The notes under the pieces: model-generated | What the model saw: the letters and a program-made list of their open reading frames with translations, nothing else | Databases searched by the model: none | Told to the model about the DNA's origin: nothing | Origin: Lophium mytilinum | Lineage: Eukaryota | Reading direction: 5' to 3' | Length of the DNA stretch: 64,000 nt | NCBI GenBank assembly: GCA_010093605.1 | Contig: MU004190.1 | Span: 1,633,599 to 1,697,598, forward strand | Translations under genes and position numbers: made by a program | Shown: one piece after another, positions 1 through 64,000 of the stretch | Layout: each line of letters opens with the position of its first letter | How positions within the stretch are numbered: the stretch's first letter is position 1

Positions 1-934
1 GATGCGTTGGTGAGGTTGTACATGACCGCCGAGCCGTAGAGATATGCGCCGAAGACATTGGTCCACTCAATGTGGTTGGTAGAGGAGCAGTTCTCCGTGG
101 CGTCCGCGCCGTCGTAGACGTGGTAGTCGTCGGTCAGCAGGCCGGCGGACTGGGTCCAGTTGTAGGCTTTCTCGGCCCAGGTGGCGTAGGTGGCGTTGCC
201 GGTGAACTGGGCGAGGCGGGCGGCGAGGAGGAAGAAGTTGCCGTTGGTGAGGGTGTTTTTGTAGTTGTAGCCGTTGTTGAAAGTGAAGATTTGCCAGCGG
301 AGACCGCCGCCGCAGGTGGAGGTGTCCCAGCGGGCGGCCTGCAGGTTGAAGACGTTGATGGAGATGTTGAGCCATTGGGATGATGGATTAGGATTGGGGA
401 AGTTCATCTCGGCGGCGGAGAGGGTGGCGAGCCCCCACGTGGACTGGTCATCGTTGCCCTGTAGTCATATTTAGTACTCGTGGGCTATATGACTGCAAGT
501 CTTCGCAGTAAGATGAATTGGCATATACCAAAGACTTGGTCTGGTTGGGCGTCATGTAATCGTCGTTCGGCCCTCTTTGGAATTGGAGAGCTTGCCCTAT
601 GAGGTCGCTGTACTGCTTGTCGGCAGTCAAGGTCTGGTACTGCACCATGGCGTCCCAGGCAGCTCCCGCCTCCCACCAGTAGTAGGGTTTACTGAACAGG
701 CCGGGCGGGCCATTGTTAGACGTGGCCTCATTGTAGGTCTGAATTATGCCTCCGGCGAGAGTCTTGGCAACATCCTTGATGGAATCTGGGGATGTTAGAA
801 ATGCGGGGGGGGCCGGTAAACTTGTCAAAAGGAAAAAAGAGTTTACCGGCACTGTCGGTTGAGAGGCTAATGGCATTTGCTGACAGAGCGAACGCCGAAA
901 AAGCGAGTGGAAGGGATTGCGTAGAGAAATGCAT
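1..934 (-). CDS. Glycoside hydrolase family 76 (Dfg5/Dcw1-like alpha-1,6-mannanase/transglycosylase), 5' part; gene continues beyond the left edge
   Basis: Signal peptide MHFSTQSLPLAFSAFALSANA, then YYWWEAGAAW, NDDQSTWG, CGGGLRWQIF and YKNTLTNGNFF motifs typical of GH76. Introns at about 846-786 and 528-459. Confidence 0.9.
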
Positions 935-1656
935 GTTGAACGAGTGGCGTCAATAATCGACGATGTTGAAGAGGGCGAGCGAGTTTGTTAAGTAATGATT
1001 TGGAAACAAATTAACCCGGAGAGCGGCGAGGCGAGGCGCATCCCGTCATCACTAAGATATGCTGGGACTAAGTAATGAAATACGAGAACTTAGGGGGGCG
1101 AAGCCCTTGCCTAGCCTGGAGCTTGGCTACTCAGGGGTAAAGTAAACTACTGTGGGTGTTACCAAGGAATTGCCAAGGATGAAGTTCTCCACCCTCAGCA
1201 GGTACTCATGATGAGAGAGGGTAAAGGAGGTTATAATATCATGTGTGCAAGAATCATCTCGCGTGGGTACGTTTTGCGGGGAAAAAAGCGGCTGTGGCTG
1301 TGGCGTTGATATCCAAGTCTATTTTTAGTGTCCGGAAGTGCGAGACGGGCCGATGATTTAGGCATCAGCCTCAGCCTTGCCAAGGATTGGACCACCACCA
1401 CCTGCATCCTCCACCCATCCTCACCCATCCTCACCCATCATGTAGCTGTCTTGCGCCTCTTTAGAACCATCGAATATCGAGCGGGAGTGACCTTTTCTCC
1501 TGCCCCCTCTACTCCCAATTCAGGAGCTGTGCCACTTCTTTCGACAATCCTGCTATCATAGCCGTGGACCGGTAATCTCGCCGCTAAAGAAATACCCGAC
1601 CTAGCACACGCCGAAGTAAACACACTCTAAAAAGACATTCAAGCGGTACACATGCG

Positions 1657-4012
1657 ATGCCTTCCGACAAAGATCTCTGCATCAATTGCAAAGCAATAAA
1701 CGTCGAGACTTTATCCGCTCCGGGAGGGTTTTGGGTGCGACGAGCAGATCTCCACCGTCAATGCTGCCTCTGCGCTTTCATTGAGAATAAGGTATTTAGA
1801 TTTGATAGAGGAGTGAAAGAGATTGCCCTTCGTTTGAAGTCTCATTTTGATGGGGCGGTCATGTTAGAGATGGGCGGGACCGAGTTCAACATTGGCACGT
1901 TAGAAGGTAAGGTTTCTCACATTTTCAGACCATAGCCATCAATTTGTACACATTCTACACCACTACGTGTGGTACTTGGGGTATTTCTAGATTTTGCAGG
2001 TATCGCCGCTCTCGAATCGTACGTCTTAAGATTCTGCTGTCTAGAGATGGCCTGGCGCGCTGGTTTTTTGTTCATATTGAAGAAGTCCTGTCTCAACTTT
2101 ATCTTCAAAACCTCATCGAGGCACTCAACACCATGGCGGATGTACGTACCGCAGGTGCTGATAAACAAGGTCAGTCACAGTGGAGATGGATATCCACTGC
2201 CATTTAACTTATCAGCTACCTACTGGGCAGGCTCCTCCTCACAGTGGTATTGGGCGTGCAAACGCCTAAACTTTTTACATCCCGTTTGCAATGTTGAAGC
2301 CTATAGATATTTACAGACTCATGGCCTGTAGCGCGGTAGTGTACAATGTCTGTTAGTATGATGGTAGCTTACGAGAAGTAGATGATCCAGCTACCCGCTT
2401 CAAAGTACCTGTCTACAGAAGGCCCACAAATACCAGATCTCCTGAGACATTTGCGATGGCTAAACGCTGGATCCAACAATGCGCCTCGAACCATGATTGT
2501 GACAGGGTTTTCAAAACCAACGTAAACTCCGGAATCCGCCCAAGTCGTCTTATCGACGTTTTGGCATTTGGTCTATCCTGCCTGGACGCCCAGTTGATTG
2601 ACACCAGGAGCCTAAGCCGTTGCCCTCAATACATCACCTTAAGTTATTGCTGGGGACCTCCTTCGTCGCACAGCTATACCACTACTCGCGCGAACTTCGA
2701 AGAGCGGCGAAGGAGGATCAAATACGAGGACCTTCCTCAAACCTTCCGCGATGCTATCACTATCACAAGAGAGATGGGAGAACGGTACCTCTGGGCCGAT
2801 GCAATCTGCATCATTCAACAAGATGAGGACGACTGGGAGGTTGAATCTAAAACAATGGGCTCGATATATGCTAACGCGCTGGTATCAATAGCAGCAGAAG
2901 ACAGCAAAGATAGCCACGGCGGTTGCTTCAGAGATATTACTGGACCAGAAATCCCGGACCTTATAAGATTAGAAAGCGAGGTCAGCTACGGTAAAACTAG
3001 TTGTTTGCTGCTATTCTATGATCACCTAAGCTTTTACACTCGTAACTTAAGCAACATCCCGCTTCGAAAACGTGCATGGGCTATGCAAGAGAGCATCCTG
3101 CCTCGACGAATCCTGCACTACACCGCGTCGCAACTATATTGGGAGTGCCGGAAAGTAGTATTGGCAGAGGATGGTCTACCTCGGTATGACGTGCCGCCAA
3201 ACGCCTTCTTTCTTCGCCTAAGGGCATTCTCCAATGCCTTTACGCCTAGGGACGAGTCAAAACCCATCACCGTGCAATCTTCATTCGTTTTATGGTACAA
3301 ACTCGTTCTTGATGACTACTTTGAAAGATTCCTCACTTTCCCCGAAGACGTGTTACCAGCCATTGCCGGCATTGCTACCTTAATTCACCGGTCACTGCAA
3401 TGCCGCTACATCGCCGGCATCTGGGCTGAGAACATTGGGTACGGATTGAGCTGGAGCATGCCGGTCGGCTTCGCGTCCCTCCCTCAACCGTCAACGTACC
3501 TGGGGCCCTCTTTCTCTTGGGTAGCGCGGTGTGAGCGTAAAAGCTACCCTCGCTACTTCAAATCCCCTGTAAAACTTCAGGAATCTCACGTCAAGCTCAC
3601 CGGCCCCGATCCGTTCGGTCGAATCAACGGCGCGTGGATTAGAGTCAAAGGGCGAATGAAGATTGCTCCGCGATTGCCTGGTACGAAGAGAGGCTCTCTA
3701 CCAAGCGGAGACCGGACTCGCTCGAACAAGTCAATTGTTCGAACCTCCATCGATGGACAGCTTTTGGTGGCTTGTTTTGATGGTGAGCACCCCGCGTCGT
3801 CCATGGAAGAGTGGTGCTACTTCGACCTCGGAGATGAGAAACACCTTATACTTGTACCGAAACGCGACGAAAATCACAATGGCTGGGTACGAGTTGGACT
3901 TGTCGAGCCGTCGGGCGAGTACTTGATTGGTAAGTCAGACGGAGAGATACATACTATCGAAGGGTGGTCATGGGATGATGGGTGGGAAGAGAAGGACATC
4001 ATCATCTATTAA
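1657..4012 (+). CDS. HET-domain (heterokaryon incompatibility-like) protein
   Basis: ORF 2456-4012 has RLIDV, YITLSYCWG, LPQTFRDAI, YLWADAICIIQ, MGSIYANA and RAWAMQE motifs. Probable first exon 1657-1906 (LCINC...CCLC) spliced to ~2382 (DDPA...). Confidence 0.9.
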
Positions 4013-4370
4013 AGCGGCAATCATCGACGACGTTACGAAGCCTTGCGCTCCTGAAAGTACTCCCTATCGTGCGGAATCGTCTTTCATCCTATGACTGGAA
4101 GACATTCACCCTTTCCGCAAAGTACTCGCTTCAATATCAGCCTTCCAGATCATACCTTGACCCTTTTCCACCACTCTAGGCAGGAAAAAAGTGGCACTAT
4201 CTGGCAGTTCAACACCGTCTGTGGTGGCCTGGAGAGCTATCAGGCTTGCCAAGTTGGGTTTCCTAGAGTAGCAATAGCATACTGGAAGACCACTAACGGT
4301 GCTGAACAAGCATGGAAGTAGTAATGCCCACCCGCTCATGTAACCTTGGCTCATCCCATTCTCCATCTAT

Positions 4371-4412
4371 CCCCCACCCCCACCCCCACCCCCACCCCCA
4401 CCCCTACCCCCC
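4371..4412. repeat. (CCCCCA)n hexanucleotide microsatellite
   Basis: Direct reading of about 6-7 tandem CCCCCA/CCCCTA units. Confidence 0.9.
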
Positions 4413-5392
4413 TCGATTCCACTTCCATCCCCTCACTTACATACAATTCCACCGAATCTCCAACCATCTCATATACTCTACCGTCTTTGCACACCCACAA
4501 GTCCAGCACTCCCCTTCCCATCTCTCGTCGACGCAACCAGCACACGGACCACACTTTGGCGCTGTGGCTTAACTAGCGGCGGGTGCGTGCATGACGTCCT
4601 GGTACGCAGGTGGGGTAGGTAGGTCTGAGCTATTTCTGGACTACCTACGAAATGTCTGGAGTTTGGCGATGATTTCGGGGTGTCGAAATGACAGGACGAG
4701 CATACTGGTGATCAGAGGGTGCATGATTATCCTGAAGATCGTGTCCAAAACATCCCTACATCGGAATCGCGTTTCTTTCGTTCAAGCCCCGGTCCACCCA
4801 CCCACCCACGCACCCTCCCCCGCCCCGCTTAAGGTCATCTCTGCATCTCTAAGCGCCGGCTGCCAAACCAGCCCCAGCTTCTCCACATGCATGAGGACGA
4901 TGCGGTAGTGCCTGGTCTCGCGTCGACTCGTTTCGTACTCGATGCTCCACTTTTGCTGTGCTGGATACCTTTGTAGGTAGCTACCTGAAATATTCGAAAC
5001 TTCTTAGATATAGACGACACACCTCGGAATACTCGCAACACCGATCCATCTCTAAATACTCGAAACAATCCAATGCAATGCACTCTCTTTAAGTAGAAAT
5101 AGTAGTTCGGTATACACTCTGACGCAGAAACTCCTGCTTCTCCAAACGCCAATCCCAGCCCCACTCCCATTCCCGAGCCCTGAACTTGTCTGGATATCTC
5201 ATATACCGTCACCGAAAAACCGTAGTAAGCTAATGTAAAAAAAACCCGGTTGATGCTACGCCGAACGCGAAGACATGGGAACAACGAATCGAAACCTATC
5301 CTTACCCCATCGTACCCAACCTCTACCCACCACACCCACCCCCTCTCCCTCCTCCATCGCCACTCCATCACCACCTCCCACACCACACCCCC

Positions 5393-6197
5393 CTACCTCG
5401 CCGCTCCCCCAAAATACCCCTTCCACCCCTTCTGCCGCGGCGTCTCGACCTCAAACTGGCTCGTAATCGTCGTCGTGGTCCTGGGCCCACTACCCTTCTC
5501 CGCACCCAAACCCTTCTCCACATCCCGATTCCCACCTTTCGGCATAAACGCTTTCGCGCTGGGCGGCGGCGAAGCAAGCCGCACGCCGGTGCGGCGGTTC
5601 TGGGCGCGCGTGGGTGTTTTCGGCGGCAGGGAGCGGCCGGTCAGGCGGCGCGAGGCGCGGCGCAGCGACTGGCGCACGTCCCATTGGCGCTTTTTGGCGA
5701 GGTAGAAGAGGGTTGCTGAAGCCGCTGTTGCGTGAAACGTAAAAAACATTAGCGTATACTCTCATGCGAAATTTGAAATCGTTGGGGTTTTTGCGGTGTC
5801 GTTCGGGAAGGGGTCTTTCTAACGGTTCGTTCGGAAACGGCTCCGGCTGAGGATATACGAAGGGGAAAGGGAGTGGGAGGAATGGGGTGGGCTTACCTCC
5901 GCCGACTACTACGACTACGACGACGACGATGATGGCGGCCAGGGCGCCTTTGGAGAGCGAGAAGGCGCCTTGCGAGGAGCCGCTGGCGCCGGCGTCGGTG
6001 GGGTCTTCTGGGTTGTCGTTGCCGCCGTTGTAGCCGGCGGGCGCGGCGGAGGTGGCGGCGGCGGACGCGGCGGCGGAGGTGGCGGCGGCGGTGTGGGTTA
6101 TTTGGAGGGTTTGGGTGGATTGGATCGTGCTCTGGGCGAGAGAGAGGGTGATGAAAGCGCAGAGGGCGAGGAGGGAGGGCGCGGAGGCGTTGCGCAT
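5393..6197 (-). CDS. Single-pass type I membrane protein (signal peptide, Ser/Thr/Ala-rich ectodomain, basic cytosolic tail)
   Basis: Exon 1 6197-5897 MRNASAPSLLALCAF...AIIVVVVVVVVGG. GT-AG intron ~5896-5725 with GCTAAT branch. Exon 2 continues in frame AASATLFYLAKKRQW to the stop at 5393. Confidence 0.8.
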
Positions 6198-7879
6198 AGC
6201 TGCGATGGAAGCTGCCCGGAGGACGGCGGGAAAGAGTAGGCAGGTAGCGAAGCCTCGAATTGAAGCTTGAATCGAAGGAGAGTAGAAGGAGGTCGTCCAG
6301 CGGTGGTCGTACGAGTTCCGAGAGAATGGAATAGGGTCTGAAGATCTGGGGGAGGCACAGCCGGAGATATATTCTTCAGGACAGGGAGAGAGAGAGGGAG
6401 ATCAACTCGACTCGCACAAAACCCTCGTTCTTTTTCACGCTCAGGATGGATAGAGTGCTCGCCTCCACAACAGCGGGAATGGGCCTCTCTATATTTGAGC
6501 GCCCTCTCCCCTCCTACCCACCCCTCCCGTGGCCTCATACTGGCGGCACCCCCAGCGGCCTCAGCGGCCGGCGGCTATCAAATCACATCTGCGACAGCTG
6601 TGACGAGATGCTATTTTGGCGGTGTTGGCGCTGGCGTTTTTGCGTTGTCAGGGGCGTGGTGAGGTTCGATTTGCTGATGGCGGGGATGGGCGCGGCGGTT
6701 AGAGGGGTGGGGCGCGTGAGTGGTTCGATGTCGCTGTGTCACAATGCGGCCCCTGTCCCGCTGGCGCCAGGGGGGCTGCCCAATCAGCGCGGCGGGAGGG
6801 GAAGAACTTCATGCCTTGTGCACGACGACGAGAGTGTCCTGAGCGACGCTGCGATCGTGGTGGGAAAGGGAGAGGCGACGGAGATGGCGATGGCGATAGT
6901 GTTGAGGTCGTGATCGATGGGCTATGGGAACGCCGAAGCGGCTGTGGGACAGGTCTGCGATGCGCACGCGGAGAACTGCTTGGGGTGAGTCTTATCGGGC
7001 TGGAATATCGATGATGGATGCACAGGTGTGATAGATGATCCTTGTGGGTTGTGACGGTCGAGACTTGCGTCGATGCGGATTGATGGTGGTATCGATGGTA
7101 GGGAGAAAGCAATGAGAGCGCGAATGCCTGAGCTACCTAACTGTCGGTCGCTAAAACGATTCTGTAGGTACCATGTTTAGCTAAGTCATAGTAGTTGGTT
7201 TCTTTGTTCTTGGGAATGTTTTGACCTCGAGGGAAGTAAAATCTGCGATCTATGGCCTGTGTTTCCAGCGTCGCGGCTTACCAACTCTTGCACTTCAGCG
7301 ATCCTAATGCCGTCGTGCTCTTCTCTTGGTACTAGATGATACGTTTTGCCGCACGGACGTTTGACTGTTTGGTTCCAACCTCGCTGAGTTGACGGTACTG
7401 AGAGGAGCAGCCCAGCTAATTGGTAGGCAGTGGGTTAAGCAGTACTCCGAACTGCACTGCCCAAACTCGACATCGCGCGTAGATGTTTGAACCCTATGGG
7501 CATAGAGTAACCCAAGCGGTGATAATCGGGAATGAGTAGACCCATGGGTTTTCGCAGATCTGCGTGTCAGAAGTGCTCTTCCATGAATTTGAAAATAGAA
7601 ACCGTACTCGTCATGTGATTTGCGCATCTAGCAAATGCAGAGTTTCGATGGTGATGGCGCGTCGTATCTTCGCTCGGTCGCTCAGGGTACTAAGATCTTC
7701 AGATCCCATTACATCCCTCCTCTATTCTAGCTTCCCTAGCTGTTAAGACACTATGCAGAGCGCAATGGCTCTCACAAAGACAGTCTCCCCGACAGGCCGT
7801 AACAGCATTGGCCTACTGCTAGTCCCAATGCTTCCCGCAATCGCTTACGGAGGCTTGCTGTTCCGACGGTGGAAGGTCT

Positions 7880-8898
7880 GGAAAGCCTGAGTCGAGTTTG
7901 TGCAGCTTCCCCGCGAAGTCTTGGATATAATCTGGGATATTACACTCTCCATGCTGGTGATTGGGCAGCAAAAAATAGAGATCGCCAGACTCTATAGCAG
8001 ACGTAGAGCCCCGGGCCGTCAGTCTGAGCACAGGGACTTGGCTCCAATTTGCGCTCTCGATGCCACTGTTCGGGGTGGCCTGGCTGCTTAGCAGCTAGTC
8101 GGTCAAGAAGCAGTCTAATCTACACTGCTTGAACCTCGACAACGCCCGTAGATCTCCATAAGTCTAGGTGCGCGGGTTTTCTTACTGCTTGGCTTGAAAC
8201 TGGCTCACTTGATACCACTGTTGGGGGTAGCCTGGCTGCTGAGCAGCTGATCAATCAAAAAGCAGTCTAACTTACATTGTTTGAACCTCGACATCGCCCT
8301 TAGATCTCCAAATACTGTGGGGGTATCCCAGGCAGTGGCGAACCGGTAGGCTAGTCCTATGGCTTGCCACCGTGAAGGAGATTCTTTAACAGAAAGGACG
8401 ATGCTGCTCGTGCGCTGACCGGCATATCCGTGGGTAGGTCGTTGCTATCTTCCACCTCTCGCTCCTACTCACAGACCCCTGATCTCGCAGGCGCGCAACC
8501 TTATTCCCACATCCTGTCTTCCTCCCCATACGAGCGATACGAACACCTTGCGTCGTAGCAAGAAAATCTGTATCGCATCGCCATTGGAATCTCTTCGCGA
8601 ATATCCTCCGAAATACGATAGAGGATTAATCAGATTTTGGAGTGCGGTCGACGCCGCGTGAGATGGCCCAGTATGTGGAAGAAAGCTCATTGAGAGTGGA
8701 GTAATGAAAGGCTGTAGACTGGAAGGTGTCAATATACTGATGGCCGACTACTACAGCATCAGCGTAAGGGTAGGAGACTTCGACGCCAAGTATTTGTTGT
8801 TTGCAGCTCTACGACATAATATAGAGAGTCTTGACGAGATTTGGTCCGCCGAGCATTCACATGTTCCGTTGTACAGTTTTACCAAAGCGATATACTGA
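7880..8898 (+). pseudogene. Possible relic of an F-box-like gene interrupted by two copies of a dispersed repeat
   Basis: SLVQLPREVLDIIWDITL resembles an F-box start. The frame runs into the repeat at ~8010; a short ORF remnant lies at 8704-8898. Confidence 0.3.
8013..8378. repeat. Dispersed ~230-bp repeat family R, two tandem copies (first partial)
   Basis: Core ccactgttgggggtagcctggctgct...aagcagtctaa...ttgaacctcgac...tagatct is shared with the copies at 25.6 and 27.0 kb. Confidence 0.85.
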
Positions 8899-11800
8899 TA
8901 TCTTGATAGCAGTGTTGTAAAAGCAAGGCATACGAACCCCATCACCCTTGGTTGAGGTCCTATAGCATGCTGTTAGCCATCTAGATGCGACGGAACGTGC
9001 TTTGCTTAAGCTTACGGCACGTCATATGGCAGAAACGCAACGTGGAGAGGCTGGGTTCGCAAGTCGGCCATTGTAAAGAGGGGATGGTGAGAACAGCGAG
9101 GGCAACAACGACGAGCAATATACACATAACACCGCGGTCCATGCCGAGTGAGGCGCGAAAGATGAAGAAATCAGTTACCTTTAAGCCGCCGGTAGGGACG
9201 CCCACGCCGCATGCAAAGAAGCGCAAGCCCGCGGCGAACGAAGCCTCGAGACGCCGCTCCCGCTCCGAGACCCCACTCGAGGACATTGACGGTGGCTAGC
9301 AGGATTACGTACCCCGGTGATGACTTGCTGAGGCCTATCAGCCCGTACAACATAGTGTCTATAGCGGTAATGGTGATCCTTAAGCCAGATGGAATTACAG
9401 ATTTCTAAGTACAGTGTTGCAAATTGAGGTTTAGCAGACCTGTCAGATATGGCACCGTATGGGGTCCGCCAGGGTATGCTTGATACCTTGTAATTTCAGA
9501 GCGCAGTGGATTACAGATTAGAATCGAGGTTCCAAATCTTCGAATCGCGGTGCGGCTGGAGTAGTCCGTAGAAGTGTTGCCTTCTTCTTATTCCACTTCT
9601 TCTTATTCCTCTTCTTCTTATTCCTCTTCTTCTCAATCCTCTGTTCTTAATTCTCTTCTTCTTGTTTCAACCGTAATATGCTACTTCGCTCTCTTTCCAA
9701 GCAGTCTCCATTCTTCTATCCCTTCTTGTTCTCATTGTAACCCAGTCTTCCACTCGTCCCCTTATCTGTATTTAACCGATGCACATCTCGCATACGTGGA
9801 TCCCTGGGGCTCGTTCGAAGGCAGCTCGGAGGTAGATACTGTACCTGTGGCATAAGTTAGTCTCAAAACACTCATGTCTTTGAAAACAACCCCGAGGGCA
9901 TCTGTAATTCTGGGTTCTGAGCATCGCAGCATGTGGATGATGCATGGCAAATATCAAAACTTCTGAGAGCAGCTTAGCATCTCGATTGTTCGCCGGTGAC
10001 GCCAGCACCCTGTTAGTAGACTGGATGAACGTCCCGCACGTTCAGTGATTATTATCGTGCCCAAAGGCGTTCATTGTCTGTTCGAATCCTCGTCTGAGCC
10101 CGTGTGCTTGTCACAGTTTCACCAAGAGCTTTGAGGGGTCTTGCTGGCGTTGCGGGCCGGATTCCACCAGCAGTTTAGTTCGAAATGGGACGCCGAGTCG
10201 TCTGCCTTGACGAAACTTCAAGTTGCTACCCCTACCTGAGTCTGTCAGTTTCCTGACATGCCACATGCCCAGGCTTGCCAAAGCCAATCTAGAGTGACTC
10301 TAAGCCTCGGTGGGTTGGTATTTGTCCCAGGCCCTTTGCGTCTAGGTGTTTCCTGGCTCGAGCCCCACGGGTTCCATAAGGTTTCCCTATTCCAATGTTC
10401 TTCCTGTTGATGCCTGCCGACTTTCCGCTTCGCCTATGACTTTCCGCCTAGACTTAGGCCGCCTGGCGTTTTCCCACTGACAGGGCGTGTCCGATTGTCT
10501 CCAGGAGTATGTTATGACTTGATCTACTTCGTCGTTGTACCACAGTGACGCGTACCCTCCCCAGTAAGAACAACTGCTGGTCTGATTGAAGGACTAGAAC
10601 GTCTGTCTTGGTCGAGGGCCTTCCGAGGGCTCGTGGCGGAGTTTCAAGGTTCGAAGGTTGTTTGCCTCGCCGTCTGCGTTGGGTGCCTGTCTTAAGGAGA
10701 GAAAGGAGCTACTCCTACCAGGTTGTGCCGGGAAGACTGGTCTGATTCAAAAAAGATGAGTTCCTTGACTTAAAAGACAGTACAAGAGCACCTGTTACCA
10801 CCAGTACCAGTATGTTTCCGACGCTTTCGAGGACGCAATCGCTACGAAAACAAGTCCACACTTGTCTCTTCTTGCTGGCCCGGTCCCTGCTTGTTCTAAA
10901 GTTGTCCTTTCGGGATTCCAGACTGTTGCTTCTTCGAGAAGAACACAGGTATCCGTTTGTATGTGCATCAGGGCGAGGGGTGGCCGAAGGCAGGAGGAGG
11001 GAGGAGGAGGCTGGTATGGGAATGCTAAGGCAATCAGCCGGGGGACTCTATGAAGGCTCGAGAGAACCGAGGCCACAGAGAGTTAGCAGATCTCGAAAGA
11101 GCAGATCCCTTGGATAGTCTTGCCTTCATGATGCCTCCTTGTCGCCTCTGTTGACTGGGCGAAGATGGACAGGGACACAATGTTCCCTGCCCGAGGATGC
11201 AGCCTTACTTAAGGCACGTATTGGTGACCTGCCTATCTGTTTCGCCGCTTGTCTCTGTCTCTCATTGTTGCCACGGGAGCACGGAGGCTCAAGGCCGTAG
11301 CAATGTCTCAAGCAAAGTCACTGGTGGCCTAGGTAGCCCGAGAATGAAGAAAGGGGGTGTTTGCATTATGCTACACTATCTAAAGGCTATATAGTGAACA
11401 CAATGAGGGTGATCTCTCAATGCGTTGATGCTGTGACGCTAACTCGGTTGTGCGTGGCTTGCCCTTTTGTTGTGGTCTTCTGTCGCCTTTGCTTCTCCCT
11501 CATCTTCTCTCCATCCTACCCACCACCATCATCACCAACACCACCAGTACTTGCCTATTCACTGCCTCAAGAGCTTCTAGACCTGTTCCAGATCCTCTGC
11601 AGACCGTCAGCGTAAGTCTTCAGGTGCTCTCTGAAGCATCCTGAGCCCGTGGTGTCACTAGCCGGCGAAAAGTCTTCTCCGCCCCTTCTTCACCTCCCTC
11701 ATCCCCAACACCATCTGAAAACTGCTGCACGCCGTCTCAAAGCTTCTACGAGTCCCACTGACCTTCCACAGATGCGTCTTGCAAGTCTTTCGACGCCGTT

Positions 11801-12345
11801 TGGCCTCGTGTCGGGGTTTGTGGGCGAGGTGGCCTCCATCGCCACCTCCGCTTCGCACTTGACCAGCCCATCACACCCAGCATCGAAACACCACAGCAAG
11901 CAGTGGCTGTAGCATCTTTCGATACCTCCGAGCCTCCACTAACGTGTGCTGTAAGTCTCTCGGCGTGTTAGGGACCTTTCCTGGCTCTGACGTTTGTGGC
12001 TTCGACCGTGGCTTCTCCGCCCCAGACTCATCCACTTCATCACTAACAACCTCCAGCCACCTCCAGGCACACCTCGCTCAGCACTGTTGATCTCCCGGAG
12101 GCCTCGTTGGCAGGCTGTGCCTCCGCTGTAAGTTTGGAGTTTCTTTGACGGCTCTTTGCCTTGGCGACATCTCACTCTTTTTTCATCAACACCATCCATC
12201 AACACCATCAACACAACAAAGGTCGCTTCGTCCTCAGTGCTTCGAGGCTTCAGCGGTGCTCCGAAGCACAAGTTCTCTCTACCCAGTAAGTGTACAGCTC
12301 TTTCATATTTTTTCAACCTCTTCCCATGCCCACCACAACAACACT

Positions 12346-14236
12346 TGGGCTGCGTTCTCGAGGGAGTCGTGCTTCACCCACGTCGACTCCTTAAAAACCA
12401 GCGTAGAGTAACAAACATCGCCCGGAGCTTGTTCAGCGGTCGCTTCTTGCTGGACTGAAGCAATGAGAGCTGGGTAAGAACCGTTCGCCAACAGTCCGGT
12501 GTCGAGCGACGCAGGATGGACCACAGCCGCCCGAGGGAGGACCTGGCGGGCAGGATTCGGCTTGGTAACCCGGGTCCGAGTAAGGTTGTAAACGTCGTGA
12601 TTGCCAGTCGCGGCGTAGGTGTCCTTGCTCGTACATCTCTTGACCCTTCCAGCATTTGTTGTTACCGTTTTGCACATGTCTTTTTGTCCAAGCCTTCGCT
12701 AACTTCATCATCGTAAGGTCCGCTTCCCTCGGCGTCGAAGTTAGGACTGCTTCATGCTATTGCGTCTTAAGAATTGGTACGTTCAAGTCTTTCTTTCAAC
12801 TCTTGTCAGCCACTCTACCCTCCCAGCCCCTCCCATCGTACAGGCAAGGTACGGACACTCGAGCCTGGCTCTTTCATAGCCATGAAGCTCTCATGCCTCT
12901 TGCCGAGATCGAACAAACAAGTCGCCGCCATGGTTCCCTGTCCGATCATAGTTCGCCGCAACGCGGTTATTTAGTGTAGTATTGTGCCCCTCGGGGTTAT
13001 GAGCCGGGGCAGCGGCTGTTCTCTTCAACGGCGGCGACGACTGCGGGATAGTTACCCTGGCATCAGCGCTGCTCCGCATTCGATGGCGCCAGTAGGTGGT
13101 CCTAGTCAAACATCTTTTGCTAATCTTTCTGCAGGCAGATTCCTCCCTTCGACTTCTCGCGGCACCTCCACAACCTGCTTCCTCCTCTCTTACAACCTCT
13201 TTCGAATGCCGAACGCGGTACGATCATTAGCACTACCTTCTTCTTTAGCCTCAAACGGTTTTTGGCATACGAGCGCGGCTCCTTGAGAACATTCCAAGTG
13301 TCTCCTACAAATACCAAGCACCTGTCGTCACTGGACGAGGAAATGAAAGCAACATGGCATAACATAATGGATGTGGAGTATTTGCGAGATTGAAAGTGTC
13401 TTCGACTTGTAGGTCGGCATCAAATCGAGTTCTGGGGTACTCGGAGCTACTGTCAAGATGGATTCGTCGTCCCCTCTCATTTCGCCATCTTTGGGTTTCA
13501 GCATCAGGCAAGAACAGTCGAACGATCTTGGCTTCCTCTTAGCGTGGTTCGAAGATTGCTTTCCAAGAACAAAAAGAAGTCGCCCTCTGGTTCCCGTTCG
13601 CTCGTAGGTCGCTGTCCCTACCTCTGTTGGTGGAGTGTTTGTCTGCAATATTGCGCTGGCGAGGCAGCCCGCGCCTGAAGACAGCTGTAAGAGGGCGACA
13701 GACGCCAAGATAGTCACCCCAGCATCAGCACTGCCTTGCATTTGATGGTGTTGGAAGGCGGTCTTGGCTCGGACATATTTCTTTCGGTTTGGCGATCTCT
13801 TCATCAAATGCACGATTGGTTTCGTGGTTGCTGACAGAAATGCAGACACTAGAGATCTGCTTCCTAGGTAACTGTCATCGGTTCTGTCACAAACCTCATC
13901 ATGGTAAGTTCTTTCCGCTTATTTTTTCCTCTCGTTTTTCCTCGACGATCGCCCTCTTCAATCAGGCACTTCAGCCCACCGAGCCCGACTCTAGTAGCTC
14001 TCGCTCCGGGTATTGTAGGTCAAGATCAAACCAAATCGTCGTGCTCAGCGGGGTGTTGGAAGCAAGTAACCATGGGGCGCAGTCGCGGTCTTGGTCGGTT
14101 ACGCGTACTGGGGCAGAGCAGGGCCTTCCTAGATGGTCACAAGAGCACGTACGAGCGACGGATGAAGGGAGTACCACGGCTTCAGCTGCCTGCTCTGCTA
14201 GAATGGGGTCTGATGGGCGGCCCAACTCGTACATCT
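12346..14236 (+). ncRNA. Array units 1-4 (most diverged; apparently one per intron)
   Basis: Ends gctcgtACAtct (12633), gtcaaACAtct (13110), gctcggACAtat (13773), actcgtACAtct (14231); each followed by a branch point and AG. Confidence 0.55.
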
Positions 14237-15358
14237 TTCTCTTTCTGCGATCTCCTTGGCTCTTTTCGATGGGTTCCAGTCGTCCTTGACTTTTGCTAAC
14301 GATTCTTGCAAAAGCACTCCTTCGGGCTATCGGCCTGGATTGCGACTTCCTCAGCACAATTTCCACCTCCTCTCCCAGTTGTGTAGTCTTGTAAGCCTCT
14401 TTCTCATTTCTCTCTTCCACTCCCTCCCATTTTTCTATTGACGTGAATTCGACTTGCTAACTTTGCCAAAGATAATTGCCATTCGAACCTTGCTCTGTGG
14501 CTGAGATCCTGCATATTGTCAGCGCAACTACTGCAGGTACGTTTTTCAGTCTTCTTCTCCTTCCCATTTCCCACTGTGATGGTCGTCTTTAAACACCGTG
14601 GTTCTGCCGAGGCTTGATGATATATACACATCTTTCTGAGACCCGAATCTCTCCGCTATCTCGATTGCAAGCTTTCGAGTGATCAACTAGCTAACTTCTC
14701 ATCAGCAGTGACGACCAGGTAAATATAGGGATGCCCTCAATCCACTACAAGTACGTTCTCCGATCTCTTTTGCTCTTTCCCAACATCCGGAAATGATGAT
14801 TTTGTATATTGAAATTTCTCATGCTGAGGCCTGATGACACACACTACTTTCTGAGACCGGACTTGTCGCTCATTTTCATTTGCTGCTCTTTGAATGAAGA
14901 TCCCGCTAACTCTTGAAAAAACCAGGAATCATCATTCCTTGTGAGGTGGCTGTGGGCCAATTCTTCTTTACCTCTGCACTGTTTCACCCATCGTGACGGT
15001 GGGCAGAGTCTCGGAGGGACTCAAGTCTACCGCAGGTACGTTTATTGACCGTTTTGCTTTCTTCATTCTCCCATTCTCCCATCCTCCAACTATGATGATT
15101 CTTCGAGGCTGTTGCTGAAACATGATGATTCTCGATTCTCTGAACCTGCGATTCTGCGACCTACTTTTCCAGACAATCTTTGCGCGGTCTTGGGCTAATG
15201 CGTGAGAAGTTAGGGATCTTGACATTCGACATCTTTGAAATGTGTGCGCTTTCGCTCTTTTGTCGACTGCATTTAAATGGTACATGGCATATCCTCTCCG
15301 ATGGCACCTTCTCCACCCATTCCACTCCATCCGATATCTCCGGTGCTCTCCAGAAAAC

Positions 15359-16162
15359 GGCATCGCACCGTCGATCGTGGTCGGCTTCTCCATAGCCTTC
15401 TACAGGCCAGGGTGCCGGAGATCAACGAAAGGCTGCGTAGGTAGTAGAAGAGGACCGGTCGCGAGATTCGTTTCTCAGCAGAGCCCGTCGGACCTGCGCG
15501 CGGTCGTGACGCTGGAGCAATACCTTCATTCAGGGTTTAAAACTAAGGATGATCATGCACCCTCCCATGGATGAATCGAGAAGATTTACCCTGCCGGTGG
15601 CTCCAAGCTCATACATCTCCCTTTTTTTTGTCAAGATTTCTCTCATTTCGCCCACTTCGATTGGCGTCTCTTCGAACATTGACAGACAATGACACTAACC
15701 ACACAATAGTACGTCTTTACCGACAGTGCTCTCCGGGAATCTTCGAAAAGCTGAATGTGAACATCGAGGATGAGGATTATGGTATCAATATCGACCTCTT
15801 GGCCCTCTGAATCCGCTTTGCTTCTCTTCTTCTCCCTTTCCGATAAATCATTCCTTCCTCCTCTGACCACTAGGCCGCATTTGCAGGCACGCCCGTATCA
15901 CACCGAAGCAGCTTCCTCATAGCCTTCTTCACGTGGGGCGTGCCGAGATCAAATTTGTCGCATGCAGTGGCGACGGGTCGACTACTCGAATGATTGGGAC
16001 AGCAGGCCATGACGAGGTTCGTAAGGAGCCCTGAGCCCTGCATGTTGACGTGACGCTGGGGCTTACTACGTCTCCCCTGCTGCTGTGGAGATCTGGAATG
16101 GCAAAAGAGAAGATGTTGCAAACCGCCACCAGTATTAGTTGGTCGCCTCAGCTCATACATAT
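15359..16162 (+). ncRNA. Array units 5-6
   Basis: Basal stems ggcatc/ggtgcc and ggcacgccc/gggcgtgcc, each followed by AGATCA (canonical ANANNA). Both end gctcatACA. Confidence 0.65.
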
Positions 16163-16323
16163 TTTCAAGGTTGGTTACTCTTCTTAGTGCTTTGATCCAA
16201 GCTTATCTTCCCTTCTTCTTTCTTTTCTTCTTCTTTTTGTTTCCTAGAGTATACGCCCAAGAATCAATCTTTTCCCGTTTCTTTCTCTTCTTGGGCAGTT
16301 GAATTCCCTCATTGAGATGCTCA

Positions 16324-17298
16324 GACACCGCCTTTACTCCGAACCCAGCTTCCTCCTCATAGCTCCGTTCCAGTAAACGGTGCCAAGATGGAGCTAGTCG
16401 CTCACAGTGGCACGCGGTCGACGATGGCATCGGAGCGGGAAGTAGGCCTAGGGTGTTTTGTCTGTCGGCCCCGAGACTTAGAGCTTCGTAAGAGCCTTCC
16501 ATGCCCTGTGAGTCGACGTGACGCCAGATGCTACCGCACCTTCCCTACTCTTCGTGGAGGCCTACCTGTTTCAGTTCACTTCACGGTAAGACGGGCTTCT
16601 GGCTCATACATCCTTTCGCGTGTTTTCCTCTTTCTTCTCATGTCTCTTCTAGAGGTGATGTGCTCAGACACCGCCGCACTCCCGAACCCAGCTTCCTCAT
16701 AGCTCCGTTCAAGTGGGCGGTGCCAAGATGGAGCTAGTCATTCGCAGCGGCGCAGGGTCGATGATGGTCTCGGAGCGGGAGGTAGGCCTAGGGGTTTGCC
16801 TAGCGACCCTAAGACTCAGAGCTTCGTAAGAGCCCCAGTGGCCCTGTGAGTTGACGTGACGCCAGATGATACCACACCTTCCCTACTCGCTGTGGAGGCG
16901 TGAGCGAGTAAACGTCACAATTAAGCAACTGGTATTCTGGCTCATACATCTTTCCGCCTCTCTCTCTCTTTCTCTCTCTCTTTTTCTTCTCATGTGACTT
17001 CCAGTGGTCATGTGCTCGGCACCGCCTCACTCCCGAACCCAGCTTTTCATAGCTCCGTTCAGATGCGCGGCGCCAAAATTGATCTAGTCGCTTGCAGTGG
17101 CACGGGATCGACGATGGCATCAGAGCGGGAAGTAGGCCTAGGGAGTTCTGAAAGTCGCCCGAGACTTAGAGCTTCGTATGGAATTCCAGTTGCCCTGTGA
17201 GTTGACGTGACGCCAGAAGCTACCACACCTTCCCTGCTCTTTGTGGAGGCGTGAGCAATGTTTACCCACCGGCAAGTGGTATTCTGGCTCATACATAC
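16324..17298 (+). ncRNA. Array subfamily A (3 close paralogues, ~345-bp period)
   Basis: Near-identical ccgaacccagct..tcatagctccgttc and gacgtgacgccaga...ttctggctcatACA blocks. Confidence 0.7.
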
Positions 17299-17765
17299 TA
17301 CAACACCGATTCGATCTTGGAGAGAACCCGTTTTCGGATCTGCCGTTGGTGAGTTTGTGGGGTTTTCTTGGACGAGCGGGCCTGACTTCGTATCTAGGTC
17401 GTATCAACATCACACGAATGTCTGATGTTGGGTGATAGCTGCGTGTTTCTCGTTCATGTTCTCTTTCTTACGCCGTTCTTGCTCGGCAAGACATCTCGTT
17501 CACAGCTTGACGTATTCGGCAGTCAGGCGTGGTCGACGCTACTTCCTCATAGCCGCGGCGTGGGCAATCCTCAGACTCTTGGTACCACCGTGCAGAATCC
17601 CTGGCCTTGTGGGTAACCTAGATGCTCACATTCCGTCGCCCCGAGAACGACTGGAAAGGCCAGCAGCTGGACTCGGAGAACAACGCTGGACTGATGAGTA
17701 AGTTTTCCAAACTCTTCCTTTCCATCCCCTTCATTCTTTTCACGCCCTAAATCGTCTCAAACCCC

Positions 17766-18236
17766 GGCACCGCCATCTCTATACGCCGACTACCCAATAG
17801 TCGTGCGCCGGCTGGCGGTGCCAAGAGGAAAACCATCGGCCTGCGTTGTACTTGACCATTGCCGCAGTGGCTGCGTTCTCTTGACGCGCAAGACCATGAC
17901 GCTGGCCTAACCCAACTCCCCTGCACCGCAAGGCCCAGCTCAAACATCTTTCTTCCTGTGGGCTTTCCATTGCTTCATCCTGAAAGTTTGACGGAGAGAC
18001 TGACTCAAAAGCAAATCCAGATTCTTGAATGTTTCTATTTTTCTGGAATCCTGGCACCGCCGTCTCTATGCGCCGACTTCCTCATAGTCGTGTGCCGGCT
18101 GGTGGTGCCAAGAGCGAAACCATCGGCCTGCGTTGTACTTGACAATTGCCGCAGTGGCTGCGATCTCTTGACGCGCAGGACCGTGACGCTGGCCTAACCC
18201 AACTCCCCTGCACCGCAAGGCCCAGCTCAAACATAT
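17766..18236 (+). ncRNA. Array subfamily D (2 short ~184-nt paralogues)
   Basis: Highly similar pair 287 bp apart; both end aggcccagctcaaACA. Confidence 0.7.
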
Positions 18237-18443
18237 CGACTCTCTAGGAATTTTCACTGCTTAAGTATAAGAGCAGGCAGAGAGACAAACTTAATACTAG
18301 GTCCTGATGAAAAGGCGATTGAAGGTCCTCTCAAAGTCTCACACAGCTAAGCAAGTTTTCTCTTCTTCAGCTCCACAGCTCCACAGCCCACTCAACTTCT
18401 CGACATCCGGTTCTGCGCGTCAAGACGAACTCTTCCAACATCC

Positions 18444-20774
18444 GGCCCCATTCTCTTCATCCGAGCCGGCTTCTTCATAGTCGTGCTTTCGATAGCGGGG
18501 CGAAGAGTGAACTGTATCGTGGTTGATGTCCGACGTGTTTCTGGCTGGCGTCTGAGACATCTTCCCGTGCAGGTCTACCGACGCTGAGCACTACCTCGAC
18601 TCCGACTAGATGGAGAATGGAGCTGACGCACTTGTGGCAGCGGTCAAATGGACGCTCAGCTCAGACATCTTTACTACCCACCCTTGTTTACATCTTCGAA
18701 ACGACGGAATAGCGAAGCTGACAGTTGTTGTAGGTTTTAGGACGCAAAACCAAGTGTTCAGGTCTTGGAGCAGATCTTCGAGAGCTAGCTCTGAGGGGAG
18801 CGCAGCATGGAGTCCCATTTGATGTAAGCTTTCCTGCATCTTGTCTTTCTCCTTCGTCAAGAACCACCCCATGTCGGCACCGCTCCCTCCCTCCGAGTCG
18901 ACTTCCTCGTAGTCGCATGCTCTCGGGAAGCGGTGCCAAAACTGATTTCCGACCTGCGTTGTGGAGCGGGCCACCGCCATGCGGTTCTCAAGAGCCTTTT
19001 ATCCCTCGTGGTGTCTATGACGCTGGTGCAATACCCGACTCCGGATGTAATCAATGGAGAATCGGACTTGAGTTAAAGTGTATTATGGACGCCCAGCTCA
19101 CACATCTCTCTTTTCTAGGCATAGCTGCTTCTTCAGGGCTCAGGGATAGAAGTCGGGAGGCTGACAAGGTGAGTAGGCTCTGGTAATTCGTTGCAGCCCG
19201 AAAGCAGTGTAAGTCTTCCTCCGTCTCTTCCAATTCCTCGGCGTGGCTATCTTTCCATTTCCTCTTCAAAATCCAATCTTCACGTCCCTCGGCACCGCTT
19301 CCTCACAGCCGTTTTACTCATAGCCGTGTTCGCTCGGAGCGGAGCCAAGATTGAGAAGCTTCTCGCGTTGTGGCGGAGGGTCGCCTCGCAGAAGAAACTT
19401 GCGTGGAGCCGGAACCCTCTTGGCCCTCGCAGCGAACTTGACGCTGGTGCATGAACCCGACTCCAGAGATGATCCATGAAGTATCGGAATCTTATCTTAC
19501 GGCCTCCAACGATGGACGCCCAGCTCAGACATCTTCCATCAATCCTCGCCCTTTGCGAAAAGAGTGATGAGCTCAAGCTGACGAGGAGAAGAGGTTCCGA
19601 GGTTCCGATGAGCGTGTGATGAGAGATAGGATACTCCGCTGGTCGGCAACGATGCTCTTGCAAAGACACAGGTGAGCCGAATTTCTTGCGCATCTTCAAA
19701 CGCATCTTCTACCCAACCGCACCTTTTTTTTCCAACGCTTCCGGCACTGCCAATATTCCGAGCCAGCTTCCACATAGCTATGCTCTCAATGGCAGCGCCA
19801 AGATTGATATTGTCATCGTGTGTGGCGGAGAGCTCCACTAGCTAGCTACTAGTTGGAGGCTCTCTTACCCCTCACGATGATGTGACGCTGAGGCAAGTTC
19901 CACGACTCCGATAGCACGACCAATGGTCGAGAACTGCACTAGCTATCATATCAATGGAGGATCGTGATATTGATGCGCATGGCCCCCTGGACGCCCAGAC
20001 TCATACATATTCTACCGGTGCAACTTTCAGACTGAAGCTGACGACTCGAGCAGAAACCTCACGCGCAAAGTAACTATTCCCATCTCTTTTCTTACTCTCA
20101 ACCACTCTCCTTCGACCTTAGGCACTGTCAACATTCTGAGCCAGCTTCCTCATAGCTATGCTCTCAATGGCAGTGCCAAGATCAATGTTATCATCGTGTG
20201 TGGCGGAGAGCTCCACTAGCTACTAGCTGGAGGCTCTCTTACCCCTCACGATGATGTGACGCTGAGGCAAGTTCCGCGACTCCGATAGCATCGACCTTGG
20301 TCGAAGAGTGGCTAGCTATCATCAAATGGAGGATCGGGAAAGAAGATTTGCATACCATGGACGCCCAGACTCATACATATTCCGCCAGTGCAACCTTTTA
20401 CGTTGAAGCTGACGAATGAAGCAGAACTCCATTGCGCACCGTAGCAATGCTCCCAAAGTATGTATCCCCTTCTCTTTTCGTTCTCTTCCAGCCTCTTTTC
20501 TGAGCCTTTCGGCACTGTCAACATCCGAGCCAGCTTCCTCGTAGCTATGCTCTCAATGACGGTGCCAAGATCAAAAGATATTACACGCGTGTGGCGGAGG
20601 AGCTCCACTAGGTGGAAACCGTCTTAGCCCTCGCGGTGATGTGACGCTGAGGCAAGTACCCCGACTCCGATAGCAGAGACCCTGTCCGAAATGAAACAAC
20701 AAATAGCTATCAAATGGAGGATCGGGCGACCCAAGGAGGTCAGGATTTTCATGGACGCCCAGACTCATACATAT
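18444..20774 (+). ncRNA. Array subfamilies E/C (6 paralogues)
   Basis: Ends ggacgcycag(a)ctca(t/g/c)ACA. The last three share ggcactgYcaa...gagccagcttcc..tagctatgctctcaatg..gYgccaagat. Confidence 0.7.
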
Positions 20775-21447
20775 CCCATCAATGCAACTGCTTTTGCAGA
20801 TCATAAAGACAACGTTGGAGCTGACGAATCGAGCAGAAATCCAGATGCTGAAGACAGTGGCAGTTCGGGGAGCGTTTCGCCTTCTTCGCTTCTCCTGAAA
20901 GGTTTTTGTTCTCTCCGGAATACCCGTTCGGCGCGCTCCACACCGCCGATGCGGCGTTCTTGTCACGGCTCAGATGCCATGAAAAGGATACGAGTGGACT
21001 CTTCAGCCTACATTGAGGCGTCCATTGAGCTAATGAGTATGTTTCAACTCGACGAATAGGTTGCGAATGGGTGCTGACTTTTCGTACTCTGTATTTAGAG
21101 AGACGGTATCTGGAGCCAAGAAGGAAGGTAGGTGCAGGTGCGCGATGAGAAGTTGCTTGCCGGTTTGGACGCTTGCTGATCTGAAAGCGTAGGAAGCAAT
21201 CAGTAGCACTGTCAACAAACATTTTCATGCCCCCAGTCACTGCGATCCAGCTCGGCATTCCAGGCTCTTTCAAGACTCTTTTTCTGTCTCAAATACCTTT
21301 TGTCCTGGAGCTTAGTCGATTTTCGTCGATGGCTCGTCTTTCCACTCGAATTTCACCACCGCGGTACCCTAGCACCATCGTGGCACCGTTCAATGACCTC
21401 AATCTACTCATGGCAATATCTACCATGATCAAGCTACTGGTTCCAAC

Positions 21448-23892
21448 GGCACGCGCAGCCGAGAATGTCGGCTCCGGCAATGGCAGCTTCGACTTGTGCA
21501 CGCCAAGATTGATAACATCGTTCTCGCTAGTGGGTCGCCTCTCTCGGGAGGTGGGCGTCTCTCGAGAGGAAGGTTGGATTAAACATAAAATCGATGTCAC
21601 GCGCCCCCGTTCGAGGGCCACCTCATGCACGGGGGTGTAAAACGCAGCCGTAATCGGAAAAAAGCGAGACCGAGCGGGATTTGAAGTTACCACGTCTTCA
21701 GCACTGCATCGGCTTGATGGAGACGGTGAAGGTATTCTGACCCGTACATATTCTTTCGGTCGCAAGCTGCATAGCCAGCCTAGTCTGGAGCTTCGAGACC
21801 AGATCACGAAGGGGCTGTATGAAGTAGATGAAGAAAGAGCTGGAGGATCAAAAGTTCTGGTGAGTGTTGGTTTCAGCCTCCCCGTCATGGATTCCCTCCA
21901 AATCGGACCACGGCACGCGCTAGTCGAGTATGTCTGCTCCGGCCATGGCATTCTGGACTTTTTTCCGGCGCACGCCAAGATGGATGATTCGTTCTCGCTG
22001 ATGGGTAGTTCGTTAATGGGCTGTTGGATTTGAGTTCAGTAAAAGTTTTACCCAATTGCCCAGTGCAGTGGTACCTCCGTAATCGGATGTCGTCAGAACT
22101 CAACGAGCAAGACTCGGGTGACAAGCGAGGACGAGCGGGATTTGAAGTTACCACGTCTTTAGCACTGCATCTGCTTGATGGAGATGGTGAAGGTGTTCTG
22201 ACCCGTACATGCCCTGTCGATCACAGGCTGCCTGGCCTAGCGCTAGAGCTTCGAGGCCAGAGACCGGATTGCTAACGAGGCGTCAAGCTAGATGAGAAAG
22301 AGCTGGAAGATCAGAGGTGCCGGCATTACCTTGGCCTTCGAGTCGAACCTCACGACACGCGCCGGTCGGGTACGTCTGCTTCGGCCGTGGCGTCCTCGAC
22401 CGTTTCCGCGCACGCCAAGATCGAGAATTCGCCCTCGTCGGTGGGCAGTTGGATTTGAGTTATGCAGGCAGCGAAGCGACCGAGACCCGAAGGTCCAGTG
22501 CAGTGGTATTTCCGTAATCGGAAGTTGTCAAAACTCAACGAGCATGCCTCGTCTCAGACAACAAGCGAGGGCGAGCTGGATTTGAAGTTACCACGGACTC
22601 AGCGCTGCACAGCCATCAATGGAGCCGGTGAACGTATTCTGACCCGTATATATCACCCTATTCTCTCGGCCACGGAGTCTTGGGCCTAGCGCCGATGCTT
22701 CGAGGCTGAACTACTAATTTCCACAGATGCGCCGGCAGAAGGAGTCGCGGGAGGAGAATGGCGATCGACACGAAACCAGGCACGCGCTAGTCGAGTGTGT
22801 CTGCTACGGCAGTGGCATCCTCAATTCGCAAGCCAAGATTGATAGGTCGCCCTCGCTGGTGGGATATTGGATTTGAGTGGGAGTGGATTAATTGCGATGG
22901 AGTCACCCAGTGCAGTGGGTAGATCAACCGTAATCGGAAGTTGTCAATTACCCCACGAGCATGGCGAGACTCGGACAACAAGCGAGGGCGAACGGGATTT
23001 GAAGTTACCACGGATCCAGCGCTGCACAGCCTTCAATGGAGCCGGTGAAGGTGTTCTGACCCGTACATACTTCTTTTCGACCTCGAAGTCACCAGCTAGG
23101 CAACGGCGCCTCGGGGTTGAGCTACTAACCCCTTACAGATACGGTCAACCAGAGGCATAACCGCGGCACGCGATATTTGACTTGTCTGCTTCGGCGGTGG
23201 CATACTCAACATACGCACGCCAAGATTGATAGTTCGTTCTCGCTGGTGGGCTGTTCGTTCTCGCTGGTGGGCTGTTGGACGCGGCAAGACTCAACACGGG
23301 GAAGCACCCCAGTGCAGTGGGAGACGAACCGTAACCGGAAGTCGGTTTCGGTAACGACAACGCGAGGACGAGCGGGATTTGAAGTTACCACGTACTCAGC
23401 ACTGCAACGCATGATGGGGACGGTGGAGGTGTTCTGACCCGTACATCTCTCGCTACGGAAATGCCGGGCCTGGTGTTGGCCCTTCGATGCTAGCTTGCTA
23501 ATCATTCGCGCCTACGCGACGGTGGATTTCAGACCTGCGATTCTCCGCTCAGGCTGGTATTAGTCTCACGGCACGCACCGATTGAGTATGCGGCTCCGGC
23601 GATGGCATCCTCGATTTGCACAAGGCGCACGCCAAGATCGATCATTTTTCTCTGCTAGTGGGCTCCGGGGGGTGAGTTCCAGCGGGTTAGCATAAGGGAG
23701 TCGGCAGTTCCACACAGACCACTGGACACCCAGTGCAGGGGGATAAGATCCGTAATCGGAAGTCGTGCGGAACTCGGTGGGTTGATGGCTTTTTTGACGA
23801 CGAAGGCGGAGACGAGCGGGATTTGAAGTTACCACGGATTCAGCGCTGCACCGCGTAATGGAGCCGGTGAAGGTTTCCTGACCCGAACATGT
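21448..23892 (+). ncRNA. Array subfamily B (6 paralogues, ~390-460-bp period)
   Basis: Shared gcgggatttgaagttaccacg...cagcRctgca...ggtgaaggtRttctgacccgtACA (ATA in one copy). Confidence 0.7.
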
Positions 23893-24768
23893 TCTATCGC
23901 GTTGAATGCGATGGTGTTGATGCTGAGGGACGTTGGAGGTTAGGATAAGGTTGGAGTTGAGTATGTTAGCGTTTACCGTTCCGAATTCCTTTTGCTGGTT
24001 AGATCAATGCTTACGTACTGACGTCCCAGCTTCAAGGGGCGTCTTAGATCCTTGACTACCTCCCCACGACCTATGCTAGAGTAGATTTGATTCTGGGTAT
24101 TTATCGAATAGATCTGTCAACCTTGTCAGCTTCCCCGTCCAAATGTTATGCGCAACTTTCGGTCCGCTTTCGCTCTGCCCGATATTATGACGCCCACCAA
24201 TCATAGATCTAAAGAACGTTGTATGTCCTTTGAAAGGTGGCGGGCTTCATCGGGGGTCCCTCCAATGGCGTGGTATTGCGCGCTTGATGCTGGGCTATGG
24301 CCCATTGTCATCCAATCCCGCGGAGGTTTGCGGTCCAAAGGTGTGTCAATTATCCTGCTCCTCGCTGATCCACAGATTCCCGTTCCGTATTTTCCCCTCT
24401 CCCTCCCTCGATGGCATGCTTCACGCAGTCATCCAGTCAGTCAATAGTCTAGGTAATTCGGTCTGATTTGAAGCGGTTATCCAAAGAAACTCCCTCTTCG
24501 GCCCTCCCCTCGTTCGATCAGCATGCTCCAAACCACACCAAACTCTTTACAGCTTTTCCCGACCCTCATAGAGCTGGAGATTATATCAGCTTTGCAACAC
24601 AAAGGGCACTTCGCTGAAGCATACTGTTCCATATCCGATATCCTCCAATGATCAACCGCACGCGCGCAGAGTCAGACACACCAAGGTAGCTCGCAGCCCT
24701 GGACTTCCGCGCAAGAACGTCGCTAGGCTCGGCTGATATAGAAACTACCACGATGTAGTAGGATTCGC

Positions 24769-25005
24769 TCAAGAGCGCCGCCGTAGCAAGAGGTGGAAGT
24801 AGATGACGGCTAGGAGGATGGCGATGGGGAGGAGGACAGCGAGGTAGGACGGCGCGGCAGGGGCGGACTTCTTCATCTCGTCCAGGCAGGGCGCAAAGGT
24901 ACCGTCGGCGTTCCGCATGATGAAGAATTCGGGTGTCTTTGTGATGAGAGCTCCGCTGGTGTCGACCGCGCGGGACGCTGGATGGCGGCAGAAGATGGCG
25001 GGCAT
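24769..25005 (-). CDS. Small hypothetical protein with a C-terminal transmembrane helix
   Basis: 78 aa, ccaccATG context, GC-rich codons, hydrophobic YLAVLLPIAILLAVIYF followed by a basic RRRS tail. Confidence 0.45.
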   Translation of the reverse strand: MPAIFCRHPASRAVDTSGALITKTPEFFIMRNADGTFAPCLDEMKKSAPAAPSYLAVLLPIAILLAVIYFHLLLRRRS

Positions 25006-25612
25006 GGTGGAAGCTTTGAAGATTGTGGAAGAGGGAGTAAGCTGACCTCAGGAGAAGGGTTGAAGTATGGGCAATATGAGTGTTCTTTTACAATCAGTCT
25101 CACAGCTGGCTGCTGACCTTGAAGCCCTCATTTTCGAGGGAAGGGTCTCGCTAGGAAAGGCTTAGCGCCAATTTCCACCGCACGATACAAAAAGCTTCTC
25201 GTCGCCTCCCCTCCTTCTCTCCTACAAGGCGATCCGCCCGTCAATTGCGCACGGCGCCTGCGTCTGAAGAGAGTCATCCATAGCCTCCTCTCACCATTCA
25301 CGACATTGATTTTTGTACATTATGGCTTTGCCCGTTTGGTGTCGGAACATATTGAACTTCTTGAGCTGTGGACCGGGAGTGGCCTTTCTACTGCCCATCT
25401 TCCTGGTTCACTACGGCTCATACATACTATTCGGACAGCAATATACTGGCGAGAACTACCGCGTTTGGGCTATGACGCCATGCGCTGAGTGGTGCAGAAT
25501 TGTTGTGAACCCTCAAGTAGCTTGTAAGATGTTATTACCTCTCAGGTGTATATGAGGGCAGAGCGGATGAGGAGGAGATAAAGAAGAAATGCACACCTCC
25601 CGTGTCTCCATA

Positions 25613-25850
25613 CAGTACTAGGCCATAAGTCTGGGCATAAGAACTGATTTCTGCTTGGCTCTGAGTTGCTCACTTGACACCACTGTTGGGGATAGCCTGG
25701 TTGCTAAGTAGTTAGTTAGTAAAGAGATAGTCTAATCTGTAATGCTTGAAACTTAATCTTGCTGTTAGATCTAGGGAGTCTTGTGGGGTACCCCAAGCAG
25801 TGGTGAATCAGGGTGCCTAGACTTGTAGCCTATCACTGTAATAGAGGGCC
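25613..25850. repeat. Dispersed repeat R, copy 3 (AT-shifted, RIP-like changes)
   Basis: Aligns by eye to 8156-8378 with many C>T/G>A differences. Confidence 0.8.
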
Positions 25851-26945
25851 CTGCGGAGGAGTAGGCGGGGAGGAGGGGGCTGCTGTGGGGTGGGTTCTGG
25901 ATGCTGCTCCCGTGCTATTTGCCGTAGTGGAGGATAAGCTGGGCCGCCTCATGCCCATGCAAGCTGTTTCTCTGCTGATACAAAGTTCTGTGTGCTATTA
26001 TTTGAAGTGGCTGGCTCTACGCTGTCCTGTGATGATGATTTTGGAAGTATCAGTCAGCGAAGTCGATATTGGATAGACGGAGCCTCCTGTCCTGATGCCC
26101 ATATGCGACCGTTTGAGATGCTCTAATACGTCGTCAATATTTCACTGGAATTGAGTATTTCGCGGTTTGGTCTTGATCTCGCTGATGGCGAGTAATCTAA
26201 CACCCCTGCGTTTCCCTAAGATCGTCAGATGAGTCCTAGCTGTTGATCTCTTCTTCTATATATTGCAAAATCCATGCCGCCGTCGGAGGGGCCCCAGCTG
26301 TGCGCAGCAATGACGAAAGAAACAACCGTCTTCATGATTGGGCGCACGCTATCACATCACCATACTTCTAGCTCTTACTAGAGCACGGGTGCAAAGGCTC
26401 TCGATCTCAGTAATACTGCACGGCGCGCAACGGTTGAAGTTAGTTGCACTAATGCAGATTTCTTGGGCTTGCAATCTCTTTGGATGGCCTGACTCGCGCA
26501 TACTTCGACCTTTAGTTGGAGCATGTCGAAAGGGGTATTCAGGATTGTGATAGCTTTCAATACACATATTTCTTTCCATATTTAAGAGCATTTCGCATGC
26601 GTTTGAAGAAGTAATGCATATATTGCGATAGCATAATTTGAGATGTAAGTGCGCCCGCGGCGTAGATCAGGCACACCAAAGCGGTGATGTTTATGTGCGT
26701 CTGAAGGCTTTCTGAACCGGAAGCGTTTCTAGAACGCTCAAGTCGAAGCGTATTTGCAGACAATCGATCTGCTTTCGGACTACTAGGCCTTCGCTAGACA
26801 TAGCTAGTTATGAGGTAGAGAGATGCAATGATGGTACACGCGGAGCAATGATAGGCGGTTTCCAAATTCTGGCATAAATGGACGAGTTTGAGGTAACTAC
26901 CTTCCTCTGATATGTGCGTGTGAGAGAATGCTGGTGGAATTGCGT

Positions 26946-27183
26946 ACAGTACTAGGCCTTGATTCTGGGCATCTCGACTTATTACAGGTTAGATCCAACT
27001 TGCTCACTCCACACCACCGTTGGGGGTAGCCTGGCTGCTGAGCTGCCAAATAGTCAAAAGCAGTCTAATCTAGACTGCTTGAACCTCGACATCGCCTTTA
27101 GACCTTGAAAACGATCTGGGGGAACCCCCAAGTAGTGGCGAACCAGTGTGCTCAGACTTGTGGCTTGTCACTGGAGAAGGCCG
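26946..27183. repeat. Dispersed repeat R, copy 4
   Basis: Same core; perfect hairpin AAGCAGTCTA-ATC-TAGACTGCTT at 27058-27080. Confidence 0.85.
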
Positions 27184-27555
27184 GATAATAATCTGGGGCA
27201 TCTAAAACGTTAAGGAGACCATTTTAGGGTCTGATTGACCCTATCTAGTGTCGGAGTGTGCACTGAAGAGATTTAGCGGCCCATGACGAGGAACAATGCT
27301 CATACCACCCATATATCCGGGTGTTTAGGCAGCAGATATTTGGGACGTGGCTAAGATCTATGTCGATGTGTAGTGTTATGTGATGGGGCTGCGAGTCAAA
27401 TATCTTGTTTGTACTCTGTGCACAACTTTTTTGACTATGTCAACTTTAATTGTATCTAATTGCTTAATGATTCTATTTACCTAGGCTGCAATCACTTCCA
27501 TAAGTGTTCAATAATATAAATGATATGCCGCCTCTCCTGCTAAATTGTGCATCTC

Positions 27556-28410
27556 TCAAAAGAGTTTTCGCGGAGAGTCCTCAGGATGTTCCTTCAGCCC
27601 ACGCCAATCATCACTAACCGCTGCTATCCATCCTACGTCCGTTGGCGACGCGTGCTCCCAAGATTTGGTCGCCCCCAGCACCATCCGTACAAAACCCGAG
27701 TTTGCCACCCGATATTTGTGTATTTGTATTTTACTATTGCAAGCTGGGCCTGTGCAATGGAGTATCTGGGGCTCTGATGCCCATCTGCGAAGGTCGTGCC
27801 TGATGTACTTTGGAAAGCAGTAGTCAGAACAAAGCCCCTTATATCCTCCCGAATACATGGGGTAACTTCTATTATCGAACATCGTTGAAGTAGTTTGTAG
27901 GATTTTATCATCTTTCAAATGCAGGTGAGGGCAGAGCGGATGGTCGGTTTCGTTCAGCGTGCTCGTTAGTCTTGACAGACGCTTTGAAGGTGTAATGTCG
28001 GCGGGAACGCTCATTGCTTCAAAGAACGATTGATGGTGGAAAGATGTCCATGCGTGGGTACAGTCGTAGGCGGCAGATGTTCTTGAAGTCGTGACGCACG
28101 GTAAGATGTCTCCATGATGAGAGGAGTGTACATGTCGATGGTTGGTGTGGGTGCACGATATATAGTCCTTCCGCCGTGCAAAGTCTTTGAATTCGGAGTA
28201 TGTGAAGCTGCGGTGTGCACAGAGCCGGTACCTGTTTTCTAATGCCATTCCTCGACACCGGCGCTCTAGTGATGGATTTCTCATTTGCTGCGGTGAGAAG
28301 ACATAAGCAGGATGACGCTTCCCAGACGCGCTGCACCAGATGCGAAAGTATTGAAGGATATTCTTAGACGTGATCGGCACCGGCGTCGGCGGATCTGGGT
28401 GCTTTGCCAC
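27556..28410 (-). CDS. Hypothetical Cys/His-rich fungal protein (N-terminus unclear; possibly a pseudogene)
   Basis: 284-codon open frame with WCS..GKRHP...FS, CRG, RLCAH and LCPH motifs; no in-frame ATG at the 5' end. Confidence 0.5.
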   Translation of the reverse strand: MAKHPDPPTPVPITSKNILQYFRIWCSASGKRHPAYVFSPQQMRNPSLERRCRGMALENRYRLCAHRSFTYSEFKDFARRKDYISCTHTNHRHVHSSHHGDILPCVTTSRTSAAYDCTHAWTSFHHQSFFEAMSVPADITPSKRLSRLTSTLNETDHPLCPHLHLKDDKILQTTSTMFDNRSYPMYSGGYKGLCSDYCFPKYIRHDLRRWASEPQILHCTGPACNSKIQIHKYRVANSGFVRMVLGATKSWEHASPTDVGWIAAVSDDWRGLKEHPEDSPRKLF

Positions 28411-28781
28411 CTATTCTGAGATAGATTTTCTTTCCAAGGAGGAAACTATGCACATAGGCAGCAAAAAGGGGTGGCCCAAGCGCCCCACAAAGTCCTTTTG
28501 TTGACGGCCGCAACGAAAGCTCCGACTCTTCGGCCCACTACACGACAATCTACGTAAGTCTTGGAATCACCTTTCAAAACGTCCCATGAAGCTAATAGCA
28601 GTGCTCTAGCAGTGCTCTAGATCACTGTAGGGGTGACGCTACGTTCGAGACCAGCACCGAGCAGTAGCAGCAGCAAGCAAGCTCCACATCCGCGACAAGA
28701 AGCCAGAACCACCTCCACAACCTCCACGTCACCAGCTTCTCCGCCCTCTCTTCCTCGACCTCCGCCGTCGTCACCACTACC

Positions 28782-29204
28782 ATGCCGCCGCGTCGAGTCC
28801 GCCGCTGGGACCTTGGGGCGCCGCCGCCGGTGGATCGGGTCGCTTTGCAGACCAGGATCGAGTTGGCCGCTGAGCGCCGCGCCGCCGCCTACCTCCGCGC
28901 CAGAGAAGCTGCCGAAGAGGCCCTCCGCTTGCTCGGGTGGGGGCTGCAGATGCGCCGCCGGGGTGCTGTTGAGCAGGCCCGTTCCCTGGGGGAGGTCCGG
29001 GTGCCGCGAGTAATGGAGCCCTTCAGTGTGGCATTTTGCACGTACTTTCGTCTGGAGCGGAGGGTGATTGGGGACCTTCGGCGGGAGTTCACGTCTCGTG
29101 GCTGGCGGGTGCCCCATGGGGCGAGGCGGATGAGGCAGTGGGAGGAGTTGTTGGCGGCGTTGGCGTGGGAGTTGGGCCAGTCGTGGGACGAGATTGTGGA
29201 CTAG
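28782..29204 (+). CDS. Small hypothetical Arg-rich protein
   Basis: 140 aa, accATG context, GC-rich island relative to flanks; no recognised domain. Confidence 0.35.
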   Translation: MPPRRVRRWDLGAPPPVDRVALQTRIELAAERRAAAYLRAREAAEEALRLLGWGLQMRRRGAVEQARSLGEVRVPRVMEPFSVAFCTYFRLERRVIGDLRREFTSRGWRVPHGARRMRQWEELLAALAWELGQSWDEIVD

Positions 29205-30690
29205 ATAGATGTTTGGACTGGAGAGAGCTTCCTCGCCGTGACCTTGTGGCAATAAAAGTTCTGTTTGCCTGTCTGACTAAAGAACTTACCTATGCGTGAT
29301 CATGCGATGGCTATGACTGTAAGCTCTAATCTTGGTGTCTTGACCTGCCGTTTTGAGTTATGTTTATAGCTATCATGGGTCTCCTGGGCTTTTGATAGAT
29401 TAGACGGGCTGATGTAAAGGCTTATGCGTTTTGAATTGAGACTATGGAGTTAGTATAGTACTAAAGGCCATGAAGGTTACCTGGCAGTATGACCTCCAGA
29501 GACAGAGTGATGTAATTATTTAGCGTTCCAAATTAGCCGCATGGAGCTTGTAGCAGACAGCGGTATACTCACGCCATGGAGATTCTCCGAGATAGACGCT
29601 TTTCGATGAGTACGTGATGTAACGGTGCAGACTTCTCAAATGAGGACCGGAGTCCAAGCCTATTGACGATAGCTTCACACCCTTTAGGACCATCCTATAC
29701 ATGTAGCTTTAGCATGGCAAAGGATGTCAAGTTCTTCACATCCTAGATTGAGCGCGTGAAACGGCGGTCCCGCTATGGCAGTGAAGCGGCAGCATACCTG
29801 CAAGTAGCTGTCAAATAAGGAAGCATCATGACCTCATTTTGAAGGCCTTTTTCCGTTATATCATCCGGCTTCCCATGAAAGTCCATCATGATATGAGTGT
29901 ACTCGGAGAGCCTTCAAAAAAATGCGCCTTACCGCAAGAGTACGAGACTGGAGGCCCGGATTTGGGAATTCAGGGGATCTCATCTTCACTCTAGCAAGCA
30001 CTGGACAAGCATATGCATATCTTCGGGTTCGTGCGCGCGCAGTGTTAGGCCCTACAATCGCGTCTGGCGCCCCTGGGTAAACCAGCATAGTGAAGCAAGC
30101 AATTTAAAGCTCGCGCGACCTTGATCCAGAGCTCCGCGGATAGCTATTTCTCCAGCCGTGCGGTATGTCCGAGGGCAACTCTGACTTTGCATCTTCGCGA
30201 TCAGCGAACCGATCGGATCAGCGTGATATACCGTCTAACAAACTCCGTCTGGGTTGCGAGCGCAAAATGCGGGCATGCCGGTTCTGTGATGGAGAAATCG
30301 AGGCTTGGCATCGATGCATCACCAAATGCGGGTCTAGCGAGCGACAACCAGACCATCAACCAACAACGTTCTTCTACCACACTCAGTCCGCGATTCCACT
30401 GCGAAAGGATTCAATCCAGGTAAGAACAGCGAGATAGAGATAAGCTGGAAAGCACTCTGCACGGCTCCAGCGGCCGGCGGGGTGCGCGCAACGACTTATA
30501 GCTGCCCTCCAGCCAATGAGGAAACGCCGCCAATTTGCAAAGACAAGCGCTCACTATGGCTTCATGTCCTAGAACACAAAGCGCGAAGCTGGCTTATGAG
30601 CTGAGCGCATATGAATTGGTAGACTGCGGCTAATGGCTTGACAGCACCAAGACTGAGTTTGCAGACCCCCAGAGACGTCCAAACAGCGAA

Positions 30691-31080
30691 ATGTCGAGCA
30701 ATCAAGCCGAGCAATCCAGCACGGGTGGTGAACAGGACGGTATATCCAGCGGCGCAGAAAGCATGGGAATTTCGGACATGCTGGACTCCTTTCCGATGCC
30801 GCCAAACCATCGCAGCCGCCGATTCGGGAAGAGCAAGGCCACCGCCGTGGGCGAAGACGTGGAAGGAGCGGAGGTTTCCAGAATGGAGGATATAGAAGAA
30901 GAGAAGGAAGAAGAAGAGCATGAGGACGACAAGGCCGAAGTTCAAGAAAAGAAGAAGGTCGAAGTTCAAGAGACTGAGGAAGATACCAAAAACGAAGACG
31001 AGGAGATTGAGGGCGGATATGAAGGCGACGACGAAAACGATGGTAGTAAGGAAAAGAAGCAGACCTCGAGGGCAGCCTAA
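30691..31080 (+). CDS. Hypothetical protein fragment with an acidic low-complexity C-terminus
   Basis: 129-aa ORF with an E/D/K-rich tail; true start uncertain. Confidence 0.3.
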   Translation: MSSNQAEQSSTGGEQDGISSGAESMGISDMLDSFPMPPNHRSRRFGKSKATAVGEDVEGAEVSRMEDIEEEKEEEEHEDDKAEVQEKKKVEVQETEEDTKNEDEEIEGGYEGDDENDGSKEKKQTSRAA

Positions 31081-33941
31081 GAGGTTACAGGTACGGCATA
31101 TTTGGTAGGAGTGTAGGAGATAATTGGAAGATTTATGCTCAGCAGAAGAGACTTGCTAATTTCCTTGAATAGGCTTACTGGCAGGCATGCCCGCCGGATT
31201 TGACGTCGAGCTGGAGAGAGTTTTGACCGGCGAAGACATTGTCCGAGTTTTACTGGTAACCGGTTATGGAAGACAAAGGCGCAAAAATCCTCAAACCTGC
31301 CCCTGATTTGCGGGTGCTAGACGGGAGTGACAGGTCCTAAGTGCGATTTTAACGTTAACAGCTTACCAGAGAGCGATATATTTTGGTAAAAGCCGTGGAG
31401 ATATAGTGTTGTCCAACTATGACGGTGATCTTCCAGGTAACTCGGCCCCATATTCCACTATTTTGGTGTCCCGTTTTACTTCGGCCGACCGTTCTTGGTG
31501 GCCAGTGGGGGGTCCGTTCTTGCCCTCATTTTAGAGTTGACAGGATATCGCTTCTTCTCACAACATTTTCTTGCGTAGAGGCGTAAACACGGTGGTATAT
31601 TGCCTGTTCCGATATAGGAGCCGTGGTTCTAATCTACGCGCCACGTCTACGGCGAGCTGAATACGGACGAGTTTTTGAAATGACTAACCGTTGATCAAGG
31701 TATGAAGTCACTCTGTAGGAATTGGCTTTCAATCCTGTTGAGGCGAGAGAATTGTAACAGCTCGCAAAGGTTAGAGGTTGACAGCGTTTCCTTTCTCTCA
31801 CGATTCTTTTCCTTTCAGTCCTTAATGTAGCGGTCGACGAGACCGCGTATAGGCACACTGCCTGCAACAATGAACCACAGTAACAGTAAAAGCTTTGATG
31901 GCCGTTGCCCTTTTCGCTGTTTTCGCAGTGGATGAACTCAAGTTTTGAGTAGGAGACGTACTCCCGGAGAGGCACACGGAGCTCCATGTCTCGAAGGTCC
32001 AATTTTGAGTACATCAAGCTGCGAACTGAGTTCCTCTTGTGAGTTCGATGCACCCTTGACCACTAGAGCGGCATTATAGTGATGCCGAGTCACGCAGACC
32101 GCCGAGGGTGGCAATGCCGTAATGTCCTAGGGTGACCAGGCCAATACTTGGGTAGCCTCCTCCGTAACAAGCCCCGCAATATTGCTTTGTTCCCTTTCCT
32201 TGCTCATTTCCTGGTGTTGCTCTGCTTCCTTCGAGGTCGACGTTCCCAGGAGATTAACGCGTTCTGCGGCCGGCGCAGGTGGACATTATTAACTTCAAGA
32301 GGCAAGCATGCTCCCAGTATCCCTACTTCCGGGTCATTGAAAGCTTTCCAAGCCTTGGTGTGGGTCCACTGGATATCTTTCGAGTCTTTCGCTGATGGAG
32401 ACGGGGGCCTTCGATGATAATGTGGCTGTGGTTGATCATGGAGGGCTCTCAGGGCCGAGGGCTCCTAGGGCCTGCCACAGGCTTCGACGAAGGCTCCGTC
32501 CGCACCCCCGAGTACTCAGTTCAATCCGGCATTGGTTGTCATAGTTTGTCTGAAGATACGAAAAGCCGCCGGTAGGGCCTGTGAGGTGGAGGAGGTAAGG
32601 TAGGGCCTCTGTGGGTGGTGTTGCTGATGAGTCTGTGGACGGTGGGAAGCATTCGGAGGCAGTGAATTTCGACTATCCCGAGCGTCAAAGAGGTCTGTAC
32701 GTCTCAAGACACAGCATCCGTAGGTGTTTCTACGGCGATACGTTGTTGTTGGGTCGTAATGCTGGTGGTGTTGATGGAAAAATGGAGTGAGGTTGAAGTT
32801 CCTTGGCGCCTCCTTCGCGGCTTCCCCGAGACAGCAAGCCGATGACAGTCCATCAACAAGCCATCAACACCATTCGGAGGTCCTCTATGCTAGCCTTAGA
32901 ATCCTGCAATATCACGAATAGCACCATGGGTTTATCAGTCGCATACCGAGTGTCCACAGGCAGACCTAGGCCTGGCCCGAGTTCAGAAACGCGATGGATC
33001 CCCATGAAGGGCGCCATTGCCTCTCAACATCTCTTATGCCTTGTTTAAGCTGCGGCGTCTTATCAAAGAGATCTGTACCCTAGGGTCGGGCAGGAAACTG
33101 CTAATCAAGTGGTATAATGGGCGGAGAAGAAGTCATCCATGATTGAAGAGATTGGGTTGATTCGTCACAGTAAATATTATTCCATTGATTATCCCCATAG
33201 CTCGGCTCTCTGGGCCAATACTAAATCCATAGGTCCATTAATTCATAGAGTTCTATATAGCACGAAGCTTCTATAGAACCGCCCCCGACGCCTGGATGAA
33301 CAGCGGACATGCCTCATGCTGATCGTTTAGATGAAAGCTGTCAAGAAACTTCCGTCTATGAGCCACACTCCCTATACAGGAAGCCGAGTCCGCGAAGCCT
33401 GGCCTGAGCAACAAACAGACGTTTGGCCCATGCTCATACCAACGACAAGCAAGAGCAGCTGGCTTTGGTGGGATAGGATATCAACGCGTTGTTGAGGGTG
33501 GCCTAGCGAGCCTATAGCTTCGGGGAAAAGATCTGATCTTCAGTTGAATTCCTTGAAACCCTTGAAAGCACCACCAGCAACAGTGATGGAGTGTACTTAG
33601 GTCTGCACAAGTCACGTGCTAATGGGCACTCAATCCGACCAAAATCAGTTCGAAAACCTAATTAAACCAGAGTTCTGTCCATGAGAGCTTGCTGAGGCTC
33701 GATTTGGTGAACCTTGACCAACGCTAATGGCTAAAAGTCACGTGTAGACCAGCAGATACTCTGTTCATCATGACCAATCCTCGAATGCCGACTTCGACGC
33801 TCCGCTCTCCGCTCTCCGCTCTTGACACCACTTGAATCGTCGCTTAATAGTAAGTAACATTCAGAAACTCACTACGTGGTATCTATGTCCAGTGCACTCC
33901 GGACTCATCCAAACCAAAACGGCAATCGAGCTTCGCGCAGC

Positions 33942-34779
33942 CTAAAACGCAAGCCATCCGTTGTCGATCGGCACGCAAGCCCCATTCGCGACACTCCCAA
34001 CGTCAGAGCACAGATACAACACGCTCGCCGCAACCTTAGGCAATGGGCATACCGCTGGCTCGAATGCCGCCGTCTTCTCCATCATCGCAAAGCCCTCCTT
34101 GTTCATGCCGCTCGCAAAGGCGTCCCCAACGTTGGTCTGCATAGGCCCGGGTAGGATCGCGGTGCATCGGATGTTCTTCTTCGCGTAGAAAACGGCAGTG
34201 TTCTTCGTCAGGCCGATTATGCCGTGCTTGCTGGCAACATACGCAGCGCCTGAAGTTGATTTAGCTTCTGACTACAGCTATGGTAGCTTCCACTCGAAAT
34301 TGGGACTTACCGGCAGGGAAGCCCCTCACACTCGCAGTACTCGCAACATTCAATATCGCACCTCCTTGCGGCTCTTGCTTCAAAAACTGGTTCACCGCCA
34401 GCTTACTCGTCATCATCGGGGCCGTGAGGTTCACCGCAATGACCTTATCCCACAACGACTTCTCCAGATCGCCAACGGGGTCGAAGAGGTCCATGATGCC
34501 CGCGTTATTGACTAACACGTCTAGACGACTGAACTTTGCGAGCACCTTGCTCATCAGGTCTTCGAGTGCTGGCCCATCTGTAAGATTCGCTTCCAACGCC
34601 AGAACACGGCCCGAGTGTGCAGCCGAGAGCTCTTCATCTGTCGCAGACAGGCGCGCCTTGTTAACATCAACAATAACCACATTCGCGCCAGCTTCGAGAA
34701 ACGCAGTCGAGATCGCCTTGCCCAGGCCGCCCGCGGCGCCGGTCACAAGCACCGTTTTTCCGGAGTAAGATTCTGCCAT
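33942..34779 (-). CDS. Classical short-chain dehydrogenase/reductase
   Basis: TGAAGGLG, NNAG and YVASKHG (YxxxK) motifs, C-terminal DNGW; one intron 34310-34250. Confidence 0.95.
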
Positions 34780-35604
34780 GGTCGATACGATTTACGGTTA
34801 ATTTAACGTATCCTGGATTTATCCTGGGGAGTTGCACATGGAGACGTGCTCGAAATGACAAGGCATCGCGATGTTAAAGACCCAGAAGTACGGCGGCCGG
34901 CATTCCAAAGCTTCCAGAACCTCCGGGAGTGGGGTTTCTCGGACACGGCATCAGCTGATTGCGAAGAGGAAGATGGCTCGGGAATGCTTTTCGAAGGCGG
35001 AAAGAGGGGAATAGGGTGATAATGATGCCGCAGGAAGATTTCGGTATTTCGAGAGATGCCGGCTTGGCGGAACAGTCATATTGGGGTTAGTCATGAGAGT
35101 TGAGCTGCATTTCTTCAGATCTGGGTTGTGTATACACGGAGCCCCTTCTGTTGCTTGTGCATTACACTGCCATGGTGCGCAATTTTGGGCCTGTTGATGC
35201 TAAACGGTCGAGAATTTAATTTGTAACGTCGAAAGCCGGATTATGTTGCGTAAACTCCCTAATGCTAGAGCTCATCGTTCCACCGCACAACAACCCAAAC
35301 ACTACGCCTCCTCTTGCAGGTGCAGCAATACTAGTATTCGTTCCAAGACATTGCTTCTCTAGTCACGTACCACGAAGTTGCGAGTTGTGAACCTTTATTT
35401 CCCTACTCATGTACCACAAGGTAACTGTTGACAAATAAACTATATACCTGTACTCTAAGCCCGAATAACAAAAGAACACGATCAGAAGGAGCGACTTTGA
35501 GAAAGACATACCCAAAAGAAGCCGACCCCGATCTGCAAAAACACCATCAGATTATTACCACCTTCCCCATTCCGCCTTCTCTTCCGCTTCAGAACATCTC
35601 AGTC

Positions 35605-38600
35605 TCATTCCGCCTTCCGCCCCTCCACCTCCTGCGGCATATCCTTACTCCCCTTAATCTTCCTCGTATTCTTCGGCACCCGCACCACCCAATACAACGC
35701 AATCGCCGCAAAAACATTAAAAACAATAAACACCCACATAATCCCGAAATCCCTCCACCTGGTACTATACTTCGACGACACCTGCGCAAGATACTGGTTC
35801 GTGCTCGTAATCGCGCAAAACCCGCAATCCGTCGTCGCATTCGGATCCTCCAGCTTCCCACCGAAGCTCGCCATGTACGTCTCCATGTACTTGCCGCACG
35901 TCTGCCCCACGGCGGGCTGGAACCGCGCGAGCTCGATCGCGGAGCACTGCACGGTGGTGTTTGCAAGCCCTGTGGACATCATGGCCGAGATGAGGTACGT
36001 GAAAGGGGACACGCGGTACATGAAGATCCAGAAGCCGGGGAGCTGCTGCGGGGTCGCGAGCACGCCGCAGAACATTAGCGTGAGGGAGAAGAGGAGCGTG
36101 GAGAGGGTGCCGGCGGCTTCGACCATTTCCATGCCGGCGATCATCATGTGCGTGAAGGTGGATGTGAAGAGGAGGAAGGTGAGGATGAGGAGGAACATGA
36201 GGAAGCCGCGCTCGTGGACGGCGTTGGTGGGTTCGGCGTTTTTGTACATTCCGATTGGGTAGTACCAGCAGAAGAACATGATGACGGCCATCAGGGCGTT
36301 CCAGGGGAGTTCGACGAATATGTTGGAGAGGATGAAGGTCTGCCAGGAGTAGGTCTTGGATGGGCGCTCGCGCACTTCGTAGAGGGCGCGCTGGGTGACG
36401 AATTGCGGCATGATTTGCTGGTTGAGGTTGCCGAAGACGATCATGAGCATGAAGATGGAGAACATTTGGTTTTGGAGGCCTTGCATAGAGGTCTTTTCGT
36501 TCCAGAAGGAAAAGCCGATGAAGAGGGCCTAGGGGGTGGCTCAGTAAGTTTTTCTTGGTGGAATAGAGGTGGGTCAAGACTTACAGGTAAGGTGCAGAGT
36601 ACGACTTTTGACCATAGGTAGGACGGGGTTCTCCAGTACTGCTCAAAGCAACGTCGCGTCACCAAAAGGCTCTGGTAACCGAAAGACTGGGCGAACGTTT
36701 GGTGCGCATCGGCCGACGACTGATCGATTTGAGACGTCTTGGGTAGGTCCACGACCATCTGATCTAGTTGCCGCCGGATTTCTCGCCGCTCTTCACTTTC
36801 GCGCCATAGCTGGGGCCAATCTTGGTCGCTCTTGGAGCCTGGGGCTGCGCCAATTACTTCTAACATATACCTGAAGACATCGGTGGTCAGTAAATCGAGG
36901 TCCCAAAATCGCGGTGGGAAGAAACTTCACTTACTCGGCAGGATTAGCCTCCGGTGGACACTTGAGGTCGCTCCTCCGTTCGAAATAATCGATCAGCGTC
37001 TGTGAGTTGTCCCCAATGTCTCCGAAGTACACCGTTCGTCCTCCCTTCGCCAGCAGCAATAGCCGATCGAAGCTTTGAAACAAGACCGCCGACGGCTGGT
37101 GAATTGTGCATAGAATCGCTTGGCCATTTTCAGCGAGTTTGCGAAGCAAGGCGCAGATAGACCACGCAGTCTGACTATCGAGGCCGGAAGTGGGTTCATC
37201 GAGGAAAAGAAGGAGCTGCGGCTTTGCTGCGAGTTCGACACCGATGGTGAGCCTTTTACGCTGTTCCACGTTGAGCCCTGTGGGCCCAAGTCAGCGAAGA
37301 TCAAGATCATGTCGTACAAGAAAGCCCGTACCTTCACCAGGAACGCCGACGACAGCGTCAGAGTACTCTTGCATTTCGAGGAGTTTGATCACCTGATCAA
37401 CATAGTCGAGCTTCTCCTGCTTGCTAACGTGTTGAGGTTGTCGCAAAAGAGCGCTGAAATTCAGAGCTTCTCTAACCGTAGAGGTTTGGAGGTGTAGATC
37501 TTGCTGCTGAACATAACCTGTTTTGCGCTGGAACGACTCGTCGCGGAGATGCCCGTCGACGAGCATGTCTCCAGATACTACACCCATCGTCACTCGGCTG
37601 GCCAACGTATCAAGAAGCGTCGTTTTGCCAGCGCCAGAAGCTCCCTAACATCCTATTAGCCCCGAAACCGCATCACAGGTGTAGATATTGACTTACCATG
37701 AGTGCAGTCAAAGTACCCGGCTTCACCCAGCCATCCACGTGATCCAGTAGTCGTCTAGGCTGGCCCTTGATTTTGATGTCATAAACCAAGTCTTTCCAAT
37801 GGAAAACAGCTGTCTGTTTCTGTATCACGATCTCTTCCGAATCGCCCGCGTCTGTGATTGCAGCCGCAACGTTATCAGCGCCCGAAGCCGCACCGCTCTC
37901 CTCATCGTCTTGCGTTATCATAGACGTCGGGATATGTCCGCGTTTGAAGACAAGGATCTCCCCCTTTGATCGCTCGGCAGAGACGTATTCGGTTCCGAAC
38001 AAGTACGTGGCGAAAAAGAATAGGAAGAATGCAATAAGAATGCCGAGGTTTCTAGTGTGAGGGTCAGAAATTTGCGCTTGAATTGACCGTTGAAGAAGAA
38101 AGTGAATACCTCCAAAGATGTGCTTCTTCGTACTTAAATGCTGTCTTCAGGTAGTCATTGCCCTCTACGAATTCGGCTCCTACTTGCTTCCCAACTGCGG
38201 TGCAAGTCCTATGTACGCCAGTAGCATTTTCGTATCCTGGCCCTGCAGGGACATATGTCAAGCAAGGGAACTGGCGGTTGCGGAATTCGTTGATCATCAG
38301 ACTTTCGAAGGCATAGCCGATCGGGCTAGTAGCAACGTTAGCAAAAGACGTTACAGTGAAGTGGGGGTATAGGCCTACTCTATGTAGTTTATCCAGCGAA
38401 ACCAAGGATGCATCCCCGAAATAGGAATAGCGAACCCCGTATAGATCGTCAACGCGAGAATTGCAAAAGAAGCTGGCACCATAGCCTGTGAGAGGGTTCG
38501 CGTGAAGGAAGCGATGGTCCTGAAAATGTTTGACATGGTAAGTGTCATGATGAACGAAAAGATGAAGAATGTGAAGAAGGCCCCAACTTCGCGGCGGAGG

Positions 38601-40673
38601 TCGGCCATGAAGTACACTGTGAGGTTCAAACTGATGGCTACAAGAATCTTTGAGGGAAGCTCGGTGAGCATGGACGCGAAAGCTTCGGTGAACGGGTGGT
38701 AAAATGCGTATCGAGAGTGCTTTTCAACAATGGATCTTTGAATGTAGAGTGAGAGGATCTAAAAGCAGTCAGTATTCTCGGACGAATGTCTAGCAGCGAT
38801 CGATGCAAATCTTACTTCGGTGGAGCTACTCAAAGCATTAAGCAAGATTGTGAAGAACAGAAGTGCACCTCGACTGTAGAAGCTGGACGCATCCTTGGGA
38901 ATGTTGTAGTAGATTGAGCCGAGAATAATGCCCAAAATCCAATTGCCGAGAACTGTTACGAAGAAGATTTCTTTGTCGCCGTTTAATCGCTGAATTCCGC
39001 GATCAAAGCAGAGTTTGATCTGCATAGGCACCGAGATGGTGTAAGGAGATTTTACCCGCCTGAAACGTTAGCATTCAAAGGCCCCTTCTCGGGGCTTGAC
39101 GCTTACATAAATCTCGCCTGCTGCGACCTTCTCGCTTCTTCGAACTGCTCAAGTTGCTCTCCACCAATCTTGTATTCTTGCTCGAACGCATGTATCTCCT
39201 CCAACAGCCTCGCATGATCGGCACTCTTTTTCCACGCGGCGGCAAATTCGTCGGGTGTTCGGGGGACTCTTGACTCGAAACCCGCTTCGACGATGCGTTC
39301 TGATGCACTCGTGATAGACGTCAAAAAGTCGGCGGTCGTCTGCCTTTCCGGACAAGAGAAGCCCATGTCGATGAAGTATTTCTTCGCATCATTGATGTGG
39401 CCGAAATAGATTTGTCGCCCTTCATAGAGAAGTGTGACTTTGTCGAAGACCTATCCAACCAATGATTAGGCCGGTAGATGACGACGGGCTTAGAATGGAA
39501 CTCACATCATAAGCGCTCTGAGAGGCCTGGTATATCGCCACCACCGCGCTAGTACCCGTGACATTCGACTGCACCCTCAGAGTCTTGACAAACTCGAGGG
39601 CAGTTGCACTGTCGAGGCCTCTCGTACTGTTGTCCCAGCACTGTATGGTGCACTCGCTTAAGAACGCCTCGGCAATACTTACCCGCTTTCTCTCACCTCC
39701 ACTGACTCCTCTGATATAGTCATTACCGACCTTCGTATTGACGGTATGACTGAGTCCGAAGAGAGCCATGACGACATCGCGTAAATGATGTGCATGTTGC
39801 TCGCGCGATACTCCGTCGATCCGGTTACGCGGTATTCTTGCTTTTGCGGCGAATGCGAGAGTCTGGCCCACGGTGAGGTTGGGGAAGTGGATTTCGGTTT
39901 CAGCGTTGTAGATTGTTTCGCCGCGAAACTGGCCGTGCATTTTCTCCATTGGAATTCCTACGAGTTGCACGCATGGGTAAGCAGAAAGTTACCCAGGCGA
40001 TGAGTGAAATCAATACCTTGGTAATTCAAGACCGATTCAGAGTCAACGTAATATCCATTGATGTCGCCAGCAAGCGTCTTGAGCAAGGTAGTGCAGCCGC
40101 TAGGAAGAGTCAGTCCTAGTCTGAAAGGAATGTCTTCCGTTTGAAGTACCTTCCGGGTCTGCCCAACACCACCAACATTTCTCCCGGCTTCACTAGCCCA
40201 TCGAAGTTCCTGAGGATATCGATCCTCCTCTTCTGCCCCTTCCCTACCATCTTCTGGAAGAGGTTTTGGCTCTCCAACAAGACATTGAAGAAGTCCTTCT
40301 GATAGTCGGTCGGCAATCCGAAACCATACGCGCTAAGATTCCGGAATGAGACGCCGATGTTCTTCCTTGGCACTTCTCCTTGTTGCTTGATGGCCAAGTT
40401 AATGAGGGTCTGAAGCCACAGCTTAAGACTGAACTTCTCCGACGTAGGGTCTAGACAGGGGTCGTTCGTTCCTAGGAAGGGATTCTCTGGGTCTGAAGTG
40501 TATCTCGCTGCCGTTGAAACGCTGGTCATGTGCCTCGCAAGCTCGTGGAGATGCGCTTCATCTTTACGGTCTATTCCCAGATCGGAATGTGAGGATTGAG
40601 CCGAAGGACTTTCTTCGATCTCGTTAGATACCTTTTCGTCTTTCATGTCGGTCAATGTTTGGGCGTCGTCCAT
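35605..40673 (-). CDS. Full-size PDR-family (ABCG) ABC transporter, multi-exon
   Basis: NBD1 [34 protein letters not shown]2 [34 protein letters not shown]; two TMDs; about 9 GT-AG introns. Start assumed at MDDAQ (40673). Confidence 0.95.
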
Positions 40674-41507
40674 GGTTTCCACTCGCTGAGGTGTTGTAAT
40701 TATAGTATCTTCAGGAGGCTGAAGGTCCAAGGGAGGGCTGGTGGCCCGGTTGGGTAGGTAAAGAAAATTTGCAAATGACGATGGAAAGGCCATGCACTTT
40801 CCTATCGTAGGCCGACAAAGAAGTAAAAGCGGTTGAAGGGGAATAGAAGAGAACAGCTCGCTAGAAGTAAAGAAGGACGCAAGCAAACGGAGCGGTACGG
40901 ATCTCACTTACTGCCGCACGGAAAGTATAGAGGGGCAAATCACGGGGTGTATACTGCCAGATGTTACTCTCGAAACAAGTAACTCGGCCATCATGTGGTC
41001 TCGGTGCCGGTTGTTAGCAGGCACGCAGTATACGTCAGGCGCTGAGCCATATTGATGTTTATTTCAGCCTTCGGAATATCTCCGCATGGAGGTTGCGGAA
41101 GCCTAGCGATCCGCCCTGGTATCCCGCAGGTAGACTTTCAGCACGAGTCATTTGTGTTTTGACGCTCTCCATACTTGACGATAGTAGACAGACACAAGTG
41201 GTGGCCAATCAAGTTGAGGTTGAAAAAAGCGGGACAGAGATCGGAGCGAAAATTAGTTCGGGCCCGCAACGCCAGCCGAGCCTGATCCCTGACGGCGCAT
41301 AAATACCATCTTCGGCTAGACTCCTGGAATGGAGCCCCTACAATCGCCCGCTTACTGAGGTCTAAGTGGAGACTGATATGAACTCAAACCCTTTAAAGTG
41401 GAGATTGCGCGCTTAATGCAGAGTAGACTCGGTACCTTTCCACGAAAACAGCATCTTCACGCAGCTGCTTATAATTGAAACTCGTGGAGGCTATTAAAGA
41501 ACCGCTT

Positions 41508-43337
41508 TTATCGAATATTGATAGGTGAAAATAAGACATCGTCGAGTAGAACGTCATCGTTGGTATCCACATACGAGTGCGACGAGAACTGACCCTGGGT
41601 GTTGAAGTCGGAGCATGAATTTGCCGCAACCGTTGTGGGGATATTGAGTTCTGCACCAGCCAGGTTGACGCCTTCATCCACTGAGGATAAGCTGGATCGC
41701 AGCCGTGGGTCAACCACGCATCTCGGGCCTTCACTCACCGAGCTCTCGAGAATCATGGCATAAGATACGGGATCTACTACCCGAGCTTCAGGGGCTGACA
41801 GATATAACTTCGCGATCTGATAAAGTTCTCGGAATATCCATAGGGTCCCGGTGGCGAACTGGAGGCGACCTTGTGCCACTAGGTGGCCAAAAAGCGATGT
41901 GACCGATGATATCAAGTTCAGGTCGGACTGTGCGAAAGGTTCATCCGGGTACTGTAGTATATTGGCGAAGAGGGCCAATGAAGCACCAAGAGGTTGGGAT
42001 ACGCTCATCCTGCACAAGTTTGTTGATTAGATGTGACTTGGAAGGGAAAGGCAAAAACTCACCAAAACATCGGTGGTGCAGGGGATTGCTTGAAATGATC
42101 AAGCAGGTTTATGGCATCTCTAGTAGCGATAACGCAAATTGACTCGCTGTCATATACACGCGGGTTCAACCCAAGGTCGTGCTTGACCAGTTCTCGCTCT
42201 TCAGCTAGCTCACTCCAACGTCCGTAGTGAATAGAAGCGCGATGAATAGTATTGAGGCAGTTGTAGTACGAATAGTGCAAAGCTAGGACGGGTAGAAATT
42301 GCTGCTTGTCGCAGTTATCGCATGTTTTGGGCGTACGTGTATTGGAATTTCCGTTCGCCATTTCTGGAGCTCGGCATCTAACGTGCCAATCGCCTTGAGC
42401 TTCTGCAGAGCTGGTGTGGAGCGAGCTCTTGCAGAATAGAGTTCGCTGTATACCCGGCTCTCTATCATGGCTAGTTTGGCGGCATAGACGAAAGTGTAAA
42501 AATGAGGCAAGCCACTCGGCATCATAAGGGGGGCGTTCATCGATTTCGGTAGAGCGACACCGATATCCTGGTCGTGCATGACGGGCGGTCGTCCGGCGTG
42601 AAGGGCTATGTCTTTGTCTAGAATATAAAGCATCCAGGAAACGTTCCATCGTTCATCCAGTTGCCGTTCCGAAAGACCGCAATCGTCTAACCAACGGTTC
42701 AAACCAATAGCGTGTGATATGCGTGCTGCCATGGCCACTAAGGTTTCAATTGATAGAGGATTCGAGCTACCTTGGAGCATGAGAAGAGAAAAGCACACAC
42801 CAACAAACTGAAAACTGGTATCTCCATTGACGACGAACGAGTGGGTGTCGAATTTCTCGGCTTGGGCCTCGAATGTGGTTGTTGATGCAGTGTTAAGCTT
42901 GCTTGAGTTTTCAGAGCTTGCTATCGCCGCTGTGATGACTGACTCCATCTGTCGAATACGGTCTTCCATCGCTTCTGTATGCACTTTCCTACCCACCGTT
43001 AGGTAATAGGTGCGAAAATCTCGAGAAAGTGTCTTCTCACCTTCTCATTTTCGGCTTACGGGGAACGATCGAGCGAACGCACTCTACGTTCCGAGACGCA
43101 CATTGCGAGCATTGCGTCTCTAGTGTTAGTCTTTCACATTTTATCTAGTATTCTTAGTGACTGGAAAGTTTAAAGCTGGAAATCTCAAGATGTACACACC
43201 TTGAGGCGTCGGCAAAAGTCACAAGAAGGTGCTTTGATGCGCCCACACTTCAGCGGAGTGAATTCAGATGGAAGAGTCTGGCTAATCGGGGATGAGTTTG
43301 GCGAATGGTTAATTGCCCGTTCGCTTGAAGACTCCAT
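41508..43337 (-). pseudogene. Zn(II)2Cys6 transcription factor with Fungal_trans domain, apparently damaged
   Basis: CDFCRRLK/IKC...CSQCASRNVEC split by an intron; ARISHAIGLNR...WMLYILDKDIAL..GRPP. Frameshift near 42320 and apparent loss of the middle region near 42790. Confidence 0.7.
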
Positions 43338-43864
43338 GCCTCGGTTTCGTCTCAGATGCGCTGAGTTCGACCGGAATTGCAGCCGATGCGGCTAATCCGG
43401 GTTGACCGTGGTCACGAAACAGGTGATCTCTACCCAGTACAAGCTCGCTAAGACTCAGATGGATAGCCTCTAAACTGTTGTGGGTGGAAACGAGTGAAAT
43501 TGAGATGAGCGGATGTGCCGGGGAAAGCCAATCGGATGCGATGGTCGGGCTTTATGGGACGCAGTCACGTGCGGAACATACCATGGCCCATTAGAGCGAT
43601 GGATATCAGCCCCGGAAAATTCACTTGGATCTTTCTCCACAAGCTCTACCTCCGTGTCGCGACAGAGATATCAGACTCAAGGTGAAATGGTTTCCTGGAC
43701 TTATAGCGTCAAAGACGCGTCCGAGGCGCTATACCTAATATTGACATCACGTAATATCTGGAGCTCTACCGCGATTTCTGTAGATGGAGTGAATTTGAGA
43801 CCAATTACAGTCCAGTCTAGTCCAGTTCCATCACTGGAGTCTACACGGGATCGACCTTACTTAT

Positions 43865-44900
43865 AAACTTCTAAGAGTCTTCTGGCTATATAGCCTTAGG
43901 AGACTGAGATGTTTAAAGATCTCTATGTGTTGCGAAGTAGATGCACGGGATTAACCTTATTCTTGAACCTTCGAAAGTCTTCTAACCCTACGATATCGAA
44001 GGAACATGCAATGTGAGGATCTATAGGCTGTATAGGCTGGAATCTGCCGTGTAATATCAGCCTCGTTCTCAATTCTTTAAGAGCCTCATAGCCGTACCAT
44101 CTCGAGAGATGGAGTCATGTAAAGATCTGTGTCGTATGAAATTAGCCGTATGGATTTGGCCTGATTCATGGACCTTTAAGAGTCTCCCAGCTATATAATC
44201 ACGAGGTAGGAAGCAATGTGACACTCTAGGTGTTTCATATCTGCCGCAAGTAATTGGTGACGGACCGACGCTTTGAAAAGCCTCCCGGGCATATTAGCTT
44301 CAAGAAGCGGCAATGTATTCGTGTACGCCGTTTGAATCTGCCCCATGTAACTTGTAGTATACCCACACCTCTAAGGTCCTCCTAGGCGTGTTAAATTTAA
44401 GGAGCGGGTAATCTAACTCTTTTAACGTCTTGTATCTGCTGTAAGGAATTTTAATTCATCTACACCTCTAAAAGCCTCCTGAACGTGTTAACGTTAAGAA
44501 GCGAGTGATGTAATACTCTACGCCTCTTGGATCTGCAGCACGGAATTTGCAATATATTTGCGTTTTGATAGTCTCCCGGGCGTATTAGCTTCATAAGGCG
44601 TTAACGTAATTATATACGCGTTACAAGTTTATTGTGCGTATTTATTAGCGCATTAGAACCACTAAGAGCCTCCTGAATTTATCAGAATCGATTAGCGAGC
44701 AATGTCATCCTTTACACGTTTCAAATTTGCCGCACCGCATTAGTGAGATAAATACGTTTTTAAGGAATCCCCAGGAGTATTCACTTGAAGGAGAACCAAT
44801 GTTAAGCTCTACGAGCTTTGGGCTAAGACCTAGGAGTTGCTGCTACGCCCGTACTTTGAAAGGCCCTGGGACGTATGATTTTCAAGGAGTAAACAGAGTT
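43865..44900. repeat. Degenerate tandem repeat, ~97-100-bp period, ~11 copies
   Basis: Anchor ctYtaaRagYctc recurs at about 43873, 43973, 44079, 44178, 44276, 44373, 44470, 44567, 44664, 44762, 44858. Confidence 0.75.
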
Positions 44901-46534
44901 GACATGCGTGCCATTAGAACTAGCCCCGCCCTCCAACACTAGCTCTATGTTGGAGAATTTGTGACTATACGGGCGTAGAATTTCAGAGAATCGGGTCTTG
45001 GAATTACACATGCGTTGTGACTTAACCCCTCCGAGCTGATTGTATGTGGAAGAGTCCTGCGAACAACCTTTCGAACCCGGAGTAAAGAGGTAGCATATAA
45101 GATAAGTACGCAAGGAAGTTTCACTGCTCTGGTGGGCCACGTACTTGCTCGTTGATACCAAAAAGAGTCCTATAGCTTGCACTGCGCAGACTTTACCCTT
45201 ATATTTGGACTCTCAAATGTCTATCGGGACACACCCCGAGCAGATCCAAGGACTGTCTTCTAGAACAGTCCGAGCGCACAATTGGTCCGGGCGGGACAAA
45301 GAAATCCTGGGGAATCTGGGGTAACACAACAGTGTGGAGGCGGGGTTGGGCGTGAAGTTTTGTTCTCGGCTCCGCATTTTCACCCTCGGTTGATTTCAAG
45401 TTGATCATCCTTAGAAAACACCCAATCCCCAGTTACTCTAACATCAGTCATCTCAATCATATGCATCCGTTACCTCTGCTTTTAACGCTGGTCTTGAAAA
45501 GAAGACCGTTTTCGGTCGTCCGAAACCAAAAGATTTGCCTCTCTTCATCGTAAGCAAGCATTTTGAATTCAACTAGAAAATTTATGCTAGCATGAGTGAG
45601 TCAAAGTAGTGTATCGTACTCCGTGTGATGACTATACACGAACACGGGACATCAAGATATCTCTACGTTCGGTCTCCATACATGATACGATCAGCAACTA
45701 AGCACTGTTCTTGACTATTTTCGGCTAATGCGGTATCGGGTTCTTCCCCGATCTGGCAGGCTTACTCAGCACCTTGAGTACACCATTTCTCCTAGGAGGT
45801 ACCACACAAAGCTGGCTTTCTCACTATCGTTACTTCAACAGTCTTTTGGTCCTAAATCAATCTACGTTCACTTTCCTTCTACTGTCGCGGAACAGTAGAA
45901 TACTTTCGATCTGACTATATATAAGTGGAGAGAGAGAGATATATGCCGGGCTAGAATATGTATATATCCCGCGCCGGAGCTCTCCAGCATGAATTAATCA
46001 GGCTTTGAACCTGATGTCGTACTGGATACACTCGGGGTTTGGAAGCCTGCTGCCACCCGGTCGGATCCTAAAGGAATCTCGTCTCGGAAAAAGTCCTAAA
46101 GGGGAACGATGACATGTTGCTGCGCAATGTTCTAGGACCAGGGTCTAGCCATTCCCCACTGAGACCCTTACCATCACACGATTGGTACTTTGTTGCCGGC
46201 TTTATAAAACGGAAGTATGGGATAGGTGACGTAACCTAGATACCCGCAGCTTCAATCCGGTTGCACGCAAATCGGGCGGATTTCGGTGTGTCTAAAGAGG
46301 AGAAAACTGCGTGTACAGGTCTGCTGTTCTCAATCGCCAGGATTACGGAACTATTGCCACTGGAAATATCGGTACTTCTCAGCGCTGGCCAGATTGCTTA
46401 AATTCGAGCCTGGTCGTTGTTTGATGCTTGATCTCCTGCACTCTGGTTCGGACAGAGATATATCATATTCGACTATCACTGAGGCTTCTCTTGTCACCCA
46501 ATCTGTTAAAAATCTTCCTAAACATTACGCTGAG

Positions 46535-47539
46535 ATGGCCATGGCACACATCAGTGCGGCATTTCTCGCCCTTTGCGCTCTCGCACCCTCCATGGTGCTG
46601 GCCCAGAATGCTCAAGTCAAGGTCGTGCTATCGGATACGTTCCGGACGCCTGCTCCCCCGAACGACGCCTTTGCGATGAACACCGACCATGTCATCGTCT
46701 CAACTGCCGTCATGGCCAGCATTGCTCTCTTCTTCATGGTCGTCGCCTACTTCGACGGCAAGAAGTTCAACGACACGATCCCGTTGGCCATCATCGTTGG
46801 ATCCGCATTCTGCGTCGTCCCAGAGGCGGTCGACAATTACCTCGGCGGCTGCTACTGGTCACAGTCCCACGACCCCAACATGCTCCTCTTCTTCCTCATG
46901 GGGCGCGAGTACGACGCGTACGTTGGCGTCATGTGGTGGGCTTTTGGCGCGATTCTTGGATACGTTCTGTACGCCATGCTCCTCCGTGAAGTCTCAAACA
47001 AGACGCTTTGGATCGGGCTGGCCCTCTCCGGCCTTGGCGACATCATCGTCGAGGAGGTTTTGCTCAACTACGGCGGCGTCTACATGTACTTTGGCCATCA
47101 GCCGCTGGTCCTGATCACAATGTTCCCCTTCTGGTGGCTCTTCTCCAACGTGTCCTCGCTCTTCCTCAGCATCTCCATTGCCTATCGCTACCGAGCGTGG
47201 CTCAACGGTTGGAGGAGCATCGCCATGTTCGCCCTCATGCCCTTCTGCTACATCGGCGGCTTCACGCTGTCGGCGATGCCGACCATCTTCGTCATCCAGG
47301 GTAATTTCTCGCCGCTTGTTACTCAGCTGGGCGGCCTCGCTACCGTGGCTGTGTCTTTGATCCAGACTTTTGCCATGTTCAACATCATCTTGGACCGCAA
47401 CCCTTTCGCTCTCTCGGAGTCTCCAAAGTCGGTTAAGCTGGCACTGAATGGTAACACCAATGGCTACGCTAACGGCCACACGAATGGCAAGGCGAACGGC
47501 TATACCAACGGTAACGCCAAGAAGGGGTCCAAGTTCTGA
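46535..47539 (+). CDS. Intronless polytopic membrane protein (signal peptide plus ~7 TM helices), function unknown
   Basis: Strong GC3 codon bias from MAMAHISAAF; repeated hydrophobic segments with embedded acidic residues (PEAVD, DIIVEE); NG-repeat tail. Confidence 0.85.
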   Translation: MAMAHISAAFLALCALAPSMVLAQNAQVKVVLSDTFRTPAPPNDAFAMNTDHVIVSTAVMASIALFFMVVAYFDGKKFNDTIPLAIIVGSAFCVVPEAVDNYLGGCYWSQSHDPNMLLFFLMGREYDAYVGVMWWAFGAILGYVLYAMLLREVSNKTLWIGLALSGLGDIIVEEVLLNYGGVYMYFGHQPLVLITMFPFWWLFSNVSSLFLSISIAYRYRAWLNGWRSIAMFALMPFCYIGGFTLSAMPTIFVIQGNFSPLVTQLGGLATVAVSLIQTFAMFNIILDRNPFALSESPKSVKLALNGNTNGYANGHTNGKANGYTNGNAKKGSKF

Positions 47540-48012
47540 GCGGATGCGCATAATCTAGACGTTAGCTAGCTTAGTACTTTTGCAAAGCACGTAACGCCGA
47601 GATCAAAGGGGTACCAAACTTCCTAAACGTGAATATGGCGAGCAATGAATACAATTCCTTCCGTCTTTCGTTTTGACAAGCTTGGTTTATTTAAGTCGCG
47701 CAAGAGTAATGAAATAATTGTGCAAGAAATGATGATTTGTTAAGTTCTAGTTGAGTAGTGTTGATCATACCACATTGACTCCTCCAAATTGGTCCGGTGT
47801 CCATTTGTCTCGTGGTCATGCATTTTGAATATACGAGAAGTGTGCATAATTCTGATTCTTGTACGCTTCTTAAAACGTCATAAGTTCTGTCGTGAGAGTG
47901 TATGCACACAGATGCGCTGGAGAAAGAAACGGAGTAGATGGATTCGGGTGAACATCACGTGTTCCGAGATATCCAACCACTATCAAGTTGTGTCGATATA
48001 GCTCTGTCAGTC

Positions 48013-49246
48013 TTAGTGCGTTGAACTTCTAACAGGAATCTTACACAACACACTTAGCTCTGCATAGCGTACGATGAACACTACTGAATGACTAGGTATG
48101 TGACGCAGTTTCACCAATGCTTCGCGACCTTCAATCCGAGCAGAGGCCCGTTTCCAATAGTAGCTTAACGAGAACCGTTCTCTCCAATCTCTTGCGCGTA
48201 GCAGTGAAGTTCTGCCCCAGTTGTCTTTGGCGTTGATATCTATATCTGTTTTACCATAATTTAGCAGAAGTTTGACAGTAGCTAAGCGTCCTCTTTCGGC
48301 GGCCCGAAATAGCGGCGTCTGATTTTGATGGTCCCGGCAGTCAAGATGAACTTTCCCTGTGTCCAACAAGACTTGGATGACAGGTGTGTGCCCTCTCTCG
48401 GCTGCGTATGACAGTGGTGTCCGGCCGAAACCGTTATCGGAATTGATGTCAACCTTTCCCGTTCCTATCAGTAGTCTAACCACAGATACTTGGCCAGATT
48501 CCGAGGCTAAGAAATGCGGTGTTTGGCCAACACTGTTCTTGGAGTCGAGTCTAACGCCGCCTCTCTCGAGTAATAGTCTCATCACTGAGTCAGACCCATG
48601 GACAGCTGGCCATTCAAGTACTGCTTGTCCGCTCCCCGTATCATTATCCCATCGAATCAAATCAAGCGCCCCGGCTGATATTAGTCGAACTGCCACGGGA
48701 ACCCCTTCTTTTAACGTCGTGTACATCATCGGTGTCCGTCCAGTATTATCCTTTGCGTGAACGTCCGCTTTGCCCATTTGCAATAGTAGATCAACCACAG
48801 CAGCGTGCCCATATTGGATTGCCCAATGCAGCGGCGTCTTGCCACGCTCGTCCGCTGCATTGACATCGAACTTGCCTGTTGCGAGTAAGAGCTCAACAAT
48901 GGCTTCGTTCCCGCCGCGAGCAGCGAAAGGTCACTATCCCGGGTGTTGTTCATTTCTAGAATCAACATTGACCTTGCCATTTGCCAAAAGTAGCTTAAGG
49001 ACTTCTGTACTCCCCTTTTCAATAGCGCAAGACAGCGGTGTCTGGTTGGTTATGTCCTTTGCGTGAACATCAGCCTTGCCGGTTGCCAGAAGTAGCTCAA
49101 CGACGAGTATGTGCCCTCCCCTGACAGCAGCTAGCAGCGGCGTCTGGCGCGAATGATCCTTTGAGTCGACAGCAATCTTTCTAGTGGCAAGCAACAGCTG
49201 AACTACGCCGTCGTGCCCTTTTTCAGCTGCCCGCAATAGAGGCGAT
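48013..49246 (-). pseudogene. Ankyrin-repeat protein, 3' remnant with frameshifts, truncated by the TE block
   Basis: Repeated TPL..AA..GH..VV.LLL.TGK.D motifs over three frames; upstream sequence is replaced by the AT-rich block at ~49247. Confidence 0.85.
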
Positions 49247-49899
49247 CAGGGCTACCCTTTAATCACTGAATTGCCCCGTTAATTAATAGTGATTAAAGGC
49301 TTAGCAGGTATTAATAATTAATTAAGTCTTTAAAAAAGTTTTAATTACTTAATATAAAGAGGCCTAATTAATTACTAATTAATATCTATTAAAGTTAGAT
49401 TTAGTATTTAGATTTAGTATTATAGTCTAGCTTAAAAGTCTATAATTCTAGGCCTTTTATTAGTCTATCTATATTATAAGCTAACTAACTAGCCTATAAC
49501 TATATACTTACTATACTTTATATACTTACTATAATCTATATACTTACTATAATCTATATACTCTCTATTTTCTATAGCCTTTCTATTTTACTTAGCTATA
49601 TAATTAGTAAAATATAGAGTTTTTATAATAGCTTTTAATATAATAGTACTACTACTACTATTCTTATTACTATTACTATTACCTCTATATTTATTACTAC
49701 TATTTTTATTATTATTATATCTTCTACTATATATAGTTATTATACTTAATATTTTTAGTACTATAATATATACCGCGCTAATTCTCTAGCTTTTTCTCTA
49801 GCTACTACTACTACTAATAAATATAATATTCTACTCTATTCTAACTACCCTTCTATAGAGGTACTAAGAAAATATAATATAATTAAGCTTATAGTATCT

Positions 49900-51400
49900 T
49901 AGAAATATAACCTAAGAAGAGCCTCTAGGCTCTACTTAAGGCCCTTTAGATAATTATATATAGTCTTAAAGCCCTATAAGTAGTACTAGTAGTATTATAG
50001 TAGATTAATATATTATAACCTCTAATATACTACTTCTCTAGAACTAATAATAATACTAATACTACTAATAATAACTCTAATACTATCTAAAGCCCTCTTA
50101 GAATGCCTACTAAGGTATTTAAAATACTTTTTATAAAGCTTAGTATATATAGGCCTACCTATAGAGTAAGCTATCTACTCTAATAAAAATAGACTAATTC
50201 TACTAGTTTATCTAGGGGTTTATTAGACGCGTTATTAATAACCTATTAAGTATATTAGCTAAGCTATACTAGAAACTATAGATATAATTAATAAGAAAGA
50301 TAAAAAATATAAAGAAAGAGATAATAAAAGAGGTATATATATTATTATTATAAAAAAAAATATACGCTATAGTAGTAGTAGCTATTAGAATAGAACTAGA
50401 GGCTATAGGCTATAGTAAGACTAAGTAGGCCTATAGTAAAACTATAGAAAATAGGTTATATATAATATAGCCTTTAGAGGTTTATAAGATTACTATCTAT
50501 ATTAAAAATAATAATAAGTAAGCTACTACTAGAAAAGATACTAATATAACTATTATATAAAAGCTCTAGGCTATAGAACCTTTAAATATATCTAGAATAT
50601 ATAGTATTAGAAAGCTCTAGAGTAGAGATATAAAGGCGTATATAGCTAATAAAACTATAAAAGTATTTTTACTAAAGAAGAAGAAATAGATAATAGTACT
50701 AGGTAAGTTAGTATATATATAATAGCCTATAGTACTTATAGAAGTATATAGAGTATCTAAAAATATAAATATAAGTAGCTTAGAATTTAGAAATACTATT
50801 ATTAAGGATAGTGCGCTAACTAACCCTAGCCTTATAATTAAAAAAATTATATAGAAGAATAATAAGAGTCTTAAAGTAGCTAGAAATAATCTAAACTACT
50901 ATACTAGCTTTATTATTATTAGTATCTATATAGAGCTAATAGTAAATATAGCTATTAAATAAGAACTTACTATAGATAGACGCCTACTTATAGCCTTCTA
51001 GTATAAGGTAGAATTTATAGCTATATAGTACTTTAAGTACTAAGAATATAGATATATAGCTAGGTACTATAAGAAGAATATATAGTGCGCGCTATATATA
51101 GAAGAATATAATACCTAATAGTATAAAGTAATAAAACTAAAAAAGTATATAAACTATAAGAGAAACTACCTAGTATATAGTATAGAATATAGTATATAAA
51201 AAGGGGCCTAGCTATATACCTTAATAAAGAGATAGACTATACTAACTTACTATAATACTAGAGAAATAAGCTAGAATAAATACTAGGCTTAACTAGAAGA
51301 ATATATAACCTAGCTATTATAAAGTAAAAAGAAAAAGATAAAAGATAATATACTATATAGTAGTAGTATAGAACCTAGCTCTATACTAGAAGTACTTAAA
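49900..51400 (+). mobile_element. RIP-degraded gag-like ORF with CCHC zinc knuckles (LINE/Tad1-like ORF1 or related)
   Basis: Reverting RIP changes at ~51025-51190 gives QCFKCQ.YGHIA..C, C..C...H and C.NC...H....C spacing. Confidence 0.5.
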
Positions 51401-52031
51401 AAAGTAGTAGAAAGACCTTTATTAAATACCTAGATTAATATAGACCTAAAATAGCCCTCTATTAATAGTATACTATATACTATCTATAGTTTTTTATAGC
51501 CTTTTTATTTAATATAGCCTTTTATATAGACCTTAATTTAGTTCTTCTATTTTATAGATTAGTCTATCTATTCTATAGCTTAGCTTTTACCGCCCTTACT
51601 ATTTATATAGGCTACTTAAACTATAGTATATAGAGATATTAATAGACTATTATAGTTTATATAGTAGGGCCTTATATAGGTACCCTTCTTCTAGAAGAAT
51701 AATATTAACTACTAGCTATATAAGAAAGTAAAATAGGCTAGTATAGATATAAATATAGATTTTATAGACCTTAATTAATAATAGAATAACCTAATAAACT
51801 TACTATTATATAGTATAATATTAATAAAAGCTATAATACTTAGAAGAAGTTTCTTAAAAAGGTAGAGATTATCTAGCTCTAGCTACTAGTACTAGCTATA
51901 TAAAAACTATAGAAAAATATCTAAAAGTATACTATACTATATATAAAATTATATTATCTACTATATAGAGAAAGCCTAAATACTAAAATATATATATATA
52001 TATTAATAAGTGCCTAGACTTAGGCTAGTAG

Positions 52032-55000
52032 TATTAGGGCTTAAAGATATATAGAGAAATAGGCTTATATTTAAGAGTAATAAGAATATAAAGTTAAGAA
52101 AAAAAGAATAGAGATATAGAGGTATAGAGGTATAGATATAGATAGCTTAGCCTAGGCCTATATATCTCTATAGTATAGCTTATATAATAGTATACTTAAA
52201 TATATAGCTATAATATATCTTTCCTCTCTAAAGAAGCCCCCCTCTCTTTTCTTCTAGCTAGGTATCTAGCTATAATAAACTATAATAATATATAAACTAG
52301 AGAGTCCTCCCTTTTATCTATATAGGCCTAGTAGCTATAGTATTATTATACTAGATAAAATAGGCGAGTTAAATATATTTAAATTAATATTAAGTAGTAA
52401 GGCTTATAGCTTATAGCTTATAGCTAGGGCTAAATTAATAATTAGCGTTACCTCTAATATATAGCTAAACTATATACTAATTTTCTTTCTAGGCCTAGCA
52501 TAATAAACCGGCTATAATAGAGCTAGATAGAGCTATATAGTATACTATATTTTCTTCTATTATTATAATTATAGTAAGAATTATAGCTAATATAGTATTA
52601 TATGCGCAGGCGTAGGCGTAGTTATAGGTATAGTATAGGCGTAGGTATAGATATAGATATAGATAGATATATAGAAATTAAATAAGAATTATTAAAAGGC
52701 TTAAGCTATAGATAGATATAGCCTATAGCACGGCTATAGCTTTAAAAATAGTAGCTAGTATTACGTTATTTCTTAGTATTCTCTTAGTAGTTATTAAGGT
52801 TAGGGGTTATTATATACACGGACGTTATGTAATCTCTAGGCTAAGGGTTCTTCCGGCGCCCGGGGTTCTACCGGCGCCTAGGGTTCTACCGGCGTATACT
52901 TAACTATATAGTAGGCTTATAGCTAGAGCCTCTTTTCTCTCTATATAACCTTATTAATAGAAATATAACTCTTTTCTTAGCTATAAATCTAATACTAGGT
53001 TGCGTTATTCTTTAAAACCTAAAAATATAGAAACCTTAATTTCTTTTTATATAGCTATACGCTATATACACGCGTACCTATATAGGTGCTACTAGCTTTA
53101 AGATTTAGCTATATAATTATTTAATTACTAACCGCGAAACTAACACGATTTTTTTTCTTACTTACTTACTTACTTACTTTAATACTCTCTTCTTATTTCC
53201 TACACCTATATAAAGCCTAGGCCTTATTATAAATAGCTAGGTATAACTAATTAAGATAATACGCCCGGCGGGTAACTCTAATACTCTAATATTCTAATAG
53301 GTAAGAAGGGGGTTAGTTACTAGGCCTTTATTAATATATAGAATAATATATAGAATAATATATAGAAATATGCGCAGGGTAATATCTTTAAGAAAAATAA
53401 AGAGGCGGGCGCACTACTAGTAAATCTTATGCGCTCCGCCTTATATATAAAGAATTAGTAGAACCATCTTACTAAGTAATATAAGCGCGTTAGCGAGCTC
53501 CTTAACACGGCCGTTGCTAAAGCTCTTAATACCTAGAACTTCTATACTATTAGGCTGGATTTCTAGAATATAGAAAGCCCTATTACTTTTAACCTCCTTC
53601 TAGATTTATATAATATTAAGAACCTAACTATAAAACTAGAAGGTACTATATTTAAAAGCTTATTTAAATTCTATTAATAGGTAAATTCTAAACTAGTTAA
53701 AGCCTTTAAACTACTACGCGCTCTAGTTAAGAGCACTAATATCTATATTAATAACTACAGCGCCGGCCTAGAGAAATAGAAAGAGATATCTACTAAACTC
53801 TATAATAAGTTTAATAATATAAATAAGATTATCCGGGACTTAAAGATCTAGCTTAATAACTCTAAGCTTAATCTCTAGGCTACCTAGGCTTATATATATA
53901 ACCTCTAGTAATAATAGTTAAAGCCTGCTAAAATAACGTCTAAAGGGCCCGTTTATTTTAATAATAATAAGCGGCGCGATAATAATATTAACTATTAGCG
54001 GATAAACGGCGGGACTAGAGAATAACTATAAGGTAGAACTAATAACTATAGTTATAATAGCTATAATAACTACGTAGAGCCTAAATATACTTCTTCTACT
54101 CTAAATGTAAATATTTATAGCGGCGGTAGTAACTAAGCCTACTACTCCGCTTCTCTATATAATAAGCGTTTAGATAACTAATATTATAATAATAGCTACT
54201 ATAATAGCTATACTCTACTATATACTTAGCTACTATTATTAATATTCTACTAGCGTAATTACTGCTAGCCGGACCCAGCTATATTTAATGGAGAGGACCT
54301 AGACGCATATCTAATCTAGCGCAGTAAGGTTCTTACTAAGATTTGCTATACCTTTTCTAATAAGACAGATAACTATAAGCTTAATTATATTAAGAGCGTT
54401 CTTTTAGGCGGACCCTTTAAGTATATTTAGGTACACCGCCGCAATTAGATTATCTATAATAATATTAACGCCCTCTATTCTTTAGATAATAGATATAGTA
54501 AATATAATATTAAGGCTAAGGCGCTAATATAGCTAGAAATACTCTATATAGGTAATAATCTATTTACTATATTCTATAACTATTTCTTAGATATTACTAG
54601 TAACCTTAACCGGGGGCCCGCCGAGCTTATCTATTAATTTAAGACACGCCTTACACTATATCTATAATCTAAGCTTATTAATAGAGTAATATATAATTAC
54701 TTTAATAACTTTATATAATATATCTACACTATAGATATATAGAATATAGCTTTCTAATAAGCTAAGAAATATAATACTCTTATCTTTTAGCCCTATTAGG
54801 CTACAGCGTTAACTATAACTACTTAATTAACTTATAGCTGTAGCCGCGGCTATAGCGGCTACTTATCTACGCCTACTATACTAGCTATAGGCGCTAATAT
54901 AGTAACTATAACTATAATAACTTCTTTAAGTACTCTACACGCCCCTACTATTATAGCTGCGGCTAGTATAGAATAACGCCTGCGCGCTATAAATCTAGTA

Positions 55001-58000
55001 GATAAACTAGCGTATATCTAGAGTATTAGTAAGCTTACTAAAGCTAATAAAGAGAGAATGCGCGCAGCGGGTGCATATAACTATTACCGCTATATTAGTT
55101 ATTATACTATTAATAATAACTACCCTCTTTAAAACTTCTCTATCTAGATAACTAGCGGCCTTTCTCTCCGCGCTACTAATACTATATTTTCCAGCTAGGA
55201 AAATAAGTAGTTCTTAAGTATAGTTGCGCCTAAGGACCTATTATAATTAATTATAAACTAAAATATACTCTATTATTAACCCCGTTATCTACCCCCTATT
55301 TTATACTAACTTTCTCTAAGTATAGTAACTCTATTTCTACTAATAACCTTCTAGAACTATAAAGAAAGGCCCGGAAACTATATAAAAGCTATTATAGGGG
55401 CACTAAATATAGAATACCTAAAAAGCACTAGATAAGAAAGGTAGTAGAACCCCTACCTTAGTTTAACACCCTCTTCTAGCTATAGGAGGTGCTAGAGTAT
55501 ATTAAGAATAATAAGAACTAGCTAGAACTTTATATTTCTATAATAGCTATTATATATACTTAGTATAATATTATAAAGCTCTAGCTAAAGAAAGGTAGTT
55601 AGTACTTACTTTCTTATTCTATAGCCTTAGATAGTAATTAAATTATTTATACTTACTCTCTCTCTAATAATAGTATAATATCTTCTTTTATTAATTAATT
55701 ATTTACACGCAAATATAAAATTTATTAAATTCCTCTTAATTTACCTTAATATCTTACCTATATTAATAACTTTAACTCCTCTTAGTCTATTATACACGCC
55801 GTAATTATTAATATTACTATAGGCTTATATATAGAGTAGCTAGTCTACTATATTACTAACCTAGAATATATTCCTCTAGTCCTTAGTATAGATTAGTATA
55901 AAACTTATAATCTAGAAATTAACTTTATTAAGAAGAGCTTCTACTTCTACTAATTATAATGCTGTAATCTACACTACTATTATAATAGTATACTAGCTAA
56001 GATCTACTATAAGGGAGCCCCTTTATATACTGCTAGGCCTAATAAGCTTTAGTCTACGTTCTTATTTATAATATCTATTAGTTTAATAGAATACTATATT
56101 TAACGCGCTAAGCCTAAGAACCTTATCTAGATCTATAGACCGGAATTTATACCTAAACTAGATAACGCCTTATTTAATACGCCCGCAATCGGGCACGTTA
56201 TTAGCGTCCCGGAGGATAATAGTATGCTTAAACTCTACGCCCTCTCTATTAATAAATATAATAAGTTTATAAAGAAGTATAGAATATATTTATCTAATAA
56301 GCTATAGAAGTAATTAGATAAATAGTTCTACCCTTAGATTAATATATAGTTATAATAGGAAGTAGAAAATCTACCCCTATACTAGAACTATAACTACGCT
56401 ATCCTCTTATAGCTAGACGCCCCACTACCTAAATATAAAACCTAAGCCGTCTTAAAGAAAAAAAACTGTATTATCTATAATAAGCTCTAGAAGCTACTTA
56501 GTAATAGGTTTATTAAGAATAGTAATTCTTCTACGCACGCGCCTATACTTCTAGTTAAGAAACTAGATAGAACTTACTAGTTCTATATTAACTACCGCGG
56601 CCTTAACACTATTACTATAAAGAATTAATACCTAATTCCTATTATCTAGAAGATGCTTAACTGTCTCTATAAGGCTAAATAGTATACTAAACTAGATATT
56701 ATCTCTACTTTTAATTGCGTCTGTATTAAACCTAGTAATAAATAGAAAATAGCTTTTATTATATATTATAGAATATTCTAATCTAAAGTCTTAGGATTTA
56801 GTATATATAATGGGCCCGGCACCTTCTAAATATTTATTAATAATATCCTCTATAAGTACTTAGATAACTTCTACTTAGTCTATATAGATAATATATTAGT
56901 ATTTATAGATAGAACTAAAGAGAAGTATATTATATATATATAGAAAGTTCTAGATTAACTATATAGAGCTAGCCTATATCTTAATATTAATAAATATAAA
57001 TTTCTTATTAAGCGTATTAAATACCTTAGGCTTATTATTACTACTAACGGCGTTAAGATAGACTTAGAGAAAGTTAAAGCTATTACTAAATAGGCTACTT
57101 CTACCTGCCTTAAAGACGTCTAGGCCTTTCTAGGCCTAGCTAACTTCTATAGATAGTTTATATAAGGCTTCTCGCGGCTATATAAGCCGCTTACTAACCT
57201 CTCTAGAAAAGAAATAAATAGATGTATCTATTTTAAATAGATAATAAGCTACTAAAAGGCCTTTAATAACCTTAAAATAGTGTTTACTACTATACCTTAT
57301 CTTAAATACTTTAATCCTAATTAGAAATTATATATTAAAATAGACGCGTTAGATTATATAGCTATAGGTATCTTTTTCTAGCTATATAATAATAGAATAT
57401 AGTACCCGGTTACTTTCTACTCTTATAAGATAATACTAGCGGAGTGCAACTATAAAATCTATAATAAAGAGTTGCTTGCTGTTATTCTTACTTTTAAGAA
57501 ATAGAAACTATAGTGCTAGAGAAATAAATACTAGAACCCTATCTAAGTACTAATAGATTACTAGAATCTACTATACTTTATAACTATGTAATAACTTAAC
57601 TAGTAATAGATGCGCTAGCTCTAGATTCTCTTAGAAATTAATTACGTTTTAATATACCGGCCGGGCTATTTAGAAACTAAACTAGATAGTTTTATGCGCT
57701 GCAGCTAGAACCTTTTATAGTTTAATAATAATAAATAATTCCTATTCTAATAATAAACCGTAATTAAAACTAAAAATCTAGTAAATAAAGTTCTTTATAA
57801 TCTTTACCTATATACTATAGGCGTTATAGATATAAATAGACTACTATATAAGCTTATCTAGAAGGTCTATAAGGCTAATAAGCTAGTATTTAAAAATAGC
57901 TTAGGAATAGATAATATATTAGATACCGGCCTTATATATAGAATTATAGCCCTAAAGTAACGCGGCGATTATAAGCTACCCCGCAATATTCTTAAGAATA

Positions 58001-60860
58001 AGCGTGTCTAGCTATCTATAAGCAAGCTAGAAGTAGTAGATAATAAGCTATAGGTCCTCTATAAAGACTCTAGATAACTATTTATACCTTAATTAGCTAC
58101 TCTATAGCTAAAAATCTTATAGCTAGGTTATAACTATACTAGCGTAGAATATAGAGGCTATATAGATTACCTATAATAAATTTGCCCTAGCTACTACTAG
58201 CCTAGGTTTACTAAATTAATTACTAAATATATTAACGCCTGCCAGCGTTACTATAATATTAAGCCTTCTAACTTTACTAAGTAAGGCTTTTTATGCCCTT
58301 TACCTATTCCTCTCTATTACTAGCGCGATATTATAATAGACTATATTATTAACTTACCTATCTATAAGCGTTACGGCTATAAATATTACTATATACTAGT
58401 TATAATTAATAGATTATCTAAAGAACGCTATTTTCTTACTATTACCTTACTAGAAGTAAATAAGCTAGCTAAAGTCTATTTCTAATAGATCTACTAACTC
58501 TATAGACTACTAGCGTCTATTACTAGTAATCTAGAAATATAGTTTACCTCTAAGTTCTAGTAACACCTCTACTATTAGTTATAATTAATACTAAATACAT
58601 CTACAGCTTTCTACCTAGAGACTAATAGATAAATAGAAATTACTAACGCTAATATAAAGAAGTATCTATAAGCCTATATTAACTATATATAGAATAATTA
58701 GTATAACTTATTACTCTTAGTAGAACTAGTAGCTAATACTTACGTCTTAGCTATAATAGGACTATTACTATTCTTTACTAATTATAGATATAATCTATAC
58801 TTAGAACTAGAGCTACCTATAGTTAAAGATAAGAAGATATCTAAAAATAAGAAAATTAAGCGCAAGCTAGCTAATAATATAGCCTAACGCCTAAAGAATA
58901 TTAAGGTCTATCTATAGAACTATATTATTTAGGCCTAAGAAGAATAGGCTTACTAAGCTAACTGCTACTAAAATGCAGCGGCTAATATACGCGTTAATAA
59001 TATAGTCTAGCTTAATACTAAGAATATTAAGCTAGACTATACTAAGAAGGCCCTTAATAATAAGTTTATAGGCCCCTTCCGCGTAAATAAAGTTATTAAT
59101 TAGAGCGCGGCTTTCTATCTAGACCTGCTATCTAATACTAAGATTTATAATATTTTCTATTCTTTATTACTATAGCTAGACACCTCTAAGCCTATTAAAG
59201 GCTAGAATTGCCCGGAACCTATACTACTACTAGAGCTAATCTAATAAGAGAATAATAATAAGCTAGTAGAAGAGTTTATAGTTACCTAAATTATTAACTT
59301 ATATATTAAAGGTAATAATATCTAATATAAAGTTTACTATATTAGTAGTATATAACTATATAGGTTCTAGTAACTATTTAGAAACCTTAAAGGCTGCCTC
59401 TATAAGGTTTTTAACTTCTATTACTATAGCCTATAGAAGGCTAAACCGCCCGCTTACTTTATTAAACTAAAGAACTAGACTCTACCTATATAGTAGAACC
59501 TCTAGAATATTACTATATTATTATAATAGTCTAGTATAACCTAAGATCCTGCGCCGCCGTTAGATAGTAGAATTAATTTAACTAAGAATACCTACCTATA
59601 TAGTTTTATTAGCACGCTCTATCTATATATAGAGCTACGCCTATATTAGCTATCTAATATATAAGTTTAATAGTAAGTCTTTCTATAGTTTTTATAGAAG
59701 CTTAGTTTTTAAAAGGGGGGGTATATATTATATTATTTCTTAGTATTCTCTTAGTAGTTATTAAGGTTAGGGGTTATTATATATATAGACGTTACGTAAT
59801 CTCTAGGCTAAGAGTTCTTCCGGCGCCCGGGGTTCTGCCGGCGCCTGGGGTTCTACCGGCGTACACTTAACTACGTAGTAGGCTTATAGCCGGAGCCTCT
59901 CTCCTCTCTATGCAACCTTATTAATAGAAATACAACCCTTTTCTTAGCTATAAACCTAATAGCTAGCTAGCTTATATATAGACTATTAATATTTAAATTT
60001 ATAGAAATTAATATAGGGTGTTTAAATAAGTAATAGGCTAGTTATAAGAGGTTAGTTTTTAGGTATAAAAGCTATAGCTTCTTTAATAGTAGGCCGATAG
60101 GTATATCTATTAAGAGAATTTATAAGAATTATAAGGAATTTAATATTATAGATAATAAGGGGCCTACTAGTAAGGCTAGTAATATAGGCGTAGTTATAAG
60201 ATAATAACTTTTTATATTATCTTTTCTTAAGGCTTAATTTCTATTTATTTACTATAATAAGCTATATATATATAGTATTTCTTCTAGTCTACTTTTAAGC
60301 TTTTATAGTTTTTTTTCTTTTTATATACTTCTTATCTATAGGCCTAGGTAGTATCTATATTAGGGGCTTAGTAGTATAAGTAGGCTAATAGTATTCTAGT
60401 CTTAATAGAACTTATTATAAGAGCGCGCTCTATTATAGTCTACTTTATATATAAAGTCTTTACCTATAGGTAGTTAAAAGGGGGGGTGCTCTATAGAGTA
60501 TAGAATAATAGAGGCGCTAAAGCTAGATAGACTTAGTTAGTTATTTATTATAAGAGGTATTATAGTAGTAGATAATTAAAAGGGTAATTATACTACTATA
60601 GACGCCGGCGCGCCGCGCGTACTAGAAAATTAAGGTAAGGCCTATTTACTTCTAGCCTCTAGAAGAAGCTTTATATTATATTAGAGCTTAAATATATATA
60701 GAGAAATAGGCTTATATTTAAGAGTAATAAGAATATAAAGCTAAGAAAAAGAGAATAGAGGTATAGAGGTATAGAGATATAGATATAAATAGCTTAGCCT
60801 AGGCCTATATATCTCTATAGTATAGCTTATATAATAGCGTGCTTAAATATATAGCTATAA
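52032..60860. mobile_element. Small non-autonomous element with 182-bp terminal direct repeats (TRIM-like), interrupted by the Gypsy element
   Basis: Direct repeats 52032-52213 and 60679-60860, flanked by AGTAG on both sides (52027-52031, 60861-60865); ~1.6 kb once the Gypsy is removed. Confidence 0.7.
52759..59961 (+). mobile_element. Full-length Ty3/Gypsy (chromovirus-like) LTR retrotransposon, RIP-inactivated
   Basis: 236-bp LTRs 52759-52994 and 59726-59961; 5-bp TSD GCTAG; polypurine tract 59711-59721; RIP-eroded RT Y.DDIL (~56881), RNase H TDASDY (~57340), integrase GPF (~59070) in RT-RH-IN order; probable chromodomain after. Confidence 0.92.
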
Positions 60861-63800
60861 AGTAGACTATTAAGTACTACTTTCTAAATCTTATTACTTT
60901 CTCTCTCTAGGCTAGAGAAGAGAATATTTAAATTTATAATATCTATAATTTAAAGCTATATAGAATTATAGCTATACTACTCTCTATACTATATAAAAAA
61001 GTAGAGTATATACTTATAGGTAATATAAATCTATACTATCTATTCTAGAGAGAAATATAGATAGTTAGTATAGAAGAATAGATAGAGAAGCTTATTTATA
61101 TTACTATAGAAGCGGGTATAAACCTAGCTATAGAGAAAGGTATAGAAATATAAATAAGAAAAATATTATAGACTATAATTAATCTTATATTTATAACTAG
61201 ATAGCTTATAGAATAAATAATATTCTATATAGTTTAAGAGAAATAAAACTATTACTTAGATTACTACTCTATATATATAGAGTTTAATATTATACTACTA
61301 ATAGTAATTAAATAGCTCTAATACTAACTATAGAAAAATATTATATAGAAGAATATATAGAAGTATCTAGTAGTCTAACTACTTAAGCTAAAAAACTAGA
61401 ATAACCCCCTAAATAATAAAGAAGAAAAAATCCTAGATAACTTTATATATATTTTCTACTAACTTATTAAAATTACTATTAATACTATAGTACTAATAGT
61501 ATAGCCCTTATAGTATATATTACTATTCTAGACTAAAAAGTACTTAGAGAAGGTATATAAGACTAGGTAGATATATAGAATATAGTACTTATTATATTCT
61601 ATAAAGAACTAAATCTTATACTAAGTCTAATATAACTATAAGAAAAAAGCTATAAGAAAGAAGAGTACTAAGGTATAGTACTATATAGTAGAAAAGGTAA
61701 TAAATAACTCTAAAAGAGTATAGAAACTAGCTAAATAGAACTATATAGTTAGAAAGAAATTAAAGCCCCCTATTTAATTTTTTTTTTCTTTTAGTCTAGT
61801 AACTCTACTCTATATATAGATAATAAGATATATATACTAGTAGAATAGTTCTTTCTACTATTAGTAGAAGCTAATCTATCTAATTTAGAAAGGTTTTAAT
61901 ATCTAAAACTATATACTACCTTTATAAAAGTTACTAAGAGAATATACTCTTAGTACTAATAGAAATTATACTAGATAAGGCCTCTAGAATTATAAGAATT
62001 ATAAATAGATTCCTAAAGAATTATAAGATATAACTAGTATCTATATTTATCTACTTTTTTATAAAATGCCTATATAGAGAATACTACCTTTAACTATTTA
62101 AAAAATAAATTATAGTAGTTCTATATAAGCTCTAGAAAGTATTCTATATAATAGTAAAGGCCTATAGATTTATTATACTACTAGAAATAATAGGTAAACT
62201 ATTTAAATATATTATAGCTAAGAGGCTCTTTAAGATAGTAGAGAAAAAGAGAATACTACTATCTAGCTAGATAAAGGTATAGCTAGAGTACTCTATATAA
62301 ATAGTACTTAAGCTTCTTATAAAATAGATCTATACTATATAGAAAGAAAACTTATAGCTTATAGTATTACTTCTTAGTCTAGATATATTAGAGGTATTTA
62401 ACTAAGTATTATATAAATAAATAATATATAACCTATAGATCTAGAGAGTACTAAAATAAATAATAAGGTTTACTAGATTCTTTTTATAAGACTATATAAC
62501 TAGACTTTCTATAGAAAGCTATATAGTAGAACTAATTATAGTTACTATAGATATACTATAGAGCTTTCTTCTATTATTTCTTTTTTTTCTCTTCTTTACT
62601 AGTATACTATTACTAACTCTCTAGAATAGTAATATAATAGCCTATAGATTTATAGATAATATAAATATTCTTATATATAGCTATACTATAGAAATAAACT
62701 ATAAAGCTATTAAGAGAGCCTATAAATAGTATATAAAATAGATAAGAAAGTATAGTATAGTATTTATACTAGATAAGTACTATCTTATATACTTTATAAA
62801 AGCCTATATAGTAGTTAATCTTAAGGCTATAGTAGATATATAAGGCTTTATAAAGGGCCCTATTATAGATTTAAAAGTACTAGAAGTATAGATAGACTTT
62901 AAGCTAAAGTAGAGCCTATATATAAGTATTATAAAAAATAAAGCTATAATCTAGATAGAAGTACTTATATAGCTTATAGTATCTATCTAGAGTACTAGCT
63001 TTAAAAAAGTATACCTAATATACTTAGTAGTAGTCTAGCCTACTATTATATATAGATATACTATCTAGTATACTATACTAGATATACTAGAGTAGCTTAG
63101 TAAGATAAAAATTAAGTAGCTTAAAATAGCCTAGAACTAATACCTTTAAAGAACTTTAGAGGTATATAAGACTATAAGTACTATAGTACTAGAATATAAA
63201 ATATTATATCTACTACTCTAGCTAAAGCTAGAAAAACTTATAGTAGCTTATATAGACTATATATATAAAGGGCTAGTATACTAGTATATTAAAATAGTAT
63301 ATAGTAATATATAAAGGGAAATCTATATCTACTATAGGCTACTTATAAGGCTAAAGTATAGCTCTAGCTACTATAATATACTCTATAATCTTATAGTAAA
63401 GGCTATAAGATTATATACTAGATATAAAGATAAATCTAATAAAGCCTATAAGTACTTAAGATAATTTATAATTAAATATAAATATAAAGAGAGGTAGAAA
63501 AAGGTATAAAAGTTCTTTTATAAAATAAAATAGTATAGGCTACTAATACTAGCCCTTAATACTAAATAGAGTAAATAATAGAAAACTATATATAAAAAGC
63601 TTATAAAGGTTAAAAGTACTATTCTTATAGATCTATAAATAGAGTATATAGGGCTTAATAGATATCTATACTATATATAGATACTAGACTATCTAATACT
63701 AGCCTACCTCTATAGATATAGCCTTTAATTACTATACTATATAGTAATAAACTATAAGAGGTATATAGAAAGTAGAGGTAAACTATTTAAAAAAGTAAAG

Positions 63801-64000
63801 ACTTAAATATATAAGATAATATATAAAAGTAAAAAGAAATCTAAGATAGTAGCTAGATAGTTTCTATAGAAAATAGACCTGCTACTCTACCTCTTAATAG
63901 TAAGAGAGATAGAAAAAGAATAGATTTAGCTCTTCTACTTAATACTATAGCTCTACTATTACCTATAGCCTTACTATAACTAATAGCCTTATTATTACTA

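Follow-up and report, generated by a model that had tools for sequence, protein, structure and literature searches.

Clusters of several snoRNAs, among them tandem-duplicated H/ACA isoforms, lie in one host intron or in successive host introns in rice and Drosophila, where the members are normal-sized rRNA guides of the ordinary kind. The human AluACA RNAs form an amplified family of intron-encoded H/ACA RNAs without known targets, and snR30/U17 is a non-modifying H/ACA snoRNA with its hallmark motifs in the internal loop of the 3′ hairpin. The survey of N. crassa, which cites the intronic clusters of rice and Drosophila, describes UHG-like non-coding hosts, and intronic snoRNAs that mostly lie 41-60 nt from the splice sites (Liu 2009, PMC2780460). 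Most H/ACA genes of N. crassa are independent, 16 of 20 being intergenic and 2 intronic, and in the available parts of the survey the clusters consist of box C/D snoRNAs only (PMC2780460). Fungal snoRNA hosts have been reported with internal exons that are small or missing, with juxtaposed introns and with decaying splice signals (Luo 2013, PMC3596301). The literature searched, as far as its available parts go, contains no large H/ACA-like array of the kind described here, and the fungal non-coding snoRNA hosts known from it carry box C/D snoRNAs only.

Organization of the locus

The window (the whole stretch of DNA analysed, 64 kb) contains an array of 24 structured units, each 116-310 nt long and all on the + strand at 12.3-23.9 kb. 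With three box C/D candidates, these 24 H/ACA-like paralogues make up a cargo of 27 RNAs over 12.6 kb, and all copies of the units within the window belong to this one array (Table 1). The organism is a Dothideomycete, Lophium mytilinum. On balance we favor reading the + strand at ~11.4-24.1 kb as a single long Pol II host gene of the UHG/GAS5 type (or, at most, a short succession of such genes) that has many introns and codes for no protein, and the useful products of which would be the RNAs carried in the introns. A 12.6-kb transcription unit is long by fungal standards, which counts against this reading.

An H/ACA-like array in a putative non-coding host is without precedent in the closest studied fungi, as far as the available parts of the N. 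crassa survey cover them (PMC2780460). The locus resembles N. crassa clusters I-V in having many predicted introns and short ORFs only, in the distance of ~40-60 nt between its RNAs and the branch or 3′ splice site, in exons as the least conserved part and, as around each N. crassa snoRNA, in canonical splice signals (PMC2780460). Those clusters hold 2-7 box C/D snoRNAs in ~1-1.5 kb (PMC2780460), whereas here 24 of the 27 cargo RNAs are H/ACA-like, the array spans 12.6 kb and half of the H/ACA-like units lack an intron of their own. The composition and order that conserved box C/D snoRNAs keep in fungal clusters I-VI (Liu 2009; Luo 2013) do not recur, the cargo being mostly H/ACA-like. The tiny or missing internal exons, acceptors abutting donors and decayed signals around retained RNAs described by Luo 2013 recur here as predicted features; the cases in the available parts of that work are three conserved box C/D clusters, and the present array is lineage-specific and H/ACA-like. 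Compared with the rice and Drosophila guides, the units are fungal, measure 185-310 nt, contain a middle domain in addition and differ in the non-canonical box of their hinge.

Table 1. Predicted features of the array, in order along the window
Feature	Positions	Strand	Signals and remarks
Candidate TATA box	11388-11394	+	TATATAG, putative function; then CT-rich leader 11480-11545, first donor 11612
Empty intron 1	11612-11771	+	GTAAGT ... ACTGAC-10-CAG
Empty intron 2	11951-12056	+	GTAAGT ... ACTAAC-10-CAG
Possible empty intron 3 (weak)	12128-12221	+	GTAAGT ... AAG, without consensus branch motif
Intron with unit A1 (12330-12638, ACA 12633)	12286-12717	+	GTAAGT ... GCTAAC 12698 ... AG
Intron with unit A2 (12838-13115, ACA 13110)	12777-13134	+	GTACGT ... 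GCTAAT 13119 ... CAG
Possible long intron with unit A3 (~13507-13778, ACA 13773)	13218-13845	+	GTACGA (weak) ... GCTGAC 13830 ... CAG
Intron with unit A4 (13965-14236, ACA 14231)	13904-14314	+	GTAAGT ... GCTAAC 14295 ... AAG
Empty 81-nt intron	14391-14471	+	GTAAGC ... GCTAAC ... AAG
Intron with box C/D candidate a	14537-14705	+	GUGAUGG 14576, UGAUGA 14615, CUGA 14636; branch GCTAAC 14690
Intron with box C/D candidate b (~14787-14861)	14751-14925	+	C 14793, D′ 14824, C′ 14832, D 14851; branch 14905
Intron with box C/D candidate c (~15087-15146)	15036-15213	+	C 15092, D′ 15115, C′ 15122, D 15140; branch GCTAAT 15194
Possible intron with unit B0 (15340-15618, ACA 15613)	15280-15709	+	GTACAT (weak) ... 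ACTAAC 15694 ... AG
Units B1 15886-16162, B2 16325-16613, B3 16668-16951, B4 17018-17298	15886-17298	+	No consensus donors or branch motifs in between
Empty 90-nt intron	17349-17438	+	GTGAGT ... TCTGAT ... TAG
Short unit S, 116 nt	17518-17633	+	CUUCCUCAUAG motif, ACA 17628; exonic in signal-based model
Intron with unit C1 (17766-17949, ACA 17944)	17698-18020	+	GTAAGT ... ACTGAC 17999 ... CAG
Units C2 18053-18236, C3 18443-18670	18053-18670	+	No upstream consensus donor; after C3, GCTGAC 18717 and AG
Intron with unit C4 (18876-19107)	18824-19176	+	GTAAGC ... GCTGAC 19160 ... AG
Intron with unit C5 (19291-19534)	19209-19591	+	GTAAGT ... GCTGAC 19577 ... AG
Intron with unit C6 (19743-20010)	19672-20053	+	GTGAGC ... 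GCTGAC 20037 ... CAG; then micro-exon 20054-20069
Intron with unit C7 (20121-20380)	20070-20424	+	GTAACT (weak) ... GCTGAC 20408 ... CAG; then micro-exon 20425-20457
Intron with unit C8 (20511-20774)	20458-20836	+	GTATGT ... GCTGAC 20820 ... CAG
Empty intron, ordinary fungal size (62 nt)	21037-21098	+	GTATGT ... GCTGAC ... TAG
Empty intron, ordinary fungal size (65 nt)	21128-21192	+	GTAGGT ... GCTGAT ... TAG
Unit D1	21448-21751	+	No donor within 100 nt upstream; downstream branch motif decayed to GCTGTA
Intron with unit D2 (21911-22212)	21860-22291	+	GTGAGT ... GCTAAC 22271 ... AG
Units D3 22353-22653, D4 22779-23070, D5 23165-23448, D6 23569-23892	22353-23892	+	No consensus donor before any

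Splice signals around the units

An earlier, sequence-only reading had placed the units in introns of a non-coding host gene with micro-exons, and every motif and coordinate it quoted is present in the sequence. These include the signals of the introns around A1, A2 and A4, the 59-nt interval between the first two (12718-12776), and the intervals of 16 and 33 nt on either side of the C7 intron, the donor of which is weak in having no G at +5. Strict donors, defined as GT[AG][AC]GT or GTATGT, number 25 on the + strand and 9 on the - strand of 11400-24030, compared with 9.2 ± 3.1 (maximum 19) after 300 dinucleotide shuffles, and RCTRAC motifs in the same interval number 23 and 5, respectively (shuffles, 11.2 ± 3.1). 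RCTRAY follows the unit end by 20-80 nt in 16 of the 24 units, where 2.2 are expected from the background window frequency of 0.092 (binomial P = 9e-12, the units being paralogues and hence not independent). Its distance is mostly 43-60 nt; the branch motif of A2, starting 4 nt past the unit, is unusually close. A donor is located 30-90 nt upstream of nine units (3.0 expected, P = 1.7e-3), and eight of the 24 have both the upstream donor and the downstream branch motif. Of 22 introns modelled, 20 have the branch motif 10-21 nt ahead of the AG, one has it 33 nt ahead and one has none.

Lack of coding capacity, strand-specific intron signals, the box C/D introns and the conservation pattern all favor the non-coding host of the sequence-only reading; as a general rule for the units, placement in an intron of their own is not supported by the signals. 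A good donor together with an own branch site and acceptor is present only in A1, A2, A4, C1, C4, C5, C6, C8 and D2, giving about nine units with an intron of their own, or 12 when the weak donors of C7 (GTAACT), B0 (GTACAT) and A3 (GTACGA) are counted. For the other 12 (B1-B4, S, C2, C3, D1 and D3-D6), the 5′ splice site, the branch site or both could not be recognised, and a purely signal-based model puts the units without an own intron into 'exons' of 259-1,809 nt. These 12 may reside in shared long or juxtaposed introns, or may have lost their splice sites. Between the close-set B2-B4 (16325-17298) lie spacers of 48 and 60 nt without consensus splice signals; pyrimidine tracts make up the B-unit spacers, with CTCAT and an AG directly ahead of weak GT sites (AG-GTGATG at 16654/16655), and here as at 19168/19169 the acceptor directly abuts the donor. 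A single G serves both an acceptor-like AG and the donor that follows at 15708/15709 (B0 acceptor and GTACGT 15709) and at 17697/17698, so that only one of the two sites can be used on any one molecule. The empty intron at 17349-17438 could alternatively form the 3′ portion of a 1.7-kb intron beginning at 15709.

The units without introns of their own bear on a different reading, in which a polycistronic precursor is cut mainly by endonucleases and the splice-like signals are partly relics of a one-unit-per-intron state ('de-intronization'). Intron-less snoRNA clusters of Saccharomyces and the clusters of plants would be its models. The missing donor or branch site in half of the units agrees with such a precursor, and so do D3-D5, which retain a branch motif and AG 49-60 nt behind (22713, 23124 and 23497) and have no donor ahead; after D6 the branch motif comes at 125 nt (24017, AG 24029-24030). 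Splice-signal decay is also reported in fungal snoRNA hosts, in the available parts of that work (PMC3596301). We nevertheless consider this reading unlikely, because many signals are intact and were kept though the spacer diverged: the splice signals of subfamily C were copied along with the units, as had been proposed, and GCTGAC is retained in all six spacers from C3-C4 to C8-end. The introns of the box C/D candidates are canonical in 3 of 3 cases, the two cargo-free introns at 21037-21192 (62 and 65 nt) are meaningful only in a spliced transcript, and obvious processing hairpins were not seen in the CT-rich B spacers on inspection by eye.

Box C/D candidates

The three box C/D candidates lie mid-array on the same strand as the units, each in its own canonical intron of 169-178 nt, and the distance from D box to branch motif is exactly 51 nt in all three. 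Rfam matches are weak: candidate b resembles SNORD52 (24.1 bits) and SNORD26 (21.6 bits), both below gathering, and candidate c resembles sR1. Comparison by eye with 55 N. crassa sequences (PMC2780460 supplement 1) gave no confident counterpart for any of the three.

Coding capacity, conservation and promoter

No Pfam family was found in any of the seven internal ORFs of at least 150 aa, and the well-signalled 5′ part, 1,048 nt after predicted splicing, contains no ATG-ORF above 49 aa, the longest being 49 aa. The one protein annotated opposite D1-D2, on the other strand, is without relatives among 5.8 billion proteins, itself excepted. Between duplicated modules, identity is 74-86% in units, 48-75% in intron flanks and 27-49% in exons, a comparison of paralogous modules only; this order of unit, flank and exon is typical of UHG-type hosts.

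The pattern TATA[AT]A[AGT] occurs on the + strand of 9000-25000 as TATATAG 11388 and as TATATAT 22647, the latter being the mutated ACA box of D3. A single promoter for the whole array, as the sequence-only reading had supposed near 11.4 kb, is plausible, with TATATAG 11388 as weak support; spacers of 48-100 nt (B2-B4, C2) leave no room for separate promoters. The array might instead comprise several shorter transcription units (e.g., A plus box C/D, B, C and D blocks), each with its own TATA-less promoter, an arrangement that we hold to be about as improbable as the endonuclease-cut precursor. A TATA box is absent from many fungal promoters, the stretches between blocks at 15.7-17.3, 18.0-18.8 and 21.2-21.86 kb are free of signals, and a TATAAG was noticed by eye at ~18266, between C2 and C3. 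The single consensus TATA-like box, the restriction of everything to one strand with a T-over-A skew continuous over 10-18 kb, and within-block spacers too short for promoters argue against this division.

Structure of the units

In each unit a 5′ hairpin leads into an AGA-type hinge; a middle hairpin, a 3′ hairpin and ACA follow. Predicted folds leave the hinge single-stranded and place the end of the 3′ hairpin 1-2 nt before the ACA, the hairpin-hinge-hairpin-tail arrangement of H/ACA RNAs, with the middle hairpin as a long addition ahead of the 3′ hairpin. All units except D3, which has ATA at 22648, retain the ACA (23 of 24), and its context in the units is ACAT-N-N, as in H/ACA RNAs of N. 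crassa (PMC2780460 supplement 2). In the 5′ hairpin, 79.8% of cells are paired compared with 65.1% after shuffling (0 of 500 shuffles equal), and compensatory changes are found in 12 of 14 pairs. The D family, with apical loops UCCG, UUCG or UACG, has 68 pairs that are 93.7% paired, 12 of them compensatory (0 of 500 shuffles), and the ACA-proximal helix of B and C units is 90.1% paired versus 10-44% when slid. The lower 3′ hairpin of the D family (18 + 15 nt) is invariant while its other helices vary, indicating a sequence-specific constraint. The 5′ hairpin of A4 matches model R1 weakly (E = 0.058).

This H/ACA-like architecture backs in part the proposal that the units are snoRNAs. A strict H box (ANANNA no more than 14 nt past the 5′ stem) is present in 7 of the 20 units examined, compared with 11% of background windows, and the remaining 13 hinges have a non-canonical seven-letter AGA/AAA-N3-A form, e.g., AGATTGA and AGATGGA. 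All 20 hinges start with [AG]A[GA]A, and AAACCAT is restricted to the hinge of C1 and C2. The candidate guide-pocket strands are mostly paired in both minimum-energy and consensus folds, and no target pocket could be demonstrated. No Rfam family reaches threshold. Similarly to snR30/U17, the units are long H/ACA-type RNAs and may act without guiding pseudouridylation, but the snR30/U17 hallmark motifs are absent from the internal-loop position of their 3′ hairpin. N. crassa ACA12, which carries snR30-like motifs in the available part of PMC2780460 supplement 2, does not resemble the units on visual comparison. As with the AluACA RNAs, many related H/ACA-type RNAs would originate from a repeated intronic element and depend on host splicing; those are retroposon copies dispersed in many genes, whereas the units are in tandem in what would be one dedicated non-coding gene.

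The fold also bears on whether the array is silent or dying, i.e., made of tandem pseudogene copies while working H/ACA-like copies reside elsewhere in the genome. Compensatory changes among the copies indicate that the fold was under selection after duplication, and the intact ACA of 23 units, the variation of the stable loops only within UNCG forms and the regular distance of intron signals from units make such decay quite improbable, even though D3 has ATA for ACA, the branch motif of D1 is gone and a number of donors have decayed. Introner-like elements, that is, introns multiplying as such, occur in Dothideomycetes, and units that are long, strongly folded and duplicated with splice signals in a Dothideomycete host could be taken for them rather than for stable-RNA genes; this is very improbable, as the copies in the 64-kb window are in tandem in one non-coding locus and not scattered over protein-coding genes, conservation peaks in the internal folded core and ACA tail and not at splice sites, and half of the units are without splice sites.

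Growth of the array

The array has grown through tandem copying of entire modules, a module comprising a unit with its branch site and acceptor, a short exon and a donor. As the module includes splice sites and exon, each duplication would have added an intron and a micro-exon. In the intact modules (~9-12 units), an RNP would assemble on the nascent intron, which would be spliced and debranched and then trimmed by exonucleases down to the RNP, as for other intronic snoRNAs. The 12 units with a decayed donor or branch site would lie in shared long or juxtaposed introns, or would be in the course of 'de-intronization', relying on endonucleolytic cuts or on alternative acceptor choice, or being dying copies.

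More tentatively, and with less confidence than in the host gene itself, we suggest that a lineage-specific H/ACA-like family, probably target-less or non-rRNA-directed, was amplified in a Dothideomycete, to at least 24 copies in the present locus, giving non-coding 'factory' genes dedicated to it, with intron plus micro-exon as the duplication unit, introns being gained by tandem duplication and lost by donor decay. If so, intron birth and 'de-intronization' would both be visible live in one locus, and no large host gene of the H/ACA type would have preceded this one in fungi. The acceptor of C4 is ambiguous (19173, 19176 or 19196), giving a predicted micro-exon of 12-35 nt before the donor at 19209. 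A 42-nt repeat (family D15) is common to intron 1, intron 2 and the leader.

Splice signals around the RNA units

All the splice motifs quoted in the sequence-only reading, which placed the units of the array in apparent introns of a non-coding host gene, were found at their positions. The H/ACA-like units number 24 and are named A1-A4, B0-B4, S, C1-C8 and D1-D6. Between 11400 and 24030, strict donors (GT[AG][AC]GT or GTATGT) occur 25 times on the + strand and 9 times on the - strand, compared with 9.2 +/- 3.1 in 300 dinucleotide shuffles, and the branch motif RCTRAC gave 23, 5 and 11.2 +/- 3.1, respectively. A branch motif starts 20-80 nt past the unit in 16 of the 24 cases (2.2 expected from background windows), at a distance of 43-60 nt in 13 of these 16, and a donor is located 30-90 nt ahead of the unit in 9 of 24 (3.0 expected). 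Both signals are in range in 8 units; A2 has both as well, yet its branch motif starts just 4 nt past the unit. Of the 22 modelled introns, 20 have their branch motif 10-21 nt ahead of the AG. Because paralogous units share ancestry, binomial P values overstate the independence of these counts; the pattern recurs among lineages that can no longer be aligned (A1, A3, A4, B0, C1, C3, C4, C5, the C6-8 group and the D group).

The arrangement of one unit per intron held for about half of the units and failed for 12 (B1-B4, S, C2, C3, D1 and D3-D6), whose own intron is not recognisable and which fall into 'exons' of 259-1,809 nt when the model uses consensus signals only. In the B block, the spacers (48-159 nt) consist of pyrimidine tracts in which CTCAT occurs and an AG adjoins or overlaps a weak GT site, and similar sites are found elsewhere in the array (see table). 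In box C/D hosts of fungi, introns that directly adjoin one another, exon loss and decay of splice signals have been described (PMC3596301). B2-B4 may share an intron, as had been suggested from the short spacers; the candidate spans 1.7 kb from a donor at 15709 to an acceptor at 17438, and no branch consensus was found near B4 for this arrangement.

Growth of the array by module duplication

The proposal that splice signals in subfamily C were duplicated along with the unit was borne out by C6-C8, where the repeat period of 370-394 nt comprises the unit, branch site, AG, micro-exon, donor and pyrimidine-rich intron head. Identity between copies of this module is 74-86% in the unit, 58-75% in the intron tail, 48-68% in the intron head and 27-49% in the exon. 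Among the C spacers, conservation is highest in the block GAAGCTGACGA, which all 6 contain. The D spacers carry the same ancestral module, namely unit, GCTAAC, AG, an exon beginning with ATGA.GAAAGAGCTGGA and then GTGAGT. This donor is intact before D2 only; it is mutated to GTGCCG before D3, none is found ahead of any of D4-D6, and the branch motif past D1 has decayed to GCTGTA.

Box C/D candidates and cargo-free introns

Three putative box C/D snoRNAs (candidates a, b and c), each with a complete set of C, D', C' and D boxes, share the strand of the A and B units and sit between these two groups, in predicted introns of 169-178 nt (14537-15213) with GTACGT, GCTAAC or GCTAAT, and AG. The distance from the end of the D box to the branch motif is exactly 51 nt in all three, and a spacing of about 51 nt is typical of splicing-dependent intronic snoRNAs. 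In Neurospora crassa, intronic snoRNAs lie mostly 41-60 nt from splice sites (Liu 2009, PMC2780460). Candidates a and b have the same flanks and resemble each other in the stretch leading up to the D box (...ACACATCTTT CTGA and ...ACACTACTTT CTGA), and are probably tandem paralogues guiding the same or neighbouring sites.

Six further predicted introns with good signals and ordinary fungal size contain no RNA unit (see table), and these cargo-free short introns would make sense only within a spliced transcript. A 42-nt CT-rich repeat is common to the leader and the first two of them; the 5' end of the host also looks like a product of duplication, and the introns copied may once have carried RNA units.

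Positions of features in and around the array
Feature	Position	Strand	Remark
ORF with HET (heterokaryon incompatibility) domain	2357-4012	+	E 1.5e-29
CT-rich short tandem repeat	9590-9660		TTCTTCTTATTCC-like units
Box C/D-like arrangement	9925-9970		GGATGATGC ... CTGA
CT-rich repeat, leader	11489-11545
CT-rich repeat, first cargo-free intron	11674-11715
CT-rich repeat, second cargo-free intron	12012-12053
Cargo-free intron	11612-11771	+
Cargo-free intron	11951-12056	+
Cargo-free intron	14391-14471	+
Cargo-free intron	17349-17438	+
Cargo-free intron	21037-21098	+
Cargo-free intron	21128-21192	+
Box C/D candidate a	14576-14640	+
Box C/D candidate b	14793-14855	+
Abutting or overlapping site, B spacer	16245-16254	+	TAG-A-GTATAC
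Abutting site, B spacer	16654/16655	+	AG/GTGATG
Overlapping site, B spacer	17003-17005	+	AGT
Further similar site	15708/15709	+
Further similar site	17697/17698	+
Further similar site	19168/19169	+
AGA box and AAACCAT, C1 hinge	17826-17838
AAACCAT after AGA box, C2 hinge	18113-18125
Core matched by run contigs	18072-18092
Core matched by run contigs	18648-18672
Core matched by run contigs	21716-21749
Core matched by run contigs	23356-23406
Annotated 277-aa 'hypothetical protein'	21289-22035	-	opposite units D1-D2; sole gene model in array

Coding content of the region

A protein-coding gene on either strand was rejected, as neither a protein family nor relatives were found. No ORF of a recognisable family occurs at ~7-27 kb, the HET-domain ORF being located upstream of this interval, and none of the 7 stop-to-stop ORFs of at least 150 aa inside 11.4-24 kb matched Pfam. 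The annotated 277-aa protein, entered by its source under Lophium mytilinum, a filamentous ascomycete of the Dothideomycetes, has no Pfam family and no relative but itself among 5.8 billion proteins; the gene call, which overlies the RNA array, is therefore probably spurious. When the 12 5' exons with good signals were joined (1,048 nt), no ATG-ORF longer than 49 aa resulted. For annotators this serves as a warning, the lone gene model in the array being an orphan protein on the opposite strand. G+C content is ~50-55% in the window up to 48 kb, and an AT-rich block lies beyond 50 kb (23-30% G+C at 50000-64000), resembling a RIP-degraded repeat block that adjoins a normal gene-bearing region.

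Fold and family structure of the units

The 24 units lie on the + strand between 12.3 and 23.9 kb and were picked by the terminal context [CT]C[AG]-N-ACAT, except for 2 more added by eye (ACA in another context, and ATA). In the whole window, 22 of the 23 + strand matches to this context fall at 12.3-23.9 kb, and on the - strand there are 4 matches, 1 of them within these limits. Strong blastn groups are B2-B4, C1-C2, C6-C8 and D1-D6, with further links of B1 to B3, of C3-C5 to one another and to C6/C8, of B3 to C7/C8, and of A2/A3 to D4/D6; A1, A4, B0 and S showed no blastn likeness to the remaining units.

Minimum-energy folds of most units follow a common plan, in which a 5' hairpin is followed by a single-stranded hinge starting with [AG]A[GA]A. 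A long middle hairpin comes next, and then a 3' hairpin whose stem ends 1-2 nt ahead of the ACA. In the B/C units and part of the A units, the apical loop of the 5' hairpin is CUUCCUCAUAG; in the D units, UCCG, UUCG or UACG caps this hairpin. Selection on this fold is supported by three tests. In 23 matches to a covariance model of the 5' hairpin, an alignment fitted to that model, both sides changed in 12 of 14 pairs, and 79.8% of cells were paired compared with 65.1% after shuffling (reached in 0 of 500) and 23-48% with the partner slid. The six D units share 68 consensus pairs, which are 93.7% paired and include 12 compensatory pairs (reached in 0 of 500 shuffles; 35-43% in slid controls). 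The ACA-proximal helix of 13 B/C units is 90.1% paired versus 10-44% when slid, a test that leans on our reading as the helix was specified by hand. When the 3' domains of the B/C units were aligned with MAFFT, RNAalifold predicted zero pairs.

The predicted plan is hairpin-hinge-hairpin-ACA, as in box H/ACA RNAs, and the units may produce H/ACA RNPs. Strict ANANNA is present in 7 of 20 hinges, the remaining ones having a seven-letter AGA-N3-A form, and the would-be guide pockets are mostly paired in the predicted folds. Rfam gave no match in the whole window at gathering thresholds; with E up to 5, only 8 weak matches appeared at 11.0-24.5 kb, three over box C/D candidates b and c and none to an H/ACA family. 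For these reasons we term the units H/ACA-like, candidate members of the H/ACA class.

A tRNA-derived SINE as the source of the units was rejected, as there is no tRNA-like fold. Identity with snR30/U17 was also rejected because the motifs are out of place: AAACCAT, one of the two snR30/U17 hallmark motifs, directly follows the AGA box in the hinges of C1 and C2, the wrong place for it, and is probably due to chance. The ACAU-N-N ends of the units resemble those of the 20 N. crassa H/ACA RNAs (PMC2780460), which are also unusually long. Comparison by eye and a motif search against those 20 and 55 box C/D RNAs of N. crassa revealed no convincing orthologue.

A pattern scan of metagenome contigs gave at least 118 loci, of which 0 of 118 among the matches listed showed blastn likeness to the 24 units, indicating chance matches. 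In one sequencing run of unspecified kind, some contigs align with C-type and D-type units in the conserved cores alone. Their flanks differ and their depth is much above that of the colinear pieces, which indicates further family members at other loci or in another genome of the run and is not evidence of expression. The other pieces from the run are short and of low depth, follow the genome colinearly and show no joint at predicted splice sites, and the run is uninformative on expression and splicing.

Comparison with known host genes

Non-coding snoRNA host genes are well known, intronic clusters in rice and Drosophila include H/ACA isoforms, and human AluACA represents an amplified intron-borne H/ACA family. 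The rice and Drosophila intronic clusters are cited in PMC2780460. In filamentous fungi, non-coding snoRNA hosts have been described for small conserved box C/D sets. The UHG-like non-coding hosts of N. crassa carry box C/D clusters only (Liu 2009), and its H/ACA genes are mostly independent (16 of 20 intergenic, 2 intronic), whereas the present locus holds two dozen H/ACA-like paralogues in 12.6 kb. The part of a fungal snoRNAome survey available to us (PMC5824354) does not mention H/ACA arrays or host genes, and in full-text literature outside subscription journals we found no H/ACA array in a fungal non-coding host, nor anything closer.

The locus is best read as a spliced host gene without coding function, a view that we hold with moderate confidence. 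If true, large-scale intronic production in fungi would extend to H/ACA-type RNAs, a single RNA family could be amplified far past the needs of rRNA modification, and host genes could expand intron by intron through tandem duplication. Since intact, weakened and lost splice sites stand side by side in recent duplicates, the array would provide a natural series on the splicing dependence of H/ACA RNP production.

Candidate promoter region

TATATAG at 11388 is the sole TATA-like element in 9-25 kb, the mutated ACA of D3 aside; downstream of it come a CT-rich tract and, at 11612, the first donor. This lone box agrees with the single promoter that had been proposed near 11.4 kb, and TATA-less internal starts would be compatible as well. 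The CT-rich short tandem repeat listed in the table lies ~1.8 kb upstream of the candidate promoter. Also upstream of the array, inspection by eye revealed two box-like motifs ~35 nt apart (9925-9970), which may represent an additional box C/D-like element of small size.

Follow-up and report, generated by a model that had tools for sequence, protein, structure and literature searches.

The window, a 64-kb stretch of DNA, probably holds a real, locally amplified and intron-hosted array of H/ACA-like snoRNAs, assigned to the H/ACA class on the architecture of its units. We favour, with some reserve, a single long non-coding host gene of a filamentous ascomycete, on the + strand, that carries 23 intronic H/ACA-like paralogues together with three C/D-like RNAs. 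The locus combines a tandem repeat, covarying structure, shared motifs and splice-like signals with no coding signal. Twenty-three diverged copies of H/ACA type in one host, with no recognisable rRNA target, would be unusual for fungi.

The 23 units lie head-to-tail between positions 12349 and 23892, exclusively on the + strand, and measure 184-322 nt each, with ends set 3 nt after the ACA (ATA in U20). These values bear out the first-pass annotation, which had described about 23 tandem units of 180-320 nt. Each unit opens with a 5' hairpin, continues through an A-N-A hinge and a variable middle domain, and closes with a terminal stem adjoining the ACA or ATA. Self-BLAST of the 11-25 kb region against the whole window confines the repeats to the array and to the + strand, and neither this search nor the covariance-model search found unit copies outside the array or on the - strand within the 64 kb. 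In three sub-families, column identity amounts to 75, 73 and 53% in the units versus 32, 41 and 26% in the spacers, which agrees with the spacer divergence claimed earlier. The lower divergence of the units suggests purifying selection. Tandem Repeats Finder (TRF) sees one sub-array only (U07-U09; period 351, 2.7 copies, 78% matches) and no uniform satellite. The common architecture proposed for the series stands, whereas its uniformity does not, as the units split into sub-families and the segment 14585-15144 contains three C/D-like elements.

A covariance model of the 5' hairpin, R1, was built from nine units and searched over the 64 kb on both strands. It yields 13 matches at E <= 0.005, all on the + strand within the array and four of them outside the training set, and no comparable match elsewhere in the 64 kb on either strand. 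U01 (12349-12638) is divergent, with the hinge AGAGTA at 12405 and a GTAAGT 5' splice site at 12286; its 5' hairpin has a folding z of -3.19, better than each of 200 shuffles. U02 (12843-13115) has a weak core-model 5' hairpin (R1 17.6 bits, E 0.0035) and a 3' hairpin homologous to family B in alignment A7; its paralogue U03 (13507-13778) is in the same alignment, and BLAST aligns 13033-13117 with 13694-13780 at 71% identity. The divergent U04 (13965-14236) has a 3' hairpin alignable with family B. U05 (15358-15618) belongs to the core family, with a divergent 5' hairpin (R1 12 bits, E 0.46) and a terminal stem included in alignment A8. It is followed by U06 (15886-16162) and by the 351-nt-period tandem triplet U07 (16324-16613), U08 (16667-16951) and U09 (17018-17298), the four scoring 47.6-70.5 bits with R1. 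Downstream of the triplet, a remnant 5' hairpin, U9b (17518-17590), retains the CTTCCTCATAGC loop motif at 17538 and a partial R1 match at 17541-17553 and has no hinge or ACA. U10 (17766-17949; 70.8 bits) and U11 (18053-18236; 76.6 bits) form a short pair of 184 nt each, with 81% BLAST identity over 268 nt. Intron signals accompany U12 (18444-18670; 41.5 bits) and U13 (18876-19107; 46.1 bits), both outside the training set, as well as U14 (19291-19534; 60.2 bits), in which the apical stem is shifted and the fold is weak (z -1.72). U15 (19743-20010), U16 (20121-20380) and U17 (20511-20774) score 74.9-82.3 bits. Family B (alignment A2) comprises U18 (21447-21751), U19 (21912-22212), U20 (22352-22653, where ATA replaces ACA), U21 (22778-23070), U22 (23165-23448) and U23 (23571-23892). 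U22 also contains an internal 21-nt duplication at 23232-23276.

The motif set listed in the first-pass annotation recurs across the array. GGCAC stands at the 5' end of 15 of the 23 units and GTGCC ahead of the hinge in nine; both are exact in six units, and the remaining units covary. The hinge begins with AGA in 21 units and with AAA in two, GACGC lies within the 3' domain of 16, and the terminal ACA is present in 22. A-N-A-N-N-N-A fits all 23 hinges, the strict ANANNA only eight. The hinge pattern GCCRARANNNR matches the window 36 times versus 15.65 +/- 3.9 times after shuffling (0 of 100 shuffles reach 36); 20 matches fall on the + strand within the array, and 19 of those are assigned unit hinges. 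Likewise, the 3'-end pattern YTCNNACATNY occurs 26 times versus 6.6 +/- 2.5, with 16 occurrences at unit ends, which read ACAT[C/A]T. Loop, hinge and internal-loop sequences are conserved among copies with about 70% identity elsewhere. In the core 5' hairpin, the apical loop has the consensus TTCCTCATAG, and all 13 of the 13 aligned units keep its TAG; we know of no such conserved loop in the definition of eukaryotic H/ACA RNAs.

The earlier proposal of selection on structure is supported by compensatory changes in the 5' hairpin as well as in the terminal stem. In the R1 alignment 87.3% of cells are paired and 11 of 17 pairs have changed on both sides, counts that come from related paralogues at a single locus of one genome and from an alignment partly fitted to the model. 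Each of the five measures exceeds its value in all 500 shuffles, and the slid controls have only 26-44% of cells paired. RNAalifold recovers the same hairpin from a plain MAFFT alignment, with nine of 15 pairs compensated. The terminal stem adjoining the ACA, also aligned with MAFFT, has 89.7% of cells paired versus 8-53% when slid, and four of its nine pairs have changed on both sides. Of the 13 core 5' hairpins, ten have a better fold than any of 200 shuffles (z -4.1 to -6.3).

All 13 core units share a two-sided internal loop located 15-16 nt upstream of the hinge, consisting of a 5' strand of 7-10 nt and a 3' strand of 5-6 nt; a 9-bp lower stem and 1 nt lie between the latter and the hinge. 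This spacing agrees with the pocket-to-box rule of 14-16 nt given in PMC2780460. The sequence of the loop varies between sub-families, which would be the expected look of diversified pseudouridylation guides. The core 3' hairpin, as read by eye, has a long variable 3' strand and an upper stem far more than 16 nt from the ACA, outside the 14-16 nt spacing. The consensus fold of family B contains 68 pairs, 12 of them compensatory, including a long-range stem between alignment columns 91-101 and 279-289, and its 3'-hairpin internal loop is invariant in six of six copies. No two-sided pocket appears in the 5' hairpin of this consensus fold (U18-U23), and the folding z of that hairpin is weak (+0.13 to -2.65). 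The H/ACA plan proposed in the first pass is retained as hairpin, hinge, hairpin(s) and ACA with core spacing of 15-16 nt, while the strict H box, the family-B 5' pocket and the core 3' spacing depart from it.

Some of these departures could also indicate another kind of structured intronic RNA that mimics H/ACA without Cbf5, such as hairpins for splicing or stability or precursors of small RNAs. The strict H box in only eight of 23 units, the missing 5' pocket of family B, the conserved core apical loop (TAG 13/13) and the lack of an Rfam H/ACA match are all compatible with such a mimic, as are loop strands that can pair with one another in some units (TTTACT/AGTAAA in U07, CACT/AGTG in U08). 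Over the 13 units, however, this self-complementarity is marginal (summed run 36 versus 31.6 +/- 2.4; 25 of 500 shuffles reach at least 36). We consider a mimic improbable, given that the H/ACA-specific combination of a hinge immediately following a 9-bp stem, a terminal stem immediately preceding the ACA, the 15-16 nt spacing and ACAT[C/A]T is found across 23 units, and that C/D-like elements in neighbouring introns fit a snoRNA host gene.

Splice signals (GTAAGT/GTACGT, GCTAAC/GCTGAC, YAG) divide many units into modules of mini-exon and intron, and 14 of 26 upstream spacers contain the complete chain (branch point, AG, mini-exon, 5' splice site); in 11 of 26 the chain is incomplete. U15, U16 and U17 each occupy their own intron in such a chain, with GCTGAC and then CAG downstream and a mini-exon of 16-80 nt ahead of the next 5' splice site. 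No branch-point or 5' splice-site motifs were found in the U07-U09 spacers. Between U04 and U05, the segment 14585-15144 is composed of three box C/D-like elements rather than H/ACA-like units, overlooked in the first pass and recognised here from their sequence. CD1 (14585-14640, +) reads GTGATGG ... TGATGA ... CTGA in an intron with GTACGT at 14537, GCTAAC at 14690 and AG at 14705; it has no Rfam match and is called C/D-like from its boxes. CD2 (14790-14856, +; GTACGT 14751, GCTAAC 14905) and CD3 (15090-15144, +; GTACGT 15036, GCTAAT 15194) have readable boxes and AG-ended introns of their own; CD2 matches Rfam SNORD52 weakly (24.1 bits, E 0.18; gathering score 45), and CD3 gives weak C/D matches of 14-15 bits.

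Taken together, the splice signals suggest a long non-coding host gene for snoRNAs, about 12.6 kb in length, from about 11.4 to 24.0 kb, and the C/D-like elements in neighbouring introns fit this assignment. A TATA-like element, CTATATAG (11388-11395, +), lies upstream of the presumed start and may act as promoter. It is followed on the + strand by three 5' introns that carry no snoRNA-like insert and are separated by short exons (about 11612-11771, 11951-12056 and 12128-12221, the last 3' end read by eye). GTAAGT stands at 11612, 11951 and 12128, and branch-point-like ACTGAC (11757) and ACTAAC (12042) are each followed by CAG. Beyond U23, a snoRNA-free last candidate intron (23961-24029, +; GTATGT ... 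ACTGAC ... CAG) would precede the presumed 3' end of the host by a short distance. This context escaped the first pass; with it, the array is read as one whose units sit in introns of a multi-exon non-coding host with three C/D-like elements, not as a free-standing one.

We postulate that a module of one mini-exon and one intron with a single RNA underwent many rounds of tandem duplication, after which the copies diverged. As we infer transcription, processing, protein partners and guide function from the sequence, the host would be transcribed by Pol II, and Cbf5, Nop10, Nhp2 and Gar1 would assemble co-transcriptionally on the scaffold of hairpin, A-N-A hinge, hairpin and ACA. Splicing and debranching would free the introns, and exonucleases would trim them to the protein-protected RNA ending 3 nt after the ACA. 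U07-U09, with no splice signals between them, would instead have to be released endonucleolytically or exonucleolytically from a shared precursor.

The guide-target search covered about 95% of fungal rRNA and had low power. All candidate pockets at the true boxes gave 213 rRNA matches versus 170-197 in six controls, with the same score distribution, and 13 structure-defined pockets gave four versus 4-21 in ten controls. As there is no rRNA excess over controls in this low-power search, the units are provisionally regarded as orphans, in keeping with the first reading. For the C/D-like guides, no perfect match to rRNA reaches 10 nt, and the best duplexes score no higher on rRNA than on reversed rRNA.

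Lack of an rRNA target above controls would also suit a graveyard of H/ACA snoRNA copies, amplified from one or a few functional genes by unequal crossing-over and mostly drifting as non-functional relics, in which orphan status reflects guide decay. The ATA of U20, the U9b remnant without hinge or ACA, the shifted apical stem and weak fold of U14, the incomplete splice signals in 11 of 26 spacers and the duplication inside U22 are consistent with decay. Against this, units keep 53-75% column identity while spacers fall to 26-41%, stems stay paired through two-sided changes where decay would break rather than compensate, and loop, hinge and internal-loop sequences persist in copies that otherwise share about 70% identity, so that we judge wholesale decay unlikely.

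The claim that the region lacks a credible open reading frame was upheld. Pfam has no family for any of the 36 stop-to-stop ORFs (99-248 aa) in the array, mismatches between paralogues lack 3-periodicity, and most indels have lengths not divisible by three. With flat mismatch phases, 363 transitions versus 337 transversions among paralogues and no Pfam match, the array is neither RIP debris nor coding. No Rfam family reached its gathering score, and none of H/ACA type appeared even with the limit relaxed to E <= 10. A transposon-derived repeat, a satellite, or a repetitive protein gene split into many short exons would suit a tandem, locally amplified locus, and yet is very improbable and largely refuted by the confinement of the copies to one strand and one place in the window, the single sub-array seen by TRF, compensatory stem changes not expected of a satellite, and the coding tests above. 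In run X1, a contig at depth 141-193 carries a family-B 3'-hairpin look-alike whose flanks differ, against a depth of about 2.7 for contigs identical to the array; if run X1 is DNA, the look-alike would favour a transposon or satellite and mean further copies elsewhere in the genome.

The intron-hosted array resembles in design the mammalian SNORD115/SNORD116 and SNORD113/114 loci, in which exon-plus-intron modules are repeated by local amplification within a long non-coding host, each intron with one orphan snoRNA. Being box C/D, mammalian and imprinted, those arrays differ from the present one, which is H/ACA-like and fungal; the likeness is one of analogy, not homology. Rice and Drosophila likewise carry several snoRNAs, including Drosophila H/ACA isoforms, one per intron of a single host, in small isoform sets that guide known rRNA sites. 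The one-per-intron host is shared, but the array differs by its 23 copies, divergent loops and lack of a detected rRNA target. For the mammalian orphan arrays see PMC12724518; the rice and Drosophila clusters are cited as background in PMC2780460. Among Pezizomycotina, Gao et al. 2021 define structured H/ACA candidates by covariation, one of them consistently intronic; they share this structured basis with the array, and tandem arrays are not described in the accessible portion of that paper (PMC8216456).

A close fungal comparison is N. crassa (PMC2780460). Its H/ACA snoRNAs Nc ACA1-20 share the hairpin-hinge-hairpin-ACA plan and are unusually large at 136-309 nt; the array units, at 184-322 nt, lie within this range or slightly over it. 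One H box is drawn as 7 nt, AGAUAGA (supplement 5), and many 3' ends read ACAU-N-U, which the ACAT[C/A]T ends resemble (supplement 2). In N. crassa 16 of the 20 are single and intergenic, two intronic and two in 3' UTRs, none clustered, and 14 have predicted rRNA targets, leaving six orphans; the array, in contrast, groups 23 paralogues with no rRNA target found. The N. crassa snoRNA clusters I-VI, UHG-like non-coding host genes or intronic clusters, share with it a non-coding multi-intron host that has only short ORFs, and introns that each hold a single snoRNA flanked by canonical splice signals. With 26 elements spread over about 12.6 kb, the array is far larger, and it is dominated by locally duplicated H/ACA-like paralogues. 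Given its host-gene context, the arrangement would extend such known snoRNA host-gene clusters. The 3'-hairpin loop of the orphan Nc ACA11, from the same source, resembles the invariant family-B loop when compared by eye.

The array runs on the + strand from 12349 to 23892 and contains 23 units (U01-U23) of 184-322 nt, each terminating in ACA plus three nucleotides, with ATA in U20. The array of structured head-to-tail units described in the first-pass annotation is confirmed, and is extended here by its context. In a self-BLAST against the whole window, the repeats of the 11-25 kb region are confined to the array and lie in direct orientation only; no inverted copies and no copies beyond the array are present within the window. 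BLAST links define the sub-families U02 and U03, U06-U09, U10 and U11, U13 and U14, and family B (U18-U23); by way of their 5' hairpin, U06-U09 are also connected with U12 and U15-U17. TRF detects the triplet U07-U09 only (period 351, 78% matches). Matches to the hinge word GCCRARANNNR number 36 across the window, compared to 15.65 ± 3.9 in shuffles; 20 of the 36 fall in the array on the + strand, and 19 of these are unit hinges. Similarly, the 3'-end word YTCNNACATNY has 26 matches versus 6.6 ± 2.5 in shuffles, and 16 of them mark unit ends. The sequence motifs first taken as shared by the units are real but not universal: GGCAC is found in 15/23 units, GTGCC in 9/23 and GACGC in 16/23.

A further match to the 3'-end pattern at 25417 was dropped as a 24th unit because it sits in an apparent small open reading frame, without hairpins. 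The 467-nt spacer between U09 and U10 (17300-17760) holds a remnant 5' hairpin, with the loop word at 17538 and neither hinge nor ACA, as well as several splice-like signals (GTGAGT at 17349, GTAAGT at 17698). CTT and CT microsatellites occupy 16212-16238 and 16958-16991, in the pyrimidine-rich spacers preceding U07 and U09.

Structurally, all 23 units adopt a common fold, which opens with a 56-66-nt 5' hairpin and continues through a single-stranded hinge into a 3' domain. Within the 3' domain, every unit has a middle part, either one long hairpin or a multi-branch domain, and then a last hairpin, whose lower stem lies directly 5' of the ACA in the unit folds. In the core family (U05-U17), the base of the 5' hairpin is a 9-bp lower stem formed by GGCACCGCC and GGCGGTGCC and by covarying versions of them. 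Above it lie an internal loop, whose 5' strand measures 7-10 nt and whose 3' strand measures 5-6 nt, then two stems of 4 bp each and a 7-nt apical loop. The apical loop is embedded in a conserved word, CTTCCTCATAGC, with a TAG that is unchanged in 13/13 aligned units. The conserved GACG of the first-pass annotation is part of GTGA-C-GCYRG, and its pairing partner CYRGC-TCAY is located just 5' of the ACA. Units of family B are ~300 nt long and feature a long-range stem, formed by TCGTTCTCGCT and AGCGAGGACGA, around small hairpins. The internal loop of their 3' hairpin does not vary among the six copies, whereas the upper stem is altered by compensation; the 3' hairpins of U02-U04 align as homologues of these family B hairpins. 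U14 (19291-19330) has two occurrences of the apical-loop word, one at the position of the internal loop (CTTCCTCACAGCC) and one at the apex (TTTTACTCATAGCC). This unit also has a shifted apical stem and the weakest fold of all core units (z -1.72). Within U22, a perfect 21-nt tandem duplication of 2.1 copies (23232-23276) affects the 5' strand of the long-range stem and is a recent small duplication.

We compared the units with five features of H/ACA RNAs: hairpins and hinge, an ANANNA box, an ACA just after the last stem and 3 nt from the end, a pocket with the base of its upper stem 14-16 nt 5' of H or ACA, and pocket strands that pair with rRNA or snRNA around a U. The strict ANANNA box is present in 8/23 hinges, and the pattern A-N-A-N-N-N-A in 23/23. 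The proposed AGA hinge and terminal ACA are common without being universal, with AGA opening 21/23 hinges and ACA closing 22/23 units. In the 13 core units, the ACA either adjoins the terminal stem or is separated from it by one nucleotide, and the distance from the upper-stem base to the hinge in the 5' hairpin is 15-16 nt, within the 14-16 nt of H/ACA pockets. This spacing was not found in the 3' hairpin of the core family, by our reading of the folds. The 5' hairpin of family B showed no two-sided loop, and its 3' hairpin gives a spacing of 11 or 17 nt, according to the closing stem chosen. Because the units display some of these features and lack others, we term them H/ACA-like; judged by sequence, they are on balance probably true H/ACA RNAs.

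A covariance model of the core 5' hairpin and hinge, trained on nine units, recovers 13 units at E <= 0.005, including U06, U12, U13 and U02, on which it was not trained; nothing comparable is found elsewhere in the 64 kb on either strand. In the 13-unit alignment fitted to this model, 87.3% of cells are paired and both-side changes occur in 11 of 17 pairs, although covariation counts in this locus do not represent independent events, as all copies come from one locus and are therefore related. None of 500 shuffles attains any of five measures in the model alignment, and pairing falls to 26-44% when the partner is slid by 1-3 columns. RNAalifold, applied to a plain MAFFT alignment, returns the identical 5' hairpin, with compensation in 9/15 pairs. 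For the terminal stem, a MAFFT alignment was combined with a structure that we wrote from the sequences. Here 89.7% of cells are paired, compared to 8-53% when slid, and four of nine pairs are changed on both sides. As many both-side changes arise in 39/500 shuffles, and neither the number of cells changed nor the covariation score is reached in any of 500. Covariation, the check proposed in the first-pass annotation, supports both elements. Among the 13 core 5' hairpins, ten show a better fold than any of 200 dinucleotide shuffles; no such excess was observed for the family B 5' hairpins (z +0.13 to -2.65). In three sub-families, column identity amounts to 75, 73 and 53% within units, versus 32, 41 and 26% in spacers.

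Three other readings of the repeats were considered. Repeat-induced point mutation (RIP) as the cause of unit divergence is rejected because transitions and transversions between paralogues are nearly balanced (363 : 337). The final 15 kb of the window (49000-64000) form a sharp AT-rich block, in which GC falls from ~50% to 22-31%. That block is of the kind left by RIP in filamentous fungi. A transposon is made very unlikely by the lack of inverted copies and of copies outside the array in the window. A protein-coding origin is very unlikely as well: none of the 36 stop-to-stop open reading frames in the array contains a Pfam family, the mismatches of nine adjacent paralogue pairs are spread evenly over the three phases, and indels are mostly not multiples of three.

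The surroundings of the units suggest introns of a long host gene. Many H/ACA-like units have a 5' splice site upstream and GCTGAC or GCTAAC with YAG 25-60 nt downstream, and the YAG is followed by a mini-exon of 16-90 nt. The full series of signals (branch point, AG, mini-exon, 5' splice site) is present in 14 of 26 upstream spacers, and 11 are without it. U06, U11, U12 and U20-U23 carry a branch-point-like word and no consensus 5' splice site under our pattern; U19 has GTGAGT and no branch word, and U07-U09 lack both. A GTGAGT in the middle hairpin of U07-U09 was rejected as an intron boundary: it complements the opposite strand of the stem, and other units lack it. The mini-exons following U18 and U19 are, by eye, homologous to each other, so that the duplicated module comprises an exon together with an intron. 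Upstream of the array, a TATA-like word at 11388 precedes three introns without snoRNA, and downstream a last small candidate intron has its end at 24029. No promoter motif shared with ribosomal-protein genes is reported for A. fumigatus or N. crassa (PMC4138321).

Three box C/D-like elements, each with C, D', C' and D boxes, are interspersed in the array at 14585-14640 (CD1), 14790-14856 (CD2) and 15090-15144 (CD3). Each is placed between GTACGT and GCTAAC or GCTAAT followed by AG. Rfam matches in these elements are all sub-threshold; the one to SNORD52, in CD2, scores 24.1 bits, whereas the gathering score is 45. These elements and the splice context were missed in the first reading.

The Rfam search proposed at the outset was run with Rfam 15 and yielded no known family at the gathering threshold across the whole window. 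At E <= 10, the region 11.5-24.5 kb gives only weak C/D matches and two chance matches to rpfG, and no H/ACA family. A metagenome scan with the invariant family B 18-mer returned 14 loci, all by chance, with no similarity beyond the word itself.

Guide targets were sought on stand-in rRNA from other fungi, taken from fungal rDNA contaminating bacterial assemblies and covering ~95% of rRNA length. SSU model positions 567-1831, 5.8S and LSU 1-2329 derive from one contig (L013), LSU from ~2400 to its end from a second (G005:C21), and the first ~530 nt of SSU from a third (L018), with gaps of ~70 nt in LSU and of the first and last few nucleotides of SSU. The pieces were located by the fungal ITS1-F primer and short conserved-motif searches. 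All pockets compatible with a true hinge or ACA gave 213 rRNA candidates, compared to 170-197 for controls of reversed or block-shuffled rRNA, with an identical score distribution; the 13 model-defined pockets gave four, versus 4-21 in ten controls. No rRNA candidate in convincing geometry was common to paralogues, the best shared one having 3 + 8 bp with two wobbles. A loose scan admitting any AGA or AAA as a box was uninformative (2625 matches versus 2457 in the control). A match to the predicted target site of N. crassa ACA19 (26S-Psi1666 context) at AGA 15464 was judged to be chance, because this AGA is not the U05 hinge, the upper stem has 4 bp and one side has 3 bp. Within the window, pocket targets are limited to wobble-rich matches and the loop motif of the family itself in reverse complement. 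The conserved loops are no more complementary to rRNA than to reversed rRNA. The C/D-like guides match rRNA perfectly over 9 nt at best, versus a criterion of at least 10 nt upstream of D or D', and imperfect duplexes score no better on rRNA than on reversed rRNA.

The description of the units as orphan RNAs therefore agrees with the lack of any rRNA target above controls, yet it is provisional and the test is of low power, because true guides of 9-11 bp would be lost in the background and the search had no positive control; according to supplement 5 of PMC2780460, real Neurospora guides pair over 9-13 bp only, a length within the background here. The original H/ACA interpretation is partly supported: the units show the hairpin-hinge-hairpin plan, an ACA after the last stem (ATA in U20) and, in the core 5' hairpin, the spacing to the hinge. 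Neither rRNA complementarity above controls nor an Rfam family was found. The invariant family B word AAGTTACCAC (21680-21700 and paralogues) is identical in the same sense, and not complementary, to a conserved fungal LSU stretch; this 10-mer identity (contigs L014 and L017) is expected by chance.

Taken together, the most likely reading of the locus is a long non-coding host gene whose introns carry an array of orphan H/ACA-like snoRNAs, amplified locally, together with three C/D-like companions; transcription, processing, protein partners and function are all inferred from sequence. The closest analogy in organisation is offered by the mammalian SNORD115/116 arrays, in which each intron of a repeated non-coding module carries an orphan snoRNA; those RNAs are C/D, whereas the array here is H/ACA-like. 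Among fungi, the N. crassa study lists 20 known H/ACA snoRNAs, with 16 intergenic and two intronic genes, and six snoRNA clusters that are C/D only with UHG-like non-coding hosts (PMC2780460). H/ACA snoRNAs of filamentous fungi have mostly been described as lone genes with their own transcription; intronic snoRNA gene clusters are cited in the N. crassa study for rice and Drosophila. New structured RNAs from a fungal genome screen, including H/ACA candidates, are predominantly present in one copy per genome (PMC8216456). Paralogues and clusters of C/D genes are mentioned in "The fungal snoRNAome", a survey that never uses the word "tandem" (PMC5824354). Unlike the mostly lone intergenic H/ACA genes of N. 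crassa, 23 H/ACA-like paralogues are assembled here in a single locus, which would alone exceed the catalogued repertoire of that species. No paper listed in the literature searches describes a tandem array of fungal H/ACA RNAs.

Such a locus would illustrate the birth of snoRNAs through tandem duplication of an exon-intron module, captured at several stages of divergence. Tentatively, and with rather low confidence, we postulate a lineage-specific tandem family of orphan H/ACA RNPs, encoded one per intron of a 12.6-kb non-coding gene. Its diversified 5' pockets and conserved apical loop would act on non-rRNA substrates (mRNAs, snRNAs or the host transcript) or serve without guiding, as a fungal H/ACA counterpart of the SNORD115/116-type arrays. 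Should the RNAs prove to be expressed and Cbf5-bound, their diverged pockets would form a natural series for the evolution of guide specificity and would inform on the role of orphan H/ACA RNAs, in a fungus from which the entire array could be deleted. If they are not expressed, the locus would be a clear case of structured-RNA decay.

A public sequencing run (X1), guessed to be RNA, contains 9% of the window words. Six of its contigs (181-264 nt, depth ~2.7) are identical to the array; they are unspliced across the predicted splice sites, contain no joint fitting an intron, and are not informative on expression. Two contigs, one of 698 nt at depth 141 and one at depth 193.5, bear a look-alike of the family B 3' hairpin (window positions 23356-23406 and 21716-21749), which shows 4 differences in 50 nt, has another loop and continues into unrelated sequence downstream. 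Elsewhere in the organism, family B may thus have another relative that is abundant or multi-copy, the nature of X1 as RNA or DNA being a guess. Just downstream of the array, at 25443-26000, the summed X1 contig depth reaches 232, with several joints and loose ends, which hints at an element that is repeated or strongly represented and has variant copies; no structure or family was seen in this segment.

Elsewhere in the window, Pfam identifies a HET-domain protein (2357-4012), a PDR-type ABC transporter on the - strand (35400-41000), and an ankyrin-repeat protein (48013-48930). The transporter lies in pieces separated by introns (ABC2_membrane, PDR_CDR and ABC_trans_N). Such genes on either side of the array point to a fungus of the Pezizomycotina. 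As to the source of the stand-in rRNA, no ITS1-F site was found in viral contigs, and the exact site is present in 13 contigs filed as bacterial genomes (among L001-L020). The five annotated contigs of this set carry fungal SSU, 5.8S and LSU rDNA, one of them with a group I intron in the LSU, and these bacterial-filed rDNA contigs look like eukaryotic contamination of the assemblies.

Follow-up and report, generated by a model that had tools for sequence, protein, structure and literature searches.

A putative non-coding multi-intron gene with 23 head-to-tail copies of one folded small RNA

Within the window (i.e. the whole 64-kb stretch of DNA that was analysed), a putative non-coding multi-intron snoRNA host gene of about 12.5 kb was found on the plus strand at 11385..24030, both limits being approximate. 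It was delineated by splice signals and by the lack of a long ORF (none of at least 200 aa on the plus strand between 6.4 and 35 kb). A TATA-like CTATATAG near 11385 and the first GTAAGT at 11612 mark its start, while the last candidate branch point and AG lie at 24017-24029. Judged by its sequence, this would be a non-coding multi-intron gene with 23 head-to-tail copies of one folded small RNA, all of them on the plus strand. Splice-site and branch-point consensus sequences were found between the units. CTRAY followed by AG occurs within 9-88 nt downstream of 18 of the 23 ACA boxes, and in nine of the 23 units a 5' splice site of the GT(A/G)NG(T/C) type precedes the 5' hairpin by 49-79 nt, near the corresponding distance of 41-60 nt for intronic snoRNAs of Neurospora (PMC2780460). 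Five of the 23 units have no branch-point consensus within 100 nt, so that a layout of one unit to each intron does not hold throughout.

Three box C/D snoRNA candidates are located in neighbouring introns of the same gene, also on the plus strand (about 14575-14640, 14787-14861 and 15088-15145, spanning 14575..15145). They were identified by boxes read from the sequence, i.e. a TGATGA-like C box and a CTGA D box, and are flanked by GTACGT and GCTAAC/GCTAAT...AG signals. Rfam C/D matches to the second and third candidates were weak and below gathering score (24.1 and 15.1 bits, respectively).

Each of the 23 units, which are 187-326 nt long, is composed of a 5' hairpin, a hinge box, an internal hairpin, a 3' hairpin and an ACA, in that order. 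A CM of the 5' hairpin and box recovered its 22 source units, all on the plus strand, at 37-67 bits, and nothing beyond these scored above 12.6 bits on either strand of the 64 kb. No Rfam family reached gathering score in the whole window, and no Rfam H/ACA family matched between 10 and 27 kb at E up to 10. The unit left out of the CM, unit 1, has a distinct sequence and lies at 12345..12638 (box AGAGTA at 12405, ACA at 12633), its 5' limit having been set by eye. The CM-matched units fall into groups B to F, and are given below with limits, hinge box and ACA. Group B consists of unit 2 (12840..13115; AGATCGA at 12906, ACA at 13110; 57.2 bits), unit 3 (13504..13778; AGAACA at 13566, ACA at 13773) and unit 4 (13962..14236; AGATCA at 14023, ACA at 14231), the last of which has the weakest 5' hairpin, with four out of eight outer pairs. 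An 18S-like sense insert was noted in unit 3 at 13626-13655. Group C comprises unit 5 (15356..15618; AGATCA at 15419, ACA at 15613), unit 6 (15883..16162; AGATCA at 15946, ACA at 16157), unit 7 (16321..16613; AGATGGA at 16386, ACA at 16608), unit 8 (16664..16951; AGATGGA at 16726, ACA at 16946) and unit 9 (17015..17298; AAATTGA at 17076, ACA at 17293). A 351-bp tandem repeat at 16318-17256 includes unit 7. Most copies of the array would have arisen by tandem duplication. The two D units are unit 10 (17763..17949; AGAGGA at 17824, ACA at 17944) and unit 11 (18050..18236; AGAGCGA at 18111, ACA at 18231).

Group E holds unit 12 (18441..18670; AGAGTGA at 18504, ACA at 18665), unit 13 (18873..19107; AAACTGA at 18939, ACA at 19102), unit 14 (19288..19534; AGATTGA at 19348, ACA at 19529), unit 15 (19740..20010; AGATTGA at 19801, ACA at 20005), unit 16 (20118..20380; AGATCA at 20179, ACA at 20375) and unit 17 (20508..20774; AGATCA at 20568, ACA at 20769). 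Group F, finally, is made up of unit 18 (21445..21751; AGATTGA at 21506, ACA at 21746), unit 19 (21909..22212; AGATGGA at 21978, ACA at 22207), unit 20 (22351..22653; AGATCGA at 22418, ATA at 22648), unit 21 (22776..23070; AGATTGA at 22836, ACA at 23065), unit 22 (23162..23448; AGATTGA at 23223, ACA at 23443) and unit 23 (23567..23892; AGATCGA at 23635, ACA at 23887). Unit 20 has one broken terminal-stem pair (UC at alignment columns 15/90). Unit 22 contains a 21-bp internal duplication at 23232-23276 and an 18S-like sense insert at 23288-23312.

The triplets listed by the initial annotation were correct throughout, with ACA at 22 out of 22 positions and ATA at 22648. When the 23 units were anchored on this box, the three bases were conserved in 23, 22 and 23 units, respectively, together with C at -5 (22/23), C at -3 (23/23), T at +3 (23/23) and T at +5 (19/23), giving the consensus C-U-C-N-N-ACA-U-N-U. 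The 20 cloned H/ACA snoRNAs of Neurospora mostly end in ACAU-N-U (PMC2780460), which the invariant T at +3 and the frequent T at +5 of the array resemble. In fungal H/ACA RNAs the ACA rarely varies in its middle base, ATA being a tolerated variant (fungal snoRNAome, PMC5824354). Conservation decays after about +8, with information close to zero from +9 on. The earlier statement that similarity collapses a few nucleotides after the box is not confirmed in that form: identity is 0.75 within the units, 0.50-0.52 over flanks of 60 nt and 0.33 between random 60-mers, and some recent duplicates remain similar beyond the unit limits. The limits of conservation coincide with the base of the 5' hairpin and with ACA+3 to +6. 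In the aligned groups, the ACA lies directly 3' of the last hairpin, the terminal helix ending 0-1 nt before it. In single sequences, the longest contiguous stem abutting the ACA gave no separation (mean 5.52 vs 5.49 at 1102 control ACAs), and the cognate duplex energy was not above background (-14.3 vs -13.1 kcal/mol for non-cognate pairs).

In the 22-unit alignment, a single base separates the 5' stem from the hinge box. Box positions 1, 3 and 7 are A throughout this alignment (22/22) and also in unit 1, i.e. in 23/23. Strict ANANNA, with A at position 6, occurs in eight units and ANANNGA, with G at position 6 and A at 7, in 15, two of which have AAA instead of AGA. This matches the initial description of AGATCA in some units and AGAnnGA in most others. 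Position 6 is the variable one of box H in fungi (PMC5824354). In the F units, the box is able to form five invariant pairs with a GAUUU situated basally in the 3' domain.

The 5' and 3' hairpins both show covariation. In the 16-pair structure of the 5' hairpin, which was built by the analyst and not by RNAalifold, 75.4% of cells are paired compared to 33-39% with partners slid, and there are 59 double-change cells (7-22 when slid) with double changes in 12 pairs, values reached by none of 500 shuffles. With all 22 5' hairpins in a single alignment, RNAalifold did not yield a shared fold. The 18-pair 3' hairpin of groups B and F, whose last pair abuts the ACA, is 89.5% paired (27-47% when slid), with double changes in seven pairs. 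In groups C, D and E, a helix of the form UGA-c-GC.../...GC-UCA ends 1 nt before the ACA in 12 of 13 units; for the thirteenth, unit 12, the script took the wrong 5' strand, and the cognate strand pairs equally well by eye. Five pairs of this terminal helix are invariant across the 13 units scored, and three inner pairs have compensated changes in the three-copy C subgroup. The extra internal hairpin, situated between the box and the 3' hairpin, has a 10-pair basal helix in group F, four pairs of which carry double changes. Compensatory changes that keep the helices imply selection on the RNA fold after duplication. Only 42-49% of the alignment columns are identical overall; the boxes are nonetheless intact in 22-23 of the 23 units.

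The units are similar to the Neurospora crassa H/ACA snoRNAs Nc ACA1-20 (Liu et al. 2009, PMC2780460) in the order of hairpin, A-N-A box, hairpin and ACA and in size (136-309 nt in Table 2 of that paper, vs 187-326 nt), and several of the Neurospora RNAs likewise start with GGCAC-type stems and carry GUGCC-R-AGA hinges. They differ in their added internal hairpin and in having no predicted target. The setting is also different, since 16 of the 20 Neurospora genes are intergenic and two intronic, whereas 22 paralogues share one host gene here; all six Neurospora snoRNA clusters are C/D only and most snoRNA genes are singletons. As for the host gene, it is comparable to UHG/gas5-like hosts, e.g. 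Neurospora clusters I-V, which are non-coding and multi-intron, with a snoRNA per intron at a set splice-site distance, and this layout is shared by intronic snoRNA clusters that the same paper cites from rice and Drosophila. The fungal UHG-like examples described there carry only C/D snoRNAs and far fewer genes, in contrast to the array, whose cargo is mainly one amplified H/ACA family.

Two known RNAs were compared with the array units in particular. Like the array units, snR30/U17 (Nc ACA12), a non-modifying H/ACA snoRNA which is required for 18S processing and is no pseudouridylation guide, has 5', internal and 3' hairpins (Fayet-Lebaron et al. 2009, PMC2664660). Its two conserved 18S-recognition motifs, located on opposite strands of the 3' hairpin internal loop, never occur in a 3' hairpin loop of the array; the motif words are found in one 5' hairpin, just behind an ACA box and after the hinge of both D units. 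The letters searched for, which we take to be those of the snR30 18S-recognition motifs, are also present in Nc ACA12. The other RNA is Nc ACA11, Nc_HACA_11 being a match to snR11 (PMC5824354). By eye, its 3' hairpin agrees at 10 of 11 bases with the 5' strand of the B/F 3' hairpin, and in both cases the UACC has its pairing partner in a GGUG(G) further downstream. The arms with which the 5' hairpin of Nc ACA11 guides the large-subunit site (regex; target context from locus L118) were absent throughout the array. By chance alone, about 0.2 matches to a 7-mer would be expected in about 4 kb of text, so that homology to Nc ACA11 is a lead and not a result.

The geometry of the guide pockets is heterogeneous. 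The initial annotation had placed the upper stem 15-16 nt from the box, in line with the 14-16 nt rule, and this is the case for most 5' hairpins outside group F (15 nt in 13 of 16 units, 16 in two and 18 in one) and for the 3' hairpin of unit 1, in the MFE fold of which a 6+6 nt internal loop separates a lower stem of 9 bp from an upper stem of 11 bp, the latter being 16 nt from the ACA. It does not extend to the 3' helices of groups B, C and F, which are near-continuous; the B/F 3' hairpins have no open pocket, their second helix ending 11-12 nt from the ACA. The upper stem of the F-unit 5' hairpins is 9-17 nt from the box. Most hairpins are without an open guide pocket, many 5' loops being small or closed. 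In the 5' hairpin of unit 16, the internal loop (8+5 nt, at 15 nt from the box) is open. Four target scans with heterologous fungal rRNA gave nothing above shuffled or reversed rRNA. Of 46 pockets, six outscored all 10 of their own shuffles, but in none of these did the two arms occupy the positions that the pocket has in the consensus fold, and rRNA sites common to several units were equally frequent with shuffled rRNA. Antisense 11-mers to rRNA were not enriched (21 vs about 18 expected). These scans covered rRNA only, namely SSU, 5.8S and LSU 1-2002 of a fungal rDNA present as a contaminant and, for the 3' part of the LSU, a metagenome contig carrying group I introns, a set that represents the conserved core and whose variable regions may differ from those of the host.

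The units could nevertheless be ordinary pseudouridylation guides, with missed targets in expansion segments or spacers of the host's own rRNA, LSU parts, snRNAs or other RNAs. Such a reading would suit the heterologous references, which comprise rRNA only, the textbook 3' guide hairpin of unit 1 (12633), the open 8+5 nt loop kept exactly 15 nt from the box in the group E 5' hairpins, and the GG at -15/-14 from the ACA, retained in 19/23 and 16/23 units. We regard it as rather unlikely, given that all four scans were at background level even in the conserved core, as was the number of antisense 11-mers, that close paralogues differ in loop sequence, and that near-continuous helices make up the 3' hairpins of groups B, C and F as well as most 5' hairpins.

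Less likely still is that the array is mostly a graveyard, in which most of the tandem copies made from one or a few functional H/ACA genes are now decaying pseudogenes from which no RNA accumulates. Decay would be consistent with the ATA and broken terminal pair of unit 20 (22648), the four of eight outer 5' hairpin pairs retained by unit 4 (14231), the highly variable internal loops and middle domain, and the lack of an rRNA target in the scans, but intact boxes amid such divergent columns and helices maintained by compensatory changes, which require selection on the RNA fold after duplication, argue against it, and ATA is a known tolerated variant (PMC5824354). We give least credence, very little in fact, to the units being a structured element repeated in introns (e.g. 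a hairpin module of an introner-like or splicing-regulatory kind) instead of snoRNAs, with ACA and AGA kept for other reasons or by common descent. They do sit in or between introns, no Rfam family matched at gathering score, and the GAUUU pairing of the F-unit box would hide box H. Against this, similarity peaks from the 5' hairpin to ACA+3 to +6 and does not extend with the splice signals, and the order of hairpin, A-N-A box, hairpin and ACA-U-N-U, the 15-nt 5' spacing and the neighbouring introns with their C/D snoRNA candidates are all compatible with a snoRNA host gene.

The boxes, the covarying hairpins ending at them, the ACAU-N-U tail, the intronic setting beside C/D candidates and the limits of conservation are all in keeping with RNAs of the H/ACA class that owe their ends to the RNP. 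The H/ACA reading of the initial annotation is in this sense upheld as to class, while its 14-16 nt argument covers only part of the hairpins. Each unit would be freed from a spliced or otherwise cut precursor and then trimmed by exonucleases, trimming coming to a halt where H/ACA proteins (Cbf5, Nop10 and Nhp2, with Naf1 later replaced by Gar1) would hold the bases of the two hairpins, together with the A-N-A box at the 5' one and the ACA at the 3' one. The product would then have the ACA plus about three bases at its 3' end.

We thus favor, with a probability of roughly 0.6, a snoRNA host gene of the Pol II type in a filamentous ascomycete, non-coding and multi-intron, with 23 H/ACA-class genes (22 of them paralogues of one family) and three C/D candidates. 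Considering the near-continuous helices without an open pocket and the lack of an rRNA target in the scans, most copies are probably orphan, non-guide or fast-evolving. On sequence grounds, the array is probably an unusually amplified but otherwise recognizable kind of RNA gene, and its H/ACA family probably real and orphan.

The 23 repeated units on the plus strand between approximately 12.3 and 23.9 kb of the window are, as judged from sequence, best explained as H/ACA snoRNAs. Group alignments and alifold consensus structures give them a common plan, consisting of a 5' hairpin, a one-base spacer, an A-N-A box (the hinge, or box H), a long and variable internal hairpin, a 3' hairpin and an ACA. 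The last pair of the 3' hairpin lies 0-1 nt before the ACA, and the units are 187-326 nt long if ACA+3 is taken as the 3' end. The triplets placed by the initial annotation were all read in the sequence (23/23), namely ACA in 22 units and ATA at 22648; units are named here by the position of this triplet. When the 23 units were aligned on it, C was found at -5 in 22 and at -3 in all, T followed at +3 in all 23 and at +5 in 19, and the information content was near zero from +9 onward. The T at these two positions is shared with Neurospora crassa, where most of the 20 cloned H/ACA snoRNAs end in ACAU-N-U according to supplement 2 of PMC2780460.

The description of the hinge, i.e. AGATCA in some units and AGAnnGA in most others, was borne out as well. 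A occupies box positions 1, 3 and 7 in 22 out of 22 aligned units and also in unit 12633, the first of the array, which has the box AGAGTA, a sequence different from the other units and the same plan. At position 6, eight units have A (strict ANANNA) and the other 15 have G (ANANNGA), and AAA replaces AGA in the boxes of two units. The part of the fungal snoRNAome survey dealing with these boxes (PMC5824354) gives the sixth position as the variable one in box H and reports that the ACA rarely varies, in its middle base, so that the ATA unit is covered. In this unit, 22648, a terminal-stem pair is also broken and the conserved GAAGGU carries a G-to-C change; it may be a decaying copy. All six units of group F (units 18-23) allow a pairing between the box, AGAU(U/C/G), and a GAUUU at the 3' hairpin's 5' base, with five invariant pairs in alifold (e.g. 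21506-21510 with 21681-21685) and no covariation for or against. If formed, this pairing would mask the box and complete a three-way junction.

The hairpins were examined by comparing pairing in the alignments with that obtained when the partners were slid. For the 5' hairpin, scored on a structure of our own making with 8 outer, 4 middle and 4 apical pairs, pairing was present in 75.4% of 349 cells versus 33-39% in the slid controls, and both sides had changed in 59 cells versus 7-22, values reached by none of 500 shuffles. RNAalifold returned no structure for all 22 5' hairpins together, since homology does not extend to the upper part of the F rows. The 3' hairpin of groups B (units 2-4) and F, nine units in all, was 89.5% paired versus 27-47% slid, with changes on both sides in seven pairs, on a structure derived from the same alignment on which it was scored. 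Groups C (units 5-9), D (10-11) and E (12-17) share five invariant terminal pairs in 13 of 13 scored units, with unit 18665 scored on the wrong 5' strand, and a three-copy C subgroup, representing one lineage, has three pairs with compensated changes. The basal helix of the F internal hairpin comprises 10 pairs, four of them with double changes; on its basal strand in unit 23443, a perfect 21-bp tandem duplication (2.1 copies) is found at 23232-23276. Two single-sequence measures were not discriminating, namely the longest stem abutting the ACA (mean 5.52 versus 5.49 for 1102 control ACAs) and the terminal duplex energy, which was slightly better for cognate than for non-cognate strands (-14.3 versus -13.1 kcal/mol).

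The upper stem had also been said to end 15-16 nt from the box, in keeping with the 14-16 nt rule for H/ACA guides, and this applies to part of the hairpins only. In the non-F 5' hairpins the distance is 15 nt in 13 out of 16, 16 nt in two and 18 nt in one. Unit 12633 has a 3' hairpin of textbook guide form, in which 16 nt separate the upper stem from the ACA. The rule fails in the 3' hairpins of groups B, C and F. In B and F a conserved UACC pairs with a downstream GGUG, so that the 3' hairpin becomes a near-continuous helix, and its second helix stops 11-12 nt short of the ACA; the group C 3' hairpin resembles it. The distance in the F-unit 5' hairpins ranges from 9 to 17 nt, and a clearly open loop, of 8+5 nt, is found only in the 5' hairpins of group E. 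The 7-nt apical loop of the 5' hairpin reads UCCUCAU in four of the 16 non-F units and is one base off in six more (plus-strand examples at 16692-16702 and 20145-20155), and the 4-bp stem closing it changes with compensation (AGCU/AGCU, GACU/AGUC, GGCU/AGCC); in F units its place is taken by a UNCG-type tetraloop. The UCCUCAU-like loop may be a binding site, and no convincing complement to it was found in the rRNA tested.

Outside the units the similarity falls, less abruptly than the initial annotation had it. Identity between paralogues is 0.75 inside the units, 0.50-0.52 in the 60 nt on either side and 0.33 for random 60-mers. A collapse just after the ACA thus describes some pairs, which are at background from the unit edge, and not recent duplicates, which are alike beyond it. 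When a covariance model for the 5' hairpin and box was trained on 22 units, it scored these same units at 37-67 bits, all on the plus strand, as expected by construction, and found nothing else above 12.6 bits on either strand of the 64 kb. A lone stretch with the family's CTTCCTCATAGCC word lies between units 9 and 10, at 17520-17600; a matching box and ACA are both missing, the covariance model does not hit it, and it may be a relic of a unit. In X1, a single sequencing run of unknown kind, an F-type 3' hairpin is present in two contigs (698 and 2403 nt), with four differences and different flanks, matching the window at 23356-23406 and 21716-21749, and other GGCACCGCC-type copies are seen at loose ends. 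The organism of that run therefore has additional family members elsewhere. Its contigs also cover a few stretches of approximately 200 nt, identically, at low depth and without a splice joint.

Read from sequence features, the array region has the layout of a non-coding snoRNA host gene. It lacks any plus-strand ORF of at least 200 aa, with a TATA-like element near 11385 and the first GTAAGT at 11612, both on the plus strand. A CTRAY branch-point consensus (mostly GCTGAC or GCTAAC) followed by AG is found 9-88 nt after 18 of the 23 ACAs, where rough arithmetic gives a chance expectation of about one in four, and in nine units a consensus 5' splice site precedes the 5' hairpin by 49-79 nt. Five units are without the branch-point consensus, including three in a 351-bp tandem repeat (ACA 16157, 16608 and 16946); an intron may therefore be common to some units, or they may be excised in another way. 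Three plus-strand C/D snoRNA candidates, at 14575-14640, 14787-14861 and 15088-15145, each have C, D', C' and D boxes and a small putative intron of their own. Their Rfam C/D matches are weak and below the gathering score, and six 10-nt words taken from them were absent from the Neurospora C/D supplement. The host genes described for Neurospora in PMC2780460 carry only C/D genes, 16 of the 20 H/ACA genes there being intergenic, and its snoRNA genes are mostly singletons, which the authors connect with repeat-induced point mutation (RIP); the Lophium array, in contrast, has 22 H/ACA-type paralogues in one putative host gene. The window as a whole is filamentous ascomycete DNA with GC-rich genes. 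A plus-strand ORF of 551 codons at 2357-4012 has ascomycete HET-domain proteins as its nearest protein clusters, and the block at approximately 49000-64000, which is 23-30% GC and contains numerous short AT-rich tandem repeats, looks like RIP-degraded repeat DNA adjoining the gene-rich part.

Targets were sought in heterologous fungal rRNA, with SSU, 5.8S and LSU 1-2002 taken from contaminant contigs in bacterial assemblies and the 3' part of LSU from a metagenome contig, together with one complete non-fungal rDNA. Other sources for the LSU 3' part gave only a 381-nt fragment (viral contigs, LR12 primer) and bacterial 23S or a non-fungal eukaryote with 84% SSU identity (contaminated bacterial assemblies). 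Bipartite scans with both pockets (guide loops) of the 23 units gave no hit exceeding reversed or shuffled rRNA in the fungal set: six of the 46 pockets scored better than any of their 10 shuffles, none with both arms at the consensus-fold loop, and sites common to several units were equally frequent with shuffled rRNA. Antisense k-mers to rRNA were not enriched in the units, and antisense sites for six conserved motifs were unconvincing. Three individual candidates were rejected. The conserved GCUUCCUC and AAUGGC match 18S around U1738 over 14 bp, but 14 nt lie between the supposed arms, and GCUU/…AG(C/U)(U/C) forms a covarying stem that closes the loop; for the D units and 18S U646 the 5' arm lies in the other hairpin; and in groups B and F AAGUUACC and AGGUG(G), which fit no rRNA site as guide arms, are paired with each other by alifold.

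Nor did the units match a named family in Rfam, with no match at gathering score in the window and no H/ACA family at E up to 10 between 10 and 27 kb. The snR30 recognition motifs, as seen in Nc ACA12 (the N. crassa member of the snR30/U17 family), are absent from the 3' hairpin loops, and the snR11 guide arms are absent from the array. By eye, the B/F 3' hairpin matches that of Nc ACA11 at 10 of 11 bases together with the pairing partner. Nc ACA11 is placed in the snR11 family in PMC5824354, and this resemblance is a lead, the only apparent link of the array to a named family.

Two internal domains contain stretches resembling 18S in the sense direction, at 13626-13655 (27/31 columns to 1284-1314 of the reference SSU) and at 23288-23312 (22/25 columns to 1184-1208), each with no equally high score in 1000 dinucleotide shuffles. 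Over the whole array, sense stretches exceeded 100 dinucleotide shuffles in only these two of the 23 units and antisense stretches in none; the insert is thus not a family trait, and the idea of an rRNA-like sense insert in every F unit failed. We consider it improbable that the array is a lineage-specific amplified family (22 copies) of non-guide, three-domain H/ACA RNPs in which the variable internal domain does the work and could act on pre-ribosomes or other snoRNPs by mimicking the rRNA strand, a proposal prompted by the 25-31 nt sense 18S copies in two of 23 units. If true, such mimicry would provide a decoy for the guides of those 18S sites or a competitor in helix formation.

On the H/ACA snoRNA reading, we infer an accumulation of RNAs from the units, with ends set by the RNP, and the family is probably an amplified set of orphan H/ACA RNAs with an added internal hairpin. 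The same build, with an internal hairpin between the 5' and 3' hairpins, is described for snR30 in the part of PMC2664660 concerned with its structure. Fungal H/ACA snoRNA genes, as summarized in PMC2780460, are mostly single-copy and independently transcribed, with paralogues thought to be limited by RIP, and a literature search, mostly at title level, found no comparable H/ACA array in a filamentous fungus. The presence of 22 diverged paralogues of one H/ACA-type RNA in a host gene lacking an ORF would mean that expansion of families of this kind is possible in a filamentous ascomycete. The series of units would then offer a natural test case for the birth of new H/ACA RNAs, the loss and gain of guide loops and the acquiring of extra domains, and for the features that H/ACA proteins really need, as exemplified by the ANANNGA hinge and the pocket-less hairpins.

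Follow-up and report, generated by a model that had tools for sequence, protein, structure and literature searches.

The window, by which we mean the whole stretch of 64,000 nucleotides that was analysed, contains a presumed non-coding snoRNA host gene with many introns (Table 1). Its splice signals lie mainly on the + strand, with 28 GTRHGT matches there versus 11 on the - strand, and 34 CTRAC matches versus 13. The longest stop-to-stop frame on the + strand is 191 amino acids long, and a Pfam search with it returned no match. Three consecutive introns hold candidate box C/D snoRNAs, whose C, D', C' and D boxes and terminal stems were read from the sequence; an Rfam match to SNORD52 is weak (24 bits) and below the cut-off. 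The host also carries 16 homologous units between 12843 and 20774, which we call family A, and six diverged units, family C. All are on the + strand and about 180 to 290 nt long. For 9 of 16 units a branch site and a 3' splice site follow within 4–76 nt.

Table 1. Features of the host gene and its array of units, in window coordinates
Feature	Coordinates	Strand	Remarks
Presumed non-coding multi-intron snoRNA host gene	11430–24030 (ends approximate)	+	splice-signal matches, no long ORF
Family A unit	12843–13115	+	5' hairpin and hinge 12843–12912; diverged, loop CUUUCAU; model 23.4 bits, E 0.001; 5' splice-site match 66 nt upstream, branch site 4 nt past end
Family A unit	13507–13778	+	decayed basal stem, 6/9 pairs; hand parse, model only 13.5 bits
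Family A unit	13965–14236	+	decayed basal stem, 5/9 pairs; loop CUAGU; hand parse, model 13.4 bits
Three box C/D snoRNA candidates	14575–15150	+	~14575–14655, 14786–14861, 15085–15147
Family A unit	15359–15618	+	hairpin 15359–15425; model 20.2 bits, register slightly shifted
Family A unit	15886–16162	+	hairpin and hinge 15886–15952; parse, model match; fold z -3.9
Family A unit	16324–16613	+	GACAC-start subfamily, 3-nt loop insertion; parse, model match
Family A unit	16667–16951	+	GACAC start, giving an A.C mismatch at basal pair 2; fold z -5.0
Family A unit	17018–17298	+	loop UUUCAU; parse, model match
Short, probably degenerate unit	17519–17633	+	exact 11-mer apex, no basal stem; model match covers 11 nt only
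Short family A unit (184 nt)	17766–17949	+	loop ACCCAAU; parse, model match
Short family A unit (184 nt)	18053–18236	+	consensus loop; fold z -4.7
Family A unit	18444–18670	+	parse, model match
Family A unit	18876–19107	+	loop UCCUCGU; parse, model match
Family A unit	19291–19534	+	apex motif locally duplicated; parse, model match
Family A unit	19743–20010	+	parse, model match
Family A unit	20121–20380	+	best model match, 84.4 bits; fold z -4.5
Family A unit	20511–20774	+	hairpin end 20574; parse, model match
Six diverged homologous units, family C	21448–23892	+	starts 21448, 21914, 22355, 22779, 23165, 23570; single-sequence folds weak, z about -0.3 to -0.4

The units are built as hairpin, hinge, hairpin and tail. 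The 5' hairpin is 56–62 nt long in the 16 parsed copies; above its basal stem of 9 bp come a variable internal loop and then an upper stem. The hairpin is followed by a single-stranded hinge that carries an A-R-A box in all 16 copies, 15–16 nt below the upper stem. Seven copies have a perfect ANANNA H box; in the other nine the final A is shifted by one position. In the register of our hand parse of homologous columns, the distance from upper stem to AGA box is 15 nt in 13 copies and 16 nt in three. That the spacing of 15 nt is so constant could be due in part to recent common descent in the absence of indels. The internal loop (8+5 nt) sits at the position expected of a pseudouridylation pocket, whose top should lie 14–16 nt upstream of the box.

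At the other end, the 3' basal stem GUGA(C)GCUGG/CCAGCUCAU (GCCAG/CUGGC in one subfamily) directly adjoins an ACA, which follows the stem immediately in 13 of 13 units examined. An extra hairpin separates the hinge from the 3' hairpin. Read by hand, the latter lacks a pocket at canonical distance: its upper stem stands about 20–38 nt from the ACA (family C, about 20 nt; long family A units, about 36–38 nt). A guide-competent 3' hairpin was not found, though it is not obligatory for every H/ACA RNA. In the full-length alignment, the family C units share a hinge, CCAAGAUNGA, and the ACA tail. Among duplicates, sequence conservation runs from the GGCAC start to about 3 nt past the ACA, the predicted 3' end. 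The RNA bodies of recent duplicates are 71–93% identical versus 30–56% for most of their 50-nt flanks (shuffled flanks: 44%); the units at 17766 and 18053, for example, are 93% identical in the body and 30–42% in the flanks.

An earlier note on this DNA had pointed to basal stems that vary but stay paired, at 15886, 18053, 20121, 18876 and 12843. Each of the five is found there, and so are the upper-stem variants (gaac/gttc, gagc/gctc, gcgc/gtgc) and the two apical stems (agct/agct and cgact/agtcg) that it listed. The compensatory changes it read from them are real. A covariance model seeded with eight copies finds 14 hairpins on the + strand at E ≤ 0.0065, six of them outside the seed and all within 12843–20574. 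In the alignment of these 14 copies, which was fitted to the model and hence favours structure somewhat, 92.8% of 237 stem cells hold standard pairs and both sides have changed in 12 of 17 pairs. Column shuffles give 79.9±1.2% paired cells and 5.4±1.4 double-change pairs, and reached the observed values in none of 500 cases. Under a tree-aware null, with the tree built from the remainder of each RNA (hairpin excluded), the values are 73.1±3.2% and 5.0±1.6, and none of 1000 runs reached those observed. With slid partners as a control, only 26–47% of cells pair and at most four pairs change on both sides. RNAalifold, run independently, returns the same three helices. Among close paralogues the stems differ at 20 of 238 positions, versus 32 of 91 in the pocket. 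The hairpin stems are under clear structural selection.

Judging from the sequence, the hairpin probably forms the 5', H-box-proximal part of box H/ACA-type snoRNA-like RNAs. These would make up a lineage-specific tandem family, carried by the introns of a single non-coding host gene in a filamentous ascomycete. The dimensions agree with published rulers for H/ACA RNAs, in which hairpins measure 55–70 nt and the target U lies 13–15 nt from the box, as far as given in PMC5207380. If this interpretation is correct, the host transcript would be spliced, Cbf5, Nop10 and Nhp2 would load onto the hairpin-AGA and hairpin-ACA modules, and exonucleases would trim the intron down to the particle, leaving an RNA that extends from GGCAC to about 3 nt past the ACA. 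The platform for Cbf5 would consist of the AGA hinge box and the 9-bp basal stem, and compensatory change may preserve the upper stems because a helix of fixed length is required in the particle.

The apex requires a more careful reading. The earlier note called the loop nearly fixed, which goes too far: the 7-nt loop is exact in only 4 of 16 parsed copies, and the 11-mer apex occurs in the array exactly at five sites and with one mismatch at seven. Close paralogues differ at 19 of 55 loop positions, as frequently as in the internal loop, and loop identity over all copies is 0.74 versus 0.33–0.38 for the internal-loop strands. The apex is a retained consensus, not a fixed sequence. Only its last U, present in 16 of 16 copies, and its two closing pairs (U-A and C-G) are invariant or nearly so. 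The first and penultimate loop bases could form U-A in 10 of 16 copies and U.G in two. In family C the apex is a C(UNCG)G tetraloop; hence, not all relatives need the 7-nt loop.

The position of the apex may explain what has been kept. The Nhp2 docking loop of H/ACA hairpins, as described by Ketele et al. (2016, PMC5207380), lies 24–28 nt above the box and favours U at its last position. In the 5' hairpin the apical loop is 25–28 nt from the hinge box in all 16 copies, and the last U stands 10–11 nt above the internal loop in 14. The apex is therefore most likely a putative Nhp2 docking site, and this fit would account for the invariant U and closing pairs. Nhp2 docking does not explain the longer UCCUC consensus. 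Of the two roles that the earlier note had offered for the loop, protein binding is plausible and matches the published docking site. For base pairing no support emerged: in stand-in fungal 18S, 5.8S and two thirds of 28S rRNA, the apex has no complement longer than a 7-mer, which is chance level.

Several other explanations of the array have to be considered. One could argue that most copies are decaying, functionless duplicates whose bodies resemble each other through gene conversion and not selection. Decay is indeed visible in the units at 13507, 13965, 17519 and 19291, and loops and pockets drift among close copies. However, compensatory pair changes of the kind seen beyond the tree-aware null are not a product of gene conversion, stems change far less than pockets, and conservation begins and stops at the predicted ends of the RNA, all of which makes this explanation improbable. 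That the - strand carries the functional hairpin, be it an antisense RNA or a DNA-level element, is highly improbable. The earlier caveat that orientation was not fully settled is right as far as the hairpin goes: there are 12 G.U cells on the + strand versus 10 A.C cells, which would be G.U on the - strand, the mean fold energy is slightly better (by 2.1 kcal/mol) on the - strand, and the family C basal stem has a conserved tandem A.C/C.A. But splice signals, C/D boxes, AGA hinge, ACA tail and conservation boundaries are all on the + strand, and no box is found at matching positions on the other. The strand is settled as + by splice signals and boxes, not by hairpin pairing.

A more conventional proposal is that the units are ordinary guides for rRNA pseudouridylation, each variable loop picking a different rRNA uridine, so that the array would make up a large part of the H/ACA guide set. 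Pocket size and position are right for this, and accepted pockets in Neurospora crassa can be as short as 5+4 bp among those reported in PMC2780460. Yet none of the 16 pockets beats its own shuffles (the fraction at least as good is 0.24–1.0) on stand-in 18S, 5.8S and positions 1 to ~2289 of the 3401 in 28S. The search was confined to these stand-in rRNAs, and its control is weak, as the C/D guides of the same host matched nothing longer than 9 nt there. The pocket strands also diverge as fast as the flanks among close paralogues, and one member per genome is the norm for fungal snoRNA families, at least in those covered by PMC5824354. Hence, we consider rRNA guides an unlikely explanation. 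It is also unlikely that the extended consensus at the apex, CUUCCUCAUAG, serves this family as a specific signal in addition to the docking of core proteins, either as a site for a dedicated protein, similar to the CAB box, or as an antisense element that pairs with another RNA. In its favour, at least one copy in each stem-compensated subfamily (15886, 16667, 18053, 20121) has the identical 7-nt loop, and loop identity is high compared with the internal-loop strands. The 5' hairpin of N. crassa ACA2 as printed in PMC2780460 has, by eye only, a CUUCCUC apical loop, a GGCACC start and GUGCCGAGAGGAA at its hinge end. On the other hand, single copies deviate freely, a UNCG tetraloop replaces the apex in family C, UGAG is absent, and complements in the stand-in rRNAs do not exceed chance.

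The internal loop evolves almost freely, and hence the copies would be either guides with differing substrates or orphan RNAs; we lean towards orphan RNAs or roles away from rRNA. A bolder speculation, by analogy, would make the array a fungal counterpart of mammalian orphan snoRNA arrays, with hypervariable pockets selected for changing non-ribosomal substrates (mRNAs, transposon or other non-coding transcripts) and a lineage-specific factor that, in addition to Nhp2, recognises the extended apex. We give this only a small chance of being right.

H/ACA snoRNAs are well known, but a tandem family this large is unusual for a fungus. As a rule, the fungal snoRNA families surveyed in PMC5824354 have one member per genome, and most of the N. 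crassa H/ACA genes described in PMC2780460 are intergenic and stand alone. At least 22 homologous H/ACA-type RNAs in one host, with selected stems and a freely changing would-be guide loop, would be a natural experiment in the origin of new guide specificities or of guide-independent snoRNA functions. For the rules of H/ACA particle assembly, namely fixed helix length, terminal U and hinge-box spacing, the copies would in addition supply an existing series of mutants. The gain would be modest if the copies prove redundant or unexpressed.

The closest likeness is to N. crassa ACA1–ACA20 (Liu et al. 2009, PMC2780460), which, as described there, also consist of a hairpin, an AGA-type hinge, a second hairpin and ACA plus 3 nt. 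The validated RNAs in that account end in ACAUUU, ACAUAU or ACAUCU, measure 136–309 nt (184–290 nt here), likewise have an internal loop 15–16 nt above the box, and are in some cases intron-encoded. Genomic arrangement differs: in N. crassa 16 of the 20 are reported as intergenic, two as intronic and none as clustered. The array further departs from these snoRNAs in its extra internal hairpin, in a 3' hairpin without canonical pocket geometry and in having no Rfam match. No Rfam family reaches its gathering threshold anywhere in the window, no H/ACA family appears at E ≤ 10 within 12000–22000, and no relatives were found. The array was not assigned to the N. crassa ACA2/snR82 family, as the ACA2 pocket is absent from the hairpins of the window and snR82 has no Rfam match within 12000–22000.

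As a gene, the host resembles the UHG-like fungal hosts of C/D clusters I–V (PMC2780460) and I–III (PMC3596301), which in these descriptions are likewise spliced, poor in ORFs and mostly carry one snoRNA per intron; the three C/D candidates add to this likeness. The clusters described in these papers hold three to seven different, anciently conserved C/D snoRNAs, whereas here a recently amplified H/ACA-type family fills about 12.6 kb. The apex resembles the human Nhp2 docking loop or BIO motif, as presented by Ketele, Kiss and Jady (2016, PMC5207380), in its loop 24–28 nt above the box, its unpaired final U, first and penultimate loop bases that can pair, and conserved closing pairs. In that account the BIO motif is part of the 3' hairpin, with two C-G closing pairs and a U.G wobble between the first and the penultimate loop base, and has no counterpart to UCCUC. 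Identity was rejected because the array has U-A and C-G closing pairs, a first-penultimate pair that is mostly U-A, and a 5' hairpin location. The CAB box (ugAG; PMC2172171, consensus per PMC5207380), as characterised there, is likewise short and conserved, lies in the apical loop of H/ACA hairpins and binds a dedicated protein. The apical loops of the array, UCCUCAU and its variants in the 16 parsed copies, all lack UGAG, for which reason CAB-box scaRNAs were rejected, and the invariant UAG lies partly within the closing stem. Mammalian SNORD115/116 arrays at imprinted loci consist of dozens of paralogous C/D-box snoRNAs, each in an intron of its own within a non-coding host, and are not known to have clear rRNA targets. 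The present array shares with them tandem paralogous snoRNAs in a single non-coding host, but its members are H/ACA-type and fungal.

Our results show that the stems of the 5' hairpin change in a compensatory manner, as the earlier note had claimed, and every stem that it quoted is present where it had been placed. A covariance model, seeded with eight copies and searched across the whole window on both strands, returned 14 hairpins at E≤0.0065, six of them from outside the seed, and all 14 lie on the + strand (12843-20574). Standard pairs make up 92.8% of the 237 cells in their alignment, which was itself fitted to the covariance model, and both sides have changed in 12 of the 17 pairs. Column shuffles are less well paired (79.9±1.2%, with 5.4±1.4 double-change pairs) and reached the observed values in none of 500 trials; slid partners, used as a control, pair in 26-47% of cases. 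RNAalifold, unaided, predicts the same three helices. Because paralogues share a common ancestry, we added a tree-aware simulation, in which columns evolve independently on a tree inferred from the remainder of each RNA. This null yields 73.1±3.2% paired cells and 5.0±1.6 double-change pairs, and the observed values were reached in 0 of 1000 runs. Hence, the covariation is greater than phylogeny would lead us to expect.

With at most one mismatch, the 11-mer CTTCCTCATAG occurs at 12 sites on the + strand (13532-20544), and 11 of them fall within 15912-20544, mostly about 290-470 bases apart. At every occurrence it forms the tip of a hairpin of 56-62 nt. For 16 copies, homologous segments were delimited by hand. 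In this parse, the basal stem P1 spans nine columns and is followed by an internal loop with strands of 4-10 nt (5') and 4-6 nt (3'). The upper stems P2 and P3 have 4 bp each, with a small bulge between them, and an apical loop of 5-10 nt sits on top of P3. We considered whether both strands of the internal loop pair to form a closing helix, but did not adopt this; own pairs reach a mean of 2.88 contiguous bp versus 2.58 for cross pairs (p~0.03). The unit starting at 19291 has two apex-like motifs because of a local tandem duplication, and the short unit in the table has probably decayed or been truncated.

All units can be aligned end to end. The 5' hairpin is followed by a single-stranded A-R-A-N-N-N-A hinge, a variable middle hairpin and a 3' hairpin, whose basal stem GUGA(C)GCUGG/CCAGCUCAU extends to an ACA triplet and is changed to GCCAG/CUGGC in one subfamily. 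Judged from the sequence, this plan is the hairpin-hinge-hairpin-tail of box H/ACA snoRNAs. In unit 22355 the triplet is AUA (22648-22650), the only exception to ACA among the units. Recent duplicates share 71-93% identity over the RNA body, whereas most 50-nt flanks are 30-56% identical, compared with 44% for shuffles, and two flanks are higher; similarity starts at GGCAC and stops about 3 nt past the ACA.

Three published H/ACA rulers agree with the 5' hairpin. The end of the upper stem lies 15 nt from the hinge box in 13 of 16 copies and 16 nt in the other three; two papers give 14-16 nt (PMC2780460) and 13-15 nt (PMC5207380). From apical loop to hinge box we count 25-28 nt in all 16 copies, and the range in PMC5207380 is 24-28 nt. 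The final loop base is U in every copy, and in 14 of 16 the internal loop lies 10-11 nt below this U. The 3' hairpin, read by hand, is without guide geometry. Rfam gave no hits in the whole window at gathering thresholds, and at E≤10 only weak C/D and chance hits in 12000-22000.

The apical loop, described by the earlier note as nearly fixed, is less conserved than that: the exact 7-nt loop is found in 4 of 16 parsed copies. Close paralogues differ at 19 of 55 loop positions, 32 of 91 internal-loop positions and 20 of 238 stem positions, so that the loop differs at the rate of the internal loop, far above the stems. Across all 14 aligned copies, identity is 0.74 in the loop and 0.38 and 0.33 in the internal-loop strands, and every subfamily with compensated stem changes includes one or more copies that keep this same loop. 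Two features are invariant (16/16), the U at the end of the loop and the U-A pair that closes it, and the C-G pair beneath is present in 15 of 16 copies, with U.G in the remaining one. The proposal that the apex is a base-pairing signal found no support: its complements in stand-in 18S, 5.8S and two thirds of 28S rRNA (fungal-type sequences used in place of those of L. mytilinum) are 7-mers only, which is chance level. A role in protein binding is plausible, and Nhp2, to which the last U would be offered, is a concrete candidate; this leaves the longer UCCUC consensus unexplained.

Established H/ACA biology suggests how such an RNA could be made. An intron-borne RNA would be bound co-transcriptionally by Cbf5, Nop10 and Nhp2 and then trimmed to the particle. 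Cbf5 would be held by P1 and the AGA box, while the apex would present its last U to Nhp2. The upper stems would be required at a fixed length, and keeping this length would explain their compensatory changes. The internal loop lies in the position expected of a guide pocket. On the stand-in 18S, 5.8S and two thirds of the 28S (LSU model positions 1-2289 of 3401), which are incomplete and not from L. mytilinum, no pocket scored above its own shuffles. These rRNAs are contaminant eukaryotic rDNA in prokaryote assemblies. The longest complement of the host's C/D guides in them is 9 nt, again chance level, and the stand-ins are therefore not validated; the target motif of N. crassa ACA2 is found in the stand-in 28S at position 1875. 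A conserved eukaryotic LSU motif is present in at least 60 contigs assigned to bacterial assemblies (L009-L068). An Rfam scan of the 12 longest showed them to contain eukaryotic rDNA (18S-ITS-5.8S-28S), and the contigs look like contamination.

We read the region from about 11.4 to 24.0 kb, on its sequence signals, as a UHG-like non-coding host gene. Its longest + strand frame has 191 aa and no Pfam match. The + strand has 28 5'-splice-site and 34 branch-site matches, versus 11 and 13 on the - strand. A branch site with a 3' splice site lies 4-76 nt downstream of 9 of 16 units, and a 5' splice-site match lies 53-82 nt upstream of 5 of 16. The doubt about orientation raised by the earlier note was justified as far as hairpin pairing goes, which is indecisive (12 G.U versus 10 A.C cells, with energy slightly favoring the - strand). 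Splice signals, C/D boxes, hinge and ACA boxes, and conservation boundaries point to the + strand.

Features in and around the array, in window coordinates
Feature	Position	Strand	Characteristics
HET-domain frame	2357-4012	+	
Further stretch	~12300-12640	+	ends in CTCGTACATCT, as other units do
Three box C/D snoRNA candidates	14575-15150	+	one per consecutive intron; C, D', C', D boxes in each
Four consecutive units	15886-17298	+	intervening sequence lacks recognisable splice-site and branch-site matches
Short unit	17519-17633	+	~115 nt; exact 11-mer apex, ACA-like tail, no basal stem
Duplicated apex motif, unit 19291	19296-19325	+	~15 nt in local tandem
Family C, six diverged homologous units	21448-23892	+	C(UNCG)G tetraloop apex in all
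PDR-type ABC transporter fragment	35605-36528	-	
AT-rich block	49000-64000		GC 0.23-0.30

The four consecutive units are either several RNAs in one common intron or use another release route. The further stretch upstream may, from its sequence, be an additional H/ACA-like RNA. Among the C/D candidates, the highest-scoring Rfam match is to SNORD52 (24 bits), under its cut-off. The family C tetraloops are UCCG (three), UUCG (two) and UACG (one). Folded as single sequences, members of this family do not outperform shuffles (z of about -0.3 to -0.4), and most of their basal stems contain a tandem A.C/C.A mismatch that equals G.U/U.G on the opposite strand. The HET-domain frame, the transporter fragment and the AT-rich block point to a typical filamentous ascomycete genome.

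A pattern scan (basal stem, apex and hinge) yielded seven metagenome loci, which we rejected because all seven lack both the hairpin and a second copy. Because five of the seven are G+C-rich (0.57-0.72) and three have an identical stretch, we consider them chance matches. For 11000-24500, sequencing run X1 (contigs; the kind of run is a guess) matched perfectly in six pieces, all of low depth, and also contained a few from related copies. X1 contigs of depth 28-194 match conserved unit parts only, from the apex onward (~18070) and at the 3' motif (~23356-23406); their flanks differ, and two start with GGCACCG. By sequence, further family members may exist elsewhere in the organism of this run.

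How does the array compare with known systems? PMC2780460 describes 20 H/ACA snoRNAs in N. crassa, of which 16 are intergenic, two intronic and none clustered. A fungal genome usually contains a single member of each snoRNA family (PMC5824354), and the fungal clusters described in PMC3596301 are C/D clusters. In the open-access library that we searched, no fungal array of tandem H/ACA RNAs came to light, and a search of the N. crassa supplements of PMC2780460 for the motifs of the window matched nothing but a probe table, by chance. N. crassa ACA2, compared by eye, looks similar to our units in its GGCACC start, the CUUCCUC in its apical loop and its GUGCCGAGAGGAA hinge, and this similarity is a tentative lead. 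Taken at the level of sequence, the array represents a known kind of RNA, an H/ACA-type snoRNA-like family, in an unusual tandem, diversifying form.
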